Source: a virus (taxonomy: Duplodnaviria; Heunggongvirae; Uroviricota; Caudoviricetes). Taken from it: DNA of 64,000 nt. This document shows positions 1-64,000 of this stretch, in pieces (positions within the stretch are counted from its first letter, which is position 1; each line of letters starts with the position of its first letter). The DNA lies in the IMG/VR virus record IMGVR_UViG_3300037418_003103; one strand, 5' to 3'. The notes beneath the pieces were generated by a model. It searched no databases. It was given only the letters and a program-made list of their open reading frames with translations, and was not told the origin of the DNA. The translations under genes were made by a program, and so were the position numbers.

Positions 1-12
1 TTTTTTACAAAT

Positions 13-237
13 TTACTGAAAATTATTAATAAAACAATTTTTTTGCTTTATTTGTTGCATTAACATGTAATAAACATCAGTATCGCTAAACAACACATTA
101 AGAAGATTAACATACTTGGTGGCCGTATCCAACTGATCTAATGTTTTGCATGAATCAATTACTAATTCAGCCTTAAGCCATGCTTCTAATAGATATAGAA
201 ACCTAAGAGTAGTGCATTTTTTAACCTTATGTTTCAT
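13..237 (-). CDS. hypothetical protein
   Basis: 74-aa ORF co-oriented with neighbours. Confidence 0.6.
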   Translation of the reverse strand: MKHKVKKCTTLRFLYLLEAWLKAELVIDSCKTLDQLDTATKYVNLLNVLFSDTDVYYMLMQQIKQKNCFINNFQ

Positions 238-282
238 CTTAAGTGTTTTTATATTGGTCTCTAGCGTATTCTTTACTAATGC

Positions 283-852
283 TTAATTATTTATATTATA
301 ATGCTTTTCAGTCCCATCAGCCTTAGAATAAACAATTTCATCTGATTTAATATCAAGTTTAATATCCTCTTCATTCATAAGCTTAATATATTTATCTGCT
401 TTGCCTTTCTTAACATATGCAACTGTCATGTGTGGATGATAGCTATGTTCATTGGTATGTGGTAATTCAGACAGTTTTTTATTAGCTGATTTCAATCCAT
501 CACCATGCATATCAAATTTAAGAACGTCGCACTCAGGAGACTCAAATTTAGAAATATTACCAATTGATACGCCGAATGAAGAAAAAGTATCAATTACTAC
601 TTCAACTTCTTTGTCAGGCACATCAGAATGAATGCCATAAAGTAATGTAATATGAGGCGTCTTTTCAAGAGCATATTTGTTCTCTTCTTTCCCATTCTCA
701 CCCATGTACAAATCATCTCTATCTATAAGATCTAACACAGATTTCCATTCCTTTCTTGGGATTTCAACGTATAGCATCACACAGCCATATTCATAGGATA
801 CTCCCTTTTCTTCTAATAATATTCTAAGTTTTCTTCTTAATTCTATATTCAT
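283..852 (-). CDS. 2H phosphoesterase, T4 57B/Acb1-like
   Basis: Two HxT motifs (PHITL, PHMTV) and GCVMLY; start moved to ATG 852 just downstream of ATATTTAT motif at 857-864. Confidence 0.75.
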   Translation of the reverse strand: MNIELRRKLRILLEEKGVSYEYGCVMLYVEIPRKEWKSVLDLIDRDDLYMGENGKEENKYALEKTPHITLLYGIHSDVPDKEVEVVIDTFSSFGVSIGNISKFESPECDVLKFDMHGDGLKSANKKLSELPHTNEHSYHPHMTVAYVKKGKADKYIKLMNEEDIKLDIKSDEIVYSKADGTEKHYNINN

Positions 853-865
853 ATCAATAAATATA

Positions 866-1738
866 TTAAATAATCCATTTAGCAAGCATAGAGTCTTGCT
901 GGAATATCAAGTCATTATCGGTCACATCTTGATTCAAAATAATATTCTTTAAATGCATAAAGTAACGGTTTCCTGGGACATTAATCATCTTTCTTTTTAT
1001 TACTTCGCCTGTATCAAATGACATAATATTTTTTACTCTAATTGTTTCATTAAATGATTTTATATTATTTATTGAAAATAATTTAATAGTATACTGAAAG
1101 GGTATTGCCAACGAGTTGAAATCGTTGTAATAACTCGATGGAATTTTATTGAACTCTAATATAATCTCATCAGCTTTTTTACCAACAATATGCGGGACTA
1201 AGTAAACTGGCATAGACTCCAATATTATTTGCATCATTTCTTTTTGGATAATACTTAGTCTTTTAGGATTGGTATTGCCAAACACCAATTGTCTATATGA
1301 CTTGGATTCAGCTAAAAAATCATCCAAATTAATCTCACTCTTAACAAAAACATTCCACTCAGGTAGGATTCCTGTTAGGCAAAATGCGTGTTTGAACGCC
1401 TGCCAATTAGCAGCCTTTAAATCAAGAGATACATAATAATTATTCTCTTTAAAATTATTAAAATTTAATTCTGAATAAGTATTTTTATATCTATTCATAT
1501 CAATACTATTCAAATCCATTCCAAGTATTTTAAATTTTTCAATGATAGCATCCATTGATTTCATTTTATATTTTCCTATGTCTTCAACTTCATCCTCTAA
1601 CGCCTTAAGTCTATTTACTGGTTCCATGGTACATATGCCTGCATTTATAAGAGTATTTATGTAATAAACGGCGCTCTCAAGATACGGAATTTTAAATTCT
1701 GGATAGGATTTAGTTAACTCTTTATAATTCATAACCAA
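866..1738 (-). CDS. hypothetical protein, weak polymerase palm-like motifs
   Basis: 290-aa ORF; YVSLDLKAANW and KADEIILEF. Confidence 0.6.
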   Translation of the reverse strand: MVMNYKELTKSYPEFKIPYLESAVYYINTLINAGICTMEPVNRLKALEDEVEDIGKYKMKSMDAIIEKFKILGMDLNSIDMNRYKNTYSELNFNNFKENNYYVSLDLKAANWQAFKHAFCLTGILPEWNVFVKSEINLDDFLAESKSYRQLVFGNTNPKRLSIIQKEMMQIILESMPVYLVPHIVGKKADEIILEFNKIPSSYYNDFNSLAIPFQYTIKLFSINNIKSFNETIRVKNIMSFDTGEVIKRKMINVPGNRYFMHLKNIILNQDVTDNDLIFQQDSMLAKWII

Positions 1739-1749
1739 CTTTTTAAATA

Positions 1750-1757
1750 CAAATATA
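1750..1757 (-). promoter_or_regulatory. Bacteroidota-type -7 promoter box TATATTTG
   Basis: Matches TAnnTTTG; same box on minus strand at 3576-3583, 5872-5879, 7087-7094, 9818-9825, 11480-11487, 17488-17495, 43966-43973, each shortly upstream of a gene. Confidence 0.7.
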
Positions 1758-1798
1758 TTAAAAATTGCTTAAAAAACCAACTCTATTCAAAAATTTAA

Positions 1799-1806
1799 AT
1801 ATTTAT
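1799..1806 (+). promoter_or_regulatory. putative phage late promoter ATATTTAT
   Basis: Recurs within about 25 nt upstream of starts: 857-864(-), 7879-7886(-), 9374-9381(-), 10893-10900(-), 14532-14539(-), 18190-18197(-), 20227-20234(+), 29052-29059(-), 31850-31857(-), 35001-35008(-), 41126-41133(+), 50836-50843(-). Confidence 0.65.
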
Positions 1807-1811
1807 GTAAG

Positions 1812-2567
1812 ATGAAACTAATCAAACTATATGAGTCTCTTTTGAATGAAGCCGCAGTAACTTCGTGCGTTGCTAAATTTGGCTATGAATTATTTGGACA
1901 AGAATTAGGTGGGAGAGAAAAGGATACTCCAACTGAGACAAATTATATTGATTTGATCAACAAATTCACAAGGGTCGAGTTCGGTAGGAAAATAAATCCT
2001 GGATTTGTAACGGCTATTGATAACCTTAAAAGATGCACTTCAGAATACCCAGATGTTCTTATACCAGAAAAAGAAAAAGTTTATAGAGGCATAATGATAC
2101 CGTTAAGGTATTTTATAAATACAAAATCTCAAATTCTTATAGATAAACCCATTAGCTATATATACAAAGCATCTAACATGGTTCAAAGCTGGTCTACCAG
2201 TAAAGAATCAGCAAGTTTGTTTGGCTTTGCTGATAGCATTTTTGAATTATACAATGAGTATATAGAAAACGGGTACAATAAATCCAAGTCAGCGACTTAT
2301 CAATTTTTTGAGGACATTAAAACTAAACACTCAGATATTAAAATTCCTTTTATACTCCAATACTCTACCAATAAATCAGAATTTCTATTTAAATCAAAAT
2401 TTCTGAGTATATTATCTTTTCAGGTGGCTGAGAACGAAGTCCTTAGGGTGGATAATAAGCCAATCGAAACGCTAGCCTATTTTAATTCAAATACAGAAGA
2501 CTTTGATTATTTACCATTAGAGGCAACTCAAATGCTCAGTGATTTCTCTAATTATATTACGATGTAG
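1812..2567 (+). CDS. putative ADP-ribosyltransferase (R-S-E clade)
   Basis: VYRG, QSWSTS, ENEVL in canonical order; N-terminal LYESLLNE. Confidence 0.55.
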   Translation: MKLIKLYESLLNEAAVTSCVAKFGYELFGQELGGREKDTPTETNYIDLINKFTRVEFGRKINPGFVTAIDNLKRCTSEYPDVLIPEKEKVYRGIMIPLRYFINTKSQILIDKPISYIYKASNMVQSWSTSKESASLFGFADSIFELYNEYIENGYNKSKSATYQFFEDIKTKHSDIKIPFILQYSTNKSEFLFKSKFLSILSFQVAENEVLRVDNKPIETLAYFNSNTEDFDYLPLEATQMLSDFSNYITM

Positions 2568-2615
2568 ACTTTACTTATTTAGTTTTTTTCATATTTTAAT
2601 TCAAAGAATTAAAAT

Positions 2616-3038
2616 ATGAAAAAAGTATTTTTAGGTGGTACAACCAATAATTCAAATTGGAGAGACGAATTAATAGATAAACTTAGAATTGAGTTCTTCA
2701 ATCCAGTTGTTAAGGACTGGAATGAAAAAGCACAAAGAGAAGAAATTAAACAAAGAGAAGAATGTGATTTTGTTCTTTATGTAATTACTCCTAAGATGGA
2801 AGGAGTATACAGCATTGCAGAAACCATAGAAGACGCTATTAAACGGCCTAAAAAAACAATATTTGCTTATTTATTAGAAGATGATAAAAAGGAATTTTCC
2901 AAGCATCAGGTTAAATCACTTGATATGGTCGGCTCTATGGTTAAGGAAAACGGTGCAAAATGGTTTAAATCATTAGACGAGATCGCTGATTACCTTAATT
3001 TCCAGGGCTTAAATACTTATAAAACTTCCAAGGATTAA
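2616..3038 (+). CDS. nucleoside 2-deoxyribosyltransferase-like protein
   Basis: KVFLGGT..NWR, FFNP, GVYSIAE. Confidence 0.7.
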   Translation: MKKVFLGGTTNNSNWRDELIDKLRIEFFNPVVKDWNEKAQREEIKQREECDFVLYVITPKMEGVYSIAETIEDAIKRPKKTIFAYLLEDDKKEFSKHQVKSLDMVGSMVKENGAKWFKSLDEIADYLNFQGLNTYKTSKD

Positions 3039-3556
3039 TATAGATCTTCCGAAAATAATTCCTTACTGGAATAGTTTAACTTGCCTCCGTTGGCTACAAA
3101 TATCATGGCAGCTTCCGTTCTGTCGACGAATCTGTTTTTATTGGTTAGGAAGCCCTGCACGTATTCTCCCGCTTCCGTAGTAACGCTTCTCTTGCCAGTC
3201 AGGGCAATGAACTGATGGATGGCATCACCATGCCTGTAACCGCATAACACGACGCCTCTATCCACGTTTTTCACCTGTATCTTTGCTGATGGTTGATCCT
3301 TGTACCAGACAGCGCTACAGATTATCCTCTCAATAGTTGTTGGCTCTTTATCTGAGTCTGATTTATTTTTCTCTATAATATTATTATTCTTTACAAGAAG
3401 ACTTAACGCTTTGGTTTCTACTATAAGTTCATTTACCTTACTGAGTTCATCCTTTTTAAGGAGTCTTGATCTGCTCAATCTATGAAAGCAGCCTAACCTT
3501 GAATTTATTGATGCGTAAAGGCTTCTTCTGTAATCGTAATATGTTTTTTTAATCAC
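3035..3556 (-). CDS. phage hypothetical protein
   Basis: 173-aa ORF; ICSAVWY, G.RH, QGFLTNKNRFVDR. Confidence 0.7.
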   Translation of the reverse strand: MIKKTYYDYRRSLYASINSRLGCFHRLSRSRLLKKDELSKVNELIVETKALSLLVKNNNIIEKNKSDSDKEPTTIERIICSAVWYKDQPSAKIQVKNVDRGVVLCGYRHGDAIHQFIALTGKRSVTTEAGEYVQGFLTNKNRFVDRTEAAMIFVANGGKLNYSSKELFSEDLY

Positions 3557-3603
3557 AATGTTTTAATTATAACAACAAAAATAAGATTAATTAATTAAAA
3601 ACA

Positions 3604-3631
3604 AAAAAAAATCCCCGTTTTTGGGGATTTT
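3604..3631 (-). terminator. intrinsic terminator
   Basis: AAAATCCCC/GGGGATTTT hairpin followed by T run, downstream of 3653..4732. Confidence 0.65.
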
Positions 3632-3652
3632 AATTCTAAAATTAAATAAATA

Positions 3653-4732
3653 CTATACCAGTTCTTTGCTCTTAGCTTTACTGCGAGATTTTAATTTTCT
3701 GGTTTTTGGCTGAGGTTCTTTGTTTTTTTCCGATTCTTGTTTAATATCTTCTTTTGAAGAAGACAATTCAGTCCTGGCCCTCAATTTAATTTCAGGTTTT
3801 GCTTTGGACTGCGATTTTTGTTCAGTCTTCTTTTTACTATCAGATTCTACTTCCTGAGTTTTAACTTCATCCGTTTCAATAGCCGTCTCAGATTCATTAG
3901 AATCGTCAAGCATATATTCGTTATTCTTACTCTGTTTATCTAATTTAAGTTTTTGCTTACGCACACCATAATTATATAATTTAAGCAATTCTTCAATTTG
4001 AAGTTGCTGACGCGGCTGCCTGTGAACTATCCCGCTCGCTTCTTTCAATTTGTTTAACATTTTTTCAGGAGAATAGCCATTAAGGCTCGCTACTCTGATA
4101 TATGCCTTAAAGAAAATGGTTGTATCAGCAAAATCGTAAAACTCTCTAAATACCTGAAAATTGCTAAGCAACTCATTAATCTTCTCATCACTCATTTTGA
4201 ACTTAAATTTACCTGCTTTGGTTAAATCGGTAACCGTCTGATTTTTATCTACACTTCCTTTGCCTAGAGCTAAGAGATTTGTTGTATGAAGGCCATATTT
4301 TTCGCTGTACTCAACCAATTTAACATATGATTCCACACCTCTTTTATAGTAGTGAATAATATAATCAAGTGTTGACCAATTCTTAGATGCTTGGTTGATA
4401 TCAGCAGCATCGTTGATCATAACCTCATTTGAAATTATGAAGTAAATTGGTAATCCAAGTTCCATGCAAACAAGAAATCTGTGCTGACCATCAATAATCA
4501 CCAGCCTGTTATCTACAAGTATTGGATTGTACTGTGTTAAATCATTTTTTTTAATACTTTCACTTAACTTCTTAGAAAGTGAAGGAACACGATTGAATTC
4601 CGAAAGAGTAAATCTATCATAATCCTCACTCACGTATATCTTTGTTTTTGATACAGTAAGTGTTTTAGGATCAACAATCGTTAATTCGTGGTTTTGATTA
4701 GCCACTTCATTTTTTTCAATTACATTTTCCAT
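3653..4732 (-). CDS. ParB/Srx N-terminal domain protein with charged tail
   Basis: PILVD..IIDGQHR. Confidence 0.7.
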   Translation of the reverse strand: MENVIEKNEVANQNHELTIVDPKTLTVSKTKIYVSEDYDRFTLSEFNRVPSLSKKLSESIKKNDLTQYNPILVDNRLVIIDGQHRFLVCMELGLPIYFIISNEVMINDAADINQASKNWSTLDYIIHYYKRGVESYVKLVEYSEKYGLHTTNLLALGKGSVDKNQTVTDLTKAGKFKFKMSDEKINELLSNFQVFREFYDFADTTIFFKAYIRVASLNGYSPEKMLNKLKEASGIVHRQPRQQLQIEELLKLYNYGVRKQKLKLDKQSKNNEYMLDDSNESETAIETDEVKTQEVESDSKKKTEQKSQSKAKPEIKLRARTELSSSKEDIKQESEKNKEPQPKTRKLKSRSKAKSKELV

Positions 4733-4781
4733 TTTTTAAATTTTATGTTATTAAATTGTTTGGAAAACGTATTATCAAACG

Positions 4782-5846
4782 CTATGCCAAATTTAAACTT
4801 TCTTTTTCTTCTCTTAAAAAATACTCAAGAGCAACGGCTGAAATTTTCTTATTTAACTCCTTTAATTCAAAGCCAGAATCCTTTATGGTTTCGAGTTCTT
4901 CTTTAATAATATCGTTTATTACCAGTTTAATATATTCACCAATATGACGTCTATGAATAGCTCCTCCATTTAGAAGATGACAGGCTTTTGTAAGCATTTG
5001 GTCAAGTCTCCATGTGGGGGTTATTTTGTCAACTACTTCACTAATTTTATTATTTCTATCAATGTCAATAGGAGAGGCAACAGGCTTATCTTTTGGCTTG
5101 CCTGCATGTTTATCTCCCTTAGCTTTAAAACGGTAAATTTGGCCGTTTAAATGGCCAATACCAACAATTCCTTCGCCTATACCAGAAAATCCAAATGCCT
5201 TTCCTACTGGACATTCAGTTTCAACTTCTTTAACTATCTGATCAATAAGCTGTTGGGAACTTGCTGGGTCATTAAAGTCTATGTCCAGAGTATAGGTTTT
5301 ATAATCATTTATATTATATATCCTGTTACCAGGTGCCCTTAGGTTTGAGGAATCAACCCAATAAGCAACAGAATCAACCCCGTCCTTTGGATGTGGAGTG
5401 ATCTTTACTCCTATTATAAACATAGATTTATCTAAGTTGTTAATTGCCACGCCCTTTTGGATTCCTTTTCCCACCCACTCAGCGTATATTGTTATTGTAT
5501 TAGTTGATAAGTCCAAAGAATTCCTGCTTTTAATTTGATTAAATAACACTTCTAAAGCCGATTTATTTCTTTCGCAAAAAAGAGCCGATCCAGCGTTGTC
5601 ATTACCAATACTGATTATGCTTTCTTTTGATTGAACCCACATGCCTACCAGGTCGTTCATACAGACGCCTAAATTAGTTCCATGTAATTTTACAGTAAAA
5701 TCGAACCTGATAGTAGGTTTAGGGAGTGATTCATCATATGTTGGATCTCCATTTTCATCTAAACCTGTAAATTCTGAATATCTTTTTACAGCATATACGG
5801 TATTAATATACTGTCCGATATCTGGGAAGCTAATTTGTTTTTTCAT
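4782..5846 (-). CDS. ATP-dependent RNA ligase, Rnl2-like
   Basis: Motif I KLHGTN, YAEW, GEGIV, RFKAK. Confidence 0.8.
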   Translation of the reverse strand: MKKQISFPDIGQYINTVYAVKRYSEFTGLDENGDPTYDESLPKPTIRFDFTVKLHGTNLGVCMNDLVGMWVQSKESIISIGNDNAGSALFCERNKSALEVLFNQIKSRNSLDLSTNTITIYAEWVGKGIQKGVAINNLDKSMFIIGVKITPHPKDGVDSVAYWVDSSNLRAPGNRIYNINDYKTYTLDIDFNDPASSQQLIDQIVKEVETECPVGKAFGFSGIGEGIVGIGHLNGQIYRFKAKGDKHAGKPKDKPVASPIDIDRNNKISEVVDKITPTWRLDQMLTKACHLLNGGAIHRRHIGEYIKLVINDIIKEELETIKDSGFELKELNKKISAVALEYFLREEKESLNLA

Positions 5847-5899
5847 ATTTTAATTTTAAAATATGAAAAAACAAATATAAGTAAAGTCTAAAGCTTGCT

Positions 5900-6523
5900 T
5901 TATTTTACGTTTCGAAAAGAAGTCTTCAGATCAAAACCAGCTGAAAGTATTTTCTCTTTATTGGTTTGATTATTAGGAATATCCTTTGTTCTGGACAGCC
6001 AATTTGATAACTGAATCCATAAGTCTTCTGCTGGCAAGACCCTTTGAAAGCCGTAATCAGCGAGTATCGGAAATTTAGAAAACTCCTGATGGTGTTCGAA
6101 ATAATGGTAGTCGCGGTGTTTGTAAGTTAGGCCTAACTCGCCACCTAAAACGTTGATCAATATAGGATAATTCAACTTATCGTTAACCACTGAGTTAACT
6201 CTTTTTTTTAAGACCTGTGTTAAGGATTGATTCGAAAGTTTAAGGTCAACAGTATAATAATCCTTCTCGTCACCGCCTCTGATCCAGTATCTTCTTTTTT
6301 TGCTCTTAAGAGCAATTTTTTCAATATCAGACTCCCAATAATACTGACCATTCAGACATACTCCTTCATATTCATATCCGCAAATATAAATATTAACCAG
6401 ACCATTTGGCGGGAATTTAGGTGTCCTATAGAACTCAGTCCTATCAAGGATTAACTTTTCATCAATTCCATATATTCCCTGCAGATAATCGTAATAATCC
6501 TTAAATTTGCTAATTATTTTCAT
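5900..6523 (-). CDS. hypothetical protein
   Basis: 207-aa ORF; MKIISKFKDYYD ... GFDLKTSFR. Confidence 0.75.
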   Translation of the reverse strand: MKIISKFKDYYDYLQGIYGIDEKLILDRTEFYRTPKFPPNGLVNIYICGYEYEGVCLNGQYYWESDIEKIALKSKKRRYWIRGGDEKDYYTVDLKLSNQSLTQVLKKRVNSVVNDKLNYPILINVLGGELGLTYKHRDYHYFEHHQEFSKFPILADYGFQRVLPAEDLWIQLSNWLSRTKDIPNNQTNKEKILSAGFDLKTSFRNVK

Positions 6524-7071
6524 GTTAACTGGGTAGTTTTCTCTACACGATTTGAATCAAGTATCTCTGATGCTTTTATCATTAATTCATCAAGATACTG
6601 CCACATTTCCGTTTCTGGACCAATGTGCCTGAGTGCTGTTGTAAAATCTATATGTTCTTTAACATACATTCTAAGCTTATCAATATTTTTCATCCTGGTC
6701 GCATGAGATATATTTGCAATTCTATCAGCAAGCTTGATAACCAATGCTTTAGGATATAAATTTATTTTCTGATATACCCTTTCTTTCTTCTCTTTTCTTG
6801 TTCTAGCATCGCTTGGGTCAGTAACAGCTAGAACCATTTCAGCTACGTTAAGGCCAAATAAATTTTTTATTTTACTGTAAGTTAATGCGGCATCCTCGAT
6901 GCTATCATGCAGTGCACCCGCAGAAATATAGTCACCAGCATACCCAAATTGTTGAATAACGTCCACAACATCCTGCAGATGTTTCTCGTATGGAAATATA
7001 TCGTACATTTGGTTCTTGTGTGCTGAAAAAGCAACCATTTTAGCCTCTTCGTTTGCCTTTGAATAAAACAT
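6520..7071 (-). CDS. HD-domain (p)ppGpp hydrolase-like protein (small alarmone hydrolase/Mesh1-like)
   Basis: AH..Q, PY..H, LHDSIED, KLADRIAN. Confidence 0.75.
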   Translation of the reverse strand: MFYSKANEEAKMVAFSAHKNQMYDIFPYEKHLQDVVDVIQQFGYAGDYISAGALHDSIEDAALTYSKIKNLFGLNVAEMVLAVTDPSDARTRKEKKERVYQKINLYPKALVIKLADRIANISHATRMKNIDKLRMYVKEHIDFTTALRHIGPETEMWQYLDELMIKASEILDSNRVEKTTQLT

Positions 7072-7139
7072 AAAAAGTATTTATTGCAAAATTACAAAAA
7101 ATATAATTAAAAACCAATTTTAAATTAAAATTATTGCTT

Positions 7140-7862
7140 TTATAAATTAACATACTCTGTTCCAGGTATAAAGTCCTTGGCATTATGCTTCTTTAAAAGA
7201 TCTCTCCAACCGTAGCCAAATGTTTTTTGGAAATGTGGAAGATCTAAAAAAGTTTTCCAACTGCCCCCCCATTCCCATCCATATTTTTTGAATAATGATA
7301 CAACTTCCATCCAGTCAGAAATGCCGTCGTTATCCCAATCCTTCCTTGAATCCCAGCTTGCTTCTCTTCCATCAATAACAAAGGCAAAATCGATAGCGAC
7401 GCCAAAATTATGAAGGCTCTGGCCCTGCTGAGCATTGGTAACTACATTTCCCATGGGTTTACGTGAACTACGTCCATCAGGATTAACTACGCTTCTACCC
7501 AAGTTGTATAGATCTTGTTGTTCTTTAAATGTTCTTAGTGTAAAAGTGTATCGACAAGCCGCTCTACCAGTTAGTGCTTTGGTTGTTTCATAAAGGATTT
7601 GTGTGGCTTCCGCCCGTAACTTGGGGTGAAGTAGCTTTATTCTTTGAAGAGAAATATTATCTAGTTCTACCTTTGGAGCTTCTATCTGAACCTCAAATAA
7701 CGCATTGATTGTATTTTGGCCGATAATACCATCTACTGTGAGATGCTTATCTGCTTGAAACTTTTTAATGGCATTACTTGTATTGGTTCCAGGAATTCCG
7801 TCAACAATCAGTGGTCCGTATCCCTTTTTATTTAATTGTGCCTGTACTAATTTTAAATCCAT
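7140..7862 (-). CDS. endolysin: peptidoglycan-binding domain + M15 L-Ala-D-Glu peptidase
   Basis: VDGI.G..T repeats; SLHNFGVAID; D.PHFQ. Confidence 0.85.
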   Translation of the reverse strand: MDLKLVQAQLNKKGYGPLIVDGIPGTNTSNAIKKFQADKHLTVDGIIGQNTINALFEVQIEAPKVELDNISLQRIKLLHPKLRAEATQILYETTKALTGRAACRYTFTLRTFKEQQDLYNLGRSVVNPDGRSSRKPMGNVVTNAQQGQSLHNFGVAIDFAFVIDGREASWDSRKDWDNDGISDWMEVVSLFKKYGWEWGGSWKTFLDLPHFQKTFGYGWRDLLKKHNAKDFIPGTEYVNL

Positions 7863-7907
7863 AATTATTTATTTAATAATAAATATTTATAGATTAGAAA
7901 ATCAACC

Positions 7908-8288
7908 TTATTCCTGAGTATTATCACTCGGATCTGGCTGAGGATTCTCCATTTGTCCATAGTTTACCTCACTCTGAGTAATATCTGGTATGCTTGCTTT
8001 AGATTTAGCTCTTTCAATCATTACCTGACCCATGTTATCAATAGAAATAAATCCTAGTCCAGATAAGATAATATAGAAATCGTATTCCAGTACTCCTTTT
8101 AATAATTCCATTAAATCAGGTTCAACTCGCCCCTTTGGAAGATAGAAAATAACATAGAATGCGAAAAATAGAATTGCAAAAGAAGCTATTATAAAGTGTA
8201 ATGAGATAATAAGTGTGACTAACCGTTTACTACTAAAAGTATCAGTTGAAGAAAGAATTCTACCCCAAAAAATTTTAATTGATCTCAT
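7908..8288 (-). CDS. putative holin
   Basis: Two hydrophobic segments, SSKR motif, adjacent to endolysin. Confidence 0.55.
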   Translation of the reverse strand: MRSIKIFWGRILSSTDTFSSKRLVTLIISLHFIIASFAILFFAFYVIFYLPKGRVEPDLMELLKGVLEYDFYIILSGLGFISIDNMGQVMIERAKSKASIPDITQSEVNYGQMENPQPDPSDNTQE

Positions 8289-8299
8289 ACAAAATAATT

Positions 8300-8968
8300 T
8301 TAACTATAATAATCTTTCCATGTTGACTGAGTTAATCCATAGTCTACTACGACGATAACATCTTCTCCGTCTCTATTTACCAGGCCATAAGAACTAATAT
8401 GACCAAAGTCTCCAACACCACAATCAGCATCAAGAGAATAACTTAATAAGTGCTCAGCAAATTGGCTCTCGTTAAGTATTTCTAAAACGCTATCATCTAT
8501 TCTAAAAATATTTTTTCTTCCGTTATTTTGTTCGACCCTATTTCTTAAAAACATCCCCAGTTCGTCAACACTAAAGTTCAATAGCTTCTTAAAATCACTT
8601 GGTTTTACTCGTCGAGCTAGTTCCATTTCCAACCAATAATCCTTTTGATGATAGTTGAATATTCTTGCTAGTATTGGCTGATAGTATCCATCGTCCTTCC
8701 ATGCTGCCTCATTAGCATTCTGTTGAACTCCTTTCTCATTCCAGGCAAGCTTAAGAACCTTTTCATCATCAATCTTATAAACAATTCTTCCTGAGCCTGA
8801 ACTGATCCTGATTAGATTCTCAGTGCAATACTTCTTTCTATCCGCAAAAGAGTGAAGCGTTTTAAATTTCTCTACGTCCCATGAAGTGGGATACTCTTCA
8901 TCAATTACAGTCTCTATAAGAGTCTTGTTTAATTCTTCGTTTAGTCTCTTTTGTAAAAATTTCTTCAT
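8300..8968 (-). CDS. protein kinase-like fold protein
   Basis: GSGRIVY, VLKLA, N.NE, VVVDYG. Confidence 0.5.
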   Translation of the reverse strand: MKKFLQKRLNEELNKTLIETVIDEEYPTSWDVEKFKTLHSFADRKKYCTENLIRISSGSGRIVYKIDDEKVLKLAWNEKGVQQNANEAAWKDDGYYQPILARIFNYHQKDYWLEMELARRVKPSDFKKLLNFSVDELGMFLRNRVEQNNGRKNIFRIDDSVLEILNESQFAEHLLSYSLDADCGVGDFGHISSYGLVNRDGEDVIVVVDYGLTQSTWKDYYS

Positions 8969-9363
8969 TATTTAACAAAGGACTTCGTTCCAATGATTTT
9001 CATATCATCTGAATTCCTGTCAATAAATATGTAGGAATATGAAACAAGATCGAACTCATTTAAGTGATTGATAACTTCTTCTGCAGTAAAACAACTACAT
9101 GAATAAATATCAAATTGTATCATAGCTGGATTATCTTTTTCCCAGCAATGGAGTGAGGCATGGCTTGTTGCCAAGGTGACTGTACCTGTTACGCCTTCGT
9201 TACCAGGTTCATCTACGTAAACACTTGTTGGACCAGCAATCACTTTCATCCGTACCTTTTCTACAAGTCTGGTGAACCAGTTATTAAGTTCATCAGTCTT
9301 AAGTGGCGGCTTATTACAGTACGCTTTAACAATGAGATGCAAGTGATTTGGAATGAATGGCAT
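8968..9363 (-). CDS. speD: S-adenosylmethionine decarboxylase-like proenzyme
   Basis: G.TG...LATSHASLHCW, FDIYSC. Confidence 0.75.
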   Translation of the reverse strand: MPFIPNHLHLIVKAYCNKPPLKTDELNNWFTRLVEKVRMKVIAGPTSVYVDEPGNEGVTGTVTLATSHASLHCWEKDNPAMIQFDIYSCSCFTAEEVINHLNEFDLVSYSYIFIDRNSDDMKIIGTKSFVK

Positions 9364-9422
9364 TTTTTATAATATAAATATAAGATTTATAATATAAAAA
9401 TAAAAAACCAGAATTAATGTGG

Positions 9423-9791
9423 CTAAAAAACTTCTGAAACTTCTACTCTTATGAGTCCCTGTTTTAGACTGAATCCTATCTTATGAGCGGCTGCAAGTGA
9501 TAGATCAACTATTCTCCCCATTCGGGACATTCTGTGAGCCATTCTATCATTAATCTTTACAATAACACTCTTACCAGTCTTTAAGTTCTTAACCAATACC
9601 CTCGCGCCTAGTTTAAAGTTATTGCTGGCTGCAGTTAATTTCTTATGACTAAATACATCTCCTGATGTTGTTGGTGAGCCTTCCAGACTCCTAGCATAGA
9701 TACTTGCTATTCCATGCTTAACATGATGTGATTTATTTAAGCCTAAATTTGTATTCAGCAATATAAAAAATACTAATGGAAATTTAATCAT
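9423..9791 (-). CDS. rlpA: RlpA-family lytic transglycosylase
   Basis: GIASIY, LTAAS, VKINDR, IVDLS; signal peptide. Confidence 0.85.
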   Translation of the reverse strand: MIKFPLVFFILLNTNLGLNKSHHVKHGIASIYARSLEGSPTTSGDVFSHKKLTAASNNFKLGARVLVKNLKTGKSVIVKINDRMAHRMSRMGRIVDLSLAAAHKIGFSLKQGLIRVEVSEVF

Positions 9792-9857
9792 AACTTTTTA
9801 ATTTAAGTTTATTTTTGCAAATATAAATTTAAAAAGTTAATAATCCAAATTTATCAA

Positions 9858-10214
9858 TCACAAATATCTAATACATAAATAGTTGATTGTTATATGAAGG
9901 ATATTATCAACAATAATTAAAAGCCAGAATGATAAGAAGGGAGGTGCTGATTCAGGGAATCCAGTCGATGTAAAACACCAATTTTTATACTGACAAACAT
10001 ACTTTGCAAGTCTGAATTTATCAATCAAAAAATGTGTTGAGAAGATCACTGCAAGAGCCATGGGCGACGCTATGAAAACAAACGGAATCGCATATAGAAC
10101 GCAATGGACCAGGCAAGCAAGCCATCCTTCCTTAGTAAAGATAACCTTCTTATTGGCCATCCAATTGTTTTGGGTTATATAATCACCCCAGGCATGAAAA
10201 AGTAGTTGTAACAT
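9858..10214 (-). CDS. DUF3307-like membrane protein
   Basis: H..GDY..Q..WMA..K, H..Y, THFLID, DN..H. Confidence 0.7.
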   Translation of the reverse strand: MLQLLFHAWGDYITQNNWMANKKVIFTKEGWLACLVHCVLYAIPFVFIASPMALAVIFSTHFLIDKFRLAKYVCQYKNWCFTSTGFPESAPPFLSFWLLIIVDNILHITINYLCIRYL

Positions 10215-10253
10215 GCCGTTAATATAACCTTACAAAATAAAAAGTAAACTTTG

Positions 10254-10871
10254 TTACCTTAAATAGACATCACCTAGGACCCTTATTTCACCAAGATAAG
10301 TATCAACGCCAGGCAGTATCGGTGTGTTTGATGCGATTCTATTCTTGTCTATTTCTATGACACCTATATCCTTATTCTTAATATTTTCTTCATGAAATAT
10401 AACTAATCCATGGAAAGCCCTGTCATTAAATTTTGATGAGTTTCTGCTAAGTCTGAGCGCCATTAATGCAGCGTAGTCTGGACGTTTATAAACATCAATA
10501 GTTCTCATGTACTCGGTTAAAACAAAATCTCTACGTTCAGAGTCTTGTATTGTGTTTAAAACACTTATAACCTCATTTTCAGTATTTGATCCATTTATTC
10601 TATTCAATAAATTTAATTCATCATAGATAGCCTCAGCTATTTTCCTGTTTGTTACAAAGGATACACCCATAGATTCAGTACCGCCTAAACCACCTGAGTC
10701 CAACCCTGATTTGGCCAGTAAAACACCACTACTAATAACTTTATGATAATTGGTTGTAACATGATATAAAATTAGAGGTAGGGTTTCTATATTAATCTCG
10801 CTTCTACCATGTACAGATTGTTCGCTTAATAAGTTGCGTAGAGACATGGCCAGAGCTTTTTTAATATCCAT
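10254..10871 (-). CDS. hypothetical protein, possible ART-like fold
   Basis: LYHVT, GVSFV, C-terminal EIRV. Confidence 0.5.
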   Translation of the reverse strand: MDIKKALAMSLRNLLSEQSVHGRSEINIETLPLILYHVTTNYHKVISSGVLLAKSGLDSGGLGGTESMGVSFVTNRKIAEAIYDELNLLNRINGSNTENEVISVLNTIQDSERRDFVLTEYMRTIDVYKRPDYAALMALRLSRNSSKFNDRAFHGLVIFHEENIKNKDIGVIEIDKNRIASNTPILPGVDTYLGEIRVLGDVYLR

Positions 10872-10906
10872 ATAAAAGGAGTTTTCTTAATTATAAATAT
10901 CTAAAA

Positions 10907-11470
10907 TTACACTTTGGCCAGGGAGTGATTACTTATTAAGTAATGACTACCAAATAGAAGTGCAGAAAATACAAGTGTTGATATAAGACTCCATGGATAG
11001 AATGGAAGTCCATCAGCATAACACATCATAAGACCACCCAGTGTTTTTGGTCTACCAAGACCTGCCAGCGGTGAAGTGCTAAGCCAAACTAAGAAGTTAG
11101 AAATAATAAAATAAGTGGTGGGAGCTGCGATAGAGGCAAAAAGTATTCTCTTTACATTAATACCTTTAATAAAGAAGCCAAATACGCACATTGCAGCAAA
11201 TAATAGATAATTGGTTGCTTGGCCCTCATAAAATCCTGGTGTACTACCAATTCCGTTTATAAAAAGCAACTGATACAAGGTATCAGAAATAAACATTGAA
11301 AGAAGTGGTAGGATAAAGGAAAATTTTTTATCTTCTACAATATAACCAGCAAAAATAGCAATCGCTATTTGTGGAGCAAAGCCAAAAGGCCTAGATGGAA
11401 TTATCCTGTATAGTGAGGCAACAAGTATGAGAAGAAGTAGGTTATATACTACTGATTTAGTTGTGTTCAT
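10907..11470 (-). CDS. multi-pass membrane protein, DUF6580/ECF S-component-like
   Basis: R.IP..P..FAP, LPLLSMFISD, FIISNF.VW, CY..GLPF. Confidence 0.6.
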   Translation of the reverse strand: MNTTKSVVYNLLLLILVASLYRIIPSRPFGFAPQIAIAIFAGYIVEDKKFSFILPLLSMFISDTLYQLLFINGIGSTPGFYEGQATNYLLFAAMCVFGFFIKGINVKRILFASIAAPTTYFIISNFLVWLSTSPLAGLGRPKTLGGLMMCYADGLPFYPWSLISTLVFSALLFGSHYLISNHSLAKV

Positions 11471-11553
11471 AATTTAAGACAAATTTACTATAAATCTCTA
11501 GATAGTCAAGTTGATTAAAATATTATTTCTTATCTCAAAAACAATATCGAAAG

Positions 11554-11590
11554 TGGTGTGAGGTGGTCTCGAACCACCGACGACTGGATT
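11554..11590 (-). pseudogene. 3' half of an interrupted tRNA (Phe-like)
   Basis: AA TCCAG TCGTC GGTGG TTCGAGA CCACC TCACACC A: intact T arm and acceptor 3' strand. Confidence 0.75.
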
Positions 11591-12195
11591 TATTTCCTTG
11601 CCTGTTTAGAACAAAAAGTGTCAGTTTGACTATGACAATTAGGGCATAGTATTCTTAAATTACTTACTCTATTATCTGCCCTATCACCATTTATATGGTC
11701 TAATTGTAATACTAACGGTTTACCGTTCCAATTCGGTTCCTGTTGGCATTCATAACACTTATTTTCTAAAAATCCTTCCTCTAGGGCTCTTTTCTTAACT
11801 GTTTTAGTATTATTAGTTTTTGACGGAAAACTAAAAATATCATCTAATGTTAACCTCTTTTGGAAACCATTCTTGGTGCTACTAATACCAAAATCAAATT
11901 TAAGTTCACTCAAATTGATCTCGTATAAGCTAGCATATTTTTCAAGAGTCTGAAAATTACCTGATCTTATTTTAAGACCTAATTTCCTAAGTACCTCACT
12001 CTTTGAGTGACTGTTTTTAACAGCAATAACCAATAGTTGCTTCGTCCAATTAACAGTTTTTTTATACCCAATAGTTTTCAGCTCAAACTTCTTCAAGTAA
12101 TAGCGAACTGTTGAGGGCGATACGCCGAATTCTTTAGCTATTTCTCTTATTGATAGCTTTAGAGATACTAACTTAATTAATTTTTCTTTGTCCAC
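11590..12195 (-). CDS. HNH homing endonuclease with N-terminal HTH, inserted in a tRNA anticodon loop
   Basis: C..C, LQLDHINGD..DN..SNLRILCPNCH. Confidence 0.9.
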   Translation of the reverse strand: MDKEKLIKLVSLKLSIREIAKEFGVSPSTVRYYLKKFELKTIGYKKTVNWTKQLLVIAVKNSHSKSEVLRKLGLKIRSGNFQTLEKYASLYEINLSELKFDFGISSTKNGFQKRLTLDDIFSFPSKTNNTKTVKKRALEEGFLENKCYECQQEPNWNGKPLVLQLDHINGDRADNRVSNLRILCPNCHSQTDTFCSKQARK

Positions 12196-12255
12196 CTATA
12201 TAAATAGGCGGACACGCCATAATTATAACAAATTCCTATAAAGTATTAGAAAATA

Positions 12256-12288
12256 AATCCTTTACTATACCAACTGAGTTATCTATTC
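12256..12288 (-). pseudogene. degenerate 5' half of the interrupted tRNA
   Basis: GAATAGA TA ACTC AGTTGGTA TAGT A AAGGA TT; D-loop intact, acceptor strand no longer complementary. Confidence 0.55.
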
Positions 12289-12507
12289 TTTTTGGTTATC
12301 ATCTTCTTTATACTTAGTGTTTAAATAATGTAGATAGCCAATTTCTTCAGAAGTTAATTCACCAATAAAAAAACTATCTTTAAATTTTTCAGTATTAAAT
12401 ACGTGATATCTCACATTTTTATTCGAAAAGTATTCAACTTCAACAAGTTTGCCTAATTCAATTAATTCGTCTATAAAATATTCATACTGTTCTAAAGCTG
12501 TCATCAT
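12283..12507 (-). CDS. hypothetical protein
   Basis: Start moved to ATG 12507 because the longer ORF overlaps tRNA-Cys. Confidence 0.6.
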   Translation of the reverse strand: MMTALEQYEYFIDELIELGKLVEVEYFSNKNVRYHVFNTEKFKDSFFIGELTSEEIGYLHYLNTKYKEDDNQKE

Positions 12508-12525
12508 AATTTTAATTTTTATTTG

Positions 12526-12596
12526 AATTACATGAGAGATTCGAACTCCCGTGGTGTGGGTTGCAACCACACGCCTAACCACTCGGCCAATGTAAT
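12526..12596 (-). tRNA. tRNA-Cys(GCA)
   Basis: Full cloverleaf ATTACAT/ATGTAAT, U73. Confidence 0.9.
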
Positions 12597-12597
12597 A

Positions 12598-12807
12598 TTA
12601 AGCTTCTTTTATCATTCCAAGGATTTCTCTTGGAGATACAAGAGTACACTTCTCTTGTATCTCCTTTATTCTTCTCTTGGGAATATCGTAGTGATTCTTG
12701 TGAAACCAGCATTTTTTAATCCCAAGCAACTCACCCATTAAATGCAGGTTCTCTATTGAATACGGTATGCATATCAGATGTCTCTGTTTATCACAGAAGT
12801 ACTTCAT
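12598..12807 (-). CDS. DUF4031-like small protein
   Basis: WFH..HYDI; ATGA overlap with upstream stop. Confidence 0.55.
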   Translation of the reverse strand: MKYFCDKQRHLICIPYSIENLHLMGELLGIKKCWFHKNHYDIPKRRIKEIQEKCTLVSPREILGMIKEA

Positions 12808-13013
12808 TTCCATTGCTTCTTTCTGTTGTACTTCCATGTTCTATACTCCCCGTATTTCCATTTTAGAATCTCTTTATTTTTTCTTCTACCTCTTGAACGA
12901 TGGTATATAATACCTTCATCCCAGTAGGGTTCAGACATCCTATCATTGGTTACAATCTTGTATTCTTTCCTACAAGTTGTCTTTTGGCTCACTGAGCCTT
13001 TAAATGGTTTCAT
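12804..13013 (-). CDS. small basic protein, WKxNRKxQWK family (copy 1)
   Basis: C-terminal TWKYNRKKQWK. Confidence 0.7.
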   Translation of the reverse strand: MKPFKGSVSQKTTCRKEYKIVTNDRMSEPYWDEGIIYHRSRGRRKNKEILKWKYGEYRTWKYNRKKQWK

Positions 13014-13030
13014 CAATTAGATTTTTATAT

Positions 13031-13054
13031 CTAATGTTCTGTTACTCTTTTCAT
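13031..13054 (-). promoter_or_regulatory. uORF MKRVTEH* (TAG) with stop in hairpin 13016-13035
   Basis: ATG AAA AGA GTA ACA GAA CAT TAG; 7-bp stem, 6-nt loop; 17 nt to next ATG. Confidence 0.65.
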
Positions 13055-13100
13055 ATTATTTTTTTTTAACCAACAGTATTTAGTTGGCCAATTTTTAATT

Positions 13101-13451
13101 TTATACTATTCCAAATATTAGTAATTTTGCGGGCATTGCAGCAAAATAATCTGCATCATCCATTTTTGATACTGGCACTTCAAATCTTACTATTTCTGCA
13201 TTTATTTCTCCACAATTGATTAAAGTTTGATAATAGGCTACCCCTTTTCTTATCATTGTCAAAGTAGCTTGTGGGTTTTGCTTATAAAGAATTTTCTTTA
13301 TTTCATTTTTTTTGTCAATCTCTTTTTGAATCTTCCAATCATCGAAACCTGGAGGTGGTGGTACAAATCCGCGCATGTTATTTTTAATTTGTTTTTTACT
13401 TTTTTCAGACTGTTCCTCTGTTAAATTAGGAACTAATTCATTTGCTTCCAT
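13101..13451 (-). CDS. hypothetical protein
   Basis: 116-aa ORF. Confidence 0.65.
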   Translation of the reverse strand: MEANELVPNLTEEQSEKSKKQIKNNMRGFVPPPPGFDDWKIQKEIDKKNEIKKILYKQNPQATLTMIRKGVAYYQTLINCGEINAEIVRFEVPVSKMDDADYFAAMPAKLLIFGIV

Positions 13452-13621
13452 TGTGTTTTTCTATTTAATTTCCAATTGATTTTGTGCCTATTATATCTGC
13501 GATATCTATTACAGCCTCTATGAGGTCTACATCTATCACAACCTAATCTATTTCTCAACCAAATTATTCTAAAGGTTCTTGAATCTGTTACTTTTTCTAT
13601 TTCTTTTGTTTTGTATGACAT
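13433..13621 (-). CDS. small basic protein, WKxNRKxQWK family (copy 2, with CxxCxxHxxC)
   Basis: CDRCRPHRGCN; NWKLNRKTQWK. Confidence 0.7.
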   Translation of the reverse strand: MSYKTKEIEKVTDSRTFRIIWLRNRLGCDRCRPHRGCNRYRRYNRHKINWKLNRKTQWKQMN

Positions 13622-13638
13622 TCTGAATTGTTTTTAAT

Positions 13639-13665
13639 TCAGAAGAAGTCGTATTGTTTTTTCAT
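13639..13665 (-). promoter_or_regulatory. uORF MKKQYDFF* (TGA) with stop in hairpin 13621-13644
   Basis: Perfect 9-bp stem TTCTGAATT/AATTCAGAA, 6-nt loop; 17 nt to next ATG. Confidence 0.65.
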
Positions 13666-13684
13666 TTAATTTATATTTTACTTG

Positions 13685-13755
13685 TAGCACCACTAAGATT
13701 CGAACTTAGTCGTCGAAAATCAAAATTTCGCATGCTGCCGTTACATCATGGTGCA
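13685..13755 (-). tRNA. tRNA-Gln(TTG)
   Basis: Cloverleaf with U1-U72 mismatch; loop TT TTG AT. Confidence 0.9.
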
Positions 13756-14239
13756 ATTTTACTCCAAATTCTATTTTCCAGGTCCTTATAAAAGGGTTCA
13801 GGGATCTTTATTCCTCTTGACTCAAAATCCTCTACAATTTCCTGCTTCCTAAAAGTACCTTCAACTACACCATCACTCCAAAGGTTGACATGCAACCCCC
13901 AACTCTTCTTAGCTGTTATTACAGCCCTGGTTATGTTCGGATGGCGGGTAATAACCTCAAATATATCATTACTCTTAAATTCTCCATTATCAAATCTCTT
14001 AAAGGCTTCCTTTCCTGAGAATGAACCAGTTCCTTGTTTGAATCTGTAGTCCAGATTCAGATCACATCCACAAAAGATAAGTAACCCACTTCTATATGAC
14101 TTCAGAAAGAATGAGAACATTTCATTAAAGTTTTCTGAATACTTTCTTATCTTTCTATCTTTTCTTGAACCAATCAGTTTTTTTCTTTCTTCTCTATCCT
14201 GATTGGTTACATTGCGTCCAGCCGTTTCATAATGCTCAT
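13746..14239 (-). CDS. hypothetical protein, probably frameshifted near its start
   Basis: Frame of 13746..14120 stays open to ~14244; nearest ATG (14239) is 1 nt out of frame. Confidence 0.5.
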
Positions 14240-14253
14240 AATTTTAATTTGTC

Positions 14254-14514
14254 TTAGGGTATTATTCCAAGTGATTTTAATTCTTTTTCAATACCTCTTC
14301 CCTCCTTATTGGAGGCGGTACAAAAGCACTGTACCGCCTCAGCTACTGCGACCTCTACATCATCGTCATAAGCCGCAATTGTATTCAGTTTGAACAATGG
14401 TATGTCAACGTCCAAGTAACCCATTCTTTGAGTTGTAATTACTGGCGTTAGGACACTATAGCTCCTTCCAGGAAGATCCATTGTTATATTCATTACTTTA
14501 TTATCATTCTCCAT
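14254..14514 (-). CDS. hypothetical protein, HicB N-terminal-like
   Basis: IP...T.A.D..VE.AV.EAV pattern. Confidence 0.45.
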   Translation of the reverse strand: MENDNKVMNITMDLPGRSYSVLTPVITTQRMGYLDVDIPLFKLNTIAAYDDDVEVAVAEAVQCFCTASNKEGRGIEKELKSLGIIP

Positions 14515-14532
14515 ATTAATAATGTTTCATAA

Positions 14533-14774
14533 TAAATATTAGCAAACGGTGGCAGAGGATAGGCGTGCACTAACGCCTCGTTTTACGTCAAACTTTGCCT
14601 TGCTCAGGCTTGTGGATTCGAACCACAGTCTCCACCGCATATATAGGTGGCATCCTAACCGCTAGACCAAACCTGAATTTAAGATCTGACTAAAGCTTAG
14701 ACGCACACGTGGCTATGGTGGCTCTCCTTCGGCTGATTCAGCAAATTTTTGCTGACACCGTTTATTAATATTTA
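14533..14774 (-). ncRNA. putative ~240-nt structured RNA enclosing a tRNA-like domain
   Basis: 23-nt terminal arms 14752-14774 and 14533-14555 pair at 21/23 positions; internal helices. Confidence 0.6.
14603..14676 (-). tRNA. Glu/Asp-type tRNA body with 9-nt anticodon loop TATATATGC
   Basis: All four stems intact; anticodon not assignable. Confidence 0.7.
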
Positions 14775-14781
14775 AAGAACT

Positions 14782-14858
14782 TGGCGGTTTGGACGGGACT
14801 CGAACCCGTGACCTCCGCCGTGACAGGGCGGCATTCTAACCAACTGAACTACCAAACC
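14782..14858 (-). tRNA. tRNA-Asp(GTC)
   Basis: Canonical cloverleaf, G73, encoded CCA. Confidence 0.95.
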
Positions 14859-14903
14859 TTTTAATCGTTTTTAAAACACGCAGAACGATTCAAAACTGAC
14901 CTG

Positions 14904-14976
14904 AGTTCCCTGCTGGACTTGAACCAGCGACCAATCCCTATTACAGGACTGCTCTAACCAACTGAGCTAAGGGAGC
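14904..14976 (-). tRNA. atypical/pseudo tRNA with abnormal anticodon arm
   Basis: D and T arms canonical; GTCCT GTAATA GGGAT gives a 6-nt (or 8-nt) loop; C2-A71 mismatch. Confidence 0.6.
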
Positions 14977-14982
14977 GTTTTG

Positions 14983-15055
14983 TAGCACGAACGGGAATCG
15001 AACCCGTGACTTCTCCGTGAAAGGGAGACGTCTTAAACCCCTTGACCATCGCGCC
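14983..15055 (-). tRNA. tRNA-Glu(TTC)
   Basis: Canonical cloverleaf. Confidence 0.95.
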
Positions 15056-15067
15056 ATTAATATTTAG

Positions 15068-15141
15068 TAGTCCATGAAGGACTCGAACCCTCAACCTCCT
15101 GATCCGTTATCAGGTGCTCTATCCAGTTGAGCTAATGAACC
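15068..15141 (-). tRNA. tRNA-Arg(ACG) with A33
   Basis: CCTGA TA ACG GA TCAGG; A20 in D loop. Confidence 0.85.
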
Positions 15142-15152
15142 GTTTTTTTTTG

Positions 15153-15224
15153 AGCAGAATATTGGATTCGAACCACACATCCTGATTACAAATCAGGCGC
15201 TCTACCAGCTAAGCTATATTCTGC
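15153..15224 (-). tRNA. tRNA-Thr(TGT), 8/4 fold
   Basis: 8-bp acceptor GCAGAATA/TATTCTGC; T stem G.A + 3 bp; U73. Confidence 0.8.
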
Positions 15225-15231
15225 ATTTGTC

Positions 15232-15249
15232 GGAGACGTGGGGCTCGAA
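15232..15249. repeat. 18-bp direct repeat of 16022-16039 (tRNA-like 3' end)
   Basis: ggagacgtggggctcgaa at both sites, flanking the endonuclease gene. Confidence 0.9.
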
Positions 15250-15284
15250 ACATACTTTTCTTTAATTATTTGGTATTTATTAAT

Positions 15285-15959
15285 ATGAAGCCAAAATACA
15301 CTAATAAAGAATTTGAAGAAGCAACTTCAACCACAGAATTACCTTGCGAATGTTACCAATGTTCAAATACATTTCTTAAAATTAAAAAACATATAACTTT
15401 TGAACTTAAACACAATGTCGGTGAGTGTAAATTTTGCTCACAACAGTGTTTATCTAATTTTAAAAATAAGAAAATTAGTGTTAATTGTTCAAATTGTTCA
15501 AAGACCTTTAAAAAAAACAAACATAGAATGAAATTATCATTAAATCATTTCTGTTCACGCTCATGCTCCGCAACCTATAATAACATTCATAAAACTTACG
15601 GCACTAGAAGGTCAAAATTGGAATGTTGGTTAGAGCAACAACTCACCGCATTATACCCTACCATCCATTTTGATTTCAACAAGAAAACTATTATCAAGTC
15701 TGAGCTAGATATTTACATACCATCATTATCATTAGCATTTGAATTAAACGGTATCTTTCATTACGAACCCATATTCGGCATTAAAAAACTTAACCAAACA
15801 CAGAACAACGATATTTCCAAAAGTAAAGCTTGCTTTGACGCAAAAGTTGACCTTTGTATTATAGATGTTTCATCTCAAAATTATTTCAAAGAACCTTCCA
15901 GTATCAAATTTTTAGATATCATCCGAAAAATTATTGATGACCGCTTGTTAACATCTTAG
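15285..15959 (+). CDS. Zn-finger + PD-(D/E)XK (Vsr/DUF559-like) putative homing endonuclease
   Basis: CxxC and FCS..C repeats; RSKLE, ELDIYIP, AFELNGIFHY. Confidence 0.8.
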   Translation: MKPKYTNKEFEEATSTTELPCECYQCSNTFLKIKKHITFELKHNVGECKFCSQQCLSNFKNKKISVNCSNCSKTFKKNKHRMKLSLNHFCSRSCSATYNNIHKTYGTRRSKLECWLEQQLTALYPTIHFDFNKKTIIKSELDIYIPSLSLAFELNGIFHYEPIFGIKKLNQTQNNDISKSKACFDAKVDLCIIDVSSQNYFKEPSSIKFLDIIRKIIDDRLLTS

Positions 15960-16019
15960 CCGCTATAAAAATAACGTTACCAGCAAACACCTCTTGGCGG
16001 TGGGTTAACTTAGTTTGCC
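15947..16019 (-). ncRNA. HDV-like (theta) self-cleaving ribozyme
   Basis: P1 GGCAAAC/GTTTGCT (G.U at site), P2 GTTAAC/GTTAAC, P3 ACC/GGT, L3 GCCAAGA, P1.1 CC/GG, P4 CGTTAT/ATAGCG, J4/2 GCTAA. Confidence 0.75.
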
Positions 16020-16094
16020 TAGGAGACGTGGGGCTCGAACCCACCTGACCTGATACCCTTCCGACACGGTATAAGCGTGAGGGGATAGACTCCA
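16020..16094 (-). tRNA. D-armless tRNA-like RNA with Ile(TAT) anticodon loop
   Basis: CACG CT TAT AC CGTG; T arm GTGGG TTCGAGC CCCAC; acceptor GGAGTC/GTCTCC; A73. Confidence 0.6.
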
Positions 16095-16105
16095 ATTTTT
16101 AATAG

Positions 16106-16178
16106 AGCGAAGTGTCAGATTCGAACTGCATCCCCTGGTTGGAAGCCAAGTACTTTAAGCCATTAAGCTACACCTCGC
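16106..16178 (-). tRNA. tRNA-Gly(TCC), 8/4 fold
   Basis: 8-bp acceptor GCGAGGTG/CACTTCGC; T stem G.A + 3 bp; U73. Confidence 0.8.
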
Positions 16179-16184
16179 AATTTG

Positions 16185-16258
16185 TGGTCCCTGCTGGATT
16201 CGAACCAGCGGCCCTTGGTTTGTAATACCAATGCTCTAACCAACTGAGCTAAAGGACT
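16185..16258 (-). tRNA. tRNA-Val(TAC)
   Basis: Cloverleaf; A1-C72 mismatch; A32. Confidence 0.9.
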
Positions 16259-16259
16259 A

Positions 16260-16298
16260 TGGAGCCGAGAGGCAGCATCCCTGCCTGTTCAACTCGGC
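16260..16298 (-). ncRNA. CCA-ended tRNA minihelix-like RNA
   Basis: GCCGAG TTGAAC AGGCAG GGATG CTGCCT CTCGGC T CCA. Confidence 0.5.
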
Positions 16299-16315
16299 AT
16301 ATACTCTTTATAATT

Positions 16316-16519
16316 TTATTCAAAATAATCTGTCGCAATAACCAACTCATCTAATTTCTTTTTACTAACCTTCTTTGCTATTATCTTAAGATCATACTCT
16401 TCCCACCTAATTTGTGCTTTACGAATTGCTTCCTCTTCTGATTCGGCAAGAGTATAACAATACATTGGTGTTTTTGCTCCTTTCATTATAGGTATAAATA
16501 CAAAATATAATTCATTCAT
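16316..16519 (-). CDS. hypothetical protein
   Basis: 67-aa ORF, AESEEEA motif. Confidence 0.65.
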   Translation of the reverse strand: MNELYFVFIPIMKGAKTPMYCYTLAESEEEAIRKAQIRWEEYDLKIIAKKVSKKKLDELVIATDYFE

Positions 16520-16534
16520 TTGTTAATTTTTTTG

Positions 16535-16608
16535 TGGAGTAGGCGAGCATCAAACTCGCTACCTCCTGCATGCAAAGCAGGTGCTCTATCCAACTGAGCT
16601 TCTACCCC
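16535..16608 (-). tRNA. tRNA-Ala(TGC)
   Basis: G3.U70, A73. Confidence 0.92.
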
Positions 16609-16626
16609 ATTTAATTCTTTTCTTTG

Positions 16627-16699
16627 TAGCCTTGAATGGATTCGAACCATTATCCTCGGCTTAGAAGGTCGATGCTCTGGTCCATTGAGCTACAAAGCT
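16627..16699 (-). tRNA. tRNA-Arg(TCT)
   Basis: Cloverleaf, one A.C mismatch in anticodon stem. Confidence 0.9.
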
Positions 16700-16737
16700 A
16701 TTGTTGCACGAAAATAGTGTATTTAGCTAAATATACT

Positions 16738-17010
16738 TTATTTAAAGTATATTTTATAATTTTTAATTGGGTTGTCGGTTAATTTGTTAGTACTTTCCAA
16801 ATACCATCCAATATCATACGTTTCGCTATCTATATTACTAATTTCTATTTTCATACCATCCTTTTTCAATTTTTCAATAGTTTCTGCTGAAACAAAACAC
16901 TCAAATAATGTTACATAGTTTAACTTATTTTCTGGGTTATAGGTGGTATTATGTATTAATGTTATAATATCTTCATACGTTTTTTCATGAAACTTTCCCA
17001 ATTCTGTCAT
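16738..17010 (-). CDS. hypothetical protein
   Basis: 90-aa ORF between tRNAs. Confidence 0.65.
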   Translation of the reverse strand: MTELGKFHEKTYEDIITLIHNTTYNPENKLNYVTLFECFVSAETIEKLKKDGMKIEISNIDSETYDIGWYLESTNKLTDNPIKNYKIYFK

Positions 17011-17027
17011 AATTTTTAATTTTTTAG

Positions 17028-17100
17028 CGCGCAGTCAAGGAATCGAACCTTGTCCATGCTAGGTTTTGGAGACCTGCCGCATACCATTATGCTACCACGC
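17028..17100 (-). tRNA. tRNA-Trp(CCA)
   Basis: CT CCA AA loop, G73; bulged anticodon stem. Confidence 0.85.
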
Positions 17101-17103
17101 ATT

Positions 17104-17292
17104 TTATTTTTCGTATTCAAACAACTTAACAAAAATCAGAACCCTCCCTCTTTCTCTTTCAAATCTAAGCTCCGCTTTATCATCAACATCTTTCGCCTTC
17201 TTTAAGTACTTATCGTATATCTGATCAAAGTCCTTATTAAAATCCTTTTCTTTCTCACTCCCTAACTTCCTGTAACGCTCTGTGTTTTCCAT
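17104..17292 (-). CDS. hypothetical protein
   Basis: 62-aa ORF, first gene after the attenuator. Confidence 0.6.
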   Translation of the reverse strand: MENTERYRKLGSEKEKDFNKDFDQIYDKYLKKAKDVDDKAELRFERERGRVLIFVKLFEYEK

Positions 17293-17296
17293 ATTA

Positions 17297-17325
17297 ATAA
17301 AAAACCCCCGATTTTGTCGGGGGCT
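17297..17325 (-). terminator. intrinsic terminator/attenuator ahead of the tRNA array
   Basis: AGCCCCCGA CAAAA TCGGGGGTT TTTT. Confidence 0.85.
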
Positions 17326-17346
17326 ATCTAAGTTACTTTTATATTT

Positions 17347-17445
17347 TTAAAAATATTCAGTATCATACATAACACACCCCAATTCAATGTCTTCGCATTG
17401 TGCCCAATTAAATCGTATCCCTGTTTCTATGACTACTTGTCTCAT
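17347..17445 (-). CDS. putative leader peptide MRQVVIETGIRFNWAQCEDIELGCVMYDTEYF
   Basis: 32-codon ORF between promoter and terminator; codons match array anticodons. Confidence 0.75.
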   Translation of the reverse strand: MRQVVIETGIRFNWAQCEDIELGCVMYDTEYF

Positions 17446-17475
17446 TATTATTATGTTTTAACTTTCTTTGTCATT

Positions 17476-17519
17476 ATAAATATAATGCAAATATACTAAA
17501 AGTAATTATTACAACCAAC
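17476..17519 (-). promoter_or_regulatory. promoter(s) of the tRNA array
   Basis: GTTG(17516-17519)-N20-TATATTTG(17488-17495), plus ATATTTAT at 17476-17483. Confidence 0.7.
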
Positions 17520-17533
17520 TTTTTTATTTTTTT

Positions 17534-18172
17534 TTAAACATCAAGCTGTGAAGTGATGCTTATACTAAAAAGATAGGTATTATTTGTTTCATTAAATCCA
17601 TCTAAATAAGCGTTGATATGGGAAACATATCCGCCTGGATTACCTTCAACTCCATGACTATTGTAATTTAATTCTTTCGCAAACTCTTTAGGATTACCAG
17701 AAATACTACTAGGTATCTGAAGTTTAAATTCCATTGTTGATCCTTCCTCTGACTCAGAAACCTTAAGAGTATTCTTTAAGATATATTTACCATAAGGCTC
17801 TATGGAATGATAAGCATCATCCAAATATTGAGCTGATCGTTTTTCTGAAATGTAAGGAGGTAACTCTGCATCGTCCCATCCAAGCTCAAATGAAGCAACC
17901 TTTATTGCTTCTTGTCTTAACCTCTCAGCACCTTCTTTATCTCCTAGATTAAATTGGGCCTTTCCTTTATCGTACAACTCAATAGCTTTCCTTTCGGCTT
18001 CTTTATTTGAACCATGATCACCATCGGTTGGATCTGTTTCGCTATAAAGACTAGTTTCTAATATATCATCAGGTCTCTTAATTTTATTAAAATTATCTTT
18101 AAAAGATTCTATGATAGCCTTCTGTTTTTGCCTCAATATTAGTTTCTTTTCCTTATTTGTAAGTATTTTCAT
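17534..18172 (-). CDS. hypothetical late protein
   Basis: 212-aa ORF behind ATATTTAT. Confidence 0.7.
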   Translation of the reverse strand: MKILTNKEKKLILRQKQKAIIESFKDNFNKIKRPDDILETSLYSETDPTDGDHGSNKEAERKAIELYDKGKAQFNLGDKEGAERLRQEAIKVASFELGWDDAELPPYISEKRSAQYLDDAYHSIEPYGKYILKNTLKVSESEEGSTMEFKLQIPSSISGNPKEFAKELNYNSHGVEGNPGGYVSHINAYLDGFNETNNTYLFSISITSQLDV

Positions 18173-18233
18173 TTAGAGGTTGTTTTATTATAAATATAAG
18201 CATAAATATAAATGTTAACTTATACAACACTCA

Positions 18234-18407
18234 TTAAATGTCAAGTTTTAGTTGTTTAAATTTAGATTTCTTTTGTTTTTTATTCTCAGCATTAACTATC
18301 TCAGTATACTTAATGCATAATTTGTATATTGCATCATACAGGTCTGTTTTGATTTCTGTATCCCTTAATTCATGCTTTGCAAGTGCTGTAAAATCTTCTG
18401 GTTTCAT
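18234..18407 (-). CDS. hypothetical protein (57 aa, below ORF-track cutoff)
   Basis: MKPEDFTALAKHELRD...; fills gap 5 nt after the methylase stop. Confidence 0.6.
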   Translation of the reverse strand: MKPEDFTALAKHELRDTEIKTDLYDAIYKLCIKYTEIVNAENKKQKKSKFKQLKLDI

Positions 18408-18412
18408 ATACT

Positions 18413-19183
18413 TTATTTTAATTCCTTTGTAAATGGCTCAAGTCCTATTAATTTTCTATTTTCTTCAACTCTGTTAAGACCAACTTCAAAAGAATGCGGA
18501 TCATTCTCCATGCAAATCCAGCCTCTCTTTAAATTATCACAAGCCACTGCGATGGTAAATGAACCAGCGCAATTATCCAAGACAACCTCCCCTTCATTTG
18601 TGTACGTTTTTATAATATATTCACATAACTTAACTGGTTTTTGTGTGGAGTGAAGATTTAATTTTTGTCTATCAGACGGAAATTGAAGGACACTAATTGG
18701 ATATCGTTCAGTTGAATCATAAGTTGTGTAATTACCGTATTCACCATAAATTTCCCCTTGTGGCGTATTCCTCTTATGGTGAGCCGTTGAAACCTTTCTC
18801 TTATGACCATGTGTTTTGATGTAATTATATGTTGGTAAATGCTTATAGAAAACAAGAATGTTCTCATGTGCCTTCATTGGCGCCTTTTTGGCATTTAAAT
18901 GGCCAGTGGGTCGTGTTTTTTGCCAAATCCATTCATACCTAAGCATCTCTAGATTACTGGCTCCAAGAACCTTGTCAAACGGCGTTTGAGCAAAGAGACA
19001 AATAGCCCCATCATCCTTAATTACACGTTTATATTGCTTCCATAATTTTTCTAAGTCTATTATTGAATCCCATTTGCAATGTGTTGTTCCATATGGCAAA
19101 TCAGCGAATATTAAATCAACGCTCTTGTCAGGTATTTTATTCATCTCAATTAAGCAATCTCCGAAATAAGCCTTGTTAATCAT
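18413..19183 (-). CDS. DNA N6-adenine/N4-cytosine methyltransferase (beta class)
   Basis: DLPY, H.TQKP, VLDNCAGS. Confidence 0.9.
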   Translation of the reverse strand: MINKAYFGDCLIEMNKIPDKSVDLIFADLPYGTTHCKWDSIIDLEKLWKQYKRVIKDDGAICLFAQTPFDKVLGASNLEMLRYEWIWQKTRPTGHLNAKKAPMKAHENILVFYKHLPTYNYIKTHGHKRKVSTAHHKRNTPQGEIYGEYGNYTTYDSTERYPISVLQFPSDRQKLNLHSTQKPVKLCEYIIKTYTNEGEVVLDNCAGSFTIAVACDNLKRGWICMENDPHSFEVGLNRVEENRKLIGLEPFTKELK

Positions 19184-19186
19184 TAA

Positions 19187-20032
19187 TTATTTACTTGTTT
19201 TGTCGTTTAAATTTAGATATCTAATAGCAGGCGGTATCGGTGGAGCAGGTGCTTGGGTACCTTGTATTGAAGTCTTTACATTGCTTTTTATGTCTCCTTC
19301 TTTTAATGGCTCAGATTTATTAGGGCATAGATCTTCACCAAAGAAAGATGAAAACATGTTGCTAGCTTTATCTACCCAGTCAGTAATTTTTGTTATAAAA
19401 ATTGGTGACGAAAGATCACGATGACGTCTACTCAATTCAATATCCACCATAGTTTCTAAATTTATAAGATTTGATGAGTTAAGTATAACACTATCAGCCA
19501 CAATTGAGTCCTGTTCGGTTTCTGATAAGTGATTCCCCTGGTATGGATTATCAGGCCTACGTATCTCCCAAATTTCACCTCCAAGTTCTTTAACAGCATC
19601 AGATTCATGACGAAACCTAATATCAGATAGTAGTAGTTTCATGTCAGGAGTTAACTTTATTTGTTTCTCATACCATAATTTAAAACGCTGAACCCAAATC
19701 TTTCGTCCAAAAGGAAATTCACCCTCTTTTAAATGATTCTGTATATCAAATTGAAACAGGTCAGTTCCAACAATTTCCATTGCTCTCCTAGGAGACAATC
19801 CCCACCTAGGATCAACTGTTTCTTTCTGTTCCTGGGTTCCCCATAGTTGTTCCCTACTGAAGTCAAATATATGTACCATTGCTTCCTTCATTGGATCTCC
19901 GAAGGCATACTCTTGGTAACCATATTTACTAATAAGGTATTTAGCCGTGGTAGATTTACCAGAAAATTTTCGTCCTTTGATGCCTATTATTTTCATTCTA
20001 TTTAATTTTTTCATTGGGTATTTTATCAACAA
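19187..20032 (-). CDS. deoxynucleoside monophosphate kinase
   Basis: G.K.SGKST P-loop, PR..ME..GTD, SDIRF..E, H.SE; true start probably ~19996. Confidence 0.85.
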   Translation of the reverse strand: MLIKYPMKKLNRMKIIGIKGRKFSGKSTTAKYLISKYGYQEYAFGDPMKEAMVHIFDFSREQLWGTQEQKETVDPRWGLSPRRAMEIVGTDLFQFDIQNHLKEGEFPFGRKIWVQRFKLWYEKQIKLTPDMKLLLSDIRFRHESDAVKELGGEIWEIRRPDNPYQGNHLSETEQDSIVADSVILNSSNLINLETMVDIELSRRHRDLSSPIFITKITDWVDKASNMFSSFFGEDLCPNKSEPLKEGDIKSNVKTSIQGTQAPAPPIPPAIRYLNLNDKTSK

Positions 20033-20189
20033 CTATACACACTCCAAAAGGTTTTTGGCATGTATGAATAACTTCAACCACTCTATAATATACATTATTT
20101 AAATACAGACACTCTCCCTGTCTTGGAAGTACCTTTAAATTCACTTCCTTAAGCTCTTCCCACTCTTTATTTATAATTCTAATTTTCAC
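19998..20189 (-). CDS. hypothetical protein
   Basis: LPR.GE motif, 63 aa. Confidence 0.6.
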   Translation of the reverse strand: MKIRIINKEWEELKEVNLKVLPRQGECLYLNNVYYRVVEVIHTCQKPFGVCIVVDKIPNEKIK

Positions 20190-20235
20190 TTTAATTTAAA
20201 ATCCTATCCATTATATTTATTATAAAATATTTATC

Positions 20236-20310
20236 ATGATAAAAGACGAAAGACAATACGGATGCGGTTGTAAGAAACCTAAGCCGCCAGTAACAGTTAA
20301 AAAACCTTAA
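20236..20310 (+). CDS. 24-aa peptide MIKDERQYGCGCKKPKPPVTVKKP
   Basis: Immediately after ATATTTAT and followed by a terminator. Confidence 0.55.
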   Translation: MIKDERQYGCGCKKPKPPVTVKKP

Positions 20311-20350
20311 AAATGACCCCTTTATAGTTTAGTATAAAGGGGCTCATTTT
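20310..20350. terminator. bidirectional terminator
   Basis: aaaatga-cccctttata / tataaagggg-c-tcatttt hairpin between convergent genes. Confidence 0.7.
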
Positions 20351-20442
20351 CTCATAAGCACGAAACGGTAGTTTTGGTAAGGCACCCAAGTTTTGGTTTA
20401 ATTTTTCATAGGCTTTGGTTAATCATAGGTATTGGATAGCCT

Positions 20443-21156
20443 TTAGGATATTTGATTAATTTTTATGTCTTTTTTTGATTTTATTATTCCGTCTATTATT
20501 CCGTATTTTAGGCTCTCTTCAGCATTAAGCCATAAATCTCTATCTGCGTCTTTTTTAACTTGTTTAGAAGTTTTACCAGTATATGAGCCTAATAAGTCAA
20601 ATAATACATCATTAAACTTTTCTGCTTCATTAATAGATATTCTCATATCAGCAATAGTGCCCTCAGCGCCTGATGAAACTTGATGGAGCATAACCCTACT
20701 AAATCTAAGAGAGTATCGCTTACCTTTGGTCCCTGAGCCTAAAAGGACACTTCCCATGCTCGCAGCCATTCCAGTATTTATAGTTATTATATCTGATGAT
20801 ACATAATCCATTACGTCTACAATACTAAGGCCATTTGTAACACTTCCACCAGGGCTATCCACATGCATTATAATATCTTTCTTTTCTACGTTGTCAAGAA
20901 ACATCAGCTGTGCCTGAACAACAGTACTCATCTGTGAGTTAACTGGTCCAGAAACCCAAAGTATCCTATCCATTAGCATCCTTGAGAAGATATCCATTTG
21001 AGTTACCCTCAGCTCTCTTTCTTCAAGAATATATGGCGTAAGAGACGCGTCAGAACCATACAACTTATTTTGTATGACAGCCCAATTGTCAAATTGCTGT
21101 TGATGTATTCCTAAATGATTGGTGGCGTAATTTTTAAACTCTTTTGCGTAATTCAT
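20443..21156 (-). CDS. clpP: ATP-dependent Clp protease proteolytic subunit
   Basis: DIFSR, SPGGSV, AASMGS, MLHQ, DRD. Confidence 0.95.
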   Translation of the reverse strand: MNYAKEFKNYATNHLGIHQQQFDNWAVIQNKLYGSDASLTPYILEERELRVTQMDIFSRMLMDRILWVSGPVNSQMSTVVQAQLMFLDNVEKKDIIMHVDSPGGSVTNGLSIVDVMDYVSSDIITINTGMAASMGSVLLGSGTKGKRYSLRFSRVMLHQVSSGAEGTIADMRISINEAEKFNDVLFDLLGSYTGKTSKQVKKDADRDLWLNAEESLKYGIIDGIIKSKKDIKINQIS

Positions 21157-21167
21157 TAAATTTTTAA

Positions 21168-21584
21168 TTAAGCAGCTTCTTCTTCTAATTTTTCCTGAAA
21201 TAATGTTTTAATACTCTCATTTAGTACTTCGTATTTATCATATCCGTATTTTCTAAGTAATAGTGAATAAGTTTTAACGTCTGGTGTAGTAATAACCATC
21301 TTTCCTTTTTCTGTATCAAAATGGATGCGTGCAAGTAATTCTTCTACTACCATTTTTTTCTGTTCTAATTCTAATTTTTCAAATATGCTTCCATTAATAA
21401 CTACAATTACATCCACATTTGTCATATGCTTAAGAATTTCATTAGCTTTGGTCACTTTGCCAATTTCTTTAAGTTCGCTATTATCTAATAGCTTAACATT
21501 AATATGGTTATCCAGACCAGTAGCATCTAATAAGCCATCAAATAATTCTTGTACGTCATCGTACACTTCTTCAAATTTATTCAT
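21168..21584 (-). CDS. hypothetical protein, phage metallopeptidase-like without HExxH
   Basis: 138 aa; EQK..VVEELL..I, PDV. Confidence 0.55.
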   Translation of the reverse strand: MNKFEEVYDDVQELFDGLLDATGLDNHINVKLLDNSELKEIGKVTKANEILKHMTNVDVIVVINGSIFEKLELEQKKMVVEELLARIHFDTEKGKMVITTPDVKTYSLLLRKYGYDKYEVLNESIKTLFQEKLEEEAA

Positions 21585-21657
21585 TTTATTTATCGTTTAA
21601 TTTAAATAAAAATACTAATAGAATCATTTAATCACAACTTTTTTAATGAATAAATTT

Positions 21658-22644
21658 TTAATTAATATCACTTAAATTCTTTAGATTTTCAATTAGCTTC
21701 TTTTCTTCTTTTGTAATTGATGAGGGTATTTCTATATCAAGTGTAACAATCATATCACCTCTAACGTCTGAATTAATAAATTTCATACCTTTATTCTTAA
21801 CCCTAAGATTGTCTCCAACCCTACTAAATTCAGGTATGGTTATTTTTATAAGGGTTCCTTCAATTGTTGGAATCTCCACCTTATCACCTAGAACTAATTG
21901 CGGATAAGTTAATTTTAATTTATAATTCAAATCATTAGCATTTCTTACAAACTTATCATGTGGCAGCACATTTATATGAATAATTAAAGATCCTTCAATA
22001 CCACTCTTGATTCCGTTCCCCTTGCCTTGTATAGAAGTAGACATGCCAGTATAAACACCAGCAGGAAACATCACTTCAATGGAATCTTCCGATAAAATAA
22101 TACCCTTCCCATTGCATGCAGTACAAATAATTTCAGGTACATTACCACTCCCTGAGCATGCGTGACAAACGTGATAATTTTGCATAGAACCAAACGGTGT
22201 ATTGGTCGTCTGTATTACACTACCTGTGCCATGACAATTTGTGCAAGTTTTTAAATTAGAACCACCATTTGAATTACACTCCGTGCAATTTTTATATCTT
22301 CTATAAGTGTATGTTTTTTTTGTAGGATTAAAAACCTGTTCAAGAGTCAAGTCAATTTTTATAGCCAGATCACTGCCAGTTCTAATCTGTTGTTGTCTAA
22401 ACATACTAGCAAATTCTTCAAATGCGTTAAAATTATCTCCATTGTGACCATGCCTATCATATTTTGAACGCTTTTCTGGGTTTGACAATACCTCATTAGC
22501 CTCATTAATTTCTTTGAATGTATTTTCATCCCCACCCATATCTGGATGATATTTTTTACTCAATCTCCTGTAGGCTTTTTTAATTTCTTCCTGAGAGGCT
22601 GTTTTATCTACCTCCAGTATCTCGTAATAATCTCTTTTATCCAT
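21658..22644 (-). CDS. dnaJ: DnaJ chaperone
   Basis: HPD J domain, four CxxCxGxG repeats, C-terminal domain. Confidence 0.95.
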   Translation of the reverse strand: MDKRDYYEILEVDKTASQEEIKKAYRRLSKKYHPDMGGDENTFKEINEANEVLSNPEKRSKYDRHGHNGDNFNAFEEFASMFRQQQIRTGSDLAIKIDLTLEQVFNPTKKTYTYRRYKNCTECNSNGGSNLKTCTNCHGTGSVIQTTNTPFGSMQNYHVCHACSGSGNVPEIICTACNGKGIILSEDSIEVMFPAGVYTGMSTSIQGKGNGIKSGIEGSLIIHINVLPHDKFVRNANDLNYKLKLTYPQLVLGDKVEIPTIEGTLIKITIPEFSRVGDNLRVKNKGMKFINSDVRGDMIVTLDIEIPSSITKEEKKLIENLKNLSDIN

Positions 22645-22696
22645 TTACTCTATTTATTATCAAACAAACATACTTATATTTTTTAAAAAAAACAAC

Positions 22697-23356
22697 ATGG
22701 TTTATAGGGTCATTTTATTAAGGAACGGAGAATACAAGTCCACCTTGTACCGTTGTTTGACTAGAGAAAATGCTTTTATCAATTTTAATAAGATTAAAGA
22801 AAATAATAAAGATGTACTCTTTCCAAAAAAATTTATTAATTGCGGTGCTATAAAGCCAGTAAAATATGAAATAGCTGTTAGCAAAATAACAGAAGACACA
22901 GATAGCTTCAGAGTTCTTAGAAATGATGCAGGTAAAATATATGTCGAAAAACCTATTGGTGATTGGACCATTCTGCATTCAGATGAATACCTAATTGAAG
23001 AAGGATTTAATATGTTAGGTTATCAATCCAGAAAAAATAAACCAACCATTAAAGAAGTAATTAAAAAGATAAGCTCTGGCGCTTATAAAAAAAATATGGT
23101 AAAACAGGTAATTGTTGTGCATAACAAGTTAGTAATTCATAACGAAGAACAATTTGATATGGTTATCTGTAAATGTATTGAAGACGCACAAAGGCTTCAT
23201 CACACTCTAGCTAGAATAGCTAAAAAACAAAAAATAAAAAGTATTCTATTTATGGGTACGGCCTCCCAAGCAAGTATCAGCAAAATGTATCAAATTATAC
23301 ATGAAAATACTGGTTGGGCCATGACAAGAATTAGAAGAAGGACTACTAGGCCTTAA
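22697..23356 (+). CDS. hypothetical protein
   Basis: 219-aa ORF. Confidence 0.7.
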   Translation: MVYRVILLRNGEYKSTLYRCLTRENAFINFNKIKENNKDVLFPKKFINCGAIKPVKYEIAVSKITEDTDSFRVLRNDAGKIYVEKPIGDWTILHSDEYLIEEGFNMLGYQSRKNKPTIKEVIKKISSGAYKKNMVKQVIVVHNKLVIHNEEQFDMVICKCIEDAQRLHHTLARIAKKQKIKSILFMGTASQASISKMYQIIHENTGWAMTRIRRRTTRP

Positions 23357-24601
23357 GCAAAAAGTGACTCTAATTTATGCTGAAGAGTTCTTAACTCCAT
23401 CTCATATTTAGCTAACTCTTGTTGCTTATCTAAAGGCATTTCGCCAAAATACTGAGACTTTAATTTATTTATTTTATAGTGTATTGCATCACCCTGTCTG
23501 ACACAAGAATCGTAAATCTCTGCCTTCTCTTCATTAGTTAAGTTGTTACTCATTTTATTTTAGCTTTTAAATTACCACCAATATCAAATTGTTTACTTAT
23601 GTCTTGAATCAAGTTGTTTATTCTTTCCATTTCTACTTCAGAAACCAGGATGGGGTTTATACACTCCACTCTCTCTTCTGTGTCCGTCGCTAAGAAAAAC
23701 GCCATCATGTTAGCATTCTTACTCTCAATAAGTGTATTAACCGACTTACTGATCTGTTCAATGAGCGAAATATTTGCAAATGTTTCTCTAAACATGTAGA
23801 AAATAACTATTAGAGGATATTCCTTTTTCATATAGATCCTTTAAATTCATTGAATGTTATTTCTGTTACGAAAGGATTTGTATCGAACGTAGCATTATTA
23901 TCATAATTGAACGATTGTTTGTTGAACAAACTAATAACCCTTTCATTCTTTGCATCGATACCTAACTCCAGATGGCAATCAATAATTGTATCTCCATTCA
24001 TCAGATAAATAATAAACTCTGGAACCAATCTATCTTTATGAATACTGCTTTTATATTGGTCGATTTCTTTAACTACAATTCTCATTTGATTAACATTTAA
24101 ATAAAACTACTAATTTATATTTAAAAGTAAACTGATACCCAACTTTGTGCGTTAATTATTATTTTTAATAAATTTAAATGTTATCCCCTCTATTTCAAGT
24201 TCATAGTCCATCTCTTGACCGATATCAGTACTTGTATCAAACGATTCAGTTCTATAATATAACTCTTCTCTAAGTTGCTTATGATTTAAGGGGTCTAAAT
24301 TATAAACTATAGACATGCCTACTTTATTAATCTTGTCGTTATTTATTATTTCTGAAACAGTTTCTATTAGTTGATCAAAATTCATTATTTAAAATTTAGT
24401 AAAAAATTTAATTAATCCTTCCGTCAATTTTTTTAGAAACGGTTTTTTAATAATAGTTATTTTGTTATAATTATTTTTTAAATCTTCTCCAAGGCCATTT
24501 TTCAACTCACTAATAAAATTTTTTTTAGCGTTATCAGTTCTATCGAAAGCTTTTTTATTCTCAGATATAGTGTATATTAACTCTTTTTCTAAAATGTCCA
24601 T
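23353..24601 (-). CDS. cluster of five small hypothetical proteins (23353-23553, 23550-23831, 23828-24085, 24152-24385, 24389-24601)
   Basis: Tightly packed ORFs with ATGA overlaps. Confidence 0.65.
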
Positions 24602-24670
24602 TTTTTTTTATTTAAAAATACTAAAAATTATTTACAATAGTAAGATCATCAATTATTTTTTAATAAAAAC

Positions 24671-24985
24671 ATGAAAATATTATTATTTATTTTTCTAGCT
24701 TATGGTATAACAAACATACTTGTTTTTGGAAGTATATTCGATAATTGGAGGAATTTCTGGCAAAAAATTAATCCTGGCTTTTTTGGTAAACTATTTAGTT
24801 GCCCTCTTTGTCTCTCAACATGGGTTGGAGCTATCCTATCCTTCATTCTAAACAAATATGGCTATTCAACGCCGTTTCAAAGCTATGGCATCACGCATCT
24901 TCCACTAATTGTATTCTTTGATGCATGTTTTAGTTCGGGAACGGTATGGCTTATACACACGCTACAGGAACATTTTGAATCTTAA
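24671..24985 (+). CDS. DUF1360-like membrane protein
   Basis: KLFSCPLCLSTWVG. Confidence 0.6.
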   Translation: MKILLFIFLAYGITNILVFGSIFDNWRNFWQKINPGFFGKLFSCPLCLSTWVGAILSFILNKYGYSTPFQSYGITHLPLIVFFDACFSSGTVWLIHTLQEHFES

Positions 24986-25599
24986 TAGTCATCTATGCAT
25001 ATGGAACAGGCTTCACCTTCCTTGCAAGAGCAAGATTTGTTATTTTCCTGCGTTGGAAAATCATTAAGGACGGGAGCAGTTAATTTAATTACCTCCTCTT
25101 TCTTTCTTTTTTGTAGTTGCATTTTCCTAAATTCATCAGCGCGTTTCTCTTCTTCATAAGCTTCCATATCTTCTTCTGTTGGTATCGGCAAACTATCTAT
25201 CAGAGATATTTCCTGGATAGGTGATAAGTTACTGGTCACATCAGCCCTATCTATAACAAAATTAAGATGCTGCAGACTATCCAATGAATGCTGCATAAAG
25301 AATTGCTTTAATTCTTCTATTTTAGATTTAAGAAGATCGTTTTTAGCCTCCATCTCCAAGTTTACCTTAATAATGGATGCAACATAATTAAGTATATCAT
25401 CAATACTAAGAGTTGTATCCTCAGTAAAAATCATACTATAATTAGGTTCATCTTTTCCTTTCATTCTCTTAATTCCTACAACCTCTGGAACACTCCAAGT
25501 TTCTTTAATGATCGCGTCAACGACAGGGAGTCCTTCAATATATCTTATTCCAATAACATAAGGCCTTAGAGGCTCAAGAGTTTTTTCAATACTTATCAT
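24982..25599 (-). CDS. hypothetical protein with C-terminal Cys cluster
   Basis: CSC....CSIC. Confidence 0.7.
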   Translation of the reverse strand: MISIEKTLEPLRPYVIGIRYIEGLPVVDAIIKETWSVPEVVGIKRMKGKDEPNYSMIFTEDTTLSIDDILNYVASIIKVNLEMEAKNDLLKSKIEELKQFFMQHSLDSLQHLNFVIDRADVTSNLSPIQEISLIDSLPIPTEEDMEAYEEEKRADEFRKMQLQKRKKEEVIKLTAPVLNDFPTQENNKSCSCKEGEACSICIDDY

Positions 25600-25603
25600 T
25601 TAT

Positions 25604-25801
25604 TTAAATTTTGATTCCAGTTAAAATTGAAGTAATAATATAGGAAATTGACAATCCAAGTAATAATAATTGCTGTTTAGAAAGTAAGTATTTAGTGCTT
25701 CTCACATACGCTTGAATAAAATAATATAGACTTCTTAATGTATGAATGCTAGATAATATCAACAATATTACAAGCACTTTATTAACTATGGTTAAAATCA
25801 T
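25604..25801 (-). CDS. small membrane protein
   Basis: Two hydrophobic helices. Confidence 0.65.
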   Translation of the reverse strand: MILTIVNKVLVILLILSSIHTLRSLYYFIQAYVRSTKYLLSKQQLLLLGLSISYIITSILTGIKI

Positions 25802-25971
25802 TTTTTCTTATCTTTAAGTAATTTAATTCTTAGTCCTTGAATTATTTTTTTAAGCGTTAAAATATTTTTTCTTGCCCTTAAGCCAGCGGCCTCATTATGC
25901 TTTTCATAAAATTTGGTTACATCCGTTTGAATTGAGGACGTAAGCCTCGTTAATTCTGTTAATTCTTCCAT
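25798..25971 (-). CDS. histone H1-like (Hc1) protein, 57 aa
   Basis: D..KFYEK.NEAAGLRARK motif; ATGA coupling to next gene. Confidence 0.75.
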   Translation of the reverse strand: MEELTELTRLTSSIQTDVTKFYEKHNEAAGLRARKNILTLKKIIQGLRIKLLKDKKK

Positions 25972-25972
25972 A

Positions 25973-26170
25973 TTATTTTTCAGATACGAATGTTTTAAAA
26001 TTATGCAACATTGATTCAGACATTACTACTTCTCTTATAGTCTTTTTAATTTCTTCCATTTTTTCATTAAAAGGTAAGCTTGATCCCATTACCTGGATTA
26101 ACCTTTCTTGATTCTTTAGCACATCTAGAGAGAGTTCACTTATTATTATATTGACCATATTTTCATTCAT
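25973..26170 (-). CDS. hypothetical protein
   Basis: 65-aa ORF. Confidence 0.6.
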   Translation of the reverse strand: MNENMVNIIISELSLDVLKNQERLIQVMGSSLPFNEKMEEIKKTIREVVMSESMLHNFKTFVSEK

Positions 26171-26222
26171 ATAATGAATATAAGCTAAAATAGGATAAAA
26201 ATAAAGACTATGTAAAATTATT

Positions 26223-26687
26223 TTATTTTGACGCGGACATTAATCCATATACTTCAATCAAAGTATCAACATCAGATTTTGTTTTTGGTTCATCAAAGTC
26301 AAAAATAAACATCCACAACTTCAAAAGATTCGTATAAGTATTATTATTTTCAATTTTGTTTGGAAGTGGGTAATAAACTTCATGCATAAATTCTAAAAAA
26401 TAAGAGTATAATTTTTCACTATTAATAGTGAAACCCTCTTCTTTAAAATTACTTACATTCTTATCCCAACACCATTTAAAGTGATTTATTTGTTCCGTTG
26501 CTGATGTTACGTCGTCACCCATATATGTATCAAATATTATTAATATTAATGATTGTATAAAATCGCTGTACAGCTCGCATTTCTCTCGCGTTATATTATT
26601 AGCATCATAAAGCAATTGCATGCTCTCACTAGTTAATTTTTTATTTATATATGTCAAAAATAATAAAGTTTTATTTCCTTCTTCCAT
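26223..26687 (-). CDS. hypothetical protein
   Basis: 154 aa; TYMGDD, HF.WCW. Confidence 0.7.
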   Translation of the reverse strand: MEEGNKTLLFLTYINKKLTSESMQLLYDANNITREKCELYSDFIQSLILIIFDTYMGDDVTSATEQINHFKWCWDKNVSNFKEEGFTINSEKLYSYFLEFMHEVYYPLPNKIENNNTYTNLLKLWMFIFDFDEPKTKSDVDTLIEVYGLMSASK

Positions 26688-26785
26688 TATTTTGTTTAAC
26701 TAAAATTTAATTAAAAATATTTTTAAATAAAGTCTAGTTCATAAGAACGGCCACCACTCTTTTATATTTATTGGCGTTCTTTTTA

Positions 26786-26932
26786 TTATATTAGAGTATT
26801 TGTTATCCTATAAGCTATACCAAAATGTGAAGTGCTTAATTTGTCGTGATTTGATTTACAGTTATTGTAGAGACTTGATGAATCAGCATACAAATGCTCT
26901 GCAATTGTTTTGAATTGTATAAGCGTTATCAT
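26786..26932 (-). CDS. possible 48-aa protein
   Basis: ORF MITLIQFK... downstream of a TATTTAT motif. Confidence 0.4.
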   Translation of the reverse strand: MITLIQFKTIAEHLYADSSSLYNNCKSNHDKLSTSHFGIAYRITNTLI

Positions 26933-26968
26933 TTGGTAAGTTTATAATAATAAATAGTTATATAATTA

Positions 26969-26997
26969 AAAAAGCCCAACAAAATGTTGGACTTTTT
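26969..26997 (-). terminator. intrinsic terminator
   Basis: AAAAGTCCAACA TTT TGTTGGGCTTTTT. Confidence 0.75.
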
Positions 26998-27019
26998 AAT
27001 TATATAAATAAGATTTTTA

Positions 27020-29035
27020 TTATTTCTTAGTAATTGCTCTTGTTTTTGCAAGTGCCGCACCTGGATCAGTTTTAAGCAAGCTATTAAACTGAGGCAAAAT
27101 AGCAAAAGGCTTCTTTGTAACAGGATCAAGGACTACGAAATTATCTGTTCCGAATTTACTCTTATAGACCTTATATTGTACCTCTTGTGGTGCTGACGGC
27201 GCATCAGGTATAGGATATGGGTCTTCGTCTTCATCGTCATTTGCATCATTTGATGTTGAGGTGATAGGTTGGTCATCCAATGCATTTACATCTGGCTCAG
27301 CGTCATCATCGAAATCAGTTGAGGTGTCATCAGCCTTGTAATAGCTATCTGTTTCTACATCATTATCCACATCGTTGTCAACATCATTATCCACATCGTT
27401 GTCGAAGTCTTCATTCATGCTAACATGCTTTTTAGCTTCAGATGCTTGTGTGATGCCAGCTTCTTCCCAATTTCCACTTTTCGGAGATGATGCGGTACCA
27501 TCCTTGGTTTGCAATTTCTTACCCGCTACCGCGCCGACTTCCTTTGAAGCAAAACCAACTGAATCATCTGAGTTTTTAACAACAGGCGCTTTTGGCGCTG
27601 TACCATTCTTGGTCTGTAATTTTTTACCTGCTACTGAACCAACTTCTGGAGCCAACCCAGGTTTTGTTTTTTCCCATTCTTGTGTTGAACTAGGCTTTTG
27701 ACCATCGATATTACCTGATGGTAATTTAGACTTTTTACCTGATGTGTTTCCAATTTCAGGAGCCTGATTAATGCCTGTTTTATCCCATTGAGCCGTTTTA
27801 GCTGGTTTAACGCTTTCAATATCTTCGGATTCAGTAATTTCTTCTTCTACATCATCCGTTTCATCTTCATCTTCTGTTAATAATTTCTTAGATTTACTCC
27901 AAATGTCTGAAAATATTTTATTTTCATCTATTCTATTAGAACCTTTAACAGATCCAAGAGTGTCTTCAGACTTATAATTAAATAAATCTTTCATACGCTG
28001 CATATCTTCATTTACAAGATTTTTATCTGATGCTATAAGAACAATCGCTCTACCCTCATTTACACTACCTTCCCATCTAATTTTATAGCTTTCATTACCG
28101 TCAGTCATTTCGAAAACTTTCTTATCAGTTTTATATGACTCTGGAATCAATTTTAATGCGTTTCCAACGCCATTAAAGTCTTTTTTAAATTTCAGTCTTT
28201 TCATTGTATCTTTTATTGATTTTTTATTATTTGTTTTATTTTCAGCAATGTTTATAGGTTCTTCTTTAGCTACACCTCTACCCCATGATGATGTGTCATC
28301 AGGATTAATACCTTGTTTCTCTAATGATTTTCTTGTTACTATTTTGATTTGACTCATTGGAATACCTAAATCCATGTCCTTTAAGTCCATCTTAGAATAA
28401 TATTTAATTTCATCATTATCAACACCAGCATAATCCCAGCCAGTTAAAATCTTACCAGTTTGTTTATCAATAGCAAAGTGTGTATTGATTGGGTCCTTTT
28501 CCCTCCTACCTTCATTAACTTTATTTTTTCCAAGAGGCATAATTTTATCTCCTAACTCAAAAGTTGGAACAAAGGCTTTTTTTCTTTTTTTCTTAGACGA
28601 TTCAACTCTCTTATTTAATTTCTTACCAAAATCGTCATCAGATGCACCCCATGTAGACTCAGTGTTTCCTCCCTGAGCGTTACCCAACTTTGAATCTCCT
28701 TCTATTGATTTCTTAAATCTATCAGTAAATTCTTTTCCTGCTTCACCATCATACTCAAGCATTTCCATGCCATTTAATGTTTCCATCTCAGAATGATAAT
28801 CCTCATCCTTCTTGTCTACGTAATTAAATTTATTGGTTGCCATTTTTGCCTTATCCTTATCTTCTTTTTTAAGGTCTTTGTCATAGGCTTCCATATCCTT
28901 CGCAGTAGCTTTATTAGCAGCTTTATTAATCTTACCATCTTCTTTATGAATCTTAGAAGTAACGCTAACACCAGGTGTTGCCGCCTCATTTAAGAATCTT
29001 GTAGCTAAATGTTTTTTGATTATGCTTTTATCCAT
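27020..29035 (-). CDS. large low-complexity late protein (putative internal head/scaffold)
   Basis: 671 aa; many xxE sites, acidic tract, internal repeats. Confidence 0.7.
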   Translation of the reverse strand: MDKSIIKKHLATRFLNEAATPGVSVTSKIHKEDGKINKAANKATAKDMEAYDKDLKKEDKDKAKMATNKFNYVDKKDEDYHSEMETLNGMEMLEYDGEAGKEFTDRFKKSIEGDSKLGNAQGGNTESTWGASDDDFGKKLNKRVESSKKKRKKAFVPTFELGDKIMPLGKNKVNEGRREKDPINTHFAIDKQTGKILTGWDYAGVDNDEIKYYSKMDLKDMDLGIPMSQIKIVTRKSLEKQGINPDDTSSWGRGVAKEEPINIAENKTNNKKSIKDTMKRLKFKKDFNGVGNALKLIPESYKTDKKVFEMTDGNESYKIRWEGSVNEGRAIVLIASDKNLVNEDMQRMKDLFNYKSEDTLGSVKGSNRIDENKIFSDIWSKSKKLLTEDEDETDDVEEEITESEDIESVKPAKTAQWDKTGINQAPEIGNTSGKKSKLPSGNIDGQKPSSTQEWEKTKPGLAPEVGSVAGKKLQTKNGTAPKAPVVKNSDDSVGFASKEVGAVAGKKLQTKDGTASSPKSGNWEEAGITQASEAKKHVSMNEDFDNDVDNDVDNDVDNDVETDSYYKADDTSTDFDDDAEPDVNALDDQPITSTSNDANDDEDEDPYPIPDAPSAPQEVQYKVYKSKFGTDNFVVLDPVTKKPFAILPQFNSLLKTDPGAALAKTRAITKK
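27357..27404. repeat. 4 x 12-bp coding tandem repeat (DNDV)
   Basis: acatcattatcc and acatcgttgtcr alternate. Confidence 0.85.
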
Positions 29036-29080
29036 TTTATTGTATATGTAAATAAATATCTAACTTTTTATTAAAATCAG

Positions 29081-31588
29081 TTATTCTTTAGAAATAACCG
29101 AGCCTGAACCTTTTTTAGTTTTAACAACCCCATCTACAGCTCCGCCGCTACACTTTCCATTCTGTGCCTCTTTATTGTTATTCAATTTTGTGCAATTATC
29201 TATTTCAACAAAGCTTCCTTTAGGATACTGAGTCTTAACCTGGGCTTGTGTTTTTCTAATCTTTTTAAACTTGCCTTCTCTTCCAATTCCTGGAAGTGCA
29301 TTTGCATCGTATGGTCCGCTTGAGCCACCATTAGCGGCTGAACCAGCAACAGGACCTTCTTTAAGTATGCTGCCTAATTCATCTTCGGGATAGAGGCTTT
29401 TTTTAATTACGCTAGTACTAGACATTGGTGCAGTAAACGGTCCACTTGAACCACCTGTTGACGCACCACCTGCAACAGTAGTTTCGTTCACACCTCCAAA
29501 ATACTCGGATAAAATTCGAACAATTTCCTTTGACTTATCATAAAGATTGATCAGCTCATTCTTTAAAGCCTCATCAATTTTTACAATTGGATCTCCTTCA
29601 TTAAATGATTTTATACCCTCTCCAACAGGAAGAAATTCGATCCTATCATTAATGTAATTCTGCAATACAAAACCGTCTATTTTAAAATCAGAATAAATGT
29701 CATCACTATGCTCATATCTATTTGCATAATCCTCAAAATCAGCATGAGATAAATCAGCATAATCAAACACGTATAACTGATTTGATTTATCCTTGACTAA
29801 AGCTATATCACCATTAAACACTATAACTTTAAAAACTATATTTTTTGGTATCTTAGCAGCTATTTCTGGATACTCTTGTGCATTCCATGGTGATGACTGA
29901 TCATTTTCTGTCCCAGGCGGATAATTGCTTTCATATTCTTCTATTTCTTGCTTTGGATGGCTCATTAAAACTTGTCCGTTCGGATCTTTAAATCTATTGC
30001 CACTCTTAGGTTCCTGCATGAATTTAACGACGCTATCTTCAACCGCCTTAACGGCCTCTTCTGGTTTTTTAAAAAATTTGCCTTTTAACTTGGTGGCCAA
30101 TTTATAAGCTCCTGCAGGAAGTGCAATGAGTAATCCCATGCCTGTCAAAAATTGTGATAAATCGCCCCATGTAATACCATTTCTTCTCCAGAAACTATCC
30201 AGTCCAGCCTGTGAAGGATTGTTATATATATCATGTATCAATTTCAAAACTGCCTGATGTAATTCAGGGCTAAATATATCCTCATTCAATTTAGACTTTA
30301 CTGATTCTTTAATAGGCATGATAAGCCTATTGTACTGTTCTACAGTGATTCTATATTTTTTATTAAGCTTCATTTCCTTCAGTAATTTTGCTTGATGTTC
30401 ATTTATTTTTATCTTTCTCATAGCGCCTTTTTTATTTTTTGCATTATTTCCTTTAGACTCTCTTACCTTAGTCAAAGCATAATCCTTATCTACATTATCG
30501 CTCCCGCCTAGTTTAGCAATATTCCGCATTTTATTGCCACTAATTATTATATTTTCGTGAATTGATTCTTGGCTGTTATTTTTAGATGAACTAATTTGTT
30601 TTATTTGACTTGAATCGAACACAATGAATTCTTTTTCATTGTTGCCCATATCTGAAATGATACCATCATATCCTTCGTTGCTAAGTATTTTATGTGCTTC
30701 ATCTGAATTAAGGCCGTCTCTTAAGTCATATAGCTCCCCAAGGCCAATCTCATCATTAATAAATTCTAAAGCGTCTTCATCCTTCATCGTTTGGCCAAAT
30801 AATATCTGAACTATAACGCCAGCTTGCTCTTTCTTAGTAAAAATAGATCTAAGTCTTAGATCAATAGGTTTTCTCATTAAGATATATGCCGCAATAACAC
30901 GACCGCCAAATTGATCAGTATTTTCTTTTTTATCTGAAAAGAAAATACCATGGATAGTATTATCATATCCTGTATTACTACCTTTTTTATTTAAATCAAA
31001 ATCATTGAATTCAGCATTTGTTGCGTGATAAACTATAATCGGATTTCCTTTACTATCTACTATTTTATTTCCGTCTGCTGCAGTGAATCCTTTAACGACG
31101 CTTTTTGTCTGCTCACCATGCATGGATTCTGATTTAATCGATTGGCTATTCTTACTCACTAACTTAACTTGTGATGGTTCAAAAATAACAGTCTGAAATG
31201 CAGGATATTTAGCCATTACTGAGTCAAAACCTTGTTCTTTCAAAAATTTAATGTCCTCAGCATTAATATGCTCTACTTCGATTTTTTTACCAGTATATGG
31301 ATTGGTTACATCGCTTACATATGTTCTATTGTCTATTATAAATGGCTTTCTAATATCAAGATATGCTTGGTACTTATTCTTACCATATTGCATCTGTGGA
31401 GGCGCTTCATGAAAATATATACCGCGATTAGTTAGTGAATGCTTTCTTGTGTATCCTTCACTATCTTGTCCTTTCATCTCTGAAAAATCTCCATCGGATG
31501 AATGATAAAAAATCTTTGGCCTTCCATCAAGTTTCAACATAGGTCTAAACCCATTATGTTCTATCTCTTTAAGCTGCTTTTGTACCAT
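29081..31588 (-). CDS. large protein with two ART-PolyVal-like ADP-ribosyltransferase domains
   Basis: Twice YH(S/A)..., GI(Y/F)F, Y(L/I)...KP, G(F/Y)D(S/G), (I/V)F..SQ(V/I)K. Confidence 0.65.
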   Translation of the reverse strand: MVQKQLKEIEHNGFRPMLKLDGRPKIFYHSSDGDFSEMKGQDSEGYTRKHSLTNRGIYFHEAPPQMQYGKNKYQAYLDIRKPFIIDNRTYVSDVTNPYTGKKIEVEHINAEDIKFLKEQGFDSVMAKYPAFQTVIFEPSQVKLVSKNSQSIKSESMHGEQTKSVVKGFTAADGNKIVDSKGNPIIVYHATNAEFNDFDLNKKGSNTGYDNTIHGIFFSDKKENTDQFGGRVIAAYILMRKPIDLRLRSIFTKKEQAGVIVQILFGQTMKDEDALEFINDEIGLGELYDLRDGLNSDEAHKILSNEGYDGIISDMGNNEKEFIVFDSSQIKQISSSKNNSQESIHENIIISGNKMRNIAKLGGSDNVDKDYALTKVRESKGNNAKNKKGAMRKIKINEHQAKLLKEMKLNKKYRITVEQYNRLIMPIKESVKSKLNEDIFSPELHQAVLKLIHDIYNNPSQAGLDSFWRRNGITWGDLSQFLTGMGLLIALPAGAYKLATKLKGKFFKKPEEAVKAVEDSVVKFMQEPKSGNRFKDPNGQVLMSHPKQEIEEYESNYPPGTENDQSSPWNAQEYPEIAAKIPKNIVFKVIVFNGDIALVKDKSNQLYVFDYADLSHADFEDYANRYEHSDDIYSDFKIDGFVLQNYINDRIEFLPVGEGIKSFNEGDPIVKIDEALKNELINLYDKSKEIVRILSEYFGGVNETTVAGGASTGGSSGPFTAPMSSTSVIKKSLYPEDELGSILKEGPVAGSAANGGSSGPYDANALPGIGREGKFKKIRKTQAQVKTQYPKGSFVEIDNCTKLNNNKEAQNGKCSGGAVDGVVKTKKGSGSVISKE

Positions 31589-31592
31589 AGAA

Positions 31593-31829
31593 CTAACTGC
31601 TTTTGTTTTTTAACCCATTACGCCACGTGTTTCTGTTAGTCCATAAACTTTTAAATAATTGAGTGATTACATTTTTACTGATCTCAACAACCTTGTCTTC
31701 AAACTCAGGATCATCCTTAATTCTATCCTTAACAATCCTGTTTATCTTCTCTTTAAATTCGGTTGCATTGATGTAATTTTTTATCTCCTTGTCCACATCA
31801 GCCTTGGTTATTTCTTCGTTTATTTTCAC
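31593..31829 (-). CDS. hypothetical late protein
   Basis: 78-aa ORF, GTG start. Confidence 0.65.
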   Translation of the reverse strand: MKINEEITKADVDKEIKNYINATEFKEKINRIVKDRIKDDPEFEDKVVEISKNVITQLFKSLWTNRNTWRNGLKNKSS

Positions 31830-31986
31830 TGTAGTAATTTAAGTTTATTATAAATATTATATCTTTAAGTAAACTTAATTTTTATGTATAAATAATTTTA
31901 CCCACCTCTGGTTTTAAACAGGGTGTTAATAATCATTTGGCTCAATGATTAATACATTTTTATTTTCGATGGTGATTACCATAAAA

Positions 31987-32442
31987 TTATTTTAGTATTA
32001 TTGCAGCTATAGGGACAATGATTGCTCCAGCGAAGCCAAGCACCTTTAAAAACTTCTGCTTGTGTATTTCCTTCGTCTGGGTTTTAATTGTATTATTAAG
32101 TAGGCCCACCTCGGTATTCTTATTGTCAATAACAGATAAAAGAATCTTTTTCTGACTCTCCTGGTTAACACTCTTAGCAGTAAGATCATTGATTTGGGTC
32201 TTCTGTTGGGTTACGAGGTCAATATAATTTTTCTCATTTATTTCATATTTGACGATGAGGCTATCGTCTATTCTTTTATTCAGCAGATCGGTAAGCACTT
32301 CTCTGGCATCCTCTATATTCATAAGGAGTAGGGTATCATCTGACGGACTTACCATTATCATGGTCTGATTCTTGTAAATACTTTGTGAATTCCCTTGAAA
32401 CGCTATCAGCACTAAGAGAAAAAATATAAGAATGTGTTTCAT
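31987..32442 (-). CDS. secreted coiled-coil protein with C-terminal TM (spanin-like)
   Basis: Signal peptide MKHILIFFLLVLIAFQGNSQ; overlaps upstream gene. Confidence 0.5.
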   Translation of the reverse strand: MKHILIFFLLVLIAFQGNSQSIYKNQTMIMVSPSDDTLLLMNIEDAREVLTDLLNKRIDDSLIVKYEINEKNYIDLVTQQKTQINDLTAKSVNQESQKKILLSVIDNKNTEVGLLNNTIKTQTKEIHKQKFLKVLGFAGAIIVPIAAIILK

Positions 32443-32740
32443 TTTTTTTGTTTTTAAGTTTATTAATTTCATCTTTAGCCAATTCTATCTCAACTTCTTT
32501 TAAATAAATAATCTTGGCCGTAGCGCTTAAGGTATTAGTTAGACTATCGTTTACACCAGAAAGACTATCGTACTGATTTTTCAACCTTACATTGTCTTTA
32601 TGAAGAACAGTAATTTCATCTTTGTGCTTATCAACAGGTTTTACCTTTTTAAAGACAATAAAAAAAACAAGAATACCTGCAAGGACAATTATAATGTTTG
32701 TTTTAAGGTCAAAATAATGCGTTATTTTATTTATGTTCAT
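32336..32740 (-). CDS. N-terminal TM coiled-coil protein (i-spanin-like)
   Basis: TM + coiled coil; Rz/Rz1-like overlap. Confidence 0.5.
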   Translation of the reverse strand: MNINKITHYFDLKTNIIIVLAGILVFFIVFKKVKPVDKHKDEITVLHKDNVRLKNQYDSLSGVNDSLTNTLSATAKIIYLKEVEIELAKDEINKLKNKKNETHSYIFSLSADSVSREFTKYLQESDHDNGKSVR

Positions 32741-32743
32741 AAT

Positions 32744-33169
32744 TTAATTGTTTCCTTTAAAATCAGTAACTAATTTTTGAGCCCATTCTCTTACCCAATT
32801 TTCATAATATCCGCTCAATTTCCTAAACGTCTCTATAAGCTCAGCATCCAAGTATATTCTAATACCCATTTGATTATCATCGGTAATAGAGATACTCAAT
32901 TTCATCGCCTTTAAAGACATAAAGAAATTGACACCAGAATCCAACTTACCATTAAATTGAACCTCCCTATCTTTTGGATAAATCTTAAATTTAGTGATTT
33001 GAACGCGAGGGTCAACCGTATCCATTATTTTTTTTACTTCTTCTCTATATACAGAATCATTTGGTGAAGGTGATATTTCGTCACTTGATTCAGACAAAAC
33101 AAGACGTGATTCTCGCATAACATTCATCATTTTTTTAGTCATGTCATGCTCGTTAATTAAATCATTCAT
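32744..33169 (-). CDS. hypothetical protein
   Basis: 141-aa ORF. Confidence 0.7.
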   Translation of the reverse strand: MNDLINEHDMTKKMMNVMRESRLVLSESSDEISPSPNDSVYREEVKKIMDTVDPRVQITKFKIYPKDREVQFNGKLDSGVNFFMSLKAMKLSISITDDNQMGIRIYLDAELIETFRKLSGYYENWVREWAQKLVTDFKGNN

Positions 33170-33792
33170 ATTTTATTATTTGTGCTTTCAATCTTATCTT
33201 TAAAGTAATCAAAGTCCCATGCTGGACTAACATCTGTGTATGCCAAACTATAATTACTTTTATATAGAATACCGTAAGTGGAACTAAAATTATCTATTTT
33301 TGTATTATAGCTAATAACTTGTTTCTCAATGTTAAAGTCACTACAAAGTTGTTTACACAACTCAACACAAACATCTTTTTGCTTGATCGTGTATGGCACC
33401 CAGTAAGTATGACCTCTCCATCTCTTTAATACTATATTCTGTTTTCTATTATAAATATTACCAAACCAGGTATAAAAATTTTTTTTATCTTCATCCTGTG
33501 TCAAATAACCTTCATTTTCAAGTAAAATAAGTATTATCTGCTTATCAACGTCATAATTACCCATCATATTTGATGAAAATTCAGGCTGGAAGTGCTGGAA
33601 AATATTTCCTTTAAGATCAATAGTATATGCGGCAGTTTTTTTATAATTACCGTTATACCTCTTAATCCACCCTATATAATGCTTCATATCAGTATTACAG
33701 GTGTTTCCAATTACTATTTGATTCTTCTTATTACTGATTGGTATAAAATTATTTATAGGTAATTTGAAAGTTGAATTATCTATTAACATCAC
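33166..33792 (-). CDS. N-acetylmuramoyl-L-alanine amidase-like protein, degenerate active site
   Basis: QIVIGNT, AAYTIDLKG.I.Q, LENEG, YT..Q, TDVSP. Confidence 0.65.
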   Translation of the reverse strand: MMLIDNSTFKLPINNFIPISNKKNQIVIGNTCNTDMKHYIGWIKRYNGNYKKTAAYTIDLKGNIFQHFQPEFSSNMMGNYDVDKQIILILLENEGYLTQDEDKKNFYTWFGNIYNRKQNIVLKRWRGHTYWVPYTIKQKDVCVELCKQLCSDFNIEKQVISYNTKIDNFSSTYGILYKSNYSLAYTDVSPAWDFDYFKDKIESTNNKI

Positions 33793-34996
33793 TTTTTAAT
33801 CTTTCAATTGCGTTGTTATGCTTAGAATGAGGGGTTGGAATTGGTATGGAAAATCCTCTATTAGCTTTTTTCTCTTTTATACTTTCAAGGTCTATTCTAC
33901 CATTAGGAACTACAGGTTCATATGGAATATACTTAGTTAATTGTTCACCTGGTTCATCGATAGGTTCATCATTATTTACAATAATTTTATCATCTGATTC
34001 AAATTTGGAATCTTCAACCAATTCTGGTTTAAGCTCATTAAGGACTGGCTCCTGATCATACTTGTAATCAGGTTCATTTAAAATATTCGTGTCTACTTCC
34101 TGTGGAGTAACTTCAAGTAAGGTGTTGTCTTGAGGTTCATTTTCTTTAACTGGCGCAGGCGTCTCTGTATTTGTCTTCTCATATCTTGGCAAGGAATTCT
34201 TTTCTTCACTGTCTATTTGCATTATTTTATTAGTGGCTACAACCAAAGCAACAGCTAATGGATCAAAAACAAATATTAGTAACAGTATAAATATATTAAC
34301 AATCTTATCCATTGGATATCCAGTCAACGCTGATAAATACTTCAAAGGTCCAATATCGCTGGCTACTTCACTTCCTGATTGAGAAGTAATCATTTCTGTT
34401 TTATATTTATTCACTGAATCAGATAGAGAACTATTAATGATATTTAACTTATCAATATCATCATTTAATTTGGTTATTTCTGCAGATGCGCTGGATATAT
34501 CATTACGAATACTTCTTTTATTATAATTTTGTGTAGCCTCTGTAAGCCTATTTTCCTGCGTAAGCCTAACGGTGTTTAACAATTCTATGCGTTTATTTTT
34601 AGATGCAATAATGACTTGATTATCCTTTATTCTTGCATCAAATGAATTTGATTTATTTTTTAAGATATTAACCCTACCGTCGAGTATCTCCATCTTATTA
34701 GATGTTTGTTGATAAGCGTTGGATAGAAAACCATAAATTCCTGCCGATGTTATGCAAACCAAAACAATAACACATATCGCCATGTAAGTTTTTAGGCTTT
34801 TACTAACTTTATTCCAGTAACGTTGTAAAAAACTAACAGCTATAATCTTACTAAATTCCAAACAAGAGGCCATTAATATTACAGCTATGCTTGCGCCAGC
34901 AAATAGATGTGATAAGCCGAAAACTGAGTAATAAGCTGCACAACTTGCAATTAAAAAAGCCGATAATCCTGTTAAAAAACTAAATCTAAATTTCAT
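33776..34996 (-). CDS. membrane-anchored coiled-coil protein
   Basis: N-terminal TMs, coiled coil, IGPLKY, FVFDPLA. Confidence 0.75.
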   Translation of the reverse strand: MKFRFSFLTGLSAFLIASCAAYYSVFGLSHLFAGASIAVILMASCLEFSKIIAVSFLQRYWNKVSKSLKTYMAICVIVLVCITSAGIYGFLSNAYQQTSNKMEILDGRVNILKNKSNSFDARIKDNQVIIASKNKRIELLNTVRLTQENRLTEATQNYNKRSIRNDISSASAEITKLNDDIDKLNIINSSLSDSVNKYKTEMITSQSGSEVASDIGPLKYLSALTGYPMDKIVNIFILLLIFVFDPLAVALVVATNKIMQIDSEEKNSLPRYEKTNTETPAPVKENEPQDNTLLEVTPQEVDTNILNEPDYKYDQEPVLNELKPELVEDSKFESDDKIIVNNDEPIDEPGEQLTKYIPYEPVVPNGRIDLESIKEKKANRGFSIPIPTPHSKHNNAIERLKSDVNR

Positions 34997-35025
34997 ATAG
35001 ATAAATATCAAATTTAACTAAAATA

Positions 35026-35847
35026 TCAATGATTTAAAAGATTGAACAAGCCTTCACTTTCATTCTTAAGTTTTCTTATTGCTTTTTCTTTTATCTGCCT
35101 AACTCTCTCCTTTGTTAATTGATACCGTTCACCTATTTGTTCTAGAGTCATTACATCAGAATCATTTAATCCATAGTATAATTCTATTATTTCTTTGCTT
35201 CTTTCATCAAGAGTTAGGAGGGTCTTTTCTAGCTCTCTTTTAATATTAAAAACTCTATCGCTATCTTCTGGCTCTTCATCTTCTGAATATGAATCTATAA
35301 AGATTTCTTCTGGATCAACATTATTATTAAACGGTACATTTTTTTGATATTGATTAAACATAGCCTGATGCTGAGAATTTATTGCTAATTCTCCGTAAAC
35401 AGGAGACCTTTGGTTCGCTGATTCAAAACGTTCTACTTCTTTTCTTGTTTCAGCCAATTTTTGAATAACGTTTACTGGCAGCCTAACCAATCTTGCATTA
35501 TCATTTAGGGATTGCATAATTGATTGTCTGATCCACCATACGGCATAAGAAATAAATTTAACCCCTTTAGTTGGATCAAATTTAGACGCTGCTTTAACAA
35601 GGCCATAATTGCCCTCACTTATTAAATCACTTAAATCAATACCGTGACCTTGATATTCTTTCGCAATAGAAACAACAAATTTTAAATTAGATTTTATTAG
35701 GGTATCAATAGCTTTTTTATCACCATTCTTTATTCTATCAGATAATTTTAATTCTTCTTCTTGTGATATTATCGTAGTTTTTCTTACGTCTTTGAAATAC
35801 TGTAGAACGCAATCATCTACAATAAATTTATTTGTTTTTTTACTCAT
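35026..35847 (-). CDS. sigma-70 family (RpoD/SigA-like) RNA polymerase sigma factor
   Basis: NLKFVVSIAK.Y, DLISEGN.GL, KFISYAVWWIRQ, TLEQIG..LTKERVRQI. Confidence 0.95.
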   Translation of the reverse strand: MSKKTNKFIVDDCVLQYFKDVRKTTIISQEEELKLSDRIKNGDKKAIDTLIKSNLKFVVSIAKEYQGHGIDLSDLISEGNYGLVKAASKFDPTKGVKFISYAVWWIRQSIMQSLNDNARLVRLPVNVIQKLAETRKEVERFESANQRSPVYGELAINSQHQAMFNQYQKNVPFNNNVDPEEIFIDSYSEDEEPEDSDRVFNIKRELEKTLLTLDERSKEIIELYYGLNDSDVMTLEQIGERYQLTKERVRQIKEKAIRKLKNESEGLFNLLNH

Positions 35848-35887
35848 TACATTTTATCATATACTCTTGTTATGCTGTTGACATCAA

Positions 35888-36400
35888 TCATTTAATATTT
35901 GTCAAATAATTAAGAAGCGTTTTATCGTAATCTGTCATATTATTTACTCCTGCATCTAAAATTTTATTAATGATCATCTCACGTTTATCCTTACTTAAAT
36001 TATTAATATTGTATTTGTCTGTATCAAATTCAATAAATTCTTCATATAACTCTGGCCTACTACTGGTCTTAACTAATTTAATAAAAGCATCAGATCTATC
36101 ATCTAATTTGTCATTGGTCATAACATTTAAAAAACTAAAAAGAGTTTCAGTTATATTTTTATCGTTAAAATTGTAGGTACAGGTTGTTTCGTTTAACTCA
36201 AATAAAAGAATATTTCTATTGCCAGATTTAAAATAGTCCCTTAATTCATTGAGGGTGAATAGAGATGTGAAGGTTACAACAAGAACATTATTTTCTTCAA
36301 GTATAAGTAGGTTAGGTTTAGTGTCTGAAACAGACTCAATTTCCAACAATGCTCCATCAATATTTCTCAATACCACTATGCAGTAGTTTCTAAACTTCAT
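35888..36400 (-). CDS. hypothetical protein
   Basis: 170-aa ORF. Confidence 0.7.
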   Translation of the reverse strand: MKFRNYCIVVLRNIDGALLEIESVSDTKPNLLILEENNVLVVTFTSLFTLNELRDYFKSGNRNILLFELNETTCTYNFNDKNITETLFSFLNVMTNDKLDDRSDAFIKLVKTSSRPELYEEFIEFDTDKYNINNLSKDKREMIINKILDAGVNNMTDYDKTLLNYLTNIK

Positions 36401-36446
36401 GTTGTTTATTTACACTAAAAATACTCTTTTATGCTTAAATAAACAA

Positions 36447-38789
36447 CTATTTAAGGAGCAATTTTGTTATGTTTTTCTCCTTCTGAAGAGTGACAATATT
36501 ATCAGCCCAATCTCTAACCATATCATTGTGCGTAATTAAAAAAACAATATCATACATATCACTTATTTTATCAAATAGAGGCTTCAGATTAGGAAGATTA
36601 TCATTAGCAACCTTTCCCAATACTTCATCAAAAGAAATAAAGTTAGGCATAGGAAGAGTTGATAGCTTGCCTAGAACAGATCTTAAGGCTAAACTTGATG
36701 CTGTTTTCTCGAAACCGCTACCTGATTTAAGATTCTTGATTACTCCGTCTTTAACCATTAGAAATTGTACGTCATTCTTATCGTCAATAAAGACCTCTAG
36801 TTCGAACTCGCAAACTTCATCCAATAGTCTTTGAACTTCTGAATTAATTATCGGTAGAATTGACCTCAGGACTAATTTACTGATACCTTTTTTACCTATC
36901 ATATCAATGTAAATCTTAAATATCTTGCTAACGCTCTCTTCTCGTTCAATTTGGATGATCAGAGCCTCCTTGGTGGCAACACTTTCCCCATTAATAATTA
37001 CATCATTCTTCAGTCTTTCAATATTGCTTATCAGCGTATCTTTTGAATGCTCAGATACAACCAAATTGGTTTTAACCAGCGAAACTTCAATTTCAATATT
37101 TTTATTTCTTTCTATTGAGGCCAAACTGTCATTATATTTTTTTAAGTCCAATTTCTTACTCCCAATCTCATTTCTAAGAGAGTCTATTTCCACTCCTAAC
37201 CTGTCTCTATCTAATTCCTTTCTATTCTTTTCGTCTATTTTCTTTTTAATAAGCTCCAGGTCCTCTAACTCTTTTTTGATTTCTGAGATATTATATTGTG
37301 TTTTTGTTAGAGTTTCTGTTAGAGAAAGAATAGTATTTTGATGGGTCTTAATATGCCCTGAATTATCTACATCATCTAATTTTCGCATGCATGCCTGGCA
37401 AATACCTCCATCCTCCAAGTCCTTTATTTGTTTTTCTAACCGCCTAATATCAGACTCTAACACTGCTTTCTCTGAGGTATTTTTTGTTAGAGATTTTGTT
37501 AGTTCAACATATCTAAATTCATCAAAATTAATTTCACCAATTCTAGCTAGATCTATATTTAATTGAGAGATCCTTTCTTTTATCCCAGTACCCTTATCAG
37601 TAATACTTTTAATTTCCTGTTCTAATTTAGATGGATTTAGTGCATTAATTTTAACATCAATACGATCCTTGCTGTTGATGAGAGCTTCTATCTGGTTATT
37701 GAATCCGACAATCTCATTCTTGGTATCATCCAATTTAATCCTAGCGTTTTTTAATAACTCTTCACACATTAAGATTTTTTCTTTATGCTCACCAATCTCT
37801 ATTCCAAGAGTAACGACGTCAAACTCGTTTGATTTCTTCTTCTTCTCAAAATCATTAAACATTTTACGAACAATGGCTTCCTTCTTTTCAATCACTTCAA
37901 GGCCTATAAGCCTAGTTAAGACTTTTCCACTCTCTGTAGTTGTAAGTCCAATCAAATTGTCTAGATTGCTTTCAGTAGCCAAGACAAGCATTTCAAAGTC
38001 CTCCTGACTACCAATGGCTTCACCAATTCTTTTGGTTGTTCTACCAGCCTCTTCATCATTCAACATAGATTCTTTTCCATCAGCCATTATCCTATAATAA
38101 TTAACCTTGTTAGACACCGTCCATCCGCCAGTTTTTTTAGCTTTTCTGGTTAATTTTCGTTCAATAATAACTTCTTCGTAATCTTCCATTTCTAGTAGGC
38201 CCCTAACAACCACCTCATCCTTTCCACTGAATTGATTAAAAATCTCCTCATTCTTAGACGTCTTGGTTGTATTACCGTAATACAGGAACAAGGGGGCATC
38301 AATAGTAAATGAAGTCTTACCGCCAGTATTAGTTGGGATGGAATTAACAACTGTTAAACCCTTTAACTTATTGTAAGAAATAAAATTGTTTTCACCAAAA
38401 CAGAGAAAGTTATTAAGCGTTAACCACTTTAGAGAATACTTTTTATGCGTCTCAACGTTCACAATATTCAGCTCTTTATTTATCTTGTCGTCAAGCTTAA
38501 GTATTCTGTCAAAATCAACAATCACACCTTCTCTTTTTATCCATTCCTTCATAAGACTTATCTGGTAATTGCTATCCATGATATTATCAATACCACTGCC
38601 GTTAATTTCAACAAGATCACCGTTTTCATTAACTCTAACAGGCGTATAATTAACCTTAACGTTAGATTTACTAACGCCATACTTGGCTGCTACTTGATTG
38701 CGAAGTTTGATCTTAGCTTCCTTAGAATAATTCTCAGGCCTGTCTGACCACTCAACTTTAATTCTTGATTCTGGTGTTAGTTGTTTCAT
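36447..38789 (-). CDS. sbcC: SbcC/Rad50 (gp46-like) ATPase
   Basis: Walker A NTGGKTS, CQAC zinc hook, SGFE signature, FDEVLG, ITH. Confidence 0.92.
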   Translation of the reverse strand: MKQLTPESRIKVEWSDRPENYSKEAKIKLRNQVAAKYGVSKSNVKVNYTPVRVNENGDLVEINGSGIDNIMDSNYQISLMKEWIKREGVIVDFDRILKLDDKINKELNIVNVETHKKYSLKWLTLNNFLCFGENNFISYNKLKGLTVVNSIPTNTGGKTSFTIDAPLFLYYGNTTKTSKNEEIFNQFSGKDEVVVRGLLEMEDYEEVIIERKLTRKAKKTGGWTVSNKVNYYRIMADGKESMLNDEEAGRTTKRIGEAIGSQEDFEMLVLATESNLDNLIGLTTTESGKVLTRLIGLEVIEKKEAIVRKMFNDFEKKKKSNEFDVVTLGIEIGEHKEKILMCEELLKNARIKLDDTKNEIVGFNNQIEALINSKDRIDVKINALNPSKLEQEIKSITDKGTGIKERISQLNIDLARIGEINFDEFRYVELTKSLTKNTSEKAVLESDIRRLEKQIKDLEDGGICQACMRKLDDVDNSGHIKTHQNTILSLTETLTKTQYNISEIKKELEDLELIKKKIDEKNRKELDRDRLGVEIDSLRNEIGSKKLDLKKYNDSLASIERNKNIEIEVSLVKTNLVVSEHSKDTLISNIERLKNDVIINGESVATKEALIIQIEREESVSKIFKIYIDMIGKKGISKLVLRSILPIINSEVQRLLDEVCEFELEVFIDDKNDVQFLMVKDGVIKNLKSGSGFEKTASSLALRSVLGKLSTLPMPNFISFDEVLGKVANDNLPNLKPLFDKISDMYDIVFLITHNDMVRDWADNIVTLQKEKNITKLLLK

Positions 38790-38798
38790 TAATATTTT

Positions 38799-39053
38799 TT
38801 AATCTTCGTTGTATATGTCTTTATTTTTATTTGTATTGCTTTCTAGTATATTTGTTCGTTTCTCTGGTGGTACATAAGGTATAATTCTAGGCTTTGGCTC
38901 TTCTATTAGTCTTGAAACAAGGGGCGAAGCGCCATATTTGCTAAGATTAAAACCAGTCACTATTAGTTGCAGGATGTAATCGTCTACATCACTTATTTCA
39001 TTAAGTTTGCAAAAATTAATGATTTCGTTATGTAGTACATTAGGAATTTCCAT
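38799..39053 (-). CDS. hypothetical protein
   Basis: 84-aa ORF. Confidence 0.65.
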   Translation of the reverse strand: MEIPNVLHNEIINFCKLNEISDVDDYILQLIVTGFNLSKYGASPLVSRLIEEPKPRIIPYVPPEKRTNILESNTNKNKDIYNED

Positions 39054-39195
39054 ATTTCATCATTGTATAAATTAAAAGTAAAACAAGAGATATCCACAGC
39101 CAAAGAGGTATAGTTAATCTATATTTTTTCTCATTATACTCTATTTTAAAGACCTCAACCTCTTTTGATAACTTATTAAATATTTTATTAATCAT
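39040..39195 (-). CDS. small membrane protein (51 aa)
   Basis: ATGA-coupled ORF MINKIFNK...PLWLWISLVLLLIY. Confidence 0.5.
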   Translation of the reverse strand: MINKIFNKLSKEVEVFKIEYNEKKYRLTIPLWLWISLVLLLIYTMMKYGNS

Positions 39196-39416
39196 GAGCC
39201 ATTTGTAATTATTTCTGTATTATTACTTATATCATCTAAAGATGAAATTTTCATATTATAAAATAGGTATGGATTTTCCACATTATATTCGATAAAGGAT
39301 AATTTTTCTACATCCCATAATAAGAATCCATGTCCAGTAACTCTCTCACCAAAATTCTGTTGCAGAAGACTTGAACTCATCATAATCGGTATTGTCTTTT
39401 TTATTTTAATTCTCAT
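39192..39416 (-). CDS. sbcD: SbcD/Mre11 C-terminal fragment
   Basis: SSLLQQNFGE..HGFLLWD nuclease motifs. Confidence 0.85.
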   Translation of the reverse strand: MRIKIKKTIPIMMSSSLLQQNFGERVTGHGFLLWDVEKLSFIEYNVENPYLFYNMKISSLDDISNNTEIITNGS

Positions 39417-40323
39417 ATTTTTTTATTGTATTTGCTAACAAAAATTTAAAATTTTTCTTATTTATATCAGTCTCCCAAAATCTCTCCAGTCTGTAACCTT
39501 TTTCTAATGCTAGTTTACTTTTAATCTTATCGTTCTCAATGTTCATCAATTGAGTCTCGGTTAAAATATTTAAATCATTATATTTTATTGGGTTACCATG
39601 CCAATAATCACCGTCGGCTTCAATTAATAAGTTAAAATCCTTTAAATAAAAATCATATGATTTAAACTTATTATTGTCGTAATAAATCTCAAACTGAGTC
39701 TCGAATTTAATTCTATTCTCAATCAAAATATTACTAATTTTAACCTCAATACTTGTTCCTTTCTTTTTTTTACCAGCCTTTCTCATCATATCAAACGCTG
39801 TTTGTCCATATTTTACTAAACAAGTGTTATCAGCAACTTCCCTATATTTTTTTAATTCTAAAACACACCCAACGCCATACTTATCTAAGTTAGTTTTAAT
39901 TCGTTTCTGACATGATTTGTGATCACTACCCACCCAAAAACCATTTTCATTAAAAAATTTTTGTTGTCCATTATTAACTTTTTTTCTGTGTTCTTCAGTC
40001 GCCCATATTTTTTTCATTACCTGAGACATTGATTTTCGCCACTCGTCACTGTGCTCAACATTAAAAAGTGGGTTACCGTCCCTTAAATAAAGTTCTTTTT
40101 GATGCGCATCTTTACAAGATCTTGAGCAATATTTCCTACCATTTTCTATTTTGTAAGGCAAAGTCTCAAATTCTGTTTTACAGAATAAACATTTTATTTT
40201 AACTCTTTCAATTTTTATTTTTTTATAACCAATATGTTGGCACTTAACAGAACAATATACTTTATTTTTAGTTTCTTTACCACAATTTTTGCATATATTC
40301 ATTTCTTTAAAATTTTGCTGCAT
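39406..40323 (-). CDS. Vsr-like (EDxHD-type) homing endonuclease splitting sbcD
   Basis: CxxC/YCS..C repeats, TSIE, YDFY, IEADGDYWH, RFWE. Confidence 0.85.
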   Translation of the reverse strand: MQQNFKEMNICKNCGKETKNKVYCSVKCQHIGYKKIKIERVKIKCLFCKTEFETLPYKIENGRKYCSRSCKDAHQKELYLRDGNPLFNVEHSDEWRKSMSQVMKKIWATEEHRKKVNNGQQKFFNENGFWVGSDHKSCQKRIKTNLDKYGVGCVLELKKYREVADNTCLVKYGQTAFDMMRKAGKKKKGTSIEVKISNILIENRIKFETQFEIYYDNNKFKSYDFYLKDFNLLIEADGDYWHGNPIKYNDLNILTETQLMNIENDKIKSKLALEKGYRLERFWETDINKKNFKFLLANTIKKYEN

Positions 40324-40365
40324 AATTATTTATAAATAAATATAACGGCAAAACTAAAAGGAAGA

Positions 40366-41046
40366 CTAATTGTCTATTTCCCAACCCATTTTTAGATATT
40401 TTTCTAAATCCTCTTCAAAAATTTCCATCTTCTGAATGTGATTAAACCCACCCATAATATGAATATCGCCACACATTACCATATCGCAACCTTCAAAAAT
40501 ATTAGTTTCATCACCGTGTTCTATCTCGAAGCCTAAATCTGTTCTAAGACCAATTAATGGACCATGGAATAATCCAATATATGTTTTATCATCTCCAAAT
40601 TCAAGTCTGGCCGATTCAATATCTGGACGTTTGTTATCCTCAAATACAGAATATACACACCAAACGATATTATCATCCAAATAACACTTACTATCTTTAA
40701 AATAATTTATATTCGCTTTATCCATTAATTTAACCACAGGTGTGATAGAATCAAGTCTGTCATTATTAGTTAACACAGCATCATGATTACCAGCAATTAC
40801 GATTACTGGCGCTATTTCCTCAAGCTTTGTAAAAAGCCAAGCTATCATAAGCGTTAATTCATTAGAAACAGTTAGTTTCTGATGAACAACATCTCCTGCA
40901 ATTACGATCCTTACTTCATCTCGATTATAATCTTTTAAAACATTTTTTAAGTCGGAAAATAGAGTTGTAAACACCTGTTTGTACTCCTCATGTCTTTGAA
41001 GGGTGCGAAGATGAATATCAGCAATATGAACGCAGTATTTAATCAT
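40366..41046 (-). CDS. sbcD: SbcD/Mre11 (gp47-like) N-terminal fragment
   Basis: ADIH, GD, GNHD, FHG, GDIH metallophosphoesterase motifs. Confidence 0.92.
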   Translation of the reverse strand: MIKYCVHIADIHLRTLQRHEEYKQVFTTLFSDLKNVLKDYNRDEVRIVIAGDVVHQKLTVSNELTLMIAWLFTKLEEIAPVIVIAGNHDAVLTNNDRLDSITPVVKLMDKANINYFKDSKCYLDDNIVWCVYSVFEDNKRPDIESARLEFGDDKTYIGLFHGPLIGLRTDLGFEIEHGDETNIFEGCDMVMCGDIHIMGGFNHIQKMEIFEEDLEKYLKMGWEIDN

Positions 41047-41154
41047 TTTTAAATAAAAATACTATTTAATGCTATACTATGCAACTATATAATAACTTTT
41101 TTTATAGCCTTTACCATTTCAACAGATATTTATATTATCAGAATACACTCGATT

Positions 41155-41736
41155 ATGAAAATTTGGGACCTGGTTAAAGAAGATTTTGAGCCAACAAACA
41201 TGAAAGAAGATTGGAAAAAGAACGTAATTGCTGGGGCCATGGCAGCTTCAAGTATGCTTGGAGGTAAGGCTCAGAGTTTTAAACAACCAGAACCAACATC
41301 AATTAGTACCATACAATCTAAAGGACTTGATACCAATACGCTATCAGAATGGAATAACTATATTTATTGGTTAAAAAGTAAGGGTCTTTCTGGAAGCAAA
41401 AAAATGAATCATGTTGCTTTTAGCAAACAAACACTTGCTGAGTATAATAAAGAGCATCCAGAATCCAATTTAACATATAGTTTAGTCAGTCCAATTCAAG
41501 CACAAATAAAAAAATATAGGCAATCAGTAATTAATTATGCTAAAAACGGTAATCCAATAAAATTTACCTCCTCAATTAAGCCTGATTTTTCTAATTTCAT
41601 GTCGTGGGCTTTAGGAACAAGTGAAGATGGTATTAATGGTGAATACACATCCCAATTTATTTTTCCAAAAAAATATTTAACTGACTTAAATACTAACTAC
41701 ACAGCTGATTTAGGTTATGCTGTCGCACCTGAATAA
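41155..41736 (+). CDS. hypothetical late protein
   Basis: 193-aa ORF behind ATATTTAT. Confidence 0.7.
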   Translation: MKIWDLVKEDFEPTNMKEDWKKNVIAGAMAASSMLGGKAQSFKQPEPTSISTIQSKGLDTNTLSEWNNYIYWLKSKGLSGSKKMNHVAFSKQTLAEYNKEHPESNLTYSLVSPIQAQIKKYRQSVINYAKNGNPIKFTSSIKPDFSNFMSWALGTSEDGINGEYTSQFIFPKKYLTDLNTNYTADLGYAVAPE

Positions 41737-42021
41737 TCAAGTATATTTAATTGAGTCGAATTCTTCATTCTCCTCGGCAGTGCATATTTCTGATGCATGC
41801 TCCTGGGTTAAAACATTAATTAAGGCCGAAAGCGCATTATCACTAAAAGTTCCAAGGTTTTTCATTAATGAATCAGGATCATCAGCATGCCGTTTCCAAG
41901 CAAGAGCTCCCACGTCAATAGATCTGTTGTAATCAAAGATAAAAAAACTTCTTTTTTCACAACTGCCATAGAATTCTCCACAATCACATTTGTATGTTAC
42001 TTTATATCTAGTACTACCCAT
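41737..42021 (-). CDS. hypothetical protein
   Basis: 94-aa ORF. Confidence 0.6.
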   Translation of the reverse strand: MGSTRYKVTYKCDCGEFYGSCEKRSFFIFDYNRSIDVGALAWKRHADDPDSLMKNLGTFSDNALSALINVLTQEHASEICTAEENEEFDSIKYT

Positions 42022-42030
42022 AATTTTATT

Positions 42031-42789
42031 TTAAGCTGCTAAAGTATTATATTTATGCATATCAAGTAACTGAGTTGCCTCTTTTTTCAAATACATAATA
42101 GGTATCTTAGTAAAACTTTCTTTTTCTTTCTCCCAATAACCTATCCAAATATGCCTACACTTCTTACCAGTTTCAAGTTCATACATCTTAGCATAAACAC
42201 TCAACTGAATGGTGTATATTGACCACTGGCACGCCTGAAGATGGTCAAAAGGGCGAAGAAGCGTCTGATATCCAAATTCGTTATAAAAATTAAAGGCCCT
42301 ATTAGTTTTCCAATCGCCGATATCGAAGAAATCCTGGTTAATGTCAATAACCAAATCACTCATACCTGCCAATTTGTGTTCCTCAGAAAACATAATTCGT
42401 TCAGGTTGTAGTTTGATGCCTTCATCAACATTTAGATTATTATATCCATCTATTACCTTTTGTTCAAATTCATCTTTTGGAAAGTACCATTTGTTTGCTT
42501 TCAAGTATCGCTCTACTATGTCATGAACCTTTGTTCCATATTCATTGGCTGTATCATTCAAGTACTGCCAGTATTCAAGTATTTGAGCTTTGCTCATTCC
42601 TATATAACGCTCCTGCTTCACATCATCTCTCTGTCTAACAATAGCTTCGGCTACAGCCTCCTCATCAAATTCTGGTTCAATACTTCCTATTACTTTAGTT
42701 ACTGAGGTGTACTTCACGCCAGTCTTACGATGTATATACACGTGTTCTATAGGTTCAAGAACCACGTCAGATTCTCTTTCTTTACTCAT
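42031..42789 (-). CDS. PD-(D/E)XK exonuclease
   Basis: SVT, GT.VH, AG.SD, DWKT, Y..QLS.Y. Confidence 0.85.
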   Translation of the reverse strand: MSKERESDVVLEPIEHVYIHRKTGVKYTSVTKVIGSIEPEFDEEAVAEAIVRQRDDVKQERYIGMSKAQILEYWQYLNDTANEYGTKVHDIVERYLKANKWYFPKDEFEQKVIDGYNNLNVDEGIKLQPERIMFSEEHKLAGMSDLVIDINQDFFDIGDWKTNRAFNFYNEFGYQTLLRPFDHLQACQWSIYTIQLSVYAKMYELETGKKCRHIWIGYWEKEKESFTKIPIMYLKKEATQLLDMHKYNTLAA

Positions 42790-42967
42790 TTTCCTTTAAA
42801 AAATATTTAGTTACCAATATGCCTAAAACTAAGATTCCTATACAAATAAGTGCTTTATAAAAGGCAATAAAATTCCATTTGTCCCCAAAGACTAAATAAA
42901 CAAGTATCGTTATTGATACCGACCACAAAAGTAATTCTTCTAAAAAGCTCTCTATTACTTTAAACAT
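42782..42967 (-). CDS. small membrane protein
   Basis: Two TM helices. Confidence 0.6.
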   Translation of the reverse strand: MFKVIESFLEELLLWSVSITILVYLVFGDKWNFIAFYKALICIGILVLGILVTKYFLKENE

Positions 42968-43005
42968 TTTTTAATAATATTACTACATTTATTATGTAAA
43001 AACAA

Positions 43006-43959
43006 CTATATTAAATATAATTCAGCGTCAGTTGGTTTTCTGGATGTTTTAAGTAGATTAACTATTCCATTGTGGCCAAAATGCTGAAAGACTAGACTTG
43101 GGTCCCATTCAGTGTTTGACGGGCATATTTTAATTTTATTGCGAAGCCTTCCTACATTTAATTTTTTATACAGTATAAGAATATCAGCCATTGCGTCTCC
43201 ATCCAGTAAGATAACCACATAGGATTGAGCCTTTTCCATAAGAGCTTCTAAAAGAACGTCTGAAATGTACTTTCCCAACAGTGGAATTGAGTTGGGTGTA
43301 ACAATGTGATCAGCTGGACCTTCAACCAGGTAAATGGTAGAGTCCCATCTTACTCTATATTCGTTAAATATAATTAGTTCTTTATCTGCTTCCACATTTA
43401 AATACTTCATCTTGGTATATTCATGTGAAAACCATCTTCCAGTAAAGTAATTTAGTAATCCATCAGTATTATAAGATGGAAAAATAATCCTATTAAAATA
43501 CTTGCCTGTCGGTGCATACCCTATTTTATAATAATCTATTTGTTCATCGGTGATTCCTCTCTTTCTAAGATAATTTATAGCAGCATCATACTTAAAATAA
43601 AACTTATTAGCGGCGGATAAAGCTATATATTCTGCAGGTAGTTCGACAACTGCCTGTCTTACAGAAACAGACTTAAATTCAGTAGGACAGAGAAGTTTAT
43701 AATCTCTAATGTCCTTCTCACTGGCGTATAATTTTAAAAGTTTAAACACATGACCAGACATATTATTAGTATCCTTACAAACCCAACATTTGAATACGCC
43801 CTTTTCATAATTTATTTCTAAATTACCAGATCCATCGCCATTAGGCTTGTTCTTATCAATAGCACATGCAGGACAATCAAATGATATTTGCCCTTTATCT
43901 TCATTGTGCTTTCTGATTTCTCCAAAAATATTTTCAAGAATAGTAACTAATAGACGCAT
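43006..43959 (-). CDS. DNA primase (Zn finger + TOPRIM)
   Basis: CPAC..CWVC, YL.KRG, RIIFP, KYLN, LVEG..D, LDGD. Confidence 0.88.
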   Translation of the reverse strand: MRLLVTILENIFGEIRKHNEDKGQISFDCPACAIDKNKPNGDGSGNLEINYEKGVFKCWVCKDTNNMSGHVFKLLKLYASEKDIRDYKLLCPTEFKSVSVRQAVVELPAEYIALSAANKFYFKYDAAINYLRKRGITDEQIDYYKIGYAPTGKYFNRIIFPSYNTDGLLNYFTGRWFSHEYTKMKYLNVEADKELIIFNEYRVRWDSTIYLVEGPADHIVTPNSIPLLGKYISDVLLEALMEKAQSYVVILLDGDAMADILILYKKLNVGRLRNKIKICPSNTEWDPSLVFQHFGHNGIVNLLKTSRKPTDAELYLI

Positions 43960-43996
43960 TAGTCACAAAAATACAAAAAAAATAATTAATTTCAAA

Positions 43997-44641
43997 CTAC
44001 TTCTTCCAACAATCTATTTTATTCATAAATCCGATACCTGCAACATAAGCATCACTCATATCAAATGATTTTTTATTTATTTTAAAAGTTTTATCATAAA
44101 TCCATTCAATTTGAGGTTCCAGTTCTGAAACTTTCTCCCATAAGATTAATTTTTTATCAATTTTGAAAGGATAACCACCAAAAAGGACTGGCGATCCATT
44201 AGCTATTTGTTTTTCAGTTAAGGCTGTTCCGTCTTTTTTAAATTTTCTAACTTCCATTAACTCAGGAAAAGCATATTTTCTCGCATCATAAGAAGAAATA
44301 AAATCAGGTACAATATTTAACTTGTCATAAACTAATTTAGAAATCATTCCGTTAAATCTAAGAAGAGTTGCTATTGTATAAACATTGTTTGATTGTAGAA
44401 GAGGTTCCTCTATTATTACTCGTTTTATACCAATATTTGTGTATTTAACTAAAAATTCTTCGTCAAAAATCTCAACTTTCTTAAATAGCTCCTCCATTTT
44501 GTTTTCCAATTTAGGCTTAACAACAGGGCTTACATGAACCAGAAGCTTTAACTTACCGCTAGTTCCCATATCTTCAAATAAGGCAATACCAATGGTACTA
44601 GTTGAAACGTCTAGAGCGAGAATATAATTATCTTTAGTCAT
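43997..44641 (-). CDS. RuvC-like Holliday junction resolvase
   Basis: LALDVSTS..G, IIEE, D.SDA. Confidence 0.75.
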   Translation of the reverse strand: MTKDNYILALDVSTSTIGIALFEDMGTSGKLKLLVHVSPVVKPKLENKMEELFKKVEIFDEEFLVKYTNIGIKRVIIEEPLLQSNNVYTIATLLRFNGMISKLVYDKLNIVPDFISSYDARKYAFPELMEVRKFKKDGTALTEKQIANGSPVLFGGYPFKIDKKLILWEKVSELEPQIEWIYDKTFKINKKSFDMSDAYVAGIGFMNKIDCWKK

Positions 44642-44685
44642 TTTTAATTAAAAAATACTATATCTATAAAAAAACTAAATAGTTT

Positions 44686-45888
44686 TTAAAAATTAATTGT
44701 AATATTTAAGGCCAAGTATTCATTTACATTCCTCTCTACCTGCCTGTCAGTTTTGGCAATTGCAATCATATCCATATCTGCATCGTATAATGCGACTTCA
44801 CTTATTCTTGGAATATCGGATGGCTTATATGTTGTATTAGTTGAACCCCCAAATTCGCCTCTTTTGGCCAAACAAGTAAAGCTTTGAGTTATAACTGTTG
44901 ATAGAGTTGTAGCGCTGACTGATGTCTGAGCGTCATGAATCCCTATAAAAAAATTGTTTGTTATTGTTGGATGAGTGATCACAATAAATCCCATATCTAA
45001 GTAAGCTACTCCAACACAAATATCCGCTACTTTTCCCTGGCTTTCATCACTTGTTAAGTTAAACAGCTCCTTATTATTAACAGAAAACGGTTTATGACTT
45101 CCAAAGCCTGTGGACCAACTCAAGGTAGAATCGTTATTAGGCTTCTGAATCTGATCAGAAAATAAAAAAGCAATATTATTTCCTATTTCGTTCGCACTAC
45201 TCATTGTTTCAGAATACTTTGCATCTTCAGTATATGCATCAGTACCTTTATTCATAAATGTGCTGTAAATGTTGAAAATGCCTGTAGAAGTGTTCAGGTG
45301 TAATTGAATAGATTTTCCATCAATCATTTCTCCACAACTTGCATCGTCAAAACCTATTACAATAATATTGTTAGATGCTATACCACTTAAAGCTGTATCT
45401 AAAAATCCGTTCGCATTAATCTTTATTGATGTGTATCTTTCAACTTCAGAAGAGGTTATAGGTAGTCCAAATGAATGAAATAAATTTACATTTTCATCCA
45501 GGTTTGTATTTAATTTATTTACTAATTTTTGACTTAATTTAGTGCTATCAAGAACCACACTATTGACTTGTTTTAATTCACTTATAATAGTCGAAGAGTT
45601 ATCTTCAACAGGCTTCACGAGTAAGCCTGAGCTCCCCAAAATTAAATTACTTCTCAATTTGACGTTAGGCGCAACGCTATTGCTTACGGTTGATTTAACT
45701 CCTAGAGCTCCTCCATTACTAGGAACATTACCTGTGCCTAAATCAAGGATCGTGTTGTAATTAGCATCAGAATCTCCAAGTCCAAAAGAAGTAACTAAAG
45801 AACTTGTATTTGCTATTAATTTAGCTCTTCCCACTGGGGTGAACTTTGCTGTAAGTGTGAGCGTTTCGCCGCTTGTTATAAATCCCAT
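44686..45888 (-). CDS. virion structural (baseplate/tail collar-like) protein
   Basis: T..GR..., F.LGDS, C-terminal ISEV.LYD...AIAK. Confidence 0.65.
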   Translation of the reverse strand: MGFITSGETLTLTAKFTPVGRAKLIANTSSLVTSFGLGDSDANYNTILDLGTGNVPSNGGALGVKSTVSNSVAPNVKLRSNLILGSSGLLVKPVEDNSSTIISELKQVNSVVLDSTKLSQKLVNKLNTNLDENVNLFHSFGLPITSSEVERYTSIKINANGFLDTALSGIASNNIIVIGFDDASCGEMIDGKSIQLHLNTSTGIFNIYSTFMNKGTDAYTEDAKYSETMSSANEIGNNIAFLFSDQIQKPNNDSTLSWSTGFGSHKPFSVNNKELFNLTSDESQGKVADICVGVAYLDMGFIVITHPTITNNFFIGIHDAQTSVSATTLSTVITQSFTCLAKRGEFGGSTNTTYKPSDIPRISEVALYDADMDMIAIAKTDRQVERNVNEYLALNITINF

Positions 45889-45893
45889 TTTAT

Positions 45894-48029
45894 TTAAAAA
45901 TCTATTGAAGGCTCTATCATTATTACTGCACCACTCACTAATTCTATCGGTGCGTTAAGTTTTCCTATTATTACTAAATTCTTATCAGTGTCATATATGC
46001 CAACTTCTGATATGTATAAATTAGGAGCGTTTTGCATACTGCTGTTACGAGTTGGATTACTTGTTGTGTTATACTGAGAAGCACTTATTCTTAGATCAAA
46101 TATAGTCTTATAAATAGTAGCTCCAATATAAGTATCTATATTACCATAAAAGAACCTCTCATCTCCAAACTGTAAAACATCAACACCTGTTGTATTTGCT
46201 GCAAGTGAAAGTGACTGAGTTATATCAAAAATATTAGAGGTAGAGTCAATTTGTTTGGTAAGGATAAATCCAATAGCACTTGATACCTGAGTCTCCAATT
46301 TTATTGGGTCTATGGTTTGTCCAGCAAGTGTTGTAATCGCTGTACTTGTAAAATCAGAAACTTTCCAAGCGCCAGGATCTGGCCTTAAAGTATTATTATC
46401 AACTATTTGATAAATCAATTTAAAATTTTTAGCACTAAAGCCAGATCCATCATAGGTTCCTTTCTCGGTTTTCCTCATATAAGATAATAAATCAATATCA
46501 TTAATTTTAAAAGAAACGTCTTTAGTTGAGTTTGAGTTATTATCAATTTTTATGTATGTTTGACAAGGTAGAGTTGTTCCTACGCCGTCGCCAGTATTAT
46601 CTAGTAAGTAAGTTAAATACATTGTTTTATTAGACGGCAAAACTCCATTGGTTGAGCCGCTTGTCGGAGGTACCAGAGAAGCGCTTAATTCAGGAAGTGT
46701 CCAATTTCTATTTGACTTGTAGGATAAAGAAGCAACAATTTCGTCGTTATGAAATACGATTAATTTAAGTTGCGGATACACTCTTCCTACCACCTTTGGC
46801 GTGGCATCATTAATAAGCGTTTCATCCTCTAATAAATCAATATATTGTATATCACTATTCCCGATTAATTTTGTACTTCCGCTAGCAACGAAATTCATTC
46901 CCATGTTCACACCAGCTTCGGTATCAAAATTTCTTCTATGATACATTATTGTAGGAATGCTCACTGTAACCGTTTTGTTTTTAGTAGTATCTATATACAG
47001 GAATTCTCCATAAAAATTAGAAATAGTATTATTTGTATAGTGAATTATTGATAAAGATTTTGGAAAAGGATCAACATAACTATTACCATTGCTACCACAG
47101 TTAATAATCATATCATTTATTTCATCTTGATTTTCGTATTCTAAATAAGGACTTATGGTCCCCAAGTAATCATATGAGCCAAACTTCGTAAAATCTTCGT
47201 ATAATTTTGTTGTTGTTAAACCTGTAATTCCTGCTAAATTTTCAGACCAAACATTGTTCATGTTCCATATAGGAACATCATTACATGATACACTTGATGA
47301 AGAATCAAAAGAAAGTGTTCCCGTATCCCAATAAGCTACGGGTGTAGATAAGCCAAAAGCGTCGGCAATTTCACCACCTTGGTAAATGTACACTATAGAA
47401 TTATTAACAACATCATTTGTATATCTAGGTAAATTTCTATCTAACGTAACACTTGTAGAATTTGTTGACTGAATTTTAAACCACAAATAAGGTAACGGTA
47501 TTTCATTATTGGTTACATCTAAAGCCGTAGTATCAGATGCATCATTAAGCAACTTCAATAAAAGAAAATCTCCTGCATTTCTTTGAATTGTAGAGGATAG
47601 CGTAAGTATTTTTGTTCCATTTATGTTAGCATTTGATACGCTGCCCACGCTCTTAACATAAGGCGTGCCAGTAAGGCTTAAAAAATCCGTGGCTGTATTT
47701 GCTGAAAAAAAGCCACGAGTATCTGCCTTATTATTAACTGTTGCCTTGACTACATTTATGTTTGAAGATAGAATAGTATTAAGTGGTTGGCCATTGTTAC
47801 TCGTCAAGAAATATTTTATTGAGGGTTGCTGATCCAAAGGCCTTAATATTTTTGAATCCATGGGAACGCCATCGCTCAAACCAATTAATGCTTGCCTTTC
47901 GTAATTTACTTCTGAGTCGCCTAAACTCCAGTAAGCAAAGTCCAATTGGCCTTTGGAAATCTTTTCTCGTCCAATTTCAGTTAATTTAACTGAAACAAAT
48001 GCGGAGTTGGTTTTGATAATATAGCTCAA
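45894..48029 (-). CDS. virion structural protein, paralog of 44686..45888
   Basis: KLTEIGR, LGDSE, ISEVGIYD...IGK; TTG start. Confidence 0.65.
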   Translation of the reverse strand: MSYIIKTNSAFVSVKLTEIGREKISKGQLDFAYWSLGDSEVNYERQALIGLSDGVPMDSKILRPLDQQPSIKYFLTSNNGQPLNTILSSNINVVKATVNNKADTRGFFSANTATDFLSLTGTPYVKSVGSVSNANINGTKILTLSSTIQRNAGDFLLLKLLNDASDTTALDVTNNEIPLPYLWFKIQSTNSTSVTLDRNLPRYTNDVVNNSIVYIYQGGEIADAFGLSTPVAYWDTGTLSFDSSSSVSCNDVPIWNMNNVWSENLAGITGLTTTKLYEDFTKFGSYDYLGTISPYLEYENQDEINDMIINCGSNGNSYVDPFPKSLSIIHYTNNTISNFYGEFLYIDTTKNKTVTVSIPTIMYHRRNFDTEAGVNMGMNFVASGSTKLIGNSDIQYIDLLEDETLINDATPKVVGRVYPQLKLIVFHNDEIVASLSYKSNRNWTLPELSASLVPPTSGSTNGVLPSNKTMYLTYLLDNTGDGVGTTLPCQTYIKIDNNSNSTKDVSFKINDIDLLSYMRKTEKGTYDGSGFSAKNFKLIYQIVDNNTLRPDPGAWKVSDFTSTAITTLAGQTIDPIKLETQVSSAIGFILTKQIDSTSNIFDITQSLSLAANTTGVDVLQFGDERFFYGNIDTYIGATIYKTIFDLRISASQYNTTSNPTRNSSMQNAPNLYISEVGIYDTDKNLVIIGKLNAPIELVSGAVIMIEPSIDF

Positions 48030-48041
48030 GTTTATAAATTT

Positions 48042-48228
48042 TTAAGATAACGTGCATTCCTGCACAATTTTGTTATTTAATTTGTTTATTTCCTGCTTCG
48101 CAGTACCCCTTTTCTTCCTCTCAGAAGATGAACTAGGTACTCCACAGGCTTCACTTCCCTCGGACTTCGAGGTAGGGCTGTAATTAGCCAGATTTATTGC
48201 TGCGTTCAAGTGTTGTTGTAAATTCATA
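48042..48228 (-). mobile_element. TnpB (IS200/605/IS607) 3'-end remnant
   Basis: NAAINL....T....GSEACG.....KQE C-terminal signature. Confidence 0.7.
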
Positions 48229-48266
48229 TTTATTATATTAATAAATAGTTTAAAAGTCAATAGTTG

Positions 48267-50591
48267 TTAATATGCATTTATTGAATTGGTTGTTATTTTA
48301 ACTGGAACCGATTCTGAGTATGAAATTGTACTTATTATATTATTAGTTACTGTCTTATAATTTTTTTGATTCTTTATTCTATAATAAAGTGTATTTCCTC
48401 CATTTCCAGTTATTTTTAAAATGCCATGGTACACAGATACGCCTATCTCATAAGAAACTACCGATGTATAAATAAAAGACTCAAAATTAATATCCTGGCT
48501 CAACTCAATAGTAAAATTTCCATTTACATCAGTGGGCGCAAAATCTACTCCCCAAGCAATTACATTATTAGTGTTGTTAATACCATTAATAACTTCTGCC
48601 GCTGGAAAATAAAAAATATTAATAACGTCTCCAATCATAAGTGAACCATTTAATATTATTCTTCTTGTATCAGAAATTGATTGATAGAAATCAATACCAC
48701 TTGTTAAAGTGACAGCATTTATTGTTACAATAATAGCATATCCTGCAACTGGTGTAAGGCTACAATAAATTTCATACATGCCAGTTGTTGTATTATAAAA
48801 ATAATTACTGCTACCCTGCGTTCCTGTTGATCCACTAGGGATTACCGATACTATATGAATAGAATCTGATTTGATGCCAACCTCACCATATTTATTGTAA
48901 ATTACACTAACTACATCATTAGATGTCACGTCGCCGCTTAACGATATTGTATTATCCGCATAAGTGTAATCCAAATTATTAGAAAGGATCACTCCATTTA
49001 ATGTTAACAAGAAATCACCCTGAAAGTCAAAATTTATTGGTAGAACACTGATTGGCGCTGCGCTATCAACAGGTATTACTTCTTGTACAAGAGATGAAGT
49101 TGAGGTGGGTGTAGAAGCAGTGGTGCCTCCTGAGTTAACATTACTACTTGCAATGAAAAAAGGTGTTTGTGCTTTATTTACTGCAATAAAATAATAATCA
49201 GTACTTGGATCATAAAGCTGATAAGTACCAGTTACCTTATAATCTGAGGTTTTTACGGTCTTTCCTAATCTATTTAGAAAGTCTGTACATGCATTGAATT
49301 CATAATAGCCTTTAATTACATATTCACCATCTAGACTCAATCCGCTTATTGGAATGTTATCGTACAAGACATTACTTGACTGAAAATCAGCATAAGATAT
49401 TGGAGCACTTTGAAACACAGGGGGTGTGACAAACACCCCTATATCTGAATTAAACTTATAAACGCCATAATTAAATGTGACAGGAGTACCAGTAAATGAG
49501 GTAGTATTTCCCGTAAAATTAAATGATACAGGTATCGTGCTTGATGGAGAGGCTATAAAAACGCCCGAAGGCATTTCTGCAGGAATTATCTGAGTAGTTG
49601 TTCCAGAGCATGTTGTGTATTCAAATCTTACGCACTTATATCCATCATCACAATTAGACAACAAATACGGGTCTGGACAACTATAACCAATAGTTGTTCC
49701 TATATCATAATAACCGCCTATCTTATCACGCGTAGAGAATATTACATTTGCTTGTGTTGAACCAGAATCTGTTGCACCTGTTAAAACTGCAAAACTACTA
49801 GGGTGATAAATCTCAGCGCCAAAAGCAGATACATCACCATCATTCATGCCTTCCATATGGATGATATTTGCGCCAGAATCAAGATAAATAGGAAACACGC
49901 TCCAAATATTAAAATTACACGTTAAATCAACTAAAGTACCTGTATTAAATACCTCAATGTTATTTAAACTGAATTTACAATAATTGTCAGCAGCTAATCC
50001 AACATAATATATACCTGGTTCGTCAATGTTGACGCACGAAGTAAACCCAACCCATTGTCCAGTATATGCGGCTATACCAACAGAATTTAACCGACCACTA
50101 CTTAAATCTCCATTTTGATACGCCCAGAATGAATTTGCACTTTGCGTAATAGCAGTTATAATTTGACCATTCTGGTCTTTAATTTTTCCATAATTAGCAC
50201 CTTGATCTACAAAACTTAGAGGTAAGGACGTATGTTCTAAATCTACCTGAGGGAAAAAATATGCTGCAAGACTATATCCGTCACTGGTATTACCTGCCGT
50301 AATTACACTTCCTTGCTGTCCATTATATATAGCAGTTGTTGTTGTTTTTTTAACGCATGTAACCCCATCAATATCAAGAGTATAATCTGACGGACAGGAG
50401 CAAGAACCCTCTATCTCTGTGGGAAAATCAGTAACATTTCCACTCAAACTGCCTATTTTAGTTGCACCACTAATATCAAAGGTTGGCGTATTAAAGACAC
50501 ATAGATCTGAACTCATACTAACATTAGGCATTGCCTTGTTTCTAGGCCCTGTGTATTTATTCTGTATATATATTCTTTCTTGATACCTCAT
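48267..50591 (-). CDS. tail/structural protein with Cys-flanked beta-sandwich domain
   Basis: 774 aa; shares a domain with 50855..56704. Confidence 0.7.
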   Translation of the reverse strand: MRYQERIYIQNKYTGPRNKAMPNVSMSSDLCVFNTPTFDISGATKIGSLSGNVTDFPTEIEGSCSCPSDYTLDIDGVTCVKKTTTTAIYNGQQGSVITAGNTSDGYSLAAYFFPQVDLEHTSLPLSFVDQGANYGKIKDQNGQIITAITQSANSFWAYQNGDLSSGRLNSVGIAAYTGQWVGFTSCVNIDEPGIYYVGLAADNYCKFSLNNIEVFNTGTLVDLTCNFNIWSVFPIYLDSGANIIHMEGMNDGDVSAFGAEIYHPSSFAVLTGATDSGSTQANVIFSTRDKIGGYYDIGTTIGYSCPDPYLLSNCDDGYKCVRFEYTTCSGTTTQIIPAEMPSGVFIASPSSTIPVSFNFTGNTTSFTGTPVTFNYGVYKFNSDIGVFVTPPVFQSAPISYADFQSSNVLYDNIPISGLSLDGEYVIKGYYEFNACTDFLNRLGKTVKTSDYKVTGTYQLYDPSTDYYFIAVNKAQTPFFIASSNVNSGGTTASTPTSTSSLVQEVIPVDSAAPISVLPINFDFQGDFLLTLNGVILSNNLDYTYADNTISLSGDVTSNDVVSVIYNKYGEVGIKSDSIHIVSVIPSGSTGTQGSSNYFYNTTTGMYEIYCSLTPVAGYAIIVTINAVTLTSGIDFYQSISDTRRIILNGSLMIGDVINIFYFPAAEVINGINNTNNVIAWGVDFAPTDVNGNFTIELSQDINFESFIYTSVVSYEIGVSVYHGILKITGNGGNTLYYRIKNQKNYKTVTNNIISTISYSESVPVKITTNSINAY

Positions 50592-50830
50592 TAATATGAT
50601 ATTTCTATTGAGACAACTTTATAATTATTGTTTTTTATGCCCATTTCAGGTGATGCATCCAAATATTCAACGCTTTCAGCTCTAGTAAAATTCTGTAATA
50701 AACCAGTAAAAGAAGTAAAATTTATATAATCTTCTCCCTGGATATCAGATATAATAACAATGCTGCTAGCTAACTCAGCTCTGATATTATTAATTAATTT
50801 ACCTTCTATGTTTTTTAATATTTGTAGCAT
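50591..50830 (-). CDS. hypothetical protein
   Basis: 79-aa ORF. Confidence 0.6.
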   Translation of the reverse strand: MLQILKNIEGKLINNIRAELASSIVIISDIQGEDYINFTSFTGLLQNFTRAESVEYLDASPEMGIKNNNYKVVSIEISY

Positions 50831-50854
50831 TATTAATAAATATCTATTTTAAAT

Positions 50855-53800
50855 TTAAACATTGGATATAAATTTACTGTTAGATTCAGTGATTACTCTT
50901 CCAATAAATTCAGATCCAATATTAAGTTGCTTAATATATACTTTTTTATATGTTCCTATATTAAAATTAGGTATAAGAGAAGCACTTACATCGCCCATGA
51001 TAATAGATGTAGTTATATCAATATCTTCGTTTCCATTACAAGGACTTAGTACACTACCATCTCCATAATTGTCATCGCCAAATTCAAGCGTATATCTCTT
51101 ATACTGAAATTTTTGCATATCAAAAATAGTATTTGTAAAAATCTTTGTTGCACCCCAAATAGTTGTGGACGGAATTACCTGTTCAATTAAATCATTCCAA
51201 TAGTTGCCTATTAATTTAGTAAAGGCATCCATGCTTGAATAATTAAACTTAGAACTTACTTTATTACAATATTCTTCACTATTCAAATATCTATCATATA
51301 CTGACCTTAGCGTCGGATATGAACTTATAGTTTGTCTGGATTTAGCATCGATTAATTCGCCAACAAATTGTTTTTGAAAATCATCAATTACGCTCAATTC
51401 ATTTATTGGTTCGGTTACAAGAGAAGAAATATTAAAATGATTATCGCCACAACTAAATCCGTTATCATTATCACCACAAACCACGTTCACAATATTAAGT
51501 GTTGTCACGCCAGTTTCTGTTGTTACGCCACTTATCACTTTATCTGTGTATGTTTGCACAACAGTATAAATTGTAGTTTCTCCTGTTACTGTAACTTGAT
51601 CAGTAACTACTGTTTCTCCAGTTATTGTAGTCTCAGTCTGCTGTGCAGTAATACCTGTTACAATAATAGACCTGCAAATAATTCCTCCGTCCTCAGTACA
51701 ACTAACAGGTGAGTATGATGTTGGACAAGAATAGCCTACTGTGGTACCAACGTCAAAATACTTTCCTCTTTTACTTAATGTTGAAAATATAACTCCAGCA
51801 TCAACAGTATTAGTTGCAGCAGTTAATGCCGCTAAATTAGTTGGATGATAAATTTCTGCAGCAAAGGCACTCGGATTTCCATTAGTCGGTCCGCTTTCAT
51901 TTCTACCAAGCATTTTTATAATATTAGCGCCAGAATCAAGATGAATCGGAAACACTGTCCATATATTAAAATTACTAGTTGAAGCGGTCAGGATACCTGT
52001 ATCAAAAATTAAAACTTCATTAATTGTAACCTGGCAAAAGTTATCAGCACCAATGCCCACATAATAAGTTCCAGACTCTGGTATATTTACACACTCTGAA
52101 AATCCCACCCATTCATCCTGATACGCTAAGATTCCAGCTGAATTCAAACGTCCATTAATTGTATTATCAGTTCCCCAGAAAGAGCTAGAAAGTTGAAAAT
52201 CGTTAGATAATATGCCACCGCTTTGATCTATAAGTTTACCATAATTGTCATCATTACCGTAGTGAAAAGGCAATACACTAGAATTTAAATCTATTTGTGG
52301 AAAGAAATACGTCGCAATTGAATAATTGGTGCTTGTGTCTCCTATAACAATTTTAGATCCACTACCATTGAACGTAGCCGTTGTTTCTAATATTTTCTTA
52401 CAAGCATCGTTTGCAGGCGTAGCCGAATATCCTGATGGACAAGAATAAGTTATTGTTGTTGCAGTGCTAGATGTTATTTCTATAGATGTTGTTATATCTG
52501 TATTAGCTGTAATAACAACCTGTGGTATTTGTGTTTGTGTCAACACGGGTATCGTGCTTGTTGTAACATAAGTTCTTCCTGTTATAACAGGAAAAGAAAC
52601 TTCCTCAAATTTTGTATTGCAATTACAGCAATATTCTGTAGTGCCAGTGGTATATGTAATACCTGTAACAACCGCTGTTCCAACCACTATACTATTTCCA
52701 GTAACCACAACATCGCTATATACTACTGTTGTTCCTGTTAATATAGTATCAACACTTTGTTCTGTAACATCAGCTATATCTATATGAATACACTCATAGC
52801 CAGACGAACTACAAGTAGATAATTTATAAAGCACAGGACTTGTAGGACATGAGTAACCGACAGTCTCGCCCACATCAAACCTAAGTCCAATTTTATCTTT
52901 AGTACTAAAGATAACACCAGTCTGTTCAATGGTAGTTGCTGCAGTTAGTGCTGCAAAACTAGTTGGTTTATAAATTTCAGCGCCGAAAGATCCTGTATTT
53001 GTAGAGGTACGGGTACCTAAGTTCTGGCCCTTCATTTCTATAATGTTAGTTCCTGAATTAAGATAAATAGGAAAAACATTCCACGCTTGAAAACTATTCA
53101 TCCAAGGATAAACATTTCCTGTATCGAAAATCATTACTCCATTCAAACTAAATTGGCAGAAATTGTCAGCACCAATACCCACATAATATACTCCAGGTGT
53201 ATCTATATTTAAACAATGAGTAAAACCCGCCCACTCATTATCTGTTGGAAGGATACCCACCTCATTTAATCTTCCTGAATCAGTTCCATGAGATCCCCAA
53301 AAGCTATTGTTTGACACGTTTGTAGGACTATATACAACACCGTTATTACCAACCAAATTTTGCGTATCTCCAGTATAATGAAGAGATAGATCAGATGTCA
53401 AATCTGTGTTTATTTGTGGGAAAAACCATGCACCATATATTCCAAAATGAGTTGGGTTCTTATCTCCAGCAACAATTATTGGTCCATACGAATTAAATGT
53501 GGCTTGTATTGTCAATATTTGCTCACATTTGTCCTTATTTGGCGTTAAACTATATCCTGTTGGACAGGTGAATTCAATACTTGATACAGTCTTAGAAGTA
53601 ACTTCGGTCACGCCGCTTGTAACAGTTGTTGACGTGACAACAGTAGTAGATGTTAGAATAGTATCACGAGTAACAGCAGTATAAACACTCATACTGCTAC
53701 AAATATTGCTCTCAAGATTAATAGTGTTTCCTGTTAGTATACAAGGGTTATCTGAGATGTATGACCAAACATCAGATTCAATTGCTTTAGCTATACTAAT

Positions 53801-56704
53801 GTCAATATCTACCTCTTTAGAATTTATTACTTGTCTATCATCAGTGACTGTATAGTTTGTAATTCGTGTCGGCGTTGTACCATCAGTTTTTAAAATTTTA
53901 AAATTTCTAGTAGTAGTATCGGTGCTCCACGACTTTTTATTATCTCTTACTCTTTCTAGTTCAAAGCCAATCGGTTTGGTTACAAAAATATCGTTTCGTT
54001 TAGTTGTAATAACATTTTGATTAATCTTGATGTTATCAATCAGAATACTCAAATCAACACACGAGTTATTAATGATAAAACTAAGTTTTATCTTTTTATT
54101 CTTTAATGAATTTATAATATTTGGATCGGTAATTTTAGTATAGAAGCGCAGCCAATTTGAATTGACGGCATTTGTGGAGAGTGACTCTTTAAATAACTCT
54201 TCATTACTGTCACCAGTCAAACCGAACTGATTAAACAAATCAGAAACTATTTTATTCCTAACGTTCTGACAAAAATTTACATTGTTATTATTTTCGAAAA
54301 GACTAATAGGTACAAAATTATCATCTGATATGTATATACCTGTTAAATCTTCTGCCTCACTTAGGTATGAGTATAGATTTCCTTCACCAATCGCTGGAAA
54401 AATATTCTGCTCTAAAACACTTGAATATGTGGTTCCATCGATTCTTTCCAGGTTCAATGAAACATCTAACGATTCAAGCGCCTTGGTTATAGAACCGCAT
54501 GCAGAGGAGTCAACTGAGCTACAGTTAATCCTAAATAAATAATTGAATTCAACCTCAATTTCATTAACGGTATTATCATCAATAATAAAGCTACTTCCGT
54601 CATAACCCTTGGAATTAACGTATATTTTAAAGTTTGTAATAGAGTTACCGCTGCAAGATTCAACGTTATTAAATGCTATGCTCAGTATATTATTACTATT
54701 TCCAGTTTCGCATCCGCAATCGTTATAATACGGGTTCGGTTTAGGGTTTGCAATTATATTTGCATGAAGATTGATACAATCTGAAATATCATTATTAGAA
54801 AGCGTTTTAGCCTCCACGAAAGTCGCGCCAGTGTATCCGTCAATAGTTCCATTAAAGTAATTTGTAAACAGATTTTTAGTCTTTGTTGTCAGTGTCTCCG
54901 AAGAAATGGTTACCGCTGAGAAGTTAGGTATTAGGTTCCTAAATTGATCCATGTACTTGCCGCCGCCATCGTATGGCCCTACATGCGGGTTATTACCATC
55001 CAAGATATCAATATCTGAATTCATACCACCTGTCTCTCTGTACCATAAACCATTGTTTTGAAAGTACATATCGGGTGTGTTAGGCAATGGATTAGGAAAA
55101 CCGTCTGAATCTACGGGATATAAGTCTAAGTCTGAACTTACATTATTTAATATAAGCGCTTTCTCTAGGATATTTGTGTCTATCTGATTCTTAGCCAAAT
55201 AAACATACTCATTAAAGTTGATAAGGCCCTGAGGTGTTCCTATGAACCTAAATAAAAATTCAATTACTTTACGAGTGCTTTTTGATTTCCAAATCCAAGG
55301 TGTGTTTAGTATCAGCCTTCTCCATAATTCTGTGTCAGCTTCAACGGCAGTTAAACCCACGGTATGGCCAGAATATGATGCTGGTTTTCTTGTCACATAA
55401 TTTTTTAATAGATCGTTTTCTAATACTGAGGACACCAAGTCCCATCCAAGAATACGAGCAAGGCTCTTAACATATATATCAGGAGTATTATCCTTCTTAT
55501 CATATGTTACAGTATTTGCAAACTCAATGCCTGTAATAAACTTATTAATATCATCAAATTCTCTACCGTACACGTTCAGGATCTTGTTCATTTTGCCGCC
55601 AGAGGTATCCTCACTGAGAGAATCTAAGAAAACTGGCATTGTATCAAAAGATGAAATTGACTCAGTAACTAAGAACCTGGTCATTAAGTTGGATGATATT
55701 TCATCTGAACTTATTGCAATGTCCAAAAGATTATTTGCATAATCTTCATATCTTGTTGTGTCAAAATCTATATTATAACCATCACTTACTGGCCAAGTCA
55801 GGGTTCGTTGTGTTAGTAAAACAGAACCTAGATCCGTCTTAACTGAATAATTAAATGTAGCCGTAAATTTAGGTATAATTTTCCTATTTAATAAATTAAG
55901 CTGAAAGTCATCCAACTTATTAAAAAATAATTCTTCTTCTATTTTTTTTGGCTTTATATGGAAATCAATATATCCGTTCACACCTATAAACGGATTTCCA
56001 TTTATTTGGATCAGCAAATAGCCATTTATATCGGTAGCGCCCGTAAGCCCTATAATATCAAATTCAGTATTATTTACTAAAATACTATAATTAGAATAAC
56101 TCACAACCAAATTTCTTAGGTCATTGGTCGCATTATAGGTATTTAAAATGCTACCATTTTTTAAAAAATTGATTCCGAACTTATTATTTATTACCTGAGC
56201 ATCAACTCTAAATGTTGCTACGTTTGTCAGTGAATCATATATGTAATTTTGATATGTAAGGCCACTAACAGGCGCCAAATTAATGATTGAGTTAACGTTC
56301 GGATTTACATACAGCGAAGCTGGCCAATTAGTTATAATTCCCTCTAATGAAATTCTTAAATATTCACTTAATGACCCAAATAATGCAAATCTATTAACAT
56401 TTGTCGAATCCAAGTTTAATGATACATTAGCGTTATTTGAGAGAAGGCTGATAGTTTTTTCAACCGTCAAATCAAGATCACTCAATGTAACGAAATTAGA
56501 AAATTTCTTAGTGTTAAATAATTTACTTAATCTATCATCAAAATTAGTGGTGATAGCGAAATTTCCTGATGTAAATATGGGTGATCCTCCGTCTGTGGTT
56601 TGTTGTAAACCAACTAAATCAGGAGTAAAATTACGATACTCAATATTTGACCCAAAGAATTTCTTTTGCGCATATCCAACAACCTTGATTCTATCGTTCG
56701 CCAT
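50855..56704 (-). CDS. large baseplate/tail protein (1949 aa)
   Basis: Baseplate-wedge-like WKSK.TR..IEFL region, two repeated domains, Thr-rich linkers. Confidence 0.75.
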   Translation of the reverse strand: MANDRIKVVGYAQKKFFGSNIEYRNFTPDLVGLQQTTDGGSPIFTSGNFAITTNFDDRLSKLFNTKKFSNFVTLSDLDLTVEKTISLLSNNANVSLNLDSTNVNRFALFGSLSEYLRISLEGIITNWPASLYVNPNVNSIINLAPVSGLTYQNYIYDSLTNVATFRVDAQVINNKFGINFLKNGSILNTYNATNDLRNLVVSYSNYSILVNNTEFDIIGLTGATDINGYLLIQINGNPFIGVNGYIDFHIKPKKIEEELFFNKLDDFQLNLLNRKIIPKFTATFNYSVKTDLGSVLLTQRTLTWPVSDGYNIDFDTTRYEDYANNLLDIAISSDEISSNLMTRFLVTESISSFDTMPVFLDSLSEDTSGGKMNKILNVYGREFDDINKFITGIEFANTVTYDKKDNTPDIYVKSLARILGWDLVSSVLENDLLKNYVTRKPASYSGHTVGLTAVEADTELWRRLILNTPWIWKSKSTRKVIEFLFRFIGTPQGLINFNEYVYLAKNQIDTNILEKALILNNVSSDLDLYPVDSDGFPNPLPNTPDMYFQNNGLWYRETGGMNSDIDILDGNNPHVGPYDGGGKYMDQFRNLIPNFSAVTISSETLTTKTKNLFTNYFNGTIDGYTGATFVEAKTLSNNDISDCINLHANIIANPKPNPYYNDCGCETGNSNNILSIAFNNVESCSGNSITNFKIYVNSKGYDGSSFIIDDNTVNEIEVEFNYLFRINCSSVDSSACGSITKALESLDVSLNLERIDGTTYSSVLEQNIFPAIGEGNLYSYLSEAEDLTGIYISDDNFVPISLFENNNNVNFCQNVRNKIVSDLFNQFGLTGDSNEELFKESLSTNAVNSNWLRFYTKITDPNIINSLKNKKIKLSFIINNSCVDLSILIDNIKINQNVITTKRNDIFVTKPIGFELERVRDNKKSWSTDTTTRNFKILKTDGTTPTRITNYTVTDDRQVINSKEVDIDISIAKAIESDVWSYISDNPCILTGNTINLESNICSSMSVYTAVTRDTILTSTTVVTSTTVTSGVTEVTSKTVSSIEFTCPTGYSLTPNKDKCEQILTIQATFNSYGPIIVAGDKNPTHFGIYGAWFFPQINTDLTSDLSLHYTGDTQNLVGNNGVVYSPTNVSNNSFWGSHGTDSGRLNEVGILPTDNEWAGFTHCLNIDTPGVYYVGIGADNFCQFSLNGVMIFDTGNVYPWMNSFQAWNVFPIYLNSGTNIIEMKGQNLGTRTSTNTGSFGAEIYKPTSFAALTAATTIEQTGVIFSTKDKIGLRFDVGETVGYSCPTSPVLYKLSTCSSSGYECIHIDIADVTEQSVDTILTGTTVVYSDVVVTGNSIVVGTAVVTGITYTTGTTEYCCNCNTKFEEVSFPVITGRTYVTTSTIPVLTQTQIPQVVITANTDITTSIEITSSTATTITYSCPSGYSATPANDACKKILETTATFNGSGSKIVIGDTSTNYSIATYFFPQIDLNSSVLPFHYGNDDNYGKLIDQSGGILSNDFQLSSSFWGTDNTINGRLNSAGILAYQDEWVGFSECVNIPESGTYYVGIGADNFCQVTINEVLIFDTGILTASTSNFNIWTVFPIHLDSGANIIKMLGRNESGPTNGNPSAFAAEIYHPTNLAALTAATNTVDAGVIFSTLSKRGKYFDVGTTVGYSCPTSYSPVSCTEDGGIICRSIIVTGITAQQTETTITGETVVTDQVTVTGETTIYTVVQTYTDKVISGVTTETGVTTLNIVNVVCGDNDNGFSCGDNHFNISSLVTEPINELSVIDDFQKQFVGELIDAKSRQTISSYPTLRSVYDRYLNSEEYCNKVSSKFNYSSMDAFTKLIGNYWNDLIEQVIPSTTIWGATKIFTNTIFDMQKFQYKRYTLEFGDDNYGDGSVLSPCNGNEDIDITTSIIMGDVSASLIPNFNIGTYKKVYIKQLNIGSEFIGRVITESNSKFISNV

Positions 56705-57627
56705 TATACAGTAGTAATTGTTTTAAATTCTTTACCAAAGTCTACATTATCTTTTTCCTCCTTAATTTCAAATAAAGGAACTCCAGTAAACTTATCTTTA
56801 ATTTCATATAAATCATATTGTTTATATATTTCATTTGCAAAATTATAAACAGTATACACACCGTCTTCAAGTGATTTAGTCTGATTACCATAAAGGCTAT
56901 AAGCAAGCGTCTCAATGTCGTGCTGAACCATTTCTACTTCCACAACGGTTGGGTTAAAGAATGTATTGGTTATGATCACTTCCTGATTAGGCTGTCCTAT
57001 GTACGGTTGAGCGTTAGGTGTTATACTAGACGCCGAACTAGGAGAAACTGTACAAAATACAAGGCTTGAATTATCGTTTAATCTATATCTGATTGCTTTT
57101 TGATTTGTGTTGGTTAAGTTCTGGTTAACAGGCTCTGCTCTGTTGTTAGACGTAATAATTCTAAAGAAGTTATTCACTTTTGCATCTGTCACATTTGAAT
57201 TGGTACTCAGGTACTCTATTCTATACCCTACTAAGCCATTGTTATCAAACCTGCTTGTAAAATTAGCGGGTAGCGTGCTGGTATCAAAGAGGATTCCCTT
57301 AGTATCAGGAAGTGCTGATAAAACGCCTGTATCAATTATTTTTGTTCTGATTTCGACTGGTTTAATAATAATTGTATAAAAGCCTTTCACACCAAATACG
57401 GAAGCAGGCAATTTAAGCGTATATAAGCCACTAAATGATTCAAAGCCACTAATACCTGACTGGACCTTATTAGGGTTGTCCATGCGCACCAAAACCTCAT
57501 TAGAATCCAATTTAATCAGACTCTGGTTTCCAACCTGATCACGAGATGGCGTAAAATGATAAAATATCTCAACATCATCTGGTGAAACATCTGCACCTCT
57601 AGTTATACCGTAAATTCCTTGGCTCAT
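56704..57627 (-). CDS. virion structural protein
   Basis: 307 aa, in structural operon. Confidence 0.65.
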   Translation of the reverse strand: MSQGIYGITRGADVSPDDVEIFYHFTPSRDQVGNQSLIKLDSNEVLVRMDNPNKVQSGISGFESFSGLYTLKLPASVFGVKGFYTIIIKPVEIRTKIIDTGVLSALPDTKGILFDTSTLPANFTSRFDNNGLVGYRIEYLSTNSNVTDAKVNNFFRIITSNNRAEPVNQNLTNTNQKAIRYRLNDNSSLVFCTVSPSSASSITPNAQPYIGQPNQEVIITNTFFNPTVVEVEMVQHDIETLAYSLYGNQTKSLEDGVYTVYNFANEIYKQYDLYEIKDKFTGVPLFEIKEEKDNVDFGKEFKTITTV

Positions 57628-57718
57628 TATATTTTATTTTAAAAGTCTAATTTAACTCATGTTATTGAATAACAAACTTGGCCGCTCTTTTTTAACTCAT
57701 AAGATTTATTCATGACAC

Positions 57719-58441
57719 TTATATTTTATTTATGTTGTAGAGTCCGTTTCCATACTTCACGAGTTCGTCAAGAGTTCTTATTTCACCAAGCATTAAATGT
57801 TTGTCAAGTACACTCGTTACCCCTCTATCAATAAATACATCACTTTTAACTTCTGGCGGGGAAATTATACCAAAAAGATACTCCTCTTTGGTAAGAGCCG
57901 AGTAAGAAGTGTTCGTACTATTCCATCCCTCACCCTGGTAGTCGATGGACGTTACAGGAATAGATGAATTATCTAATGTCAGTCTGTTTTCATTTAAGTA
58001 ATCTGTATACAATATTCCTGTAGTCTGTCCAGTTGTTCCTATATAAGGATCATTCTGATTTGTTCCAATAGTATAAACGTTTTTATCATTGCTTAATTCT
58101 GTTACTCTATCTACTCCATTAATTATACTACCCTGATGATTAATGTAAACTTCGCTGTTGGTGTTAAATCCAATGATGAAAGGCTGAGTTGACTTATACG
58201 TCCTTAGATCCTCAATCAATGACTCAGTATAGCCTGTTACTCTTACACCGTCGCTAAAATAATCAGAAGCAAGTTTAGAAGTTTGATCAACAGGAATATC
58301 AGTAAAGAGTCCTGCATCATCTATATTTTGTGTTAAAAACACGTTTAAATAAAACGTAGATGCTGTTAAAGTCCCATACTTAGGCCCATTACTCCTATCA
58401 ATGCTATCTTCTAATAATATTTTTCTTTTTATAGTATACAT
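57719..58441 (-). CDS. virion structural protein
   Basis: 240 aa, in structural operon. Confidence 0.65.
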   Translation of the reverse strand: MYTIKRKILLEDSIDRSNGPKYGTLTASTFYLNVFLTQNIDDAGLFTDIPVDQTSKLASDYFSDGVRVTGYTESLIEDLRTYKSTQPFIIGFNTNSEVYINHQGSIINGVDRVTELSNDKNVYTIGTNQNDPYIGTTGQTTGILYTDYLNENRLTLDNSSIPVTSIDYQGEGWNSTNTSYSALTKEEYLFGIISPPEVKSDVFIDRGVTSVLDKHLMLGEIRTLDELVKYGNGLYNINKI

Positions 58442-59286
58442 TATAATACTTGAATTGGATACAAATTAATTTCAACACTAGAATCATTTAGCGCTTCCGT
58501 GTACTTAACATTTGATGAATATTTATCATCTATTTGGTAATAAAACCCTGTCTGATCCCTATATAATATATATCTAGTGTATAATTTATTTACTAAAATA
58601 TCTATCGGAAAAGCCTGTCCCTCGGTCATTAAATTAAACGCTTTGCCTGTTTTAGCATTATTAAAACTAGCCCTCATGTAAAGATATTTAGGGTATCCAA
58701 TTTTAAAATCACTCTTATAATCATAAATGCTATATCCTTCAGCCACACCTTCTGGATTAGTTACTGGATTACTGAGTACAAATCTAACAGGTATTTGTGA
58801 CGCTGGCTTAGTGCGTCCTGGAATGCCATCCGTTGATTTGATTGGGTAGATGTCATCTGCTGTTAGCATTGTATAGATGGTAAGTGAGGTGACTAAATTT
58901 TGATTTAGAGCTATATCAGAATCAAAAAATTGACACGACAAATAGGTCTTAGTAAAATAATTTTTTTTAAATCTGATATCTGAATCAATAAATCCTATGT
59001 CAGAATAATGAGTTAATGGCAACGCATTCTTATCATTATCAATTGTGTTTAACACATATTTTATATAGGAAACTCCATTATTTAAAAGTGTTTTAGGTGT
59101 AAACCTAACTCTTTCATAATCAATTATGGGATTTATCGCTTTTTGTGTCTCTGTTTCAACAAACACATTTTCTATTAAGTCAGAATTGTCAACTAATTGA
59201 TGCTCCACGGTTATCGGAACATTTATAGTTGTCGCCGAACTACTTAAAAACGTATTTAAATTAATAGCAAATCTGTTAACAATCAT
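58441..59286 (-). CDS. virion structural protein
   Basis: 281 aa, in structural operon. Confidence 0.65.
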   Translation of the reverse strand: MIVNRFAINLNTFLSSSATTINVPITVEHQLVDNSDLIENVFVETETQKAINPIIDYERVRFTPKTLLNNGVSYIKYVLNTIDNDKNALPLTHYSDIGFIDSDIRFKKNYFTKTYLSCQFFDSDIALNQNLVTSLTIYTMLTADDIYPIKSTDGIPGRTKPASQIPVRFVLSNPVTNPEGVAEGYSIYDYKSDFKIGYPKYLYMRASFNNAKTGKAFNLMTEGQAFPIDILVNKLYTRYILYRDQTGFYYQIDDKYSSNVKYTEALNDSSVEINLYPIQVL

Positions 59287-60925
59287 TACTTGACAGGTTT
59301 ATTTTAAAATTATCACTAAGTGTGTTCCCAATAGGATCGCCAGGGAATTTTGAAAAAAATAAACCCCAATTATCAAATGGATCTTGTCTTCTAATATGAA
59401 TCGTATAATTTTTATAAATATAATGACAACCGTTTAAAAATGGATAGTTAACATCATCTGTCTGGCCGTCATTCACTCCAATATCAAGTAAATCTCTCCA
59501 TAAAAATCTTCCATCGCCTAAATCAGTCTTATAAAATGGCATTCCTACAGTATTTTTATCACCCTGTTCTATATAAGAAGAAAAATTTCTAATCTTTATT
59601 AAATCGTGTGCATTGTAATAATAACCTTCATGCCTTGGGCCAGGAATAATAGCATTTCCACTAGTTTCTCTATCAAGAGTATTAAATCTATGTTGAACGC
59701 GAGCCAGAACAATTTCTTTTAGTTCATAGGTATTGTACTCCACAACATCACCATAGAATTCATTTGAATCAATATCAATGTCTTCTTCTAAAGGAATATG
59801 CGAGTTAAACGGAAATGATTCTCCATTGTGAATCCTTTGAATGATTGGAACTCTTTTTAAGTAACTAAGATTACTTGCTAAATTTGATATAAAAGGAGCT
59901 TCTATACCAGAAGAAACTCGGCTAAACATTCCATTTCCATTTGTTTTAATCTTAGTCAAAAATAATTCACTAAGAGGTCTTCCAAGGTTATCCACTAAAT
60001 TACTTATATCAATATCTTCATTAAACGAAAACTGAGAAACAGTATCAGTATATATATTTTCACTAAAAGCAAGAGCGCTTATTTCATAATCATCATTCTC
60101 AATTACATTAGTACTTCTAGTTTTTATTTTTTTGAATTTTCTAAAATAATACTCTGAAGGGTTCCCATTAACTATTCTTGTTGCCCTAGTATCGCTGTTA
60201 ATAGTTACTTTCGATGCATCAGCCTGTATACAAAAATAATATTCTGCTAAATCTCCGTTATCCAGGCCAAGTCTGATCACTTCGTAATCTCCCTCATCAA
60301 CCACACCTTTTAATCTTACTATATTTCCAACTGATAAATTATGAATAACTGGCGTAGCCAATGCTATTACTTCTTTACCACCAAAATTAACTATTTTTTT
60401 ATCTACTATAATTAATCCATCCTTTACCAGGTAATGATCCTTATCACTCTCTGAGGGATACGTGATGGTCAGGTTCCAATTCATAGCGTCTATGATATTA
60501 TTTCTCGTGAGATAAAAATATTCTCTTCTTGGCTCCATATCTATAAAATTACAAATACTAGCCCCTTTGACAGGATTAAGAAAACCAAACCATCCATCAA
60601 TTTCTTTTAAATTATTCTTTATTGAATCATCTAAGGTTACAATTGAATCATTTTTAAATAAGTCATTATTTAGATATTCCCAAGAATTAACTCCATTGAT
60701 GTTAAAGAGAGCATTGGAAGCAATTGGGTTGATACTGCCAAACAATCTATAAAAAGTACTGGCTTGCCTCTCTTTGTTAAATTGTTCACCAATGTCAATA
60801 ACTTTATTTATTTCATTTGTTGGAAGAATCTTATTTGATTGGACCAAGCCTAAATTAATGAATGAATCAGAATTTACAGATTCTTTTGATTTATCTTCAC
60901 CAAGTATTTGTTGTATTCTATCCAA
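59276..60925 (-). CDS. virion structural protein
   Basis: 549 aa; TTG start. Confidence 0.65.
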   Translation of the reverse strand: MDRIQQILGEDKSKESVNSDSFINLGLVQSNKILPTNEINKVIDIGEQFNKERQASTFYRLFGSINPIASNALFNINGVNSWEYLNNDLFKNDSIVTLDDSIKNNLKEIDGWFGFLNPVKGASICNFIDMEPRREYFYLTRNNIIDAMNWNLTITYPSESDKDHYLVKDGLIIVDKKIVNFGGKEVIALATPVIHNLSVGNIVRLKGVVDEGDYEVIRLGLDNGDLAEYYFCIQADASKVTINSDTRATRIVNGNPSEYYFRKFKKIKTRSTNVIENDDYEISALAFSENIYTDTVSQFSFNEDIDISNLVDNLGRPLSELFLTKIKTNGNGMFSRVSSGIEAPFISNLASNLSYLKRVPIIQRIHNGESFPFNSHIPLEEDIDIDSNEFYGDVVEYNTYELKEIVLARVQHRFNTLDRETSGNAIIPGPRHEGYYYNAHDLIKIRNFSSYIEQGDKNTVGMPFYKTDLGDGRFLWRDLLDIGVNDGQTDDVNYPFLNGCHYIYKNYTIHIRRQDPFDNWGLFFSKFPGDPIGNTLSDNFKINLSSNDC

Positions 60926-60940
60926 GTTTATAAATTTTTA

Positions 60941-63900
60941 TTAACCAGTCACTGCTTCTGATTCACAACCAGTGCTATCAGTAATACTTGCTGTTAATGT
61001 TTTATTATGATCTACAATAATTCCTGTACCTGTGTATGGCGGAATACCATATCCGCTCCTTGCACTTACTGTATGTGTATATATGCCTGTTGGTAAACGT
61101 TTTGTGCTAATTACTGCTATAGGTTTAGAATTAGTTTTCACTGTCACAGTCTTAACTAAGGTCTGCATTCCAGAATCAGTAATGATTATTGTATATATGC
61201 CTGCCGATAAAGAATAATCTGAGGAGACATCAATTTCATTACCATCAAAATCGGTTGATTTGACTGTATAAGGCTTAGTTCCACCACTAATAGAAACATC
61301 AATATGACCATTTCCATCTTCGCCACATTTAGAGTCAGTAACAATTACATTACAAAATAATTTATCAGGCGCTTTAACATCAACAGTTGTAGTGTAGTTT
61401 TGAACTGGATTAGTTGAGTCTGTAAAAACAAATGTATTTATTCCAAACGGTACTTCATTTAATATATCGCCTTGTTTAATGCTCATAACTTTTGAAGTAT
61501 TATCTGGCTTCGTGTAAGTAAGGGTGTATGGTGCCTTGCCGCCAACAATTGCATATATTAAAATCTGACCATCGTTTGACGTCTGAGTCGTAGCGTTTTT
61601 ATTGATCTGTAGATAACAAGCTAACGCACCTGGAAGGCCTACTGTTACTGTTTTTTCCTGAGAATTACCTTTCAGGTCTGAAACAACTATTTTATACTCA
61701 CCATTCCTTAATCCGCTAATCATTCCGCTGCTTCCTACGGTTGGTCCGCTTGTATAATTTATTCCGCTCCACGTATAAGTATAAGGTTCAGTTCCGCCAA
61801 TAAAATTGAACGTTATGCTTCCATCGCTAGCATTTTCTGCTGTAACTGGTGTAAAACTACTCTCTATTATAAAATCATCTGAAACAGTTTTTGTACACTT
61901 GGTAAAGAATCTACTATTCATTTTATCCAATGCAGTTTTTCCTGGGTGTAGTCCGAAATAAAAAAAGAATGAGCCGCCAAGAGGTTGTTGATATGTTCCA
62001 CTGGCTGCGGGATAATAACTCCTAAATTTATCATAGGCTATGCCATTTACTTGCTTGAATCTACTATCAGAAACATTAAATGATGTTCCAAAGACTGGAG
62101 TGTTTATATCGCCAGTAAAACCAATATTATTTCCGTTAAGATTCAATCCATAAAACAAAAGTCCACCAGAGGGGTCATTCACTATCGGTGTGATCAGGCC
62201 TCCGCTTCCACCAGTAACAGGTATAAATCCATCTGTTAAAGAAAATACTGAAGTACCACTAATATTTAACCCATAAAACATGTTTCTTACGAATTTATTG
62301 GTACTATTTATGACATCAACAGGATCTGTTACATCATAAATGTCATTCAAACCAACAGTACAGTCAGCACCTGGCAAATCATTTCCTATTTCACATATTT
62401 TTCTAATATTACTACAATTACCCTCATCCAAACGAACACCACTACAATCTATTGTAAAAAAAACGCCATTTCCTGATGTTCTATTAGTAACGTTCGTCAT
62501 TCCACATACTACCGATCCATCATCCTCTGATTCAGTAATTACAGGAGGAAGTTTAAAACTAGTGGGTAATAAATATTGCTGTATTTTTGGCATTCCTTGC
62601 CAATCACAATCAAAGATAGAACCCAGGCTAATAATATCTGTGGCAAATAATCTAAATTTTCCATTATGCACAATGGGGCTATAATAAAGTACTTCATTAT
62701 AATCGCTTATAAATCCGTCCGAAAGGCTAACAGTATTATATGTCTTTTGATGGGAATCGTCAGACGGGTCAACACCGTTTCCTGTGCATGAATCAAGTAA
62801 TAACTTGCTATTACAATTGTTCTTATCAATAGAATCAGGAAAATCAGTGCAATCATACTCACAAAATTTTTCACTTCCTTTTCTTTTTTTCTTATATTTT
62901 AAGCTATAAGCATATAAACTTCCGTTAATCCAATCATTATAAAAATCAAGTTCAAAAACATCCAAATCTTCAGCTAAAACTGCTGATAAGCAATCAACAA
63001 AAACATCTGTTTTAACGCCATTACATTTCTTTGCGCCAACAATATAATCTATTTTTGGATCGGATGGACAAGTTAAGGGTATTGGTTCCACACTGCCAAA
63101 AATACGATTGCCTAGTATTTTTATATTATGAATAAAACATAATATCCCATTTAATACTGAAACAAACGTCGCAATTATAGAAACTAATATACATATAACT
63201 GAAAATATAGGACTGACATTAGTATCCATCCTATTATATGGAAATGGATTTTTTTCACCTGAGCACTTGGCCAAATCTTTCATGCCCAACGTATTCCTGT
63301 TGTCAACGCCGCCAGAGTTTTGAATTCTTGGTATGAAGCTCTTGATAGAATAAATCTTATTCCAATATAGATCAACAAAACTTGAATCCTTGGTTGTTTT
63401 ATCAAATGAAAAATCTCTATCCTCAAATTTTTCTGGATTATGAGGTATTAAAAATTTAGCACGGGTTCTTAATCGTCCAACGTCTCCTTTTTCATCCAAG
63501 CCAACTCTAAATCTGACGCGAGTTCTTGTTGGTACGCCCTTACTCTTATCGTCGGTTAAAATAAGATTGCCAAACTCATCTGTAACCATATAATCTAGAT
63601 TCATTGGGACCTGGTATGCCCATACTCCGTCGTCATCAATAACACGTCCGCCTTCCACATTATACTCCTCTATTCCTCCGTCATCAGTTTTTCTAATCAT
63701 TTCAACACTGCCAGCGCCAGTATTTGTTTCACAAATATTGCCCATTTTTTTTCTTGGGCGACAATTTTTATTAACACTATTTTTTTCGCTGTCTCCAAAA
63801 ATACTTCCCATGAAAATAGCTGCAGGTTTAATATCATAGTTAATGTCCACATCTACTCTAGATATACCAATTTCGAAATTATCTGTATCTCCCCAGAATG

Positions 63901-64000
63901 GAAGAACGTTTACACCTGTATTGATACTCTTAACTTGCGGAAGACTATCAAGATTTGTACTGGATTTAAATTTAGTAGATGTATCAAATAATTTATCTGA
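60941..64000 (-). CDS. large structural protein with C-terminal SprB-like repeats (5' end outside window)
   Basis: Frame open to window edge; GGT.PYT repeats with DG.I and YxxxxxD. Confidence 0.7.
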   Translation of the reverse strand, partial: SDKLFDTSTKFKSSTNLDSLPQVKSINTGVNVLPFWGDTDNFEIGISRVDVDINYDIKPAAIFMGSIFGDSEKNSVNKNCRPRKKMGNICETNTGAGSVEMIRKTDDGGIEEYNVEGGRVIDDDGVWAYQVPMNLDYMVTDEFGNLILTDDKSKGVPTRTRVRFRVGLDEKGDVGRLRTRAKFLIPHNPEKFEDRDFSFDKTTKDSSFVDLYWNKIYSIKSFIPRIQNSGGVDNRNTLGMKDLAKCSGEKNPFPYNRMDTNVSPIFSVICILVSIIATFVSVLNGILCFIHNIKILGNRIFGSVEPIPLTCPSDPKIDYIVGAKKCNGVKTDVFVDCLSAVLAEDLDVFELDFYNDWINGSLYAYSLKYKKKRKGSEKFCEYDCTDFPDSIDKNNCNSKLLLDSCTGNGVDPSDDSHQKTYNTVSLSDGFISDYNEVLYYSPIVHNGKFRLFATDIISLGSIFDCDWQGMPKIQQYLLPTSFKLPPVITESEDDGSVVCGMTNVTNRTSGNGVFFTIDCSGVRLDEGNCSNIRKICEIGNDLPGADCTVGLNDIYDVTDPVDVINSTNKFVRNMFYGLNISGTSVFSLTDGFIPVTGGSGGLITPIVNDPSGGLLFYGLNLNGNNIGFTGDINTPVFGTSFNVSDSRFKQVNGIAYDKFRSYYPAASGTYQQPLGGSFFFYFGLHPGKTALDKMNSRFFTKCTKTVSDDFIIESSFTPVTAENASDGSITFNFIGGTEPYTYTWSGINYTSGPTVGSSGMISGLRNGEYKIVVSDLKGNSQEKTVTVGLPGALACYLQINKNATTQTSNDGQILIYAIVGGKAPYTLTYTKPDNTSKVMSIKQGDILNEVPFGINTFVFTDSTNPVQNYTTTVDVKAPDKLFCNVIVTDSKCGEDGNGHIDVSISGGTKPYTVKSTDFDGNEIDVSSDYSLSAGIYTIIITDSGMQTLVKTVTVKTNSKPIAVISTKRLPTGIYTHTVSARSGYGIPPYTGTGIIVDHNKTLTASITDSTGCESEAVTG

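Follow-up and report, generated by a model that had tools for sequence, protein, structure and literature searches.

A leader-peptide attenuator probably gates a composite tRNA operon in an uncultured giant soil phage

Large phages commonly carry tRNA clusters interspersed with small open reading frames (ORFs) and homing endonucleases, as in the tRNA regions of T4 and T5 and with segB in T4. Phage tRNAs can permit evasion of tRNA-targeting defenses (PMC10264068), jumbo phages combine tRNAs with Rnl ligases and HD-alarmone phosphodiesterase as counter-defense (PMC7824862), and a tRNA array in Anabaena is induced together with rtcB by translational stress (PMC8421152). Here, we analyzed a 64-kb stretch of DNA (64,000 nucleotides, referred to below as the window; IMG/VR record IMGVR_UViG_3300037418_003103) from an uncultured giant soil phage, in which a preliminary description had read a tRNA array and its attenuated leader as one inducible minus-strand unit. 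From the sequence of the window and of related loci, we consider it probable that positions 17501 to 12525 form a single composite tRNA operon, with entry of transcription gated by a ribosome-mediated (leader-peptide) attenuator. We found no published description of this tRNA-array attenuator in the literature.

The array (12525 to 17100; this and its leader lie on the minus strand, as do their features unless stated otherwise) contains 11 canonical tRNAs, as originally counted, of ten isotypes, all called by ARAGORN and by Rfam RF00005 (30.5 to 71.5 bits). In order of transcription, these are Trp (17027-17100), Arg-UCU (16626-16699), Ala (16534-16608), Val (16184-16258), Gly (16105-16178), Thr (15152-15224), Arg-ACG (15067-15141), Glu (14982-15055), Asp (14782-14858), Gln (13684-13755) and Cys (12525-12596).

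Upstream of the array lies a promoter-like 17-mer (17485-17501), conserved in relatives and containing a TATATT/TAnnTTTG box, of which the window holds a single exact copy. The identical 17-mer precedes the leader units of three related loci (L016, L066 and L067), and two others (L040 and L073) contain it as well; in relatives, TTGACA is found 17 to 18 nt upstream of it. It is followed by a putative leader ORF (17347-17445; 32 codons and a stop), whose architecture is homologous to that of 29 other leaders. The proposed sensor, codons 2 to 19, includes a codon cognate to each of the 11 array tRNAs (nine by exact Watson-Crick matches, Gly GGG and Arg CGA via wobble), and ATA occurs in it twice. 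Such coverage in 18 codons has a chance probability of about 1e-5 in simulation, was equalled by none of 16,093 real 18-codon windows, and ranks the leader first among 259 small ORFs. An intrinsic terminator (17297-17325; hairpin 17325-17303, with a 9-bp GC stem, a 5-nt loop and a T-run; dG -14.7) begins 21 nt past the leader stop, within the family range of 21 to 32 nt. The first gene beyond it, a 62-amino-acid (aa) ORF (17104-17292), has no match in protein family searches, but a homologue with 49% identity occupies the same place in L016, between attenuator and first tRNA.

Could this simply be an ordinary, constitutive phage tRNA cluster, with the hairpin at 17325-17303 ending an upstream operon and the small ORF being there by chance or unrelated? 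The general occurrence of such clusters in large phages speaks for this, as does the terminator itself: the gene strand has only three strong ones, and this one comes after a gene at 17534-18172. However, the terminator lies 210 nt past the stop codon of that gene, with the conserved 17-mer and the leader in between, and the next ORF begins 11 nt past the T-run, a distance too short for another promoter. The leader's codon coverage is also unlikely by chance, and the most telling counterevidence comes from relatives, in which leaders change composition with the tRNA set and leader 3' parts covary with the terminators. We therefore regard a constitutive cluster as very improbable.

Folding of the nascent RNA, together with family-wide covariation, points to an antiterminator hairpin at 17317-17382, in which 17382-17364 (leader codons 22 to 29) is predicted to pair with 17332-17317, with the leader stop (17349-17347) in the apical part. 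In these folds, a ribosome at codons 6 to 14 leaves the terminator 5' arm sequestered with a probability of 0.78 to 0.96, compared to 0.02 for a ribosome near or at the stop. The equilibrium fold of the full-length leader contains the terminator for every ribosome placement, which favors the constitutive reading and means that the attenuator model rests on co-transcriptional kinetics. The antiterminator of the window is modest (duplex of -11.1 kcal/mol), with 4 of 18 foreign terminator arms pairing equally well or better. It is also predicted to form without any ribosome, so basal read-through of the terminator may be high.

The leader and its terminator belong to a family of 30 distinct units from the window and related IMG/VR contigs of uncultured giant phages. 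To count as a unit, an ORF of 20 to 36 codons had to have a terminator (-9 kcal/mol or stronger) starting 15 to 40 nt past its stop and a tRNA in the same orientation no more than 450 nt away. The loci were gathered in two independent harvests, for which the anchors were the ligase described below and the promoter, respectively; no obvious false positive was seen among the 30. Same-class units are related by descent, so that independent support comes from five classes and not from 30 units. The five leader classes each stand before their own type of array: L/V/C before Cys-Val-Leu, F/D/A/E before Phe-Glu-Asp-Ala, I/S/N/W/R/H/M before Asn-His-Trp-Ser-Ile-Met-Arg, and Y/T/Q/P/K/G before Pro-Gln-Tyr-Thr-Gly-Lys, while the window leader forms a class of its own. 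Over leader residues 2 to 20, own-class matches were 0.57, 0.63, 0.93, 0.87 and 0.74, against a background of 0.15 to 0.44, and the identity assignment of classes to arrays ranked first of 120. Array isotypes were found in their own leader in 92 of 95 cases, compared to a fraction of 0.50 for leaders of other classes.

In these sequences, the leader 3' part also covaries with its own terminator 5' arm, as expected of an antiterminator. Own pairs averaged -12.4 kcal/mol, compared to -9.6 when leaders and terminators were crossed and -8.4 after shuffling, a result matched by none of 20,000 permutations, and compensatory pairs included ACUGGG/CCCAGU, GAUGGG/CCCAUC, GAGACG/CGUCUC and GGGUCGG/CCGACCC. 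When the RNA 3' of the ribosome was folded across the family, the arm was sequestered at 0.72 to 0.75 for codons 6 to 14 versus 0.11 to 0.17 near the stop. Both covariations, leader with array and leader with terminator, lend support to the original suggestions that the leader is attenuated and the array inducible.

A scan of the minus strand found no strong intrinsic terminator from 17304 down to 3611, where the next one after the array lies; this extends well beyond the array the absence noted at first. The leader terminator is the strongest of the three strong ones in the window. The window thus has one leader, one promoter 17-mer and no strong internal terminator, and relatives have a matched leader for each array. 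Because the single leader samples all ten isotypes, even Gln and Cys, whose tRNAs lie most distally, the array probably constitutes one attenuator-gated unit. The leader's coverage of every isotype, the single-copy 17-mer and the covariations of the family make "one unit" and "inducible" the best reading of the array sequence. Internal promoters are possible, promoter consensus scans being uninformative in this AT-rich DNA, and the single minus-strand unit first proposed needs one amendment, as a plus-strand endonuclease gene had been overlooked inside it.

We infer the translation of the leader, the sign of regulation, the extent of the transcript and its biological purpose as follows. The conserved promoter would drive the 32-codon leader, whose codons 2 to 19 are those read by the downstream tRNAs. 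With fast decoding, the ribosome would reach the leader end and melt the hairpin of codons 22 to 29 with the terminator 5' arm, allowing the terminator at 17325-17303 to form and transcription to halt. Should any sampled codon be slow, the ribosome would lag, the antiterminator would persist, and RNA polymerase would continue through the 62-aa ORF and the 11 tRNAs, together with three aberrant tRNA-like genes and the small genes embedded in the array. The array would then probably be copied only when ribosomes read the codons of its tRNAs slowly, and the phage tRNAs would speed leader decoding, closing a negative feedback loop. The precursor would be cleaved by an HDV-like ribozyme immediately 3' of a D-armless Ile(UAU)-like RNA. 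As the switch would sense slow decoding whatever its cause, counter-defense is one possible purpose only.

The three aberrant genes accompany the canonical tRNAs much as first noticed. One (14903-14976), with a 6-nt anticodon loop, is called "tRNA-???" by ARAGORN and scores 46.9 bits against the Rfam tRNA model with a shortened loop (fold z -2.6). The second (14602-14676), with a 9-nt loop, is called by ARAGORN only and lies within a 23-nt inverted repeat (14533-14555/14752-14774; 87% complementary). The third, the D-armless RNA (16020-16094), was read from the sequence; its T arm is canonical, and its loop, CUUAUAC, carries UAU (reading AUA). It is uncalled by ARAGORN and Rfam and has a fold z of 0.17. 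A GC-rich hairpin (16260-16298; -19.4 kcal/mol, z -2.4) lies just 5' of tRNA-Val. The predicted cut site of the HDV-like (theta-type) ribozyme (15947-16019), between 16020 and 16019, abuts the 3' end of the D-armless RNA. Although its match to RF02682 (38.9 bits, E 3e-5) does not reach the gathering score of 44, the ribozyme is complete, with P1, P2, P3, P1.1, P4 and the J4/2 C all readable; P1 has 7 bp with a G.U at the cut site, and P2 is GUUAAC/GUUAAC.

Both homing endonuclease genes in this region are mobile insertions. The plus-strand gene (15270-15959; phrog_559 at 3e-11, phrog_9084 and phrog_3339) is flanked, together with the ribozyme, by a perfect 18-nt direct repeat (15232-15249/16022-16039). 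The minus-strand HNH gene (11590-12195; phrog_10822 at 6e-44, Pfam HNH_3/HTH) lies between a degenerate tRNA 5' part (12196-12282, within an element spanning 11556-12282) and a tRNA 3' fragment (11552-11595) that aligns with the 3' halves of tRNAs (family D2). The plus-strand gene and the ribozyme cut both break up the minus-strand precursor.

Two uORF-hairpin cassettes, recognized in the preliminary description, span 12804-13665 with a 116-aa ORF. They comprise paralogous small basic proteins at 13433-13621 (uORF 13639-13665) and 12804-13016 (uORF 13031-13054); each uORF has its stop inside a hairpin (-11 kcal/mol), with 17 nt from stop to ATG. Homologues with uORF and hairpin lie within the arrays of L044, L046 and L058, and the intervening 116-aa ORF (13101-13451) has homologues between Cys and Val in L008, L012 and L041, so that these parts, like the 62-aa ORF, recur inside relatives' arrays. 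An 86-aa ORF (14254-14514) may have a HicB-like fold, but this call is weak: its support comes from ESM-Atlas structural neighbors in HicB_lk_antitox clusters (TM 0.58 to 0.64). Searches of Pfam, PHROG, NCBIfam and PDB gave no sequence match, the 80 related loci contain no homologue, and there is no accompanying HicA.

Further downstream, the Rnl2-like ligase and the alarmone-hydrolase-like gene noted at the outset are both confirmed on the minus strand. The ATP-dependent RNA ligase (4782-5846; phrog_548 at 1e-36, motif I KLHGTN) matches the Rnl2 model only weakly, and its phage homologues (32 to 37% identity) are annotated as RNA ligase 2. Homologues number 2205, many on contigs of 260 to 385 kb, and that in vB_VmeM-32 adjoins a PseT kinase. 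The small-alarmone-hydrolase-like HD_4 protein (6520-7071; Pfam HD_4 43.2 bits, cut-off 27.2) has PDB matches including RelA/SpoT hydrolase domains, Mesh1 and SAH. Their probable roles are RNA repair and the clean-up of alarmones or tRNA ends.

It had been proposed that the array and ribozyme, together with the uORF cassettes, HicB-like ORF, ligase and alarmone hydrolase, make up a single co-regulated counter-defense island. The attenuator would respond to tRNA depletion, the stretch from array to ligase lacks a strong minus-strand terminator, a 2H cyclic-phosphodiesterase-like gene lies at 283-885, and the published precedents above favor such an island. From relatives, too, the HD protein and ligase appear as conserved, co-oriented neighbors of tRNA arrays: in 15 of 48 relatives, the ligase has an HD homologue no more than 4 kb upstream; among 20 full-flank loci, 15 have at least one tRNA within 10 kb of the ligase; and 150 of 151 tRNAs share its orientation. 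However, the ribozyme, the HicB-like ORF and both endonucleases are absent from relatives and are variable cargo (ribozyme and endonucleases recent), leaving the ORFs, uORF cassettes, HD protein and ligase as the conserved association. Genes of lysis or metabolic type (M15 peptidase, DPBB, SAM decarboxylase and DUF6580) separate the array from the HD gene and ligase, so the neighborhood could reflect inherited gene order and not a functional link. These two genes have their own TAnnTTTG promoter-like boxes 16 to 26 nt before their starts, the window yielded no polynucleotide kinase, and the array tRNAs decode common A-ending codons of the phage itself, which plain codon supply fits equally well. 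Co-regulation of ligase and hydrolase with the array is thus something we infer at most, and we consider the island as a whole doubtful. Equally doubtful is its proposed trigger, translation shutoff by host defenses (anticodon nucleases, tRNA-modifying toxSAS or mRNA interferases), even though a role of the array against host defenses is plausible.

Taken together, the reading we prefer is that of an attenuator-gated tRNA operon. The context of its HDV-like ribozyme agrees with that reported in Kienbeck 2024 (PMC10879173), and the proposed attenuator shares with that of trp its dependence on co-transcriptional kinetics.

The 11 canonical minus-strand tRNA genes of the array (17100-12525), on which ARAGORN and Rfam agree, are preceded by a 32-codon leader open reading frame (ORF; 17445-17347, minus strand) that lies between a promoter-like 17-mer and an intrinsic terminator (17325-17303 plus a T-run, minus strand; dG -14.7), the latter separating leader from array. 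Codons 2-19 of the leader include a cognate codon for every one of the 11 tRNAs, nine by exact Watson-Crick pairing and two (Gly and Arg-ACG) by wobble, and ATA is present twice. With codons drawn from the phage's own usage, the chance of such coverage is P ~1e-5 for 18 codons, and P = 7e-5 to 1.5e-3 when the whole ORF is considered. None of 16,093 real 18-codon stretches equaled the leader, which ranked first among 259 small ORFs of the window. The leader 5' region also holds a 7-codon mini-ORF (17451-17474, minus strand) that ends in TAA TAA TAA TGA, a run of stops overlapping the leader start codon; this mini-ORF is missing in relatives. Codon coverage in the window alone is a post hoc observation, and equilibrium folds with a masked ribosome gave the terminator every time; we therefore sought relatives.

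The window is ~32% GC, densely coding (coding fraction 0.885 for a non-overlapping gene set) mainly on the minus strand, and uses the standard genetic code. Stop-codon recoding, raised by the theta-ribozyme context, was ruled out, as code-11 ORFs of at least 100 aa sum to 19,833 codons, or ~93% of the window length with both strands summed and overlaps kept. None of 50,697 deposited phage genomes is closely related to it, and megablast of the region returned short tRNA matches only. The window's proteins recur on a 345,454-bp contig, and several rhizosphere and soil metagenomes carry window sequence that is letter-identical wherever their contigs overlap; together with the lack of a near deposited relative, this identifies the source as an uncultured giant phage. 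Four DNA sequencing runs contained the same phage at low depth with identical sequence and no variants, plus foreign tRNA matches; no RNA run containing the phage was listed. A search for related loci with two flanking proteins yielded none and one with the dNMP kinase yielded a single distant locus; the protein upstream of the leader has a single homologue, on a short contig.

The Rnl2-like ligase encoded at 4782-5846 (minus strand) has homologues that number in the thousands, many on contigs of 260-385 kb, with the closest (79% identity) on contigs of 300-385 kb, and an alignment of 26 of them led to 80 IMG/VR loci. In one of these, L016, the 62-aa ORF of the window (17104-17292) has a homologue that likewise stands as first gene ahead of a tRNA array; upstream of this homologue come the promoter 17-mer, identical to that of the window, then an ORF of 33 codons and then a terminator. 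The L016 array reads Asn-His-Trp-Ser-Ile-Met-Arg-Arg-Ser, and residues 2-19 of its leader are nearly all N, H, W, S, I, M and R. A second locus, L066, contains two such units, with an L/V/C-rich leader before Cys-Val-Leu and an F/D/A/E-rich leader before Phe-Glu. A promoter-anchored scan that did not depend on the ligase added a fifth class, counting the window's own, in which Y/T/Q/P/K/G-rich leaders precede Pro-Gln-Tyr-Thr-Gly-Lys. A rule-based definition (an ORF of 20-36 codons, a terminator of at least -9 kcal/mol in strength 15-40 nt after its stop, and a co-oriented tRNA within 450 nt) retrieved 30 distinct units with no obvious false positive, and their leader ORFs span 24-34 codons.

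Leaders and arrays covary across these classes. Over residues 2-20, the match of leader to own-class array was 0.57, 0.63, 0.93 and 0.87 in the relatives' four classes and 0.74 in the window, against a background of 0.15-0.44, and most off-diagonal values lay at or below background. Among all 120 possible assignments of leader classes to array classes, the true one ranked first. Array isotypes were present in their own leader in 92 of 95 cases, compared with 0.50 in leaders of other classes. Within a class, amino acid composition is kept while codon order and synonymous choice vary, which points to selection on which codons are sampled rather than on the peptide sequence. In several relatives (L016, L046, L066, L089, L108 and others), as many as four arrays sit behind putative attenuators, and between them these arrays serve nearly all 20 amino acids. 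A large share of the relatives' tRNAs, such as Cys and Ile, span 83-87 nt by both Rfam and ARAGORN, unusually long for their isotype, and one array contains a short match to the tmRNA model RF00023 (L016:1428-1510; 28.7 bits, E 9e-8, below the gathering score).

The terminators of the family (dG -10.5 to -17.6) start 21-32 nt past the leader stop. Each class has, 1-29 nt upstream of the leader stop, a segment that complements the 5' arm of the unit's own terminator and is in effect a copy of the terminator 3' arm; in the simple helix of the window, this segment lies 24-32 nt upstream of the stop. The pairs are compensatory between units (ACUGGG/CCCAGU, GAUGGG/CCCAUC, GAGACG/CGUCUC and GGGUCGG/CCGACCC). 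The terminator arms are offset between alignment rows, and a permutation test on duplex energies replaced column-wise pair counts. Mean duplex energy was -12.4 kcal/mol for own pairs, compared to -9.6 for cross pairs and -8.4 for shuffles, and none of 20,000 permutations matched the own-pair energies. The window's own antiterminator pairing is moderate only.

As attenuation is kinetic, we discarded equilibrium folding as a test and used nascent folds, which included only RNA 3' of the ribosome and only up to the terminator loop. Mean sequestration of the terminator 5' arm across the family was 0.72-0.75 with the A site at codons 6-14, and 0.11-0.17 once the ribosome was at the stop or within six codons of finishing. 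The corresponding values for the window were 0.78-0.96 at codons 6-14 versus 0.02 near or at the stop. In the predicted window antiterminator, 17382-17364 pairs with 17332-17317 and the leader stop codon sits in the apical part, so a ribosome completing the leader would have to melt it. Regarding the sign of regulation, we infer that slow decoding would lead to read-through, following the logic of the trp and his leaders.

In relatives, the tRNAs are divided among several arrays, each behind a leader that matches it. The window contains a single leader, a single copy of the promoter 17-mer and no second leader-terminator unit. The preliminary description had noticed no strong terminator inside the array, and this was borne out: on the gene strand, strong intrinsic terminators occur at just three places in the 64 kb (26973, 17304 and 3611), leaving the minus strand free of them between 17304 and 3611. 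The leader also contains Gln and Cys codons, whose tRNA genes lie 3.4-4.6 kb downstream, past the ribozyme and endonuclease insert. The simplest reading of this arrangement would be that the whole array (17100-12525) answers to a single switch; there may be promoters inside the array as well. Sequence comparison thus lends good support to a single, putatively attenuator-gated operon.

Neither a sigma-70 consensus scan nor a count of TAnnTTTG boxes over the whole window departed far from shuffle expectation, so these signals cannot locate promoters. TAnnTTTG boxes occur 7-27 nt before gene starts 11 times versus 4.3 expected, which is weak evidence; such minus-strand boxes are at 5879, 7094, 9825, 11487 and other positions, and the genes they precede include those of the ligase, the HD protein (a small-alarmone-hydrolase-like ORF) and DUF6580. 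These boxes may be promoters of Bacteroidota type. Separately, a 17-nt AT-rich start context, AAAAATTAAAATTATGA on the minus strand, is present in three copies. Two of them (12504-12520 and 17007-17023) each finish on the start codon of an ORF located after a tRNA gene, and the third (14236-14252) precedes a mini-ORF downstream of the ORF at 14254-14514; this shared context may be a translation-initiation signal.

Besides the canonical tRNAs, the array contains three aberrant tRNA-like genes on the minus strand: one with a 6-nt anticodon loop (14903-14976), one with a 9-nt loop (14602-14676), and one that lacks a D arm but has a normal T arm and, on a short stem, a UAU loop (16020-16094). The two ATA codons of the leader argue for an AUA decoder among them. 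The 9-nt-loop gene and two hairpins are enclosed by a 23-nt inverted repeat (14533-14555/14752-14774; 87% complementary), which could mark the termini of a miniature mobile element or form a long stem processed by RNase III. Directly after 16020-16094 comes a 73-nt match to the hepatitis delta virus (HDV)-like model RF02682, whose 38.9 bits fall short of the gathering score (44); E was 3e-5 when 1.8 kb was searched and 1e-4 when 6.4 kb was. The predicted fold has a 7-bp P1 with G1.U38 at the cut site, a GUUAAC/GUUAAC P2, a 3-bp P3, a CC/GG P1.1, a 6-bp P4 and a GCUAAG J4/2, completing the double pseudoknot with its catalytic C. The predicted cut falls 1-2 nt past the acceptor-like 3' strand of 16020-16094, an RNA called a tRNA by neither ARAGORN nor Rfam. 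Three related arrays had no HDV-like match. Four IMG/VR matches to the ribozyme core pattern were judged to be chance, having no tRNA or ribozyme nearby, and a candidate second ribozyme at 14601-14540, following the 9-nt-loop gene, was rejected because it offers a P1-like stem only, with no P4, J4/2 or Rfam match.

A perfect 18-nt direct repeat (15232-15249/16022-16039), which copies the tRNA-like 3' end, flanks the segment that holds the ribozyme and, on the plus strand, a homing endonuclease gene (15270-15959). The endonuclease reading frame runs into the ribozyme, its stop codon overlapping the ribozyme 3' end. The arrangement suggests a mobile cassette that integrated at a tRNA 3' end and carried in a new 3'-processing device. 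An HNH endonuclease gene (11590-12195) lies between tRNA fragments. Both endonuclease genes, which were absent from the parts first listed for the island, are mobile insertions.

Other small genes are embedded in the array. The two uORF cassettes described before are real; each carries a hairpin, and they stand ahead of paralogous small basic proteins. These very basic proteins (12804-13016 and 13433-13621) have counterparts inside the tRNA arrays of three relatives (L044:289-513, L046:18435-18608 and L058:18935-19156). They share a Cys-rich motif (C-x2-C-x-P-x-R-G-C-N in one paralogue) and a C-terminal WK-x2-RK-x-QWK, each stands behind a uORF whose stop lies in a hairpin, and none matches a known family; they may bind RNA. 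The identification of the ORF at 14254-14514 as HicB-like is weak. It has no Pfam, PHROG, NCBIfam or PDB sequence match, the one resemblance being to ESM-Atlas structural neighbours (TM 0.58-0.64). No HicA-like neighbour was present among the ORFs scanned, and a single-sequence AF2 model reached a pLDDT of 45. A plus-strand ORF resembling nucleoside 2-deoxyribosyltransferases (2616-3038) gave a sub-threshold match to HicB_lk_antitox (19.8 bits) and is, at the level of sequence similarity, the better candidate for a HicB signal.

Downstream of the array, the ligase carries the Rnl2-type motif I KLHGTN and matches phrog_548 (1e-36). It scores 15.9 bits against TIGR02307 (cut-off 197) and 21 against Pfam RNA_ligase (cut-off 27) and has no PDB sequence match; its homologues carry PF09414. 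The HD protein (6520-7071, minus strand) matches HD_4 at 43.2 bits (cut-off 27.2) with the H-D dyad present, and its PDB relatives include SAH, Mesh1 and Rel hydrolase domains, making it a putative small alarmone hydrolase. A third gene (283-885, minus strand; 200 aa), ~4 kb from the ligase and beyond the terminator at 3611, matches the 2H phosphoesterase/2'-5' RNA ligase superfamily (PF13563 30.9 bits, cut-off 27; phrog_755). Its product could be a 2',3'-cyclic phosphodiesterase healing ends made by the ribozyme or by anticodon nucleases.

We assessed synteny around 60 distinct ligase genes, of which 48 had enough upstream sequence and 20 had full flanks. In 15 of the 48, the HD protein gene lay no more than 4 kb upstream of the ligase gene, and at 15 of the 20 full-flank loci there were tRNAs within 10 kb. 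Of 151 tRNAs, 150 were co-oriented with the ligase. The lysis-type and metabolic genes between the array and the HD and ligase genes are likewise conserved, so the proximity of array, HD protein and ligase may reflect shared descent of gene order. Within the arrays, a 116-aa ORF is found between Cys and Val in L008, L012 and L041, and small basic proteins with a uORF and hairpin occur in L044, L046 and L058. The preliminary description had read 11554-17519 as one inducible translation-rescue island against host translation-shutoff defences. Some parts are kept together in relatives, namely the ORF that follows the attenuator, along with the 116-aa ORF and the paralogous basic proteins; the ribozyme, the HicB-like ORF and the plus-strand endonuclease are not, in the related arrays and loci covered. 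Overall, the preliminary description is confirmed in part and its reading supported in part.

Whether phage tRNA genes serve codon supply or escape from tRNA-targeting defences has been debated for fifty years, and to our knowledge little is known about their regulation. The codons read by the array tRNAs are A-ending ones that the phage itself uses often, which fits demand-driven codon supply; a host defence that depletes tRNAs would open the same switch. If the model is correct, the phage gauges the decoding speed of exactly those codons and makes tRNAs on demand, and the debate becomes directly testable through the stimuli that open the switch. It would also extend trp/his attenuation to genes whose products are the molecules sensed, and make matched leaders a predictor, from sequence, of which aberrant tRNA-like genes are functional. 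The leader family is widespread in uncultured giant phages, the 30 distinct units having been found with little effort. The ligase, HD hydrolase and 2H-like gene fit the RNA-repair and counter-defence toolkits of jumbo phages (PMC7824862) and the idea that phages evade tRNA-targeting defences by means of tRNAs (PMC10264068). A wider counter-defence island is a reasonable hypothesis. Conceivable too, though less likely than not, is a reading in which the leader acts as a general sensor of decoding capacity and any slowdown of translation switches on the whole 5-kb operon as a self-limiting translation-stress regulon. Tentatively, its triggers might be scarce host tRNAs for A-ending codons or defences that cleave or modify tRNAs, and among its members might be a D-armless AUA decoder matured by the ribozyme, as well as the small basic proteins, each under a uORF switch of its own. 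It is similarly speculative that the 2H esterase, the ligase and the alarmone hydrolase all work on one pool of damaged tRNA, or that this leader, at ~10 amino acids in 18 codons, is the most multivalent yet seen.

The leaders of amino acid operons (trpL, hisL, leuL, pheL and the multivalent thr and ilvGMEDA leaders) are rich in regulatory codons and are followed by a terminator, and the position of the ribosome picks the fold such that slow decoding gives read-through. The window and its family share this layout and a predicted antiterminator built on the 5' arm of the terminator. Unlike the classical attenuators, the phage units would regulate tRNA genes rather than biosynthetic enzymes; because the tRNA product would speed decoding of the sensor codons, the loop would be closed directly. 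In addition, the window leader samples far more amino acids than known multivalent leaders, and the predicted phage antiterminator uses the leader's own last codons and stop, so that a separate 1:2 hairpin is not needed. T-box riboswitches also let the state of a specific tRNA gate transcription through a choice between terminator and antiterminator, but they bind uncharged tRNA directly and have no leader ORF; no T-box model matched the region. T4 repairs PrrC-cut tRNA with PseT and Rnl, and in a T4-like Vibrio phage a homologue of the window ligase adjoins a PseT kinase. The window ORFs that we scanned include no polynucleotide kinase, the end-healing partner of the ligase in the T4-type (Pnkp plus Rnl) pathway.

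We found no published description of leader-peptide attenuation of tRNA genes, including in a comparative-genomics overview of jumbo phages, where attenuators go unmentioned (PMC7824862). That overview describes toolkits in which tRNA genes accompany ATP-dependent RNA ligases, 2H phosphoesterases and an HD-alarmone phosphodiesterase (PMC7824862); the window likewise has tRNAs, a ligase, a 2H-like gene and an HD protein, with no kinase found. Theta ribozymes are minimal HDV-like ribozymes located 3' of phage tRNAs, and the phages that carry them are enriched in RNA ligase genes (PMC10879173). The window ribozyme resembles them in its double pseudoknot, its predicted cut at a putative tRNA-like 3' end and its occurrence in Caudoviricetes, and its sequence did not appear in the portions of the supplements of that study that were available (PMC10879173). 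Theta ribozymes are mostly from gut phages, often recoded, whereas this phage is from soil and rhizosphere and uses the standard code; the RNA upstream is D-armless and Ile(UAU)-like rather than a suppressor, Met or Leu tRNA, and the ligase is Rnl2-like rather than of the DRB0094 family. The closest published inducible tRNA island is the trn operon (L-array) of Anabaena sp. PCC 7120, whose supernumerary tRNAs are silent by default, are induced when translation is impaired and are co-regulated with the RNA ligase gene rtcB, with a conserved HNH endonuclease gene alongside (PMC8421152). The words "leader," "attenuat" and "terminator" are absent from that report, and the Anabaena array, which lies on a cellular plasmid rather than in a phage, is controlled by a repressor and not by a leader (PMC8421152). 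Three features set the window apart: a lone leader of high multivalency, an operon of composite content, and a ribozyme of theta type in a phage that is neither from the gut nor recoded.

Follow-up and report, generated by a model that had tools for sequence, protein, structure and literature searches.

The region between positions 12525 and 13755 of the window, the 64,000-nucleotide stretch of viral DNA analysed here, belongs to a tRNA array in which two small cassettes are embedded; both, with all of their features, are read on the minus strand (Table 1). Each consists of a leader ORF, a hairpin, and a gene for a small protein. Between the 3′ end of the tRNA-Gln gene and the start of uORF2, which follows it, the distance is 18 nt, an order that is also found in a related locus, L005, whose counterpart of uORF2 reads MKKQFDFF-TGA; uORF2 itself fits the family consensus MKKx[F/Y]Dxx. 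P2, to which the homologs P0001 and P0002 are 78–89% identical, ends with a TAG located inside the following ORF. The latter yields no family match in Pfam, PHROGs, or NCBIfam; a similar ORF comes after P2 in another relative, L011, and it is missing from L005, where P2 leads directly to P1. The L005 ortholog of uORF1, MKKVTRH-TAG, overlaps the 3′ end of P2 in another frame. Finally, the TGA stop of P1 overlaps the ATG of the DUF4031 gene (ATGA), which is therefore probably coupled translationally to P1 and also comes next after P1 in L005.

Table 1. Features of the two cassettes and of the flanking genes in the window
Feature	Position	Strand	Description
tRNA-Gln(UUG)	13684..13755	(-)	ARAGORN; Rfam tRNA 49.8 bits
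uORF2	13639..13665	(-)	8 codons, MKKQYDFF, stop TGA at 13641-13639
Hairpin 2	13621..13644	(-)	9-bp stem TTCTGAATT / AATTCAGAA, loop AAAAAC
P2	13433..13621	(-)	62 aa, pI 11.2; CxxCxPHxGC knuckle, C-terminal WKLNRKTQWK
116-aa ORF of unknown function, between P2 and P1	13101..13451	(-)	begins (ATG) within P2, sharing 19 nt with its 3′ end
uORF1	13031..13054	(-)	ATGAAAAGAGTAACAGAACATTAG, 7 codons, MKRVTEH, stop TAG at 13033-13031
Hairpin 1	13016..13035	(-)	7-bp stem ATTAGAT / ATCTAAT, loop ATAAAA
P1	12804..13013	(-)	69 aa, pI 10.2; core KEYKIV...PYWDEG, C-terminal YRTWKYNRKKQWK
DUF4031 gene	12598..12807	(-)	Pfam PF13223, E = 4.9e-8
tRNA-Cys(GCA)	12525..12596	(-)	ARAGORN; Rfam tRNA; closes the local stretch of the array

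A previous sequence-only reading had described two small, basic proteins with a common WKxNRKxQWK motif at these positions, each behind an ATG-AAA mini-ORF whose stop codon, TAG in one case and TGA in the other, lies in the 5′ arm of a hairpin with a 6-nt A-rich loop. All of this is borne out. P1 and P2 share WK.NRK.QWK and belong to a wider family in which they align from end to end; judged from sequence, they are paralogous throughout. The stop-to-ATG gap is 17 nt in cassette 2 (P2 ATG at 13621) as well as in cassette 1 (P1 ATG at 13013). Hairpin 2, which holds its TGA stop within the 5′ arm and the A of the P2 ATG as its final 3′-arm base, is significant by itself (−10.8 kcal/mol, z = −4.1) and is recovered by the covariance model R1 (29.8 bits, E = 3e-4). 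Hairpin 1, with the TAG stop in the 5′ arm and the end of the stem 2 nt ahead of the P1 ATG, is weak alone (−4.1 kcal/mol, z = −0.6) and is accepted as real because it is conserved with compensatory changes in relatives, not because of its own fold energy: the corresponding L005 stem is ATTAGGT / ACCTAAT, a compensatory change from A-T to G-C with respect to the window. When the same design was searched over the whole 64-kb window, it was found only at P1 and P2, plus three matches inside long ORFs; shuffled sequences gave 0–2 matches. An Rfam cmscan of positions 10000–20000 (E up to 1) returned tRNAs, an HDV-like near-hit, and chance matches, none of them at 13000–13700. The HDV-like ribozyme match is near threshold and lies in the tRNA array. 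An intrinsic terminator function of the hairpins was rejected, there being no T-run and no hit of a terminator scan on the minus strand at this place.

Among the homologs, the arrangement is conserved. A mini-ORF precedes the gene in 62 of 66 distinct family loci. Pairing is seen in 98.3% of the cells of the family hairpin alignment, with both-side changes at all 8 pairs, counts obtained from an alignment fitted to the structure of the model, which favours pairing. The covariation score is 0.562 versus 0.173 for shuffled data, and registers slid along the alignment pair at 27–51%. Where TAG is exchanged for TGA in the 5′ arm, the 3′ arm changes from CTA to TCA, and the leader stop is fully paired in 45 of 52 cassettes. 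The stem sequences themselves vary freely, while the loops (3–9 nt) are loosely conserved, short, and A-rich, often ATAAAA, ATAAAC, or AAACAA. The proposal that architecture is conserved over differing stems has been substantiated by the homologs; the exact 17-nt spacing, in contrast, holds for both window cassettes and fails as a family rule, as over 52 unique cassettes the leader stop and the main ATG are 14 to 29 nt apart (modes 16 and 28). In 39 of 49 elements the first position of the helix is +17 to +22, counted from the leader AUG and just past the expected footprint of an initiating ribosome; in 41 of 49 the helix ends 3 nt or less from the main ATG. Opening the leader start costs 3.3 kcal/mol (family median; 0.5 for uORF2 and 1.2 for uORF1 in the window), opening the main start 10.6 kcal/mol (family median), and the main start is the costlier one in 50 of 51 cassettes. 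For P1 the cost of the main start is 5.8 kcal/mol, near the background median of 5.2, for which the first ATGs of long ORFs served as starts that may differ from the true ones. In 430 kb of phage tRNA-array DNA, the covariance model R1 finds the element only before genes of the P family. A genuine, conserved cis-regulatory unit made up of leader ORF and hairpin is supported. Pairing, covariation, geometry, and accessibility likewise support the earlier suggestion that a ribosome at the leader stop would have to melt the helix over the downstream start.

The leader is exactly 8 codons long in 42 of 52 unique elements. Within these 42, M1 and K2 are invariant, K3 and D6 are each present in 38, position 6 is always a NAY codon (Asp 38, Tyr 3, Asn 1), and 26 have Tyr or His at position 8. 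Asp6 is kept irrespective of whether the main gene starts with ATGTCA, ATGAAA, or ATGAGT. Synonymous variation at Lys3 (21 AAA, 17 AAG) and Asp6 (21 GAC, 17 GAT) argues that the leader is probably translated. A short leader with a conserved peptide, read as translated and followed by a hairpin over the initiation region, is a trait of attenuators such as ermC, cat, and cmlA, in which a stalling leader peptide is combined with a hairpin hiding the ribosome-binding site, and the cassettes appear to display it as well. By analogy, a ribosome stalled at leader codons 6–8, owing either to shortage or cleavage of NAY-reading tRNAs or to the nascent peptide, would hold the 5′ arm and free the main start for a second ribosome, so that P would be induced by decoding trouble. 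Conservation of the leader at the amino acid level and the residues found at positions 6 and 8 fit this mechanism; so does an estimate from published ribosome footprints, according to which codon 6 in the A site leaves the 5′ arm covered and some 15 nt free before the main AUG. However, a tandem run of regulatory codons is lacking save for Lys-Lys at codons 2–3, where a stall would not open the stem; a sensor of tRNA-Lys shortage is unlikely for the same reason, as stalling at these codons falls short of a stem starting at +17 to +22. Position 8 lies within the stem, and the NAT pattern may mirror the conserved ATTAG arm. The cassette also departs from the ermC, cat, and cmlA leaders in that its leader stop is inside the stem, so that each completed round of leader translation would open it, in having no Shine-Dalgarno sequence to hide and no known inducer (none is suggested by the genomic context), and in its shorter leader of 8 codons. 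Taken together, attenuation by stalling is considered unlikely.

A further argument against sensing through the leader is that the 3′ end of a genuine gene upstream can take the leader's place, which fits coupling better. In L029 and L090, a gene without a mini-ORF begins with an ATG overlapping the stop of an upstream paralog that itself bears a leader-hairpin, and the leaders of L005 and L057 have an ATG that overlaps the end of the paralog before them. It follows from these overlaps that what is conserved is the delivery of a terminating ribosome, and since genes devoid of a mini-ORF start within the stop of their upstream paralog, the cassette is read as obligatory coupling. The replacement of leader by gene also supports, indirectly, a putative dependence of downstream on upstream translation. 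Accordingly, each cassette is most probably (we put this at about 60%) a gate by which translation of a small basic protein, a member of an uncharacterised phage family, is obligatorily coupled to that of the leader. In a host that makes no use of Shine-Dalgarno sequences, ribosomes would begin at the exposed, A-rich start of the 8-codon leader, often only 12–18 nt behind a tRNA gene. The P start codon, held in or beside the 3′ arm of the hairpin, would be poorly accessible to direct initiation. Since the leader stop lies in the 5′ arm, a ribosome reaching it would have unwound the whole stem, and once released, this ribosome, or else its 30S subunit, would re-initiate at the AUG 14–29 nt downstream before the stem re-forms. 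Re-initiation is thus the route by which we infer that the P start is reached. A fusion of leader and P by readthrough, frameshifting, or gene-60-like bypass was discarded, because the spacing modulo 3 is mixed (0 in 3, 1 in 30, and 2 in 19 of 52 cassettes), take-off and landing codons generally mismatch, and stops intervene.

Coupling of termination and re-initiation through a start-occluding structure is known from synthetic bicistronic designs and from structural coupling of the MS2 type. The cassettes share with these systems a short upstream ORF that ends near a structure-masked start, the presumed opening of that structure by the helicase activity of the ribosome, and an upstream ORF that can be exchanged for the end of a real gene (L029, L090). 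They differ in possessing a dedicated 8-codon leader with a conserved peptide that is tied to one protein family, in their location inside tRNA arrays and in an SD-free setting, and in the strong bias of the leader stop toward TAG and TGA. The weakness of hairpin 1 and the near-background cost of opening the P1 start count against a coupling gate. Moreover, a purely constitutive coupler does not account for the conserved peptide (Asp6, aromatic or hydrophobic residues at 7–8), nor for the near absence of TAA among the leader stops.

The identity of the leader stop had been the basis of a claim of the sequence-only reading, namely that the TAG cassette senses a shortage of RF1 and the TGA cassette a shortage of RF2 through ribosome dwell, and that the products may be rescue or termination factors of the ArfA/BrfA/ArfT kind. 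Over 57 cassettes the leader stops comprise 37 TAG, 16 TGA, and 4 TAA, whereas TAA ends 68% of the long ORFs in the window. The dominance of single-release-factor stops is what such a sensor would show, as are the unlike stops of the two paralogs in the window and in L005; the four TAA cassettes, whose stop both release factors read, speak against it. A simpler ground for TAA avoidance exists, however, in that the G of TAG or TGA makes a G-C pair in AT-rich stems. Stop identity is also evolutionarily labile: at least 11 changes are required on a 52-tip protein tree, close to the shuffled mean of 14.8, with 6 of them forced by well-supported branches, and sisters differ, as in L063/L073 and in L068 (TGA) versus L081 (TAG), where the 3′ arm has changed to match. 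In the DNA fetched, which extended 3 kb to each side, a single cassette is seen on most contigs, and those with two carry TGA and TAG, TAG and TAA, or TGA and TAA, or else one gated gene followed by an overlapping paralog. The assignment of TAG to RF1 and TGA to RF2 sensing is not supported by these data.

The identification of the products as rescue factors fares no better. Like ArfA, BrfA, and ArfT (PMC8012679, PMC6881298), the P proteins are short and basic, and their C-terminal segment, for which a helix is predicted, carries positive charge, akin in kind to the tails of SmpB and ArfB (PMC8012679); their context may suggest a link to translation. The likeness to rescue factors, whose C-terminal tail binds in the empty mRNA channel and recruits RF1 or RF2, is a generic one. 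In a minority variant (L019, L063, L081, probably L073), the P ORF lacks its own stop codon and continues into a tRNA-Ser gene, which would suit a factor of this type. Nevertheless, no similarity to rescue factors was detected in Pfam (PF03889 at E up to 1), NCBIfam, or PHROGs, or in sequence and fold searches of the PDB, and none to any other family in the searches made. The arfA and brfA genes are expressed from truncated, non-stop mRNA, their products arising only upon failure of trans-translation, whereas the window genes end at ordinary stop codons (P1 at TGA, P2 at TAG), and the control element of the cassette lies 5′ of the gene rather than within its 3′ end. Paired release-factor sensing with rescue-type products is consequently regarded as very unlikely.

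The bias of the leader stop admits another reading, in which a phage suppressor tRNA, once it has accumulated, causes readthrough of the leader stop, the ribosome crosses the main start out of frame, and P is switched off late in infection. TAG and TGA are precisely the codons whose reassignment in phages is known (PMC10879173), tRNAs of the suppressor type (anticodon CTA) occur less than 3 kb from the cassette in L025, L073, and L081, and the near-threshold HDV-like match in the array of the window would be in keeping with it. Yet L025 has a CTA tRNA while its cassettes use TGA and TAA; in the window, a suppressor tRNA was not found, the long ORFs are intact under the standard code, and readthrough of uORF1 meets a TAA two codons on. 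Such a switch is the least probable of the mechanisms discussed here.

The protein family comprises 123 clusters and is an orphan; all its members come from contigs of uncultured viruses, and nearly all lie within tRNA arrays. The placement of the window genes in such an array, pointed out earlier, has turned out to be a family trait. Searches with the P1/P2 family gave nothing significant in Pfam (E up to 1), PHROGs, or NCBIfam, and a profile search of the PDB only a chance homeobox match (E = 0.64). The AF2 model of P1 (pLDDT 78, pTM 0.42) contains short helices only; it matched nothing in the PDB by Foldseek at E up to 10 and reached no Z of 2 or more against 48,161 chains by VIA-align. The ESM Atlas returned sub-threshold, unrelated rows only, tblastn of P1 and P0007 against 50,697 GenBank phage records found no match, and blastn of the region gave tRNA-sized or short matches only. 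Composition and the constant place among tRNA genes make a nucleic-acid-binding factor, acting on RNA, tRNA, or the ribosome, the most likely identity of P.

Since the C-terminal tail, YRTWKHNRKTQWK, is the most conserved segment of the protein, autogenous repression deserves mention. P would bind its own leader hairpin through this basic, Trp-containing tail and lock the start, possibly as an overlay on coupling. Precedents are the MS2 coat protein, which shuts the replicase operator, and the arginine-rich peptide of lambda N, which binds boxB; the latter ends in ...KQAQWKAAN, with the Trp stacking against the loop of boxB, a resemblance that may serve as a lead only. The short, A-rich loops and the constant co-inheritance of protein family and RNA element are consistent with this possibility. 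A nearly invariant tail is, however, difficult to reconcile with stems that vary freely and loops that are loosely conserved, and we hold autogenous control to be distinctly improbable.

The host is inferred to be a Bacteroidota-like bacterium that does not use Shine-Dalgarno sequences: an SD-like motif occurs in 1 of 53 long ORFs of the window (GC 32.8%), a 969-aa ORF contains a SprB repeat, and two relatives fall in Bacteroidota MAG bins. In Flavobacterium johnsoniae, it is the structure of the mRNA and A residues upstream of the start, not SD pairing, that tune initiation (PMC6847099, PMC7797042). The sequencing runs containing the window sequence are rhizosphere and soil metagenome DNA, with no RNA run listed. 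In 20 of 52 cassettes, no more than 30 nt, typically 12–18 nt, separate a tRNA from the leader start that follows it, and in 18 of 52 the next same-strand tRNA begins within 30 nt of the end of the P gene; tRNA end-processing would therefore free a mini-mRNA of ~300 nt with very short UTRs from tRNA-flanked cassettes.

Processing of this kind, known as tRNA punctuation, operates on animal mitochondrial transcripts. The tight position of the cassette between tRNAs and the predicted mini-mRNA resemble that system; in contrast to it, many cassettes have longer gaps or other adjoining genes, including both window cassettes on their downstream side. It is conceivable, albeit quite unlikely in our estimation, that the cassette goes beyond coupling and acts as a sensor of the termination state: the conserved leader peptide, with Asp at −3 and two aromatic or hydrophobic residues after it (−2 and −1), and the nearly exclusive use of TAG or TGA would prolong the dwell at the stop, the output of P would report on the decoding of stop or NAY codons in the infected cell, and P itself would be a new phage factor associated with translation or tRNA and made from a mini-mRNA released by tRNA processing.

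The cassette would represent a previously undescribed, well-conserved motif composed of a cis-regulatory RNA and a leader peptide, no description having been found in the literature searched. The proteins to which it is tied are small and basic and form an orphan family that occurs almost only in the tRNA arrays of large uncultured phages. Appealing as it is, the notion of an RF1 sensor paired with an RF2 sensor fails comparison across relatives. The proposed coupling gate would offer a natural example of how the choice of a start site can be controlled where Shine-Dalgarno pairing is unused, and it draws attention to a protein whose targets in the infected cell may be tRNAs or ribosomes.

The small basic proteins P1 and P2, encoded within the tRNA array, are each preceded by a leader mini-ORF (uORF1 and uORF2, respectively), and the twin cassettes described in the sequence-only reading (mini-ORF, stop codon within a hairpin, shared motif, and a stop-to-ATG distance of 17 nt in each case) proved correct in every detail within the window. 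The final base of hairpin 2 is the A of the P2 ATG. Compared with shuffled sequence, the stability of hairpin 2 is far above expectation (z = -4.1) and that of hairpin 1 is not above it (z = -0.6). When all 64 kb were scanned mechanically for the design, only these two sites turned up outside long coding regions, and shuffles gave 0-2 matches. P1 and P2 have WK.NRK.QWK in common, and their alignment spans the full length. The DUF4031 gene is probably co-translated with P1, since stop and start overlap both in the window and in a related viral locus (L005, 2705-2923), where it likewise follows P1. Between the 116-aa ORF and uORF1 lies a 5-bp G+C-containing hairpin (13070-13087, CCAAC...GTTGG) with A/T runs on its flanks; it draws a terminator-like call on the plus strand only and could act in processing or stabilising the P1 cassette.

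Features of the two cassettes, their neighbours, and two large ORFs of the window
Feature	Coordinates	Strand	Remarks
tRNA-Gln	13755-13684	minus	18 nt upstream of uORF2
uORF2, 8 codons, MKKQYDFF-TGA	13665-13639	minus	
Hairpin 2, 9 bp, loop AAAAAC		minus	5' arm contains uORF2 TGA
P2, basic, 62 aa	13621-13433	minus	
116-aa ORF after P2		minus	overlaps P2 3' end
uORF1, 7 codons, MKRVTEH-TAG	13054-13031	minus	
Hairpin 1, 7 bp, loop ATAAAA		minus	contains uORF1 TAG; ends 2 nt before P1 ATG
P1, basic, 69 aa	13013-12804	minus	
DUF4031 gene	12598-12807	minus	ATG overlaps P1 stop; followed by tRNA-Cys
969-aa ORF with SprB repeat; 835-aa ORF with ART-PolyVal ADP-ribosyltransferase domain	60941-63850 / 29081-31588 (-)		listed jointly, in this order

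The architecture is conserved among relatives. Of 66 distinct loci that match the family profile at E < 1e-8, 62 have a mini-ORF that ends 14-29 nt ahead of the gene start, so that the 17-nt spacing is not a fixed rule. The four loci in which no leader was detected automatically comprise L011, where the contig end cuts within the leader, L075, with a 15-codon variant ending in ...DDFYV-TAA, and L029 and L090, in which a P1-type gene start overlaps the stop of a P2-type paralog that lies upstream and has its own leader-hairpin. The hairpin itself is real. Run over 430 kb of phage tRNA-array DNA, a covariance model made from eight equal-length elements gave 47 matches; those that are clear all precede a gene of the P family, the few other rows being weak or truncated. 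In the resulting alignment, 98.3% of cells are paired, changes on both sides occur at all 8 of 8 pairs, and the covariation score is 0.562 versus 0.173 in shuffles, pair counts being inflated by the fitting of the alignment to the model; registers slid by 1-3 columns pair in just 27-51%. Double changes of TAG/CTA to TGA/TCA are plain in ungapped raw alignments. The stop codon is fully paired in 45 of 52 minimum-energy folds. Counted from the leader AUG, the helix starts between +17 and +22 in 39 of 49 elements, and in 41 its end lies no more than 3 nt from the main ATG. An intrinsic terminator was rejected, as the cassette hairpins have no T-run and receive no terminator call.

The cost of opening the region from -12 to +12 amounts to 0.5 and 1.2 kcal/mol at the leader starts of the window, below at least 98% of its long-ORF starts, and to 9.6 (P2) and 5.8 (P1) kcal/mol at the main starts. 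Family medians are 3.3 (leader) and 10.6 kcal/mol (main), and in 50 of 51 cassettes the main start has more structure than the leader start. In the most probable mechanism, ribosomes would load at the leader start, which is open and A-rich; initiating directly at the masked AUG would be disfavoured. With the leader stop in the A site, the mRNA channel would, by an estimate from published footprints, hold the entire 5' arm and loop, leaving the 3' arm and AUG single-stranded. Once the ribosome has melted the stem, we infer that, following release, either this ribosome or just its small subunit would re-initiate a few nucleotides downstream, ahead of stem re-formation. Such coupling fits L029 and L090, where a real gene end takes the place of the leader, as well as L005 and L057, where the leader ATG overlaps the paralog ahead of it. 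The conserved feature is the delivery of a terminating ribosome. In L054 (428-474) and L070 (2939-2985), the main start is ATA, versus ATG in their close relative L064, with leader and hairpin intact; non-AUG starts may be tolerated by re-initiating ribosomes, or the gene may be decaying.

The window (GC 32.8%) carries 13 tRNA genes, all on one strand, and HNH homing-endonuclease genes; an SD-like motif precedes 1 of its 53 long ORFs. The SprB repeat is a Bacteroidota gliding-adhesin motif; most other large ORFs of the window matched no Pfam or PHROG family. The P1 sequence is recorded on a 345-kb contig, and relatives occur in IMG/VR viral contigs that reach 322 kb in length, as well as in two MAG bins that carry the label Bacteroidota or Bacteroidetes. 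The source is read as a very large uncultured phage whose host would be Bacteroidota-like and would not use Shine-Dalgarno pairing. The window DNA was found in rhizosphere and soil metagenomes. In Bacteroidia, initiation depends not on SD pairing but on the structure of the mRNA and on A residues upstream (PMC6847099, PMC7797042), and the hairpin should therefore gate effectively. A clear AGGAGG stands 5 nt ahead of the overlapping P1-type start in L090 (2823-2880), so the family is not confined to phages of hosts without Shine-Dalgarno.

The proposal that TAG and TGA make the cassettes RF1- and RF2-specific sensors does not hold across the family, in which stop identity is labile. At least 11 changes are needed on a tree of 52 proteins, near the shuffled mean of 14.8, and 6 are forced by well-supported branches. 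Sisters differ (L068 TGA, L081 TAG), and one leader peptide, MKKTDDFY, is followed by TGA in L063 and by TAG in L073. TAA, which is read by both release factors, ends the leaders of L075 and L088 and, in L025 and L057, that of the second cassette. In the 3 kb retrieved to each side, most contigs show one cassette; pairs are mixed, combining TGA+TAG (window, L005), TAG+TAA (L057), or TGA+TAA (L025), and in the other two-gene arrangement a single gated gene is overlapped by a paralog downstream of it. TAA is strikingly rare: 4 of 57 cassettes use it, versus 36 of the 53 long ORFs of the window (the binomial tail, calculated for 3 of 56, is 6e-23). Its rarity is most simply explained by the G in TAG or TGA, which forms a G-C pair where the stems are otherwise A-T; selection for a slowly read stop is another possible reason.

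The leader comprises exactly 8 codons in 42 of 52 unique elements. Among these 42, Met1 and Lys2 are invariant, Lys3 and Asp6 are each found in 38, and codon 6 is NAY without exception; position 5 is mainly Phe, Tyr or Leu, and positions 7-8 are mainly Met/Phe/Asn followed by Tyr/Leu/His. Both Lys3 (AAA 21, AAG 17) and Asp6 (GAC 21, GAT 17) vary synonymously, as selection on the translated peptide would predict, and since Asp6 stays in place no matter which codons open the main gene, pairing with the main start does not account for it. Passive coupling does not account for the conserved peptide, above all for NAY at codon 6, and for this reason a stall-sensing attenuator, though unlikely, and an autoregulatory model, which is somewhat less likely still, are kept as live rivals. 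That the cassette is a termination-state sensor, in which peptide and stop would lengthen ribosome dwell and P output would report stop or NAY decoding, is doubtful, more so than the attenuator.

Same-strand tRNA genes lie within 3 kb at 45 of 52 loci scanned. The leader starts at most 30 nt (typically 12-18 nt) past a tRNA in 20 of 52 cassettes and the gene ends at most 30 nt before the next one in 18, the flanking species (Gln, His, Trp, Ile, Ser, Ala, Cys, Leu) being variable. Given this proximity, tRNA end-processing would free a short mRNA with minimal UTRs, reminiscent of mitochondrial tRNA punctuation. CTA-anticodon tRNAs of amber-suppressor type (ARAGORN label 'Pyl') near the cassettes of L025 (427-499), L073 (3636-3708), and L081 (4917-4989) suggest that some cassette-bearing phages may reassign TAG. 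ARAGORN also calls two odd tRNA-like genes in the window (14602-14676 and 14903-14976, minus): one is a 'tRNA-Tyr' whose anticodon is ATA, while the second has an anticodon of 2 nt and scores 46.9 bits against the Rfam tRNA model. Within the tRNA array, about 85 nt downstream of tRNA-Gly, a full-length match to the HDV-like ribozyme RF02682 (15947-16019, minus; 38.9 bits, E = 1.8e-4) stays below the gathering score of 44; HDV-like 'theta' ribozymes have been described beside phage tRNAs (PMC10879173).

Word-indexed searches retrieved 2 relatives for P2 and 6 matches for P1, including its own sequence. A profile search of 1.84 billion representatives yielded 123 clusters, nearly all of 31-123 aa and none assigned to any known family. 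The consensus, M-S-K-N-R-N-R-A-K-L-N-K-A...R-E-Y-[KR]-I...P-P-Y-W-D-E-G...Y-Q-V-R-M-Y-R-T-W-K-H-N-R-K-T-Q-W-K, is most strongly conserved in its C-terminal 18 residues; P2-type members carry a CxxCxPHxGC knuckle in place of PPYWDEG, and a third, longer type (CxxC ... SWKLxSKNxKQW) was recovered via the RNA model. The family is an orphan, as P1 and P2 matched nothing in Pfam, PHROGs, NCBIfam, a PDB sequence search, or two fold searches, and no member was found in GenBank isolated phages. The AF2 model contains short helices only. From the high pI (10.2 and 11.2) and the aromatic-basic tail, nucleic acid binding may be guessed. The suggestion of a rescue or termination factor found no backing in ArfA-type similarity, and the window genes end at ordinary stops. 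In L022 (2955-3675), loss of the P stop joins the gene in frame to the HNH endonuclease gene downstream, forming an ORF of 236 aa; in its relative L087, P ends ...YKPLK. P also lacks its own stop in L019 (3215-3234), L063 (3185-3225), L081 (near 3194), and L073, in at least two separate clades, where the ORF reads into a downstream tRNA-Ser(GCT) gene for another 5-20 residues. Cleavage by RNase P at the 5' end of tRNA-Ser, should it occur, would leave the P mRNA of those relatives without a stop codon. Of the original interpretation, release-factor specificity and rescue function are thus unsupported, but the gate is real and constitutes control of a known kind in a new form, tied to an orphan protein family.

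What the first reader, a model, noticed from the sequence alone, without database searches (positions are those of the whole stretch)
14533..14774. ~240-nt structured RNA carrying an internal tRNA with a 9-nt anticodon loop
Seen: UAAAUAUUAAUAAACGGUGUCAG (14774-14752) pairs with CUGCCACCGUUUGCUAAUAUUUA (14555-14533) at 21/23 positions. Inside, GUCAGA (14690-14685)/UUUGAC (14592-14587) brackets a Glu/Asp-type cloverleaf (14603-14676) whose stems are intact but whose loop is UAUAUAUGC. Additional hairpins: AGGCGU/ACGCCU and UCAGCAAA/UUUGCUGA. The flanks are GC-rich and non-coding. Intact stems argue against simple decay. Known: some large ncRNAs such as GOLLD embed tRNAs, and Y RNAs have tRNA-like domains, but the arm order here is the normal tRNA order. 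Inference: a new ncRNA class, possibly a decoy for anticodon nucleases or synthetases.
Basis: partly seen in the sequence, partly recalled or inferred. Interest (0 to 1): 0.75.

Follow-up and report, generated by a model that had tools for sequence, protein, structure and literature searches.

The report
Disabled tRNA inside a phage RNA rod
A huge phage's tRNA gene cluster holds one perfectly folded Glu-type tRNA whose anticodon arm is two bases too long to decode, enclosed by a long helix formed by its flanks; the structure is real, but it is a one-off with no relatives, so "new RNA class" cannot be shown.

Summary
At 14603-14676 (minus strand) lies a full tRNA fold: Rfam tRNA scores 45.8 bits and all tertiary positions are intact. 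Its body is tRNA-Glu type. Its anticodon arm is 19 nt instead of 17, read either as 5 bp plus the loop UAUAUAUGC, or as a sixth U.C level plus AUAUAUG. No reading gives U33, a usable anticodon and a purine at position 37.

The flanks have 45-60% GC in a 32% GC phage and are non-coding. They pair with each other far better than chance: duplex -53.8 kcal/mol against -31.1 +/- 4.3 for shuffles. None of the other 12 tRNAs in the array shows this. The flanks match no Rfam family.

I found no homologue, so neither conservation nor covariation can be tested. I looked in 50,697 phage genomes, IMG/VR, metagenomes and the syntenic slot of 18 related huge-phage loci. The element and the orphan ORF86 next to it are specific to this lineage. 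The folding model also prefers a rival fold in which the leader's GCCACC captures the anticodon stem.

Best reading (0.4): a non-decoding tRNA-like module of the array transcript that acts in RNA processing. A neutral relic and a stable decoy or Y-like RNA remain open. The scan has not seen this element on other DNA.

Side finding: the related phages carry many circularly permuted tRNA modules closed by a conserved, covarying helix.

The parts
14752..14774 (-). 5' arm of the closing (leader-trailer) helix
   Evidence: Pairs with 14533-14555 at 21/23 positions. Pair probabilities exceed 0.9 for 18 pairs.
14738..14755 (-). Leader hairpin UCAGCAA/UUGCUGA with loop AAAU
   Evidence: Present in both the MFE and the cloverleaf-constrained folds.
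14677..14737 (-). GC-rich leader. It holds GCCACC (14722-14717) and GCCAC (14713-14709), which can capture the 3' strand of the anticodon stem, and an inner stem 14705-14688 that pairs with 14599-14584.
14603..14676 (-). tRNA-Glu-type cloverleaf. Acceptor UCAGGUU/AGCCUGA with G73 and no encoded CCA, D arm GUCU-AGCGGUUA-GGAU, 4-nt variable loop, T arm UGUGG-UUCGAAU-CCACA.
   Evidence: ARAGORN. Rfam tRNA 45.8 bits. Nearest bacterial pattern matches are tRNA-Glu(UUC).
14632..14650 (-). Anticodon arm of 19 nt: CCACC, 9-nt loop UAUAUAUGC (14645-14637), GGUGG
14556..14602 (-). GC-rich trailer with hairpin AGGCGU-UAGUGC-ACGCCU (14578-14561)
   Evidence: Rfam finds no HDV-like or other family here.
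14533..14555 (-). 3' arm of the closing helix, holding the third GCCACC (14553-14548). It ends 19 nt before the ORF86 start codon.
14254..14514 (-). ORF86, an orphan small protein directly downstream. Together with the element it is absent from relatives.
   Evidence: Only itself among 5.8 billion proteins. The ESM Atlas model resembles HicB-like/UPF0150 small proteins, TM 0.58-0.74. My own AF2 model is poor.

Best explanation
This is a tRNA-Glu-derived gene that can no longer decode. Its anticodon arm is 2 nt too long and no register gives U33, a usable anticodon and a purine at 37. It lies inside a lineage-specific, self-complementary leader and trailer within the polycistronic tRNA-array transcript. 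Inferred mechanism: the intact acceptor/T/D body is still recognised by RNase P and the 3'-end tRNA processing enzymes. The 18-23 bp leader-trailer helix is a double-strand-specific (RNase III-type) cleavage or stability element. Together they punctuate the transcript between the tRNA array and the downstream ORF86-uORF-ORF124 messages. The leader's GCCACC copies may hold the tRNA-like body unfolded until processing. Shown here: the fold, its statistical excess, the Glu-type body, the defective loop, and the absence of relatives and of any known-family match. Inferred: every processing step and any benefit to the phage.
For: Full tRNA model match with all helices standard. Direct reading shows U8, A14, G18-G19, A21, G15/C48, G53-C61 and the UUCGAAU T loop intact. 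Only the anticodon loop is aberrant. Among 234 distinct phage tRNAs examined, this is the only one with a perfect 5-bp stem around a genuine 9-nt loop. Leader-trailer complementarity is unique to this tRNA among the 13 in the array (z -5.3) and extreme for the window. The flanks are as GC-rich as tRNAs in a 32% GC genome and are non-coding. GCCACC occurs 12 times in 128 kb of both strands, and 3 of these lie inside the 242 nt on one strand. The element sits exactly at the junction between the tRNA block and protein-coding genes. The same array demonstrably uses an RNA device for tRNA-end processing: an HDV-like ribozyme at 15947-16019, RF02682 38.9 bits. Related phages fill the same slot with other tRNA-like modules closed by helices that covary.
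Against: There is no homologue, so no covariation or conservation. No expression or end-mapping data exist. RNase P and RNase Z do not need an intact anticodon stem, so its perfection is not explained by this role. The other 12 tRNAs of the array need no such helix. The slot is evolutionarily plastic: relatives hold tRNA-Asn, module remnants or modules there, which fits neutral turnover. The thermodynamic model prefers a non-cloverleaf fold for the full transcript.
Confidence: 0.4

Rival explanations
1. Neutral relic. A tRNA-Glu-type gene arrived with ORF86 on a recent insertion from a GC-richer source and was knocked out by one indel or repair event in the anticodon-loop DNA, for example (TA)n slippage or endonuclease-break repair. 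The inverted repeat is a by-product of the insertion and has no RNA function.
For: The element is a singleton and ORF86 is an orphan. Both are absent from all relatives at a slot that varies from phage to phage. The array carries HNH endonuclease genes and a cassette flanked by an exact 18-nt duplication of a tRNA-like 3' end (D16, 12, 80). GC-rich flanks would be expected for recently imported DNA.
Against: A 23-bp arm plus further leader-trailer pairing at z -5.3 is not expected from an arbitrary insertion. No second copy of the arms exists in the window or in IMG/VR, so no mobile-element family is visible. No disruptive change occurs anywhere outside the loop.
Confidence: 0.28
2. A stable ~240-nt non-coding RNA presents a non-decoding tRNA domain on a long terminal helix. 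It would be a Y-RNA-like particle or a decoy or sponge for a tRNA-binding protein (nuclease, modification enzyme, synthetase), possibly switching between the cloverleaf and the leader-captured fold.
For: The overall architecture, a terminal helix plus a tRNA-like domain, recalls Y RNA/YrlA. It lies in a phage tRNA array, as phage YrlA-like RNAs do (my own knowledge of Chen et al. 2014; earlier scan notes). The whole tRNA body including the anticodon stem is intact. Two competing folds are predicted. No known family explains the flanks.
Against: Rfam YrlA does not match. The arm order is not permuted and the acceptor end is open. No TROVE/Ro60 or other partner turned up among the 39 window ORFs scanned with Pfam. 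The loop does not mimic any natural anticodon loop. There is no conservation.
Confidence: 0.18
3. A working decoder with an expanded anticodon loop: a natural frameshift or multi-base-codon reader, or Tyr(AUA) as ARAGORN labels it.
For: ARAGORN assigns the anticodon AUA. Engineered tRNAs with 8- or 9-nt loops can read 4- or 5-base codons (general knowledge; reviews found).
Against: No register gives U33 together with a purine at 37. The body carries Glu-type features (U11-A24, U13.G22, 4-nt variable loop) and G73, not the features of the class II bacterial tRNA-Tyr. Long ORFs in the window are intact under the standard code. AUAUA-type codons are so frequent in a 32% GC genome that such reading would be harmful.
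Confidence: 0.04
4. A DNA-level element: a miniature inverted-repeat mobile element or a recombination or protein-binding site, with the tRNA merely carried along.
For: Terminal 23-bp inverted repeats flank about 196 bp. The outer half of each arm is AT-rich.
Against: No other copy of either arm occurs in the 64 kb, allowing up to 6 mismatches. The only four IMG/VR matches to the arm consensus are chance hits in coding DNA of unrelated 48-51% GC phages. No target-site duplication is evident. Complementarity continues inside the arms, which suits RNA rather than terminal repeats.
Confidence: 0.07

Closest known systems
Canonical tRNA (Rfam RF00005), tRNA-Glu type
   Same: Full cloverleaf at 45.8 bits with tertiary nucleotides intact. 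The D arm, the 4-nt variable loop and G73 match those of bacterial tRNA-Glu.
   Different: The anticodon arm is 19 nt and has no valid anticodon register. The first pair is U1-A72. The tRNA is embedded in a strong leader-trailer helix that no other tRNA of the array has.
YrlA / Y-RNA-like tRNA mimics (Rfam RF02553)
   Same: A long helix formed by the two ends plus a tRNA-shaped domain, in a phage tRNA array.
   Different: The arms are in normal order, not permuted. The acceptor is open rather than loop-closed. There is no model match and no Ro60/TROVE gene was seen.
tRNA-like processing signals (plant mitochondrial t-elements, mascRNA-type) and RNase III leader-trailer stems (rRNA operons, phage T7 early RNA)
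   Same: Non-decoding tRNA shapes and long leader-trailer helices that mark cleavage points in polycistronic RNA. This comparison rests on general knowledge and is the working analogy for the best explanation.
   Different: No cleavage was tested here. The combination of both devices around one tRNA-like body is not a described arrangement as far as I know.
HDV-like theta ribozymes next to phage tRNAs (PMC10879173; Rfam RF02682)
   Same: The same array has one at 15947-16019 (38.9 bits). The trailer of this element starts with a similar AGGCAAA...UUUGCU pairing.
   Different: The trailer gives no HDV-like hit. Its similarity to the local ribozyme is within chance, 29% of shuffles score as well.
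Helix-closed, circularly permuted tRNA modules of the related huge phages
   Same: They occupy the same genomic slot after tRNA-Asp. Each is a tRNA-like body enclosed by a helix made of the module's two ends.
   Different: They share a conserved UAGUAA...UUACUUCG...UUUUCUC core and a permuted order with encoded NCCA. Neither the motif nor the permutation occurs in the window.

Membership tests
tRNA (RF00005) | Cloverleaf with conserved tertiary nucleotides, scoring above the family's gathering threshold | tested here: met
   45.8 bits against a threshold of 29, model positions 1-71, no non-standard pairs. ARAGORN also calls it.
tRNA (RF00005) | 7-nt anticodon loop with U33, a 3-nt anticodon and a purine at 37 | tested here: not met
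   The loop is UAUAUAUGC (9 nt). The alternative 6-level stem leaves AUAUAUG with U37.
tRNA (RF00005) | Processed to about 74 nt, given CCA and aminoacylated | not testable with these tools
   No CCA is encoded (G73 is followed by CAA). No expression data are available.
YrlA / Y RNA-like (RF02553) | Match to the covariance model | tested here: not met
   No YrlA hit on the element at E up to 10.
YrlA / Y RNA-like (RF02553) | Permuted tRNA-like domain with a loop-closed acceptor, and ends emerging at the anticodon side | tested here: not met
   The arm order is normal and the acceptor is open. The window has no signature of T arm, acceptor 3' strand, NCCA, short loop and acceptor 5' strand.
YrlA / Y RNA-like (RF02553) | Neighbouring Ro60/Rsr (TROVE) gene | tested here: inconclusive
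   No TROVE hit among the 39 window ORFs scanned with Pfam. Only 64 kb of a genome of at least 345 kb was visible.
HDV-like / theta ribozyme (trailer) | Nested double-pseudoknot fold detectable by Rfam HDV-like models | tested here: not met
   No hit at E up to 10, although the same method finds the array's real copy at 38.9 bits. There is no significant sequence similarity to that copy.
Miniature inverted-repeat mobile element | Several copies with shared terminal repeats and target-site duplications | tested here: not met
   No other copy in the window. The IMG/VR matches are chance hits in coding DNA. The rest of the genome was not available.
GOLLD / ROOL and other large ornate RNAs with embedded tRNAs | Match to the Rfam models | tested here: not met
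   Nothing but tRNA is reported for 14525-14780 or for the whole window at gathering thresholds.

The most novel reading that the evidence does not exclude
The 242-nt transcript is a stable, functional RNA of a kind not yet described. An unpermuted, non-decoding tRNA-Glu mimic sits on a long terminal helix. Its leader carries 'anti-anticodon-arm' copies (GCCACC) that toggle the body between a captured fold and a tRNA fold. It would serve as a switchable bait or partner for a tRNA-binding host or phage protein.
Probability: 0.15. Interest if true: 0.7.

Novelty: new variant of a known kind. Interest (0 to 1): 0.4.

Why it matters
Phage tRNA arrays are increasingly seen as counter-defence and translation-takeover devices. 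Their non-canonical members, such as ribozyme-linked tRNAs and tRNA mimics, are where new RNA biology is being found. If this element is functional, it would be an example of a tRNA body reused as a processing or binding module while keeping normal arm order. The leader that can unfold the body would be a novel feature. As a singleton it cannot carry that claim yet. Its present value is as a precise, testable locus, and as the pointer that led to the helix-closed permuted tRNA modules in related huge phages.

Tried and rejected
- **Rfam at three scales**. Only tRNA matches. The large scans silently dropped this tRNA, so absence in big scans is weak evidence.
- **blastn of the region against 50,697 phage records**. 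Only the neighbouring tRNA-Asp matches.
- **IMG/VR pattern scans.** I scanned for the anticodon arm with 7-9-nt loops, for Glu-type arms with 8-9-nt loops and for the arm consensus. None returned a relative.
- **GTDB genomes, Glu-type pattern**. The only hits were eight ordinary tRNA-Glu(UUC) genes of Armatimonadota. These fix the body type and say nothing about the host.
- **Synteny searches.**
  - The ORF124 search found 17 loci in IMG/VR and metagenomes, plus a 376-kb NCBI contig. All are 41-53% identical and none holds the element.
  - ORF86 is an orphan.
  - The only relative of the dNMP kinase is 28% identical.
  - The JGI contig is 100% identical to the window, and the DNA of the Logan contigs could not be fetched.
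- **Flanks as decayed tRNA or internal duplication.** Not significant.
- **Trailer as a paralogue of the array's HDV-like ribozyme.** Not significant.
- **Target for the loop.** The complement GCAUAUAUA occurs at chance level.
- **Promoter and terminator scan.** Uninformative.
- **ORF86.** The AF2 model is too poor to use (pLDDT 45) and Pfam finds nothing even at E up to 10.
- **Literature.** Nothing on natural 9-nt-loop phage tRNAs or on permuted tRNAs in bacteriophages.

Full report
**Context.** The window is a 32% GC sequence with phage genes: HNH endonucleases, an SbcC-like nuclease, a polyvalent ADP-ribosyltransferase, a sigma factor, ClpP and DnaJ. No genome is held for it. Its proteins occur on a contig of 345 kb, so it is a huge phage. 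SprB repeats and Bacteroidota-biased structural neighbours of ORF86 hint at a Bacteroidota host. The minus strand carries a tRNA array from 17100 to 12525, with 13 ARAGORN genes. The finding lies between tRNA-Asp (14858-14782) and the small ORF86 (14514-14254).

- The 23-nt arms pair at 21 of 23 positions.
- The cloverleaf at 14603-14676 is a genuine tRNA fold. Searched alone, Rfam's tRNA model gives 45.8 bits over its full length with no non-standard pair. The larger scans missed it only because of speed filters.
- Direct reading shows U8, A14, G18-G19, A21, the G15/C48 pair, G53-C61 and a UUCGAAU T loop.
- The body is tRNA-Glu type: D arm GUCU-AGCGGUUA-GGAU with U11-A24 and U13.G22, a 4-nt variable loop and G73. 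The only bacterial genomes matching a degenerate D-arm plus anticodon-stem pattern are ordinary tRNA-Glu(UUC) genes.
- The sole defect is the anticodon arm, which is 19 nt instead of 17. Read as 5 bp plus 9 nt, or as a sixth U.C level plus AUAUAUG, no register offers U33, a sensible anticodon and a purine at 37.
- Among 234 distinct tRNAs from all loci fetched, this is the only one with a perfect 5-bp stem around a true 9-nt loop. The two other '9-nt' cases are 7-nt loops with a mismatched closing pair.

**The flanks are more than chance.**
- They are non-coding and as GC-rich as tRNAs.
- The whole element folds with z = -5.0.
- The 110 nt upstream and the 110 nt downstream pair at -53.8 kcal/mol, against -31.1 +/- 4.3 for shuffles. 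None of the other 12 tRNAs shows leader-trailer pairing, with z from -1.7 to +1.5.
- Across 1062 frames of the window this is the second strongest value. The rest of that tail is tRNA-on-tRNA pairing.
- With the cloverleaf enforced, the flanks form an outer helix of 18-19 pairs, the leader hairpin, a ragged middle, and an inner helix of about 16 pairs next to the acceptor stem.

**A competing fold exists.** In the unconstrained ensemble the 3' strand of the anticodon stem (GGUGG) prefers leader copies of CCACC, at 14721-14717 with p 0.67 and 14712-14709 with p 0.26. The cloverleaf has probability of about 6e-5. GCCACC occurs 12 times in the window's two strands, and three of those lie within this element on one strand. 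Energy models ignore tRNA tertiary contacts and co-transcriptional order, so this does not disprove the cloverleaf. It does show that the drawn 240-nt architecture is one of two alternatives, and the triple motif remains unexplained.

**No relatives were found.**
- blastn against phage genomes matches only the adjacent tRNA-Asp.
- Three IMG/VR pattern scans found no related arm, loop or terminal repeat.
- ORF86 has no homologue among 5.8 billion proteins.
- The next gene, ORF124, has homologues at 41-53% identity only.
- In the 18 loci fetched through those homologues the array order ...Lys(CUU)-Asp(GUC)-X-uORF/hairpin-ORF124 is conserved. X is a canonical tRNA-Asn, a remnant, or a different structured module, and never this element.
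- The one other contig with DNA is identical to the window.
- Covariation, the decisive test, is therefore impossible with present data. The element plus ORF86 is a lineage-specific filling of a plastic slot.

**What it is not.**
- It matches no Rfam family other than tRNA, including YrlA, HDV-like, GOLLD and ROOL.
- The same array does have an HDV-like ribozyme at 15947-16019 (RF02682, 38.9 bits). The trailer's apparent AGGCAAA...UUUGCU resemblance to it is within chance.
- It is not a repeated mobile element, as far as 64 kb and IMG/VR can show.
- It is not a permuted tRNA.
- A decoding role is very unlikely. The loop has no valid register, the body is Glu-type while the only nominal anticodon is AUA, and long ORFs are intact under the standard code.

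**Most likely mechanism.** I favour, at 0.4, a non-decoding tRNA-like module of the array transcript.
- The intact acceptor/T/D body would still be cut by RNase P and the 3'-end tRNA processing enzymes.
- The long leader-trailer helix would be an RNase III-type or stabilising element.
- Together they would mark the boundary between the tRNA block and the downstream messages.
- The analogies are tRNA-like processing signals and rRNA or T7 leader-trailer stems (general knowledge), the array's own ribozyme-assisted processing, and the helix-closed modules at the same slot in relatives.
- All processing steps are inferred.

**Rivals.**
- Neutral relic (0.28). This fits the singleton status and the mobile-DNA-rich surroundings. 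It does not explain the leader-trailer pairing.
- Stable Y-like or decoy RNA (0.18). This fits the intact anticodon stem and the two folds. It lacks a partner protein, a model match and any loop mimicry.
- DNA-level element (0.07).
- Expanded-loop decoder (0.04).

**Side finding in the related phages.** Their arrays hold 2-8 copies per locus of a 105-145-nt module. Its layout is P1, UAGUAA, P2, UUAC-UUCG, a variable interior, P2', UUUUCUC, P1'.
- P1 and P2 covary. P1 occurs as CUG/CAG, CAG/CUG, UCG/CGA and CCG/CGG. P2 occurs as GAGU/ACUC, AGAGGG/CCCUCU and UAGGG/CCCUA.
- In many modules the interior is a circularly permuted tRNA. The order is anticodon hairpin with a proper 7-nt loop, variable loop, T arm, acceptor 3' strand with N73 and CCA, a 6-14-nt loop, acceptor 5' strand, then D arm.
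- I rotated six of them in silico and dropped the closing helix. ARAGORN then called complete tRNAs ending in the encoded CCA: Gly, Met and Asp.
- Rfam, including YrlA, does not match them.
- An RNA-ligase gene lies a few kb away, both in the 376-kb relative and, as a weak hit, in the window.
- Earlier notes of this scan describe similar permuted tRNA mimics in other phages as YrlA-like Y RNAs. I did not test that reading beyond the failed YrlA match. Complete anticodon arms and encoded CCA make true permuted or two-piece tRNAs a live alternative.

**Verdict.** The structure is real and unusual. 'New class' and 'decoy' are unproven. Interest is moderate.

Noticed in passing
L040:5273-5416, L040:6409-6546, L038:6699-6837, L038:4647-4784, L043:2351-2488, L036:7066-7215, L063:11639-11790 and about 20 more in L031-L049 and L063: Related huge phages carry many helix-closed modules (UAGUAA...UUACUUCG...UUUUCUC, with P1 and P2 covarying). 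Their interiors are circularly permuted tRNAs broken at position 26/27, with real anticodon loops and encoded NCCA in the acceptor-capping loop. After in-silico rotation ARAGORN calls them Gly, Met or Asp tRNAs. Rfam, including YrlA, does not match. An RNA ligase gene lies nearby (L063:15137-15811). They may be true permuted or two-piece tRNAs, or Y-RNA-like mimics.
   Followed up: partly
window 15947-16019 (-), with 15270-15959 (+) and 15232-15249 / 16022-16039: An HDV-like ribozyme (RF02682, 38.9 bits, below the gathering score of 44) starts right after a tRNA-like element at 16020-16094. An antisense HNH endonuclease ORF follows. The cassette lies between two exact 18-nt copies of that tRNA-like element's T-loop-to-3'-end sequence. 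This looks like the footprint of an insertion into the array.
   Followed up: partly
window 14903-14976 (-): A second odd tRNA lies just upstream of tRNA-Asp. Its body resembles the array's tRNA-Val (Rfam 46.9 bits). Its anticodon arm reads GUCCU-GUAAUA-GGGAU (6-nt loop) or a 4-bp stem with an 8-nt loop. ARAGORN gives no isotype. Six-nt loops also occur in L035:3481-3553 and L010:6153-6229.
   Followed up: no
window 14207-14239 (-) and the equivalent position in L031, L035-L049: A short upstream ORF (MSIMKRLDAM* here, MKRKAH* in relatives), followed by a hairpin and an A/G-rich stretch, precedes ORF124 in the window and in all relatives. This may be a conserved leader-peptide control element.
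   Followed up: no
window 14548-14553, 14646-14651, 14717-14722 (-): Three of the window's twelve GCCACC hexamers lie in the 242-nt element on one strand. Two pair with GGUG strands in the drawn structure. The third, in the leader, is predicted to displace the 5' strand of the anticodon stem.
   Followed up: partly
window 4782-5846 (-): A 354-aa ORF has a weak RNA-ligase (PF09414) hit, E 4e-4, below the Pfam threshold. It lies about 8 kb downstream of the array, next to an HD-domain protein (6520-7071). The 376-kb relative has a clear PF09414 gene in the corresponding neighbourhood.
   Followed up: no
window 14254-14514 (-): ORF86 is an orphan by sequence. Its ESM Atlas model resembles small Bacteroidota proteins and HicB-like/UPF0150 antitoxin domains (TM 0.58-0.74).
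   Followed up: partly
window 13684-13755 and 14602-14676 (-): Method note. The whole-window Rfam scan at gathering thresholds listed 11 of the 13 ARAGORN tRNAs. The one under study scored 45.8 bits once searched alone, so filter losses matter in this AT-rich sequence.
   Followed up: yes
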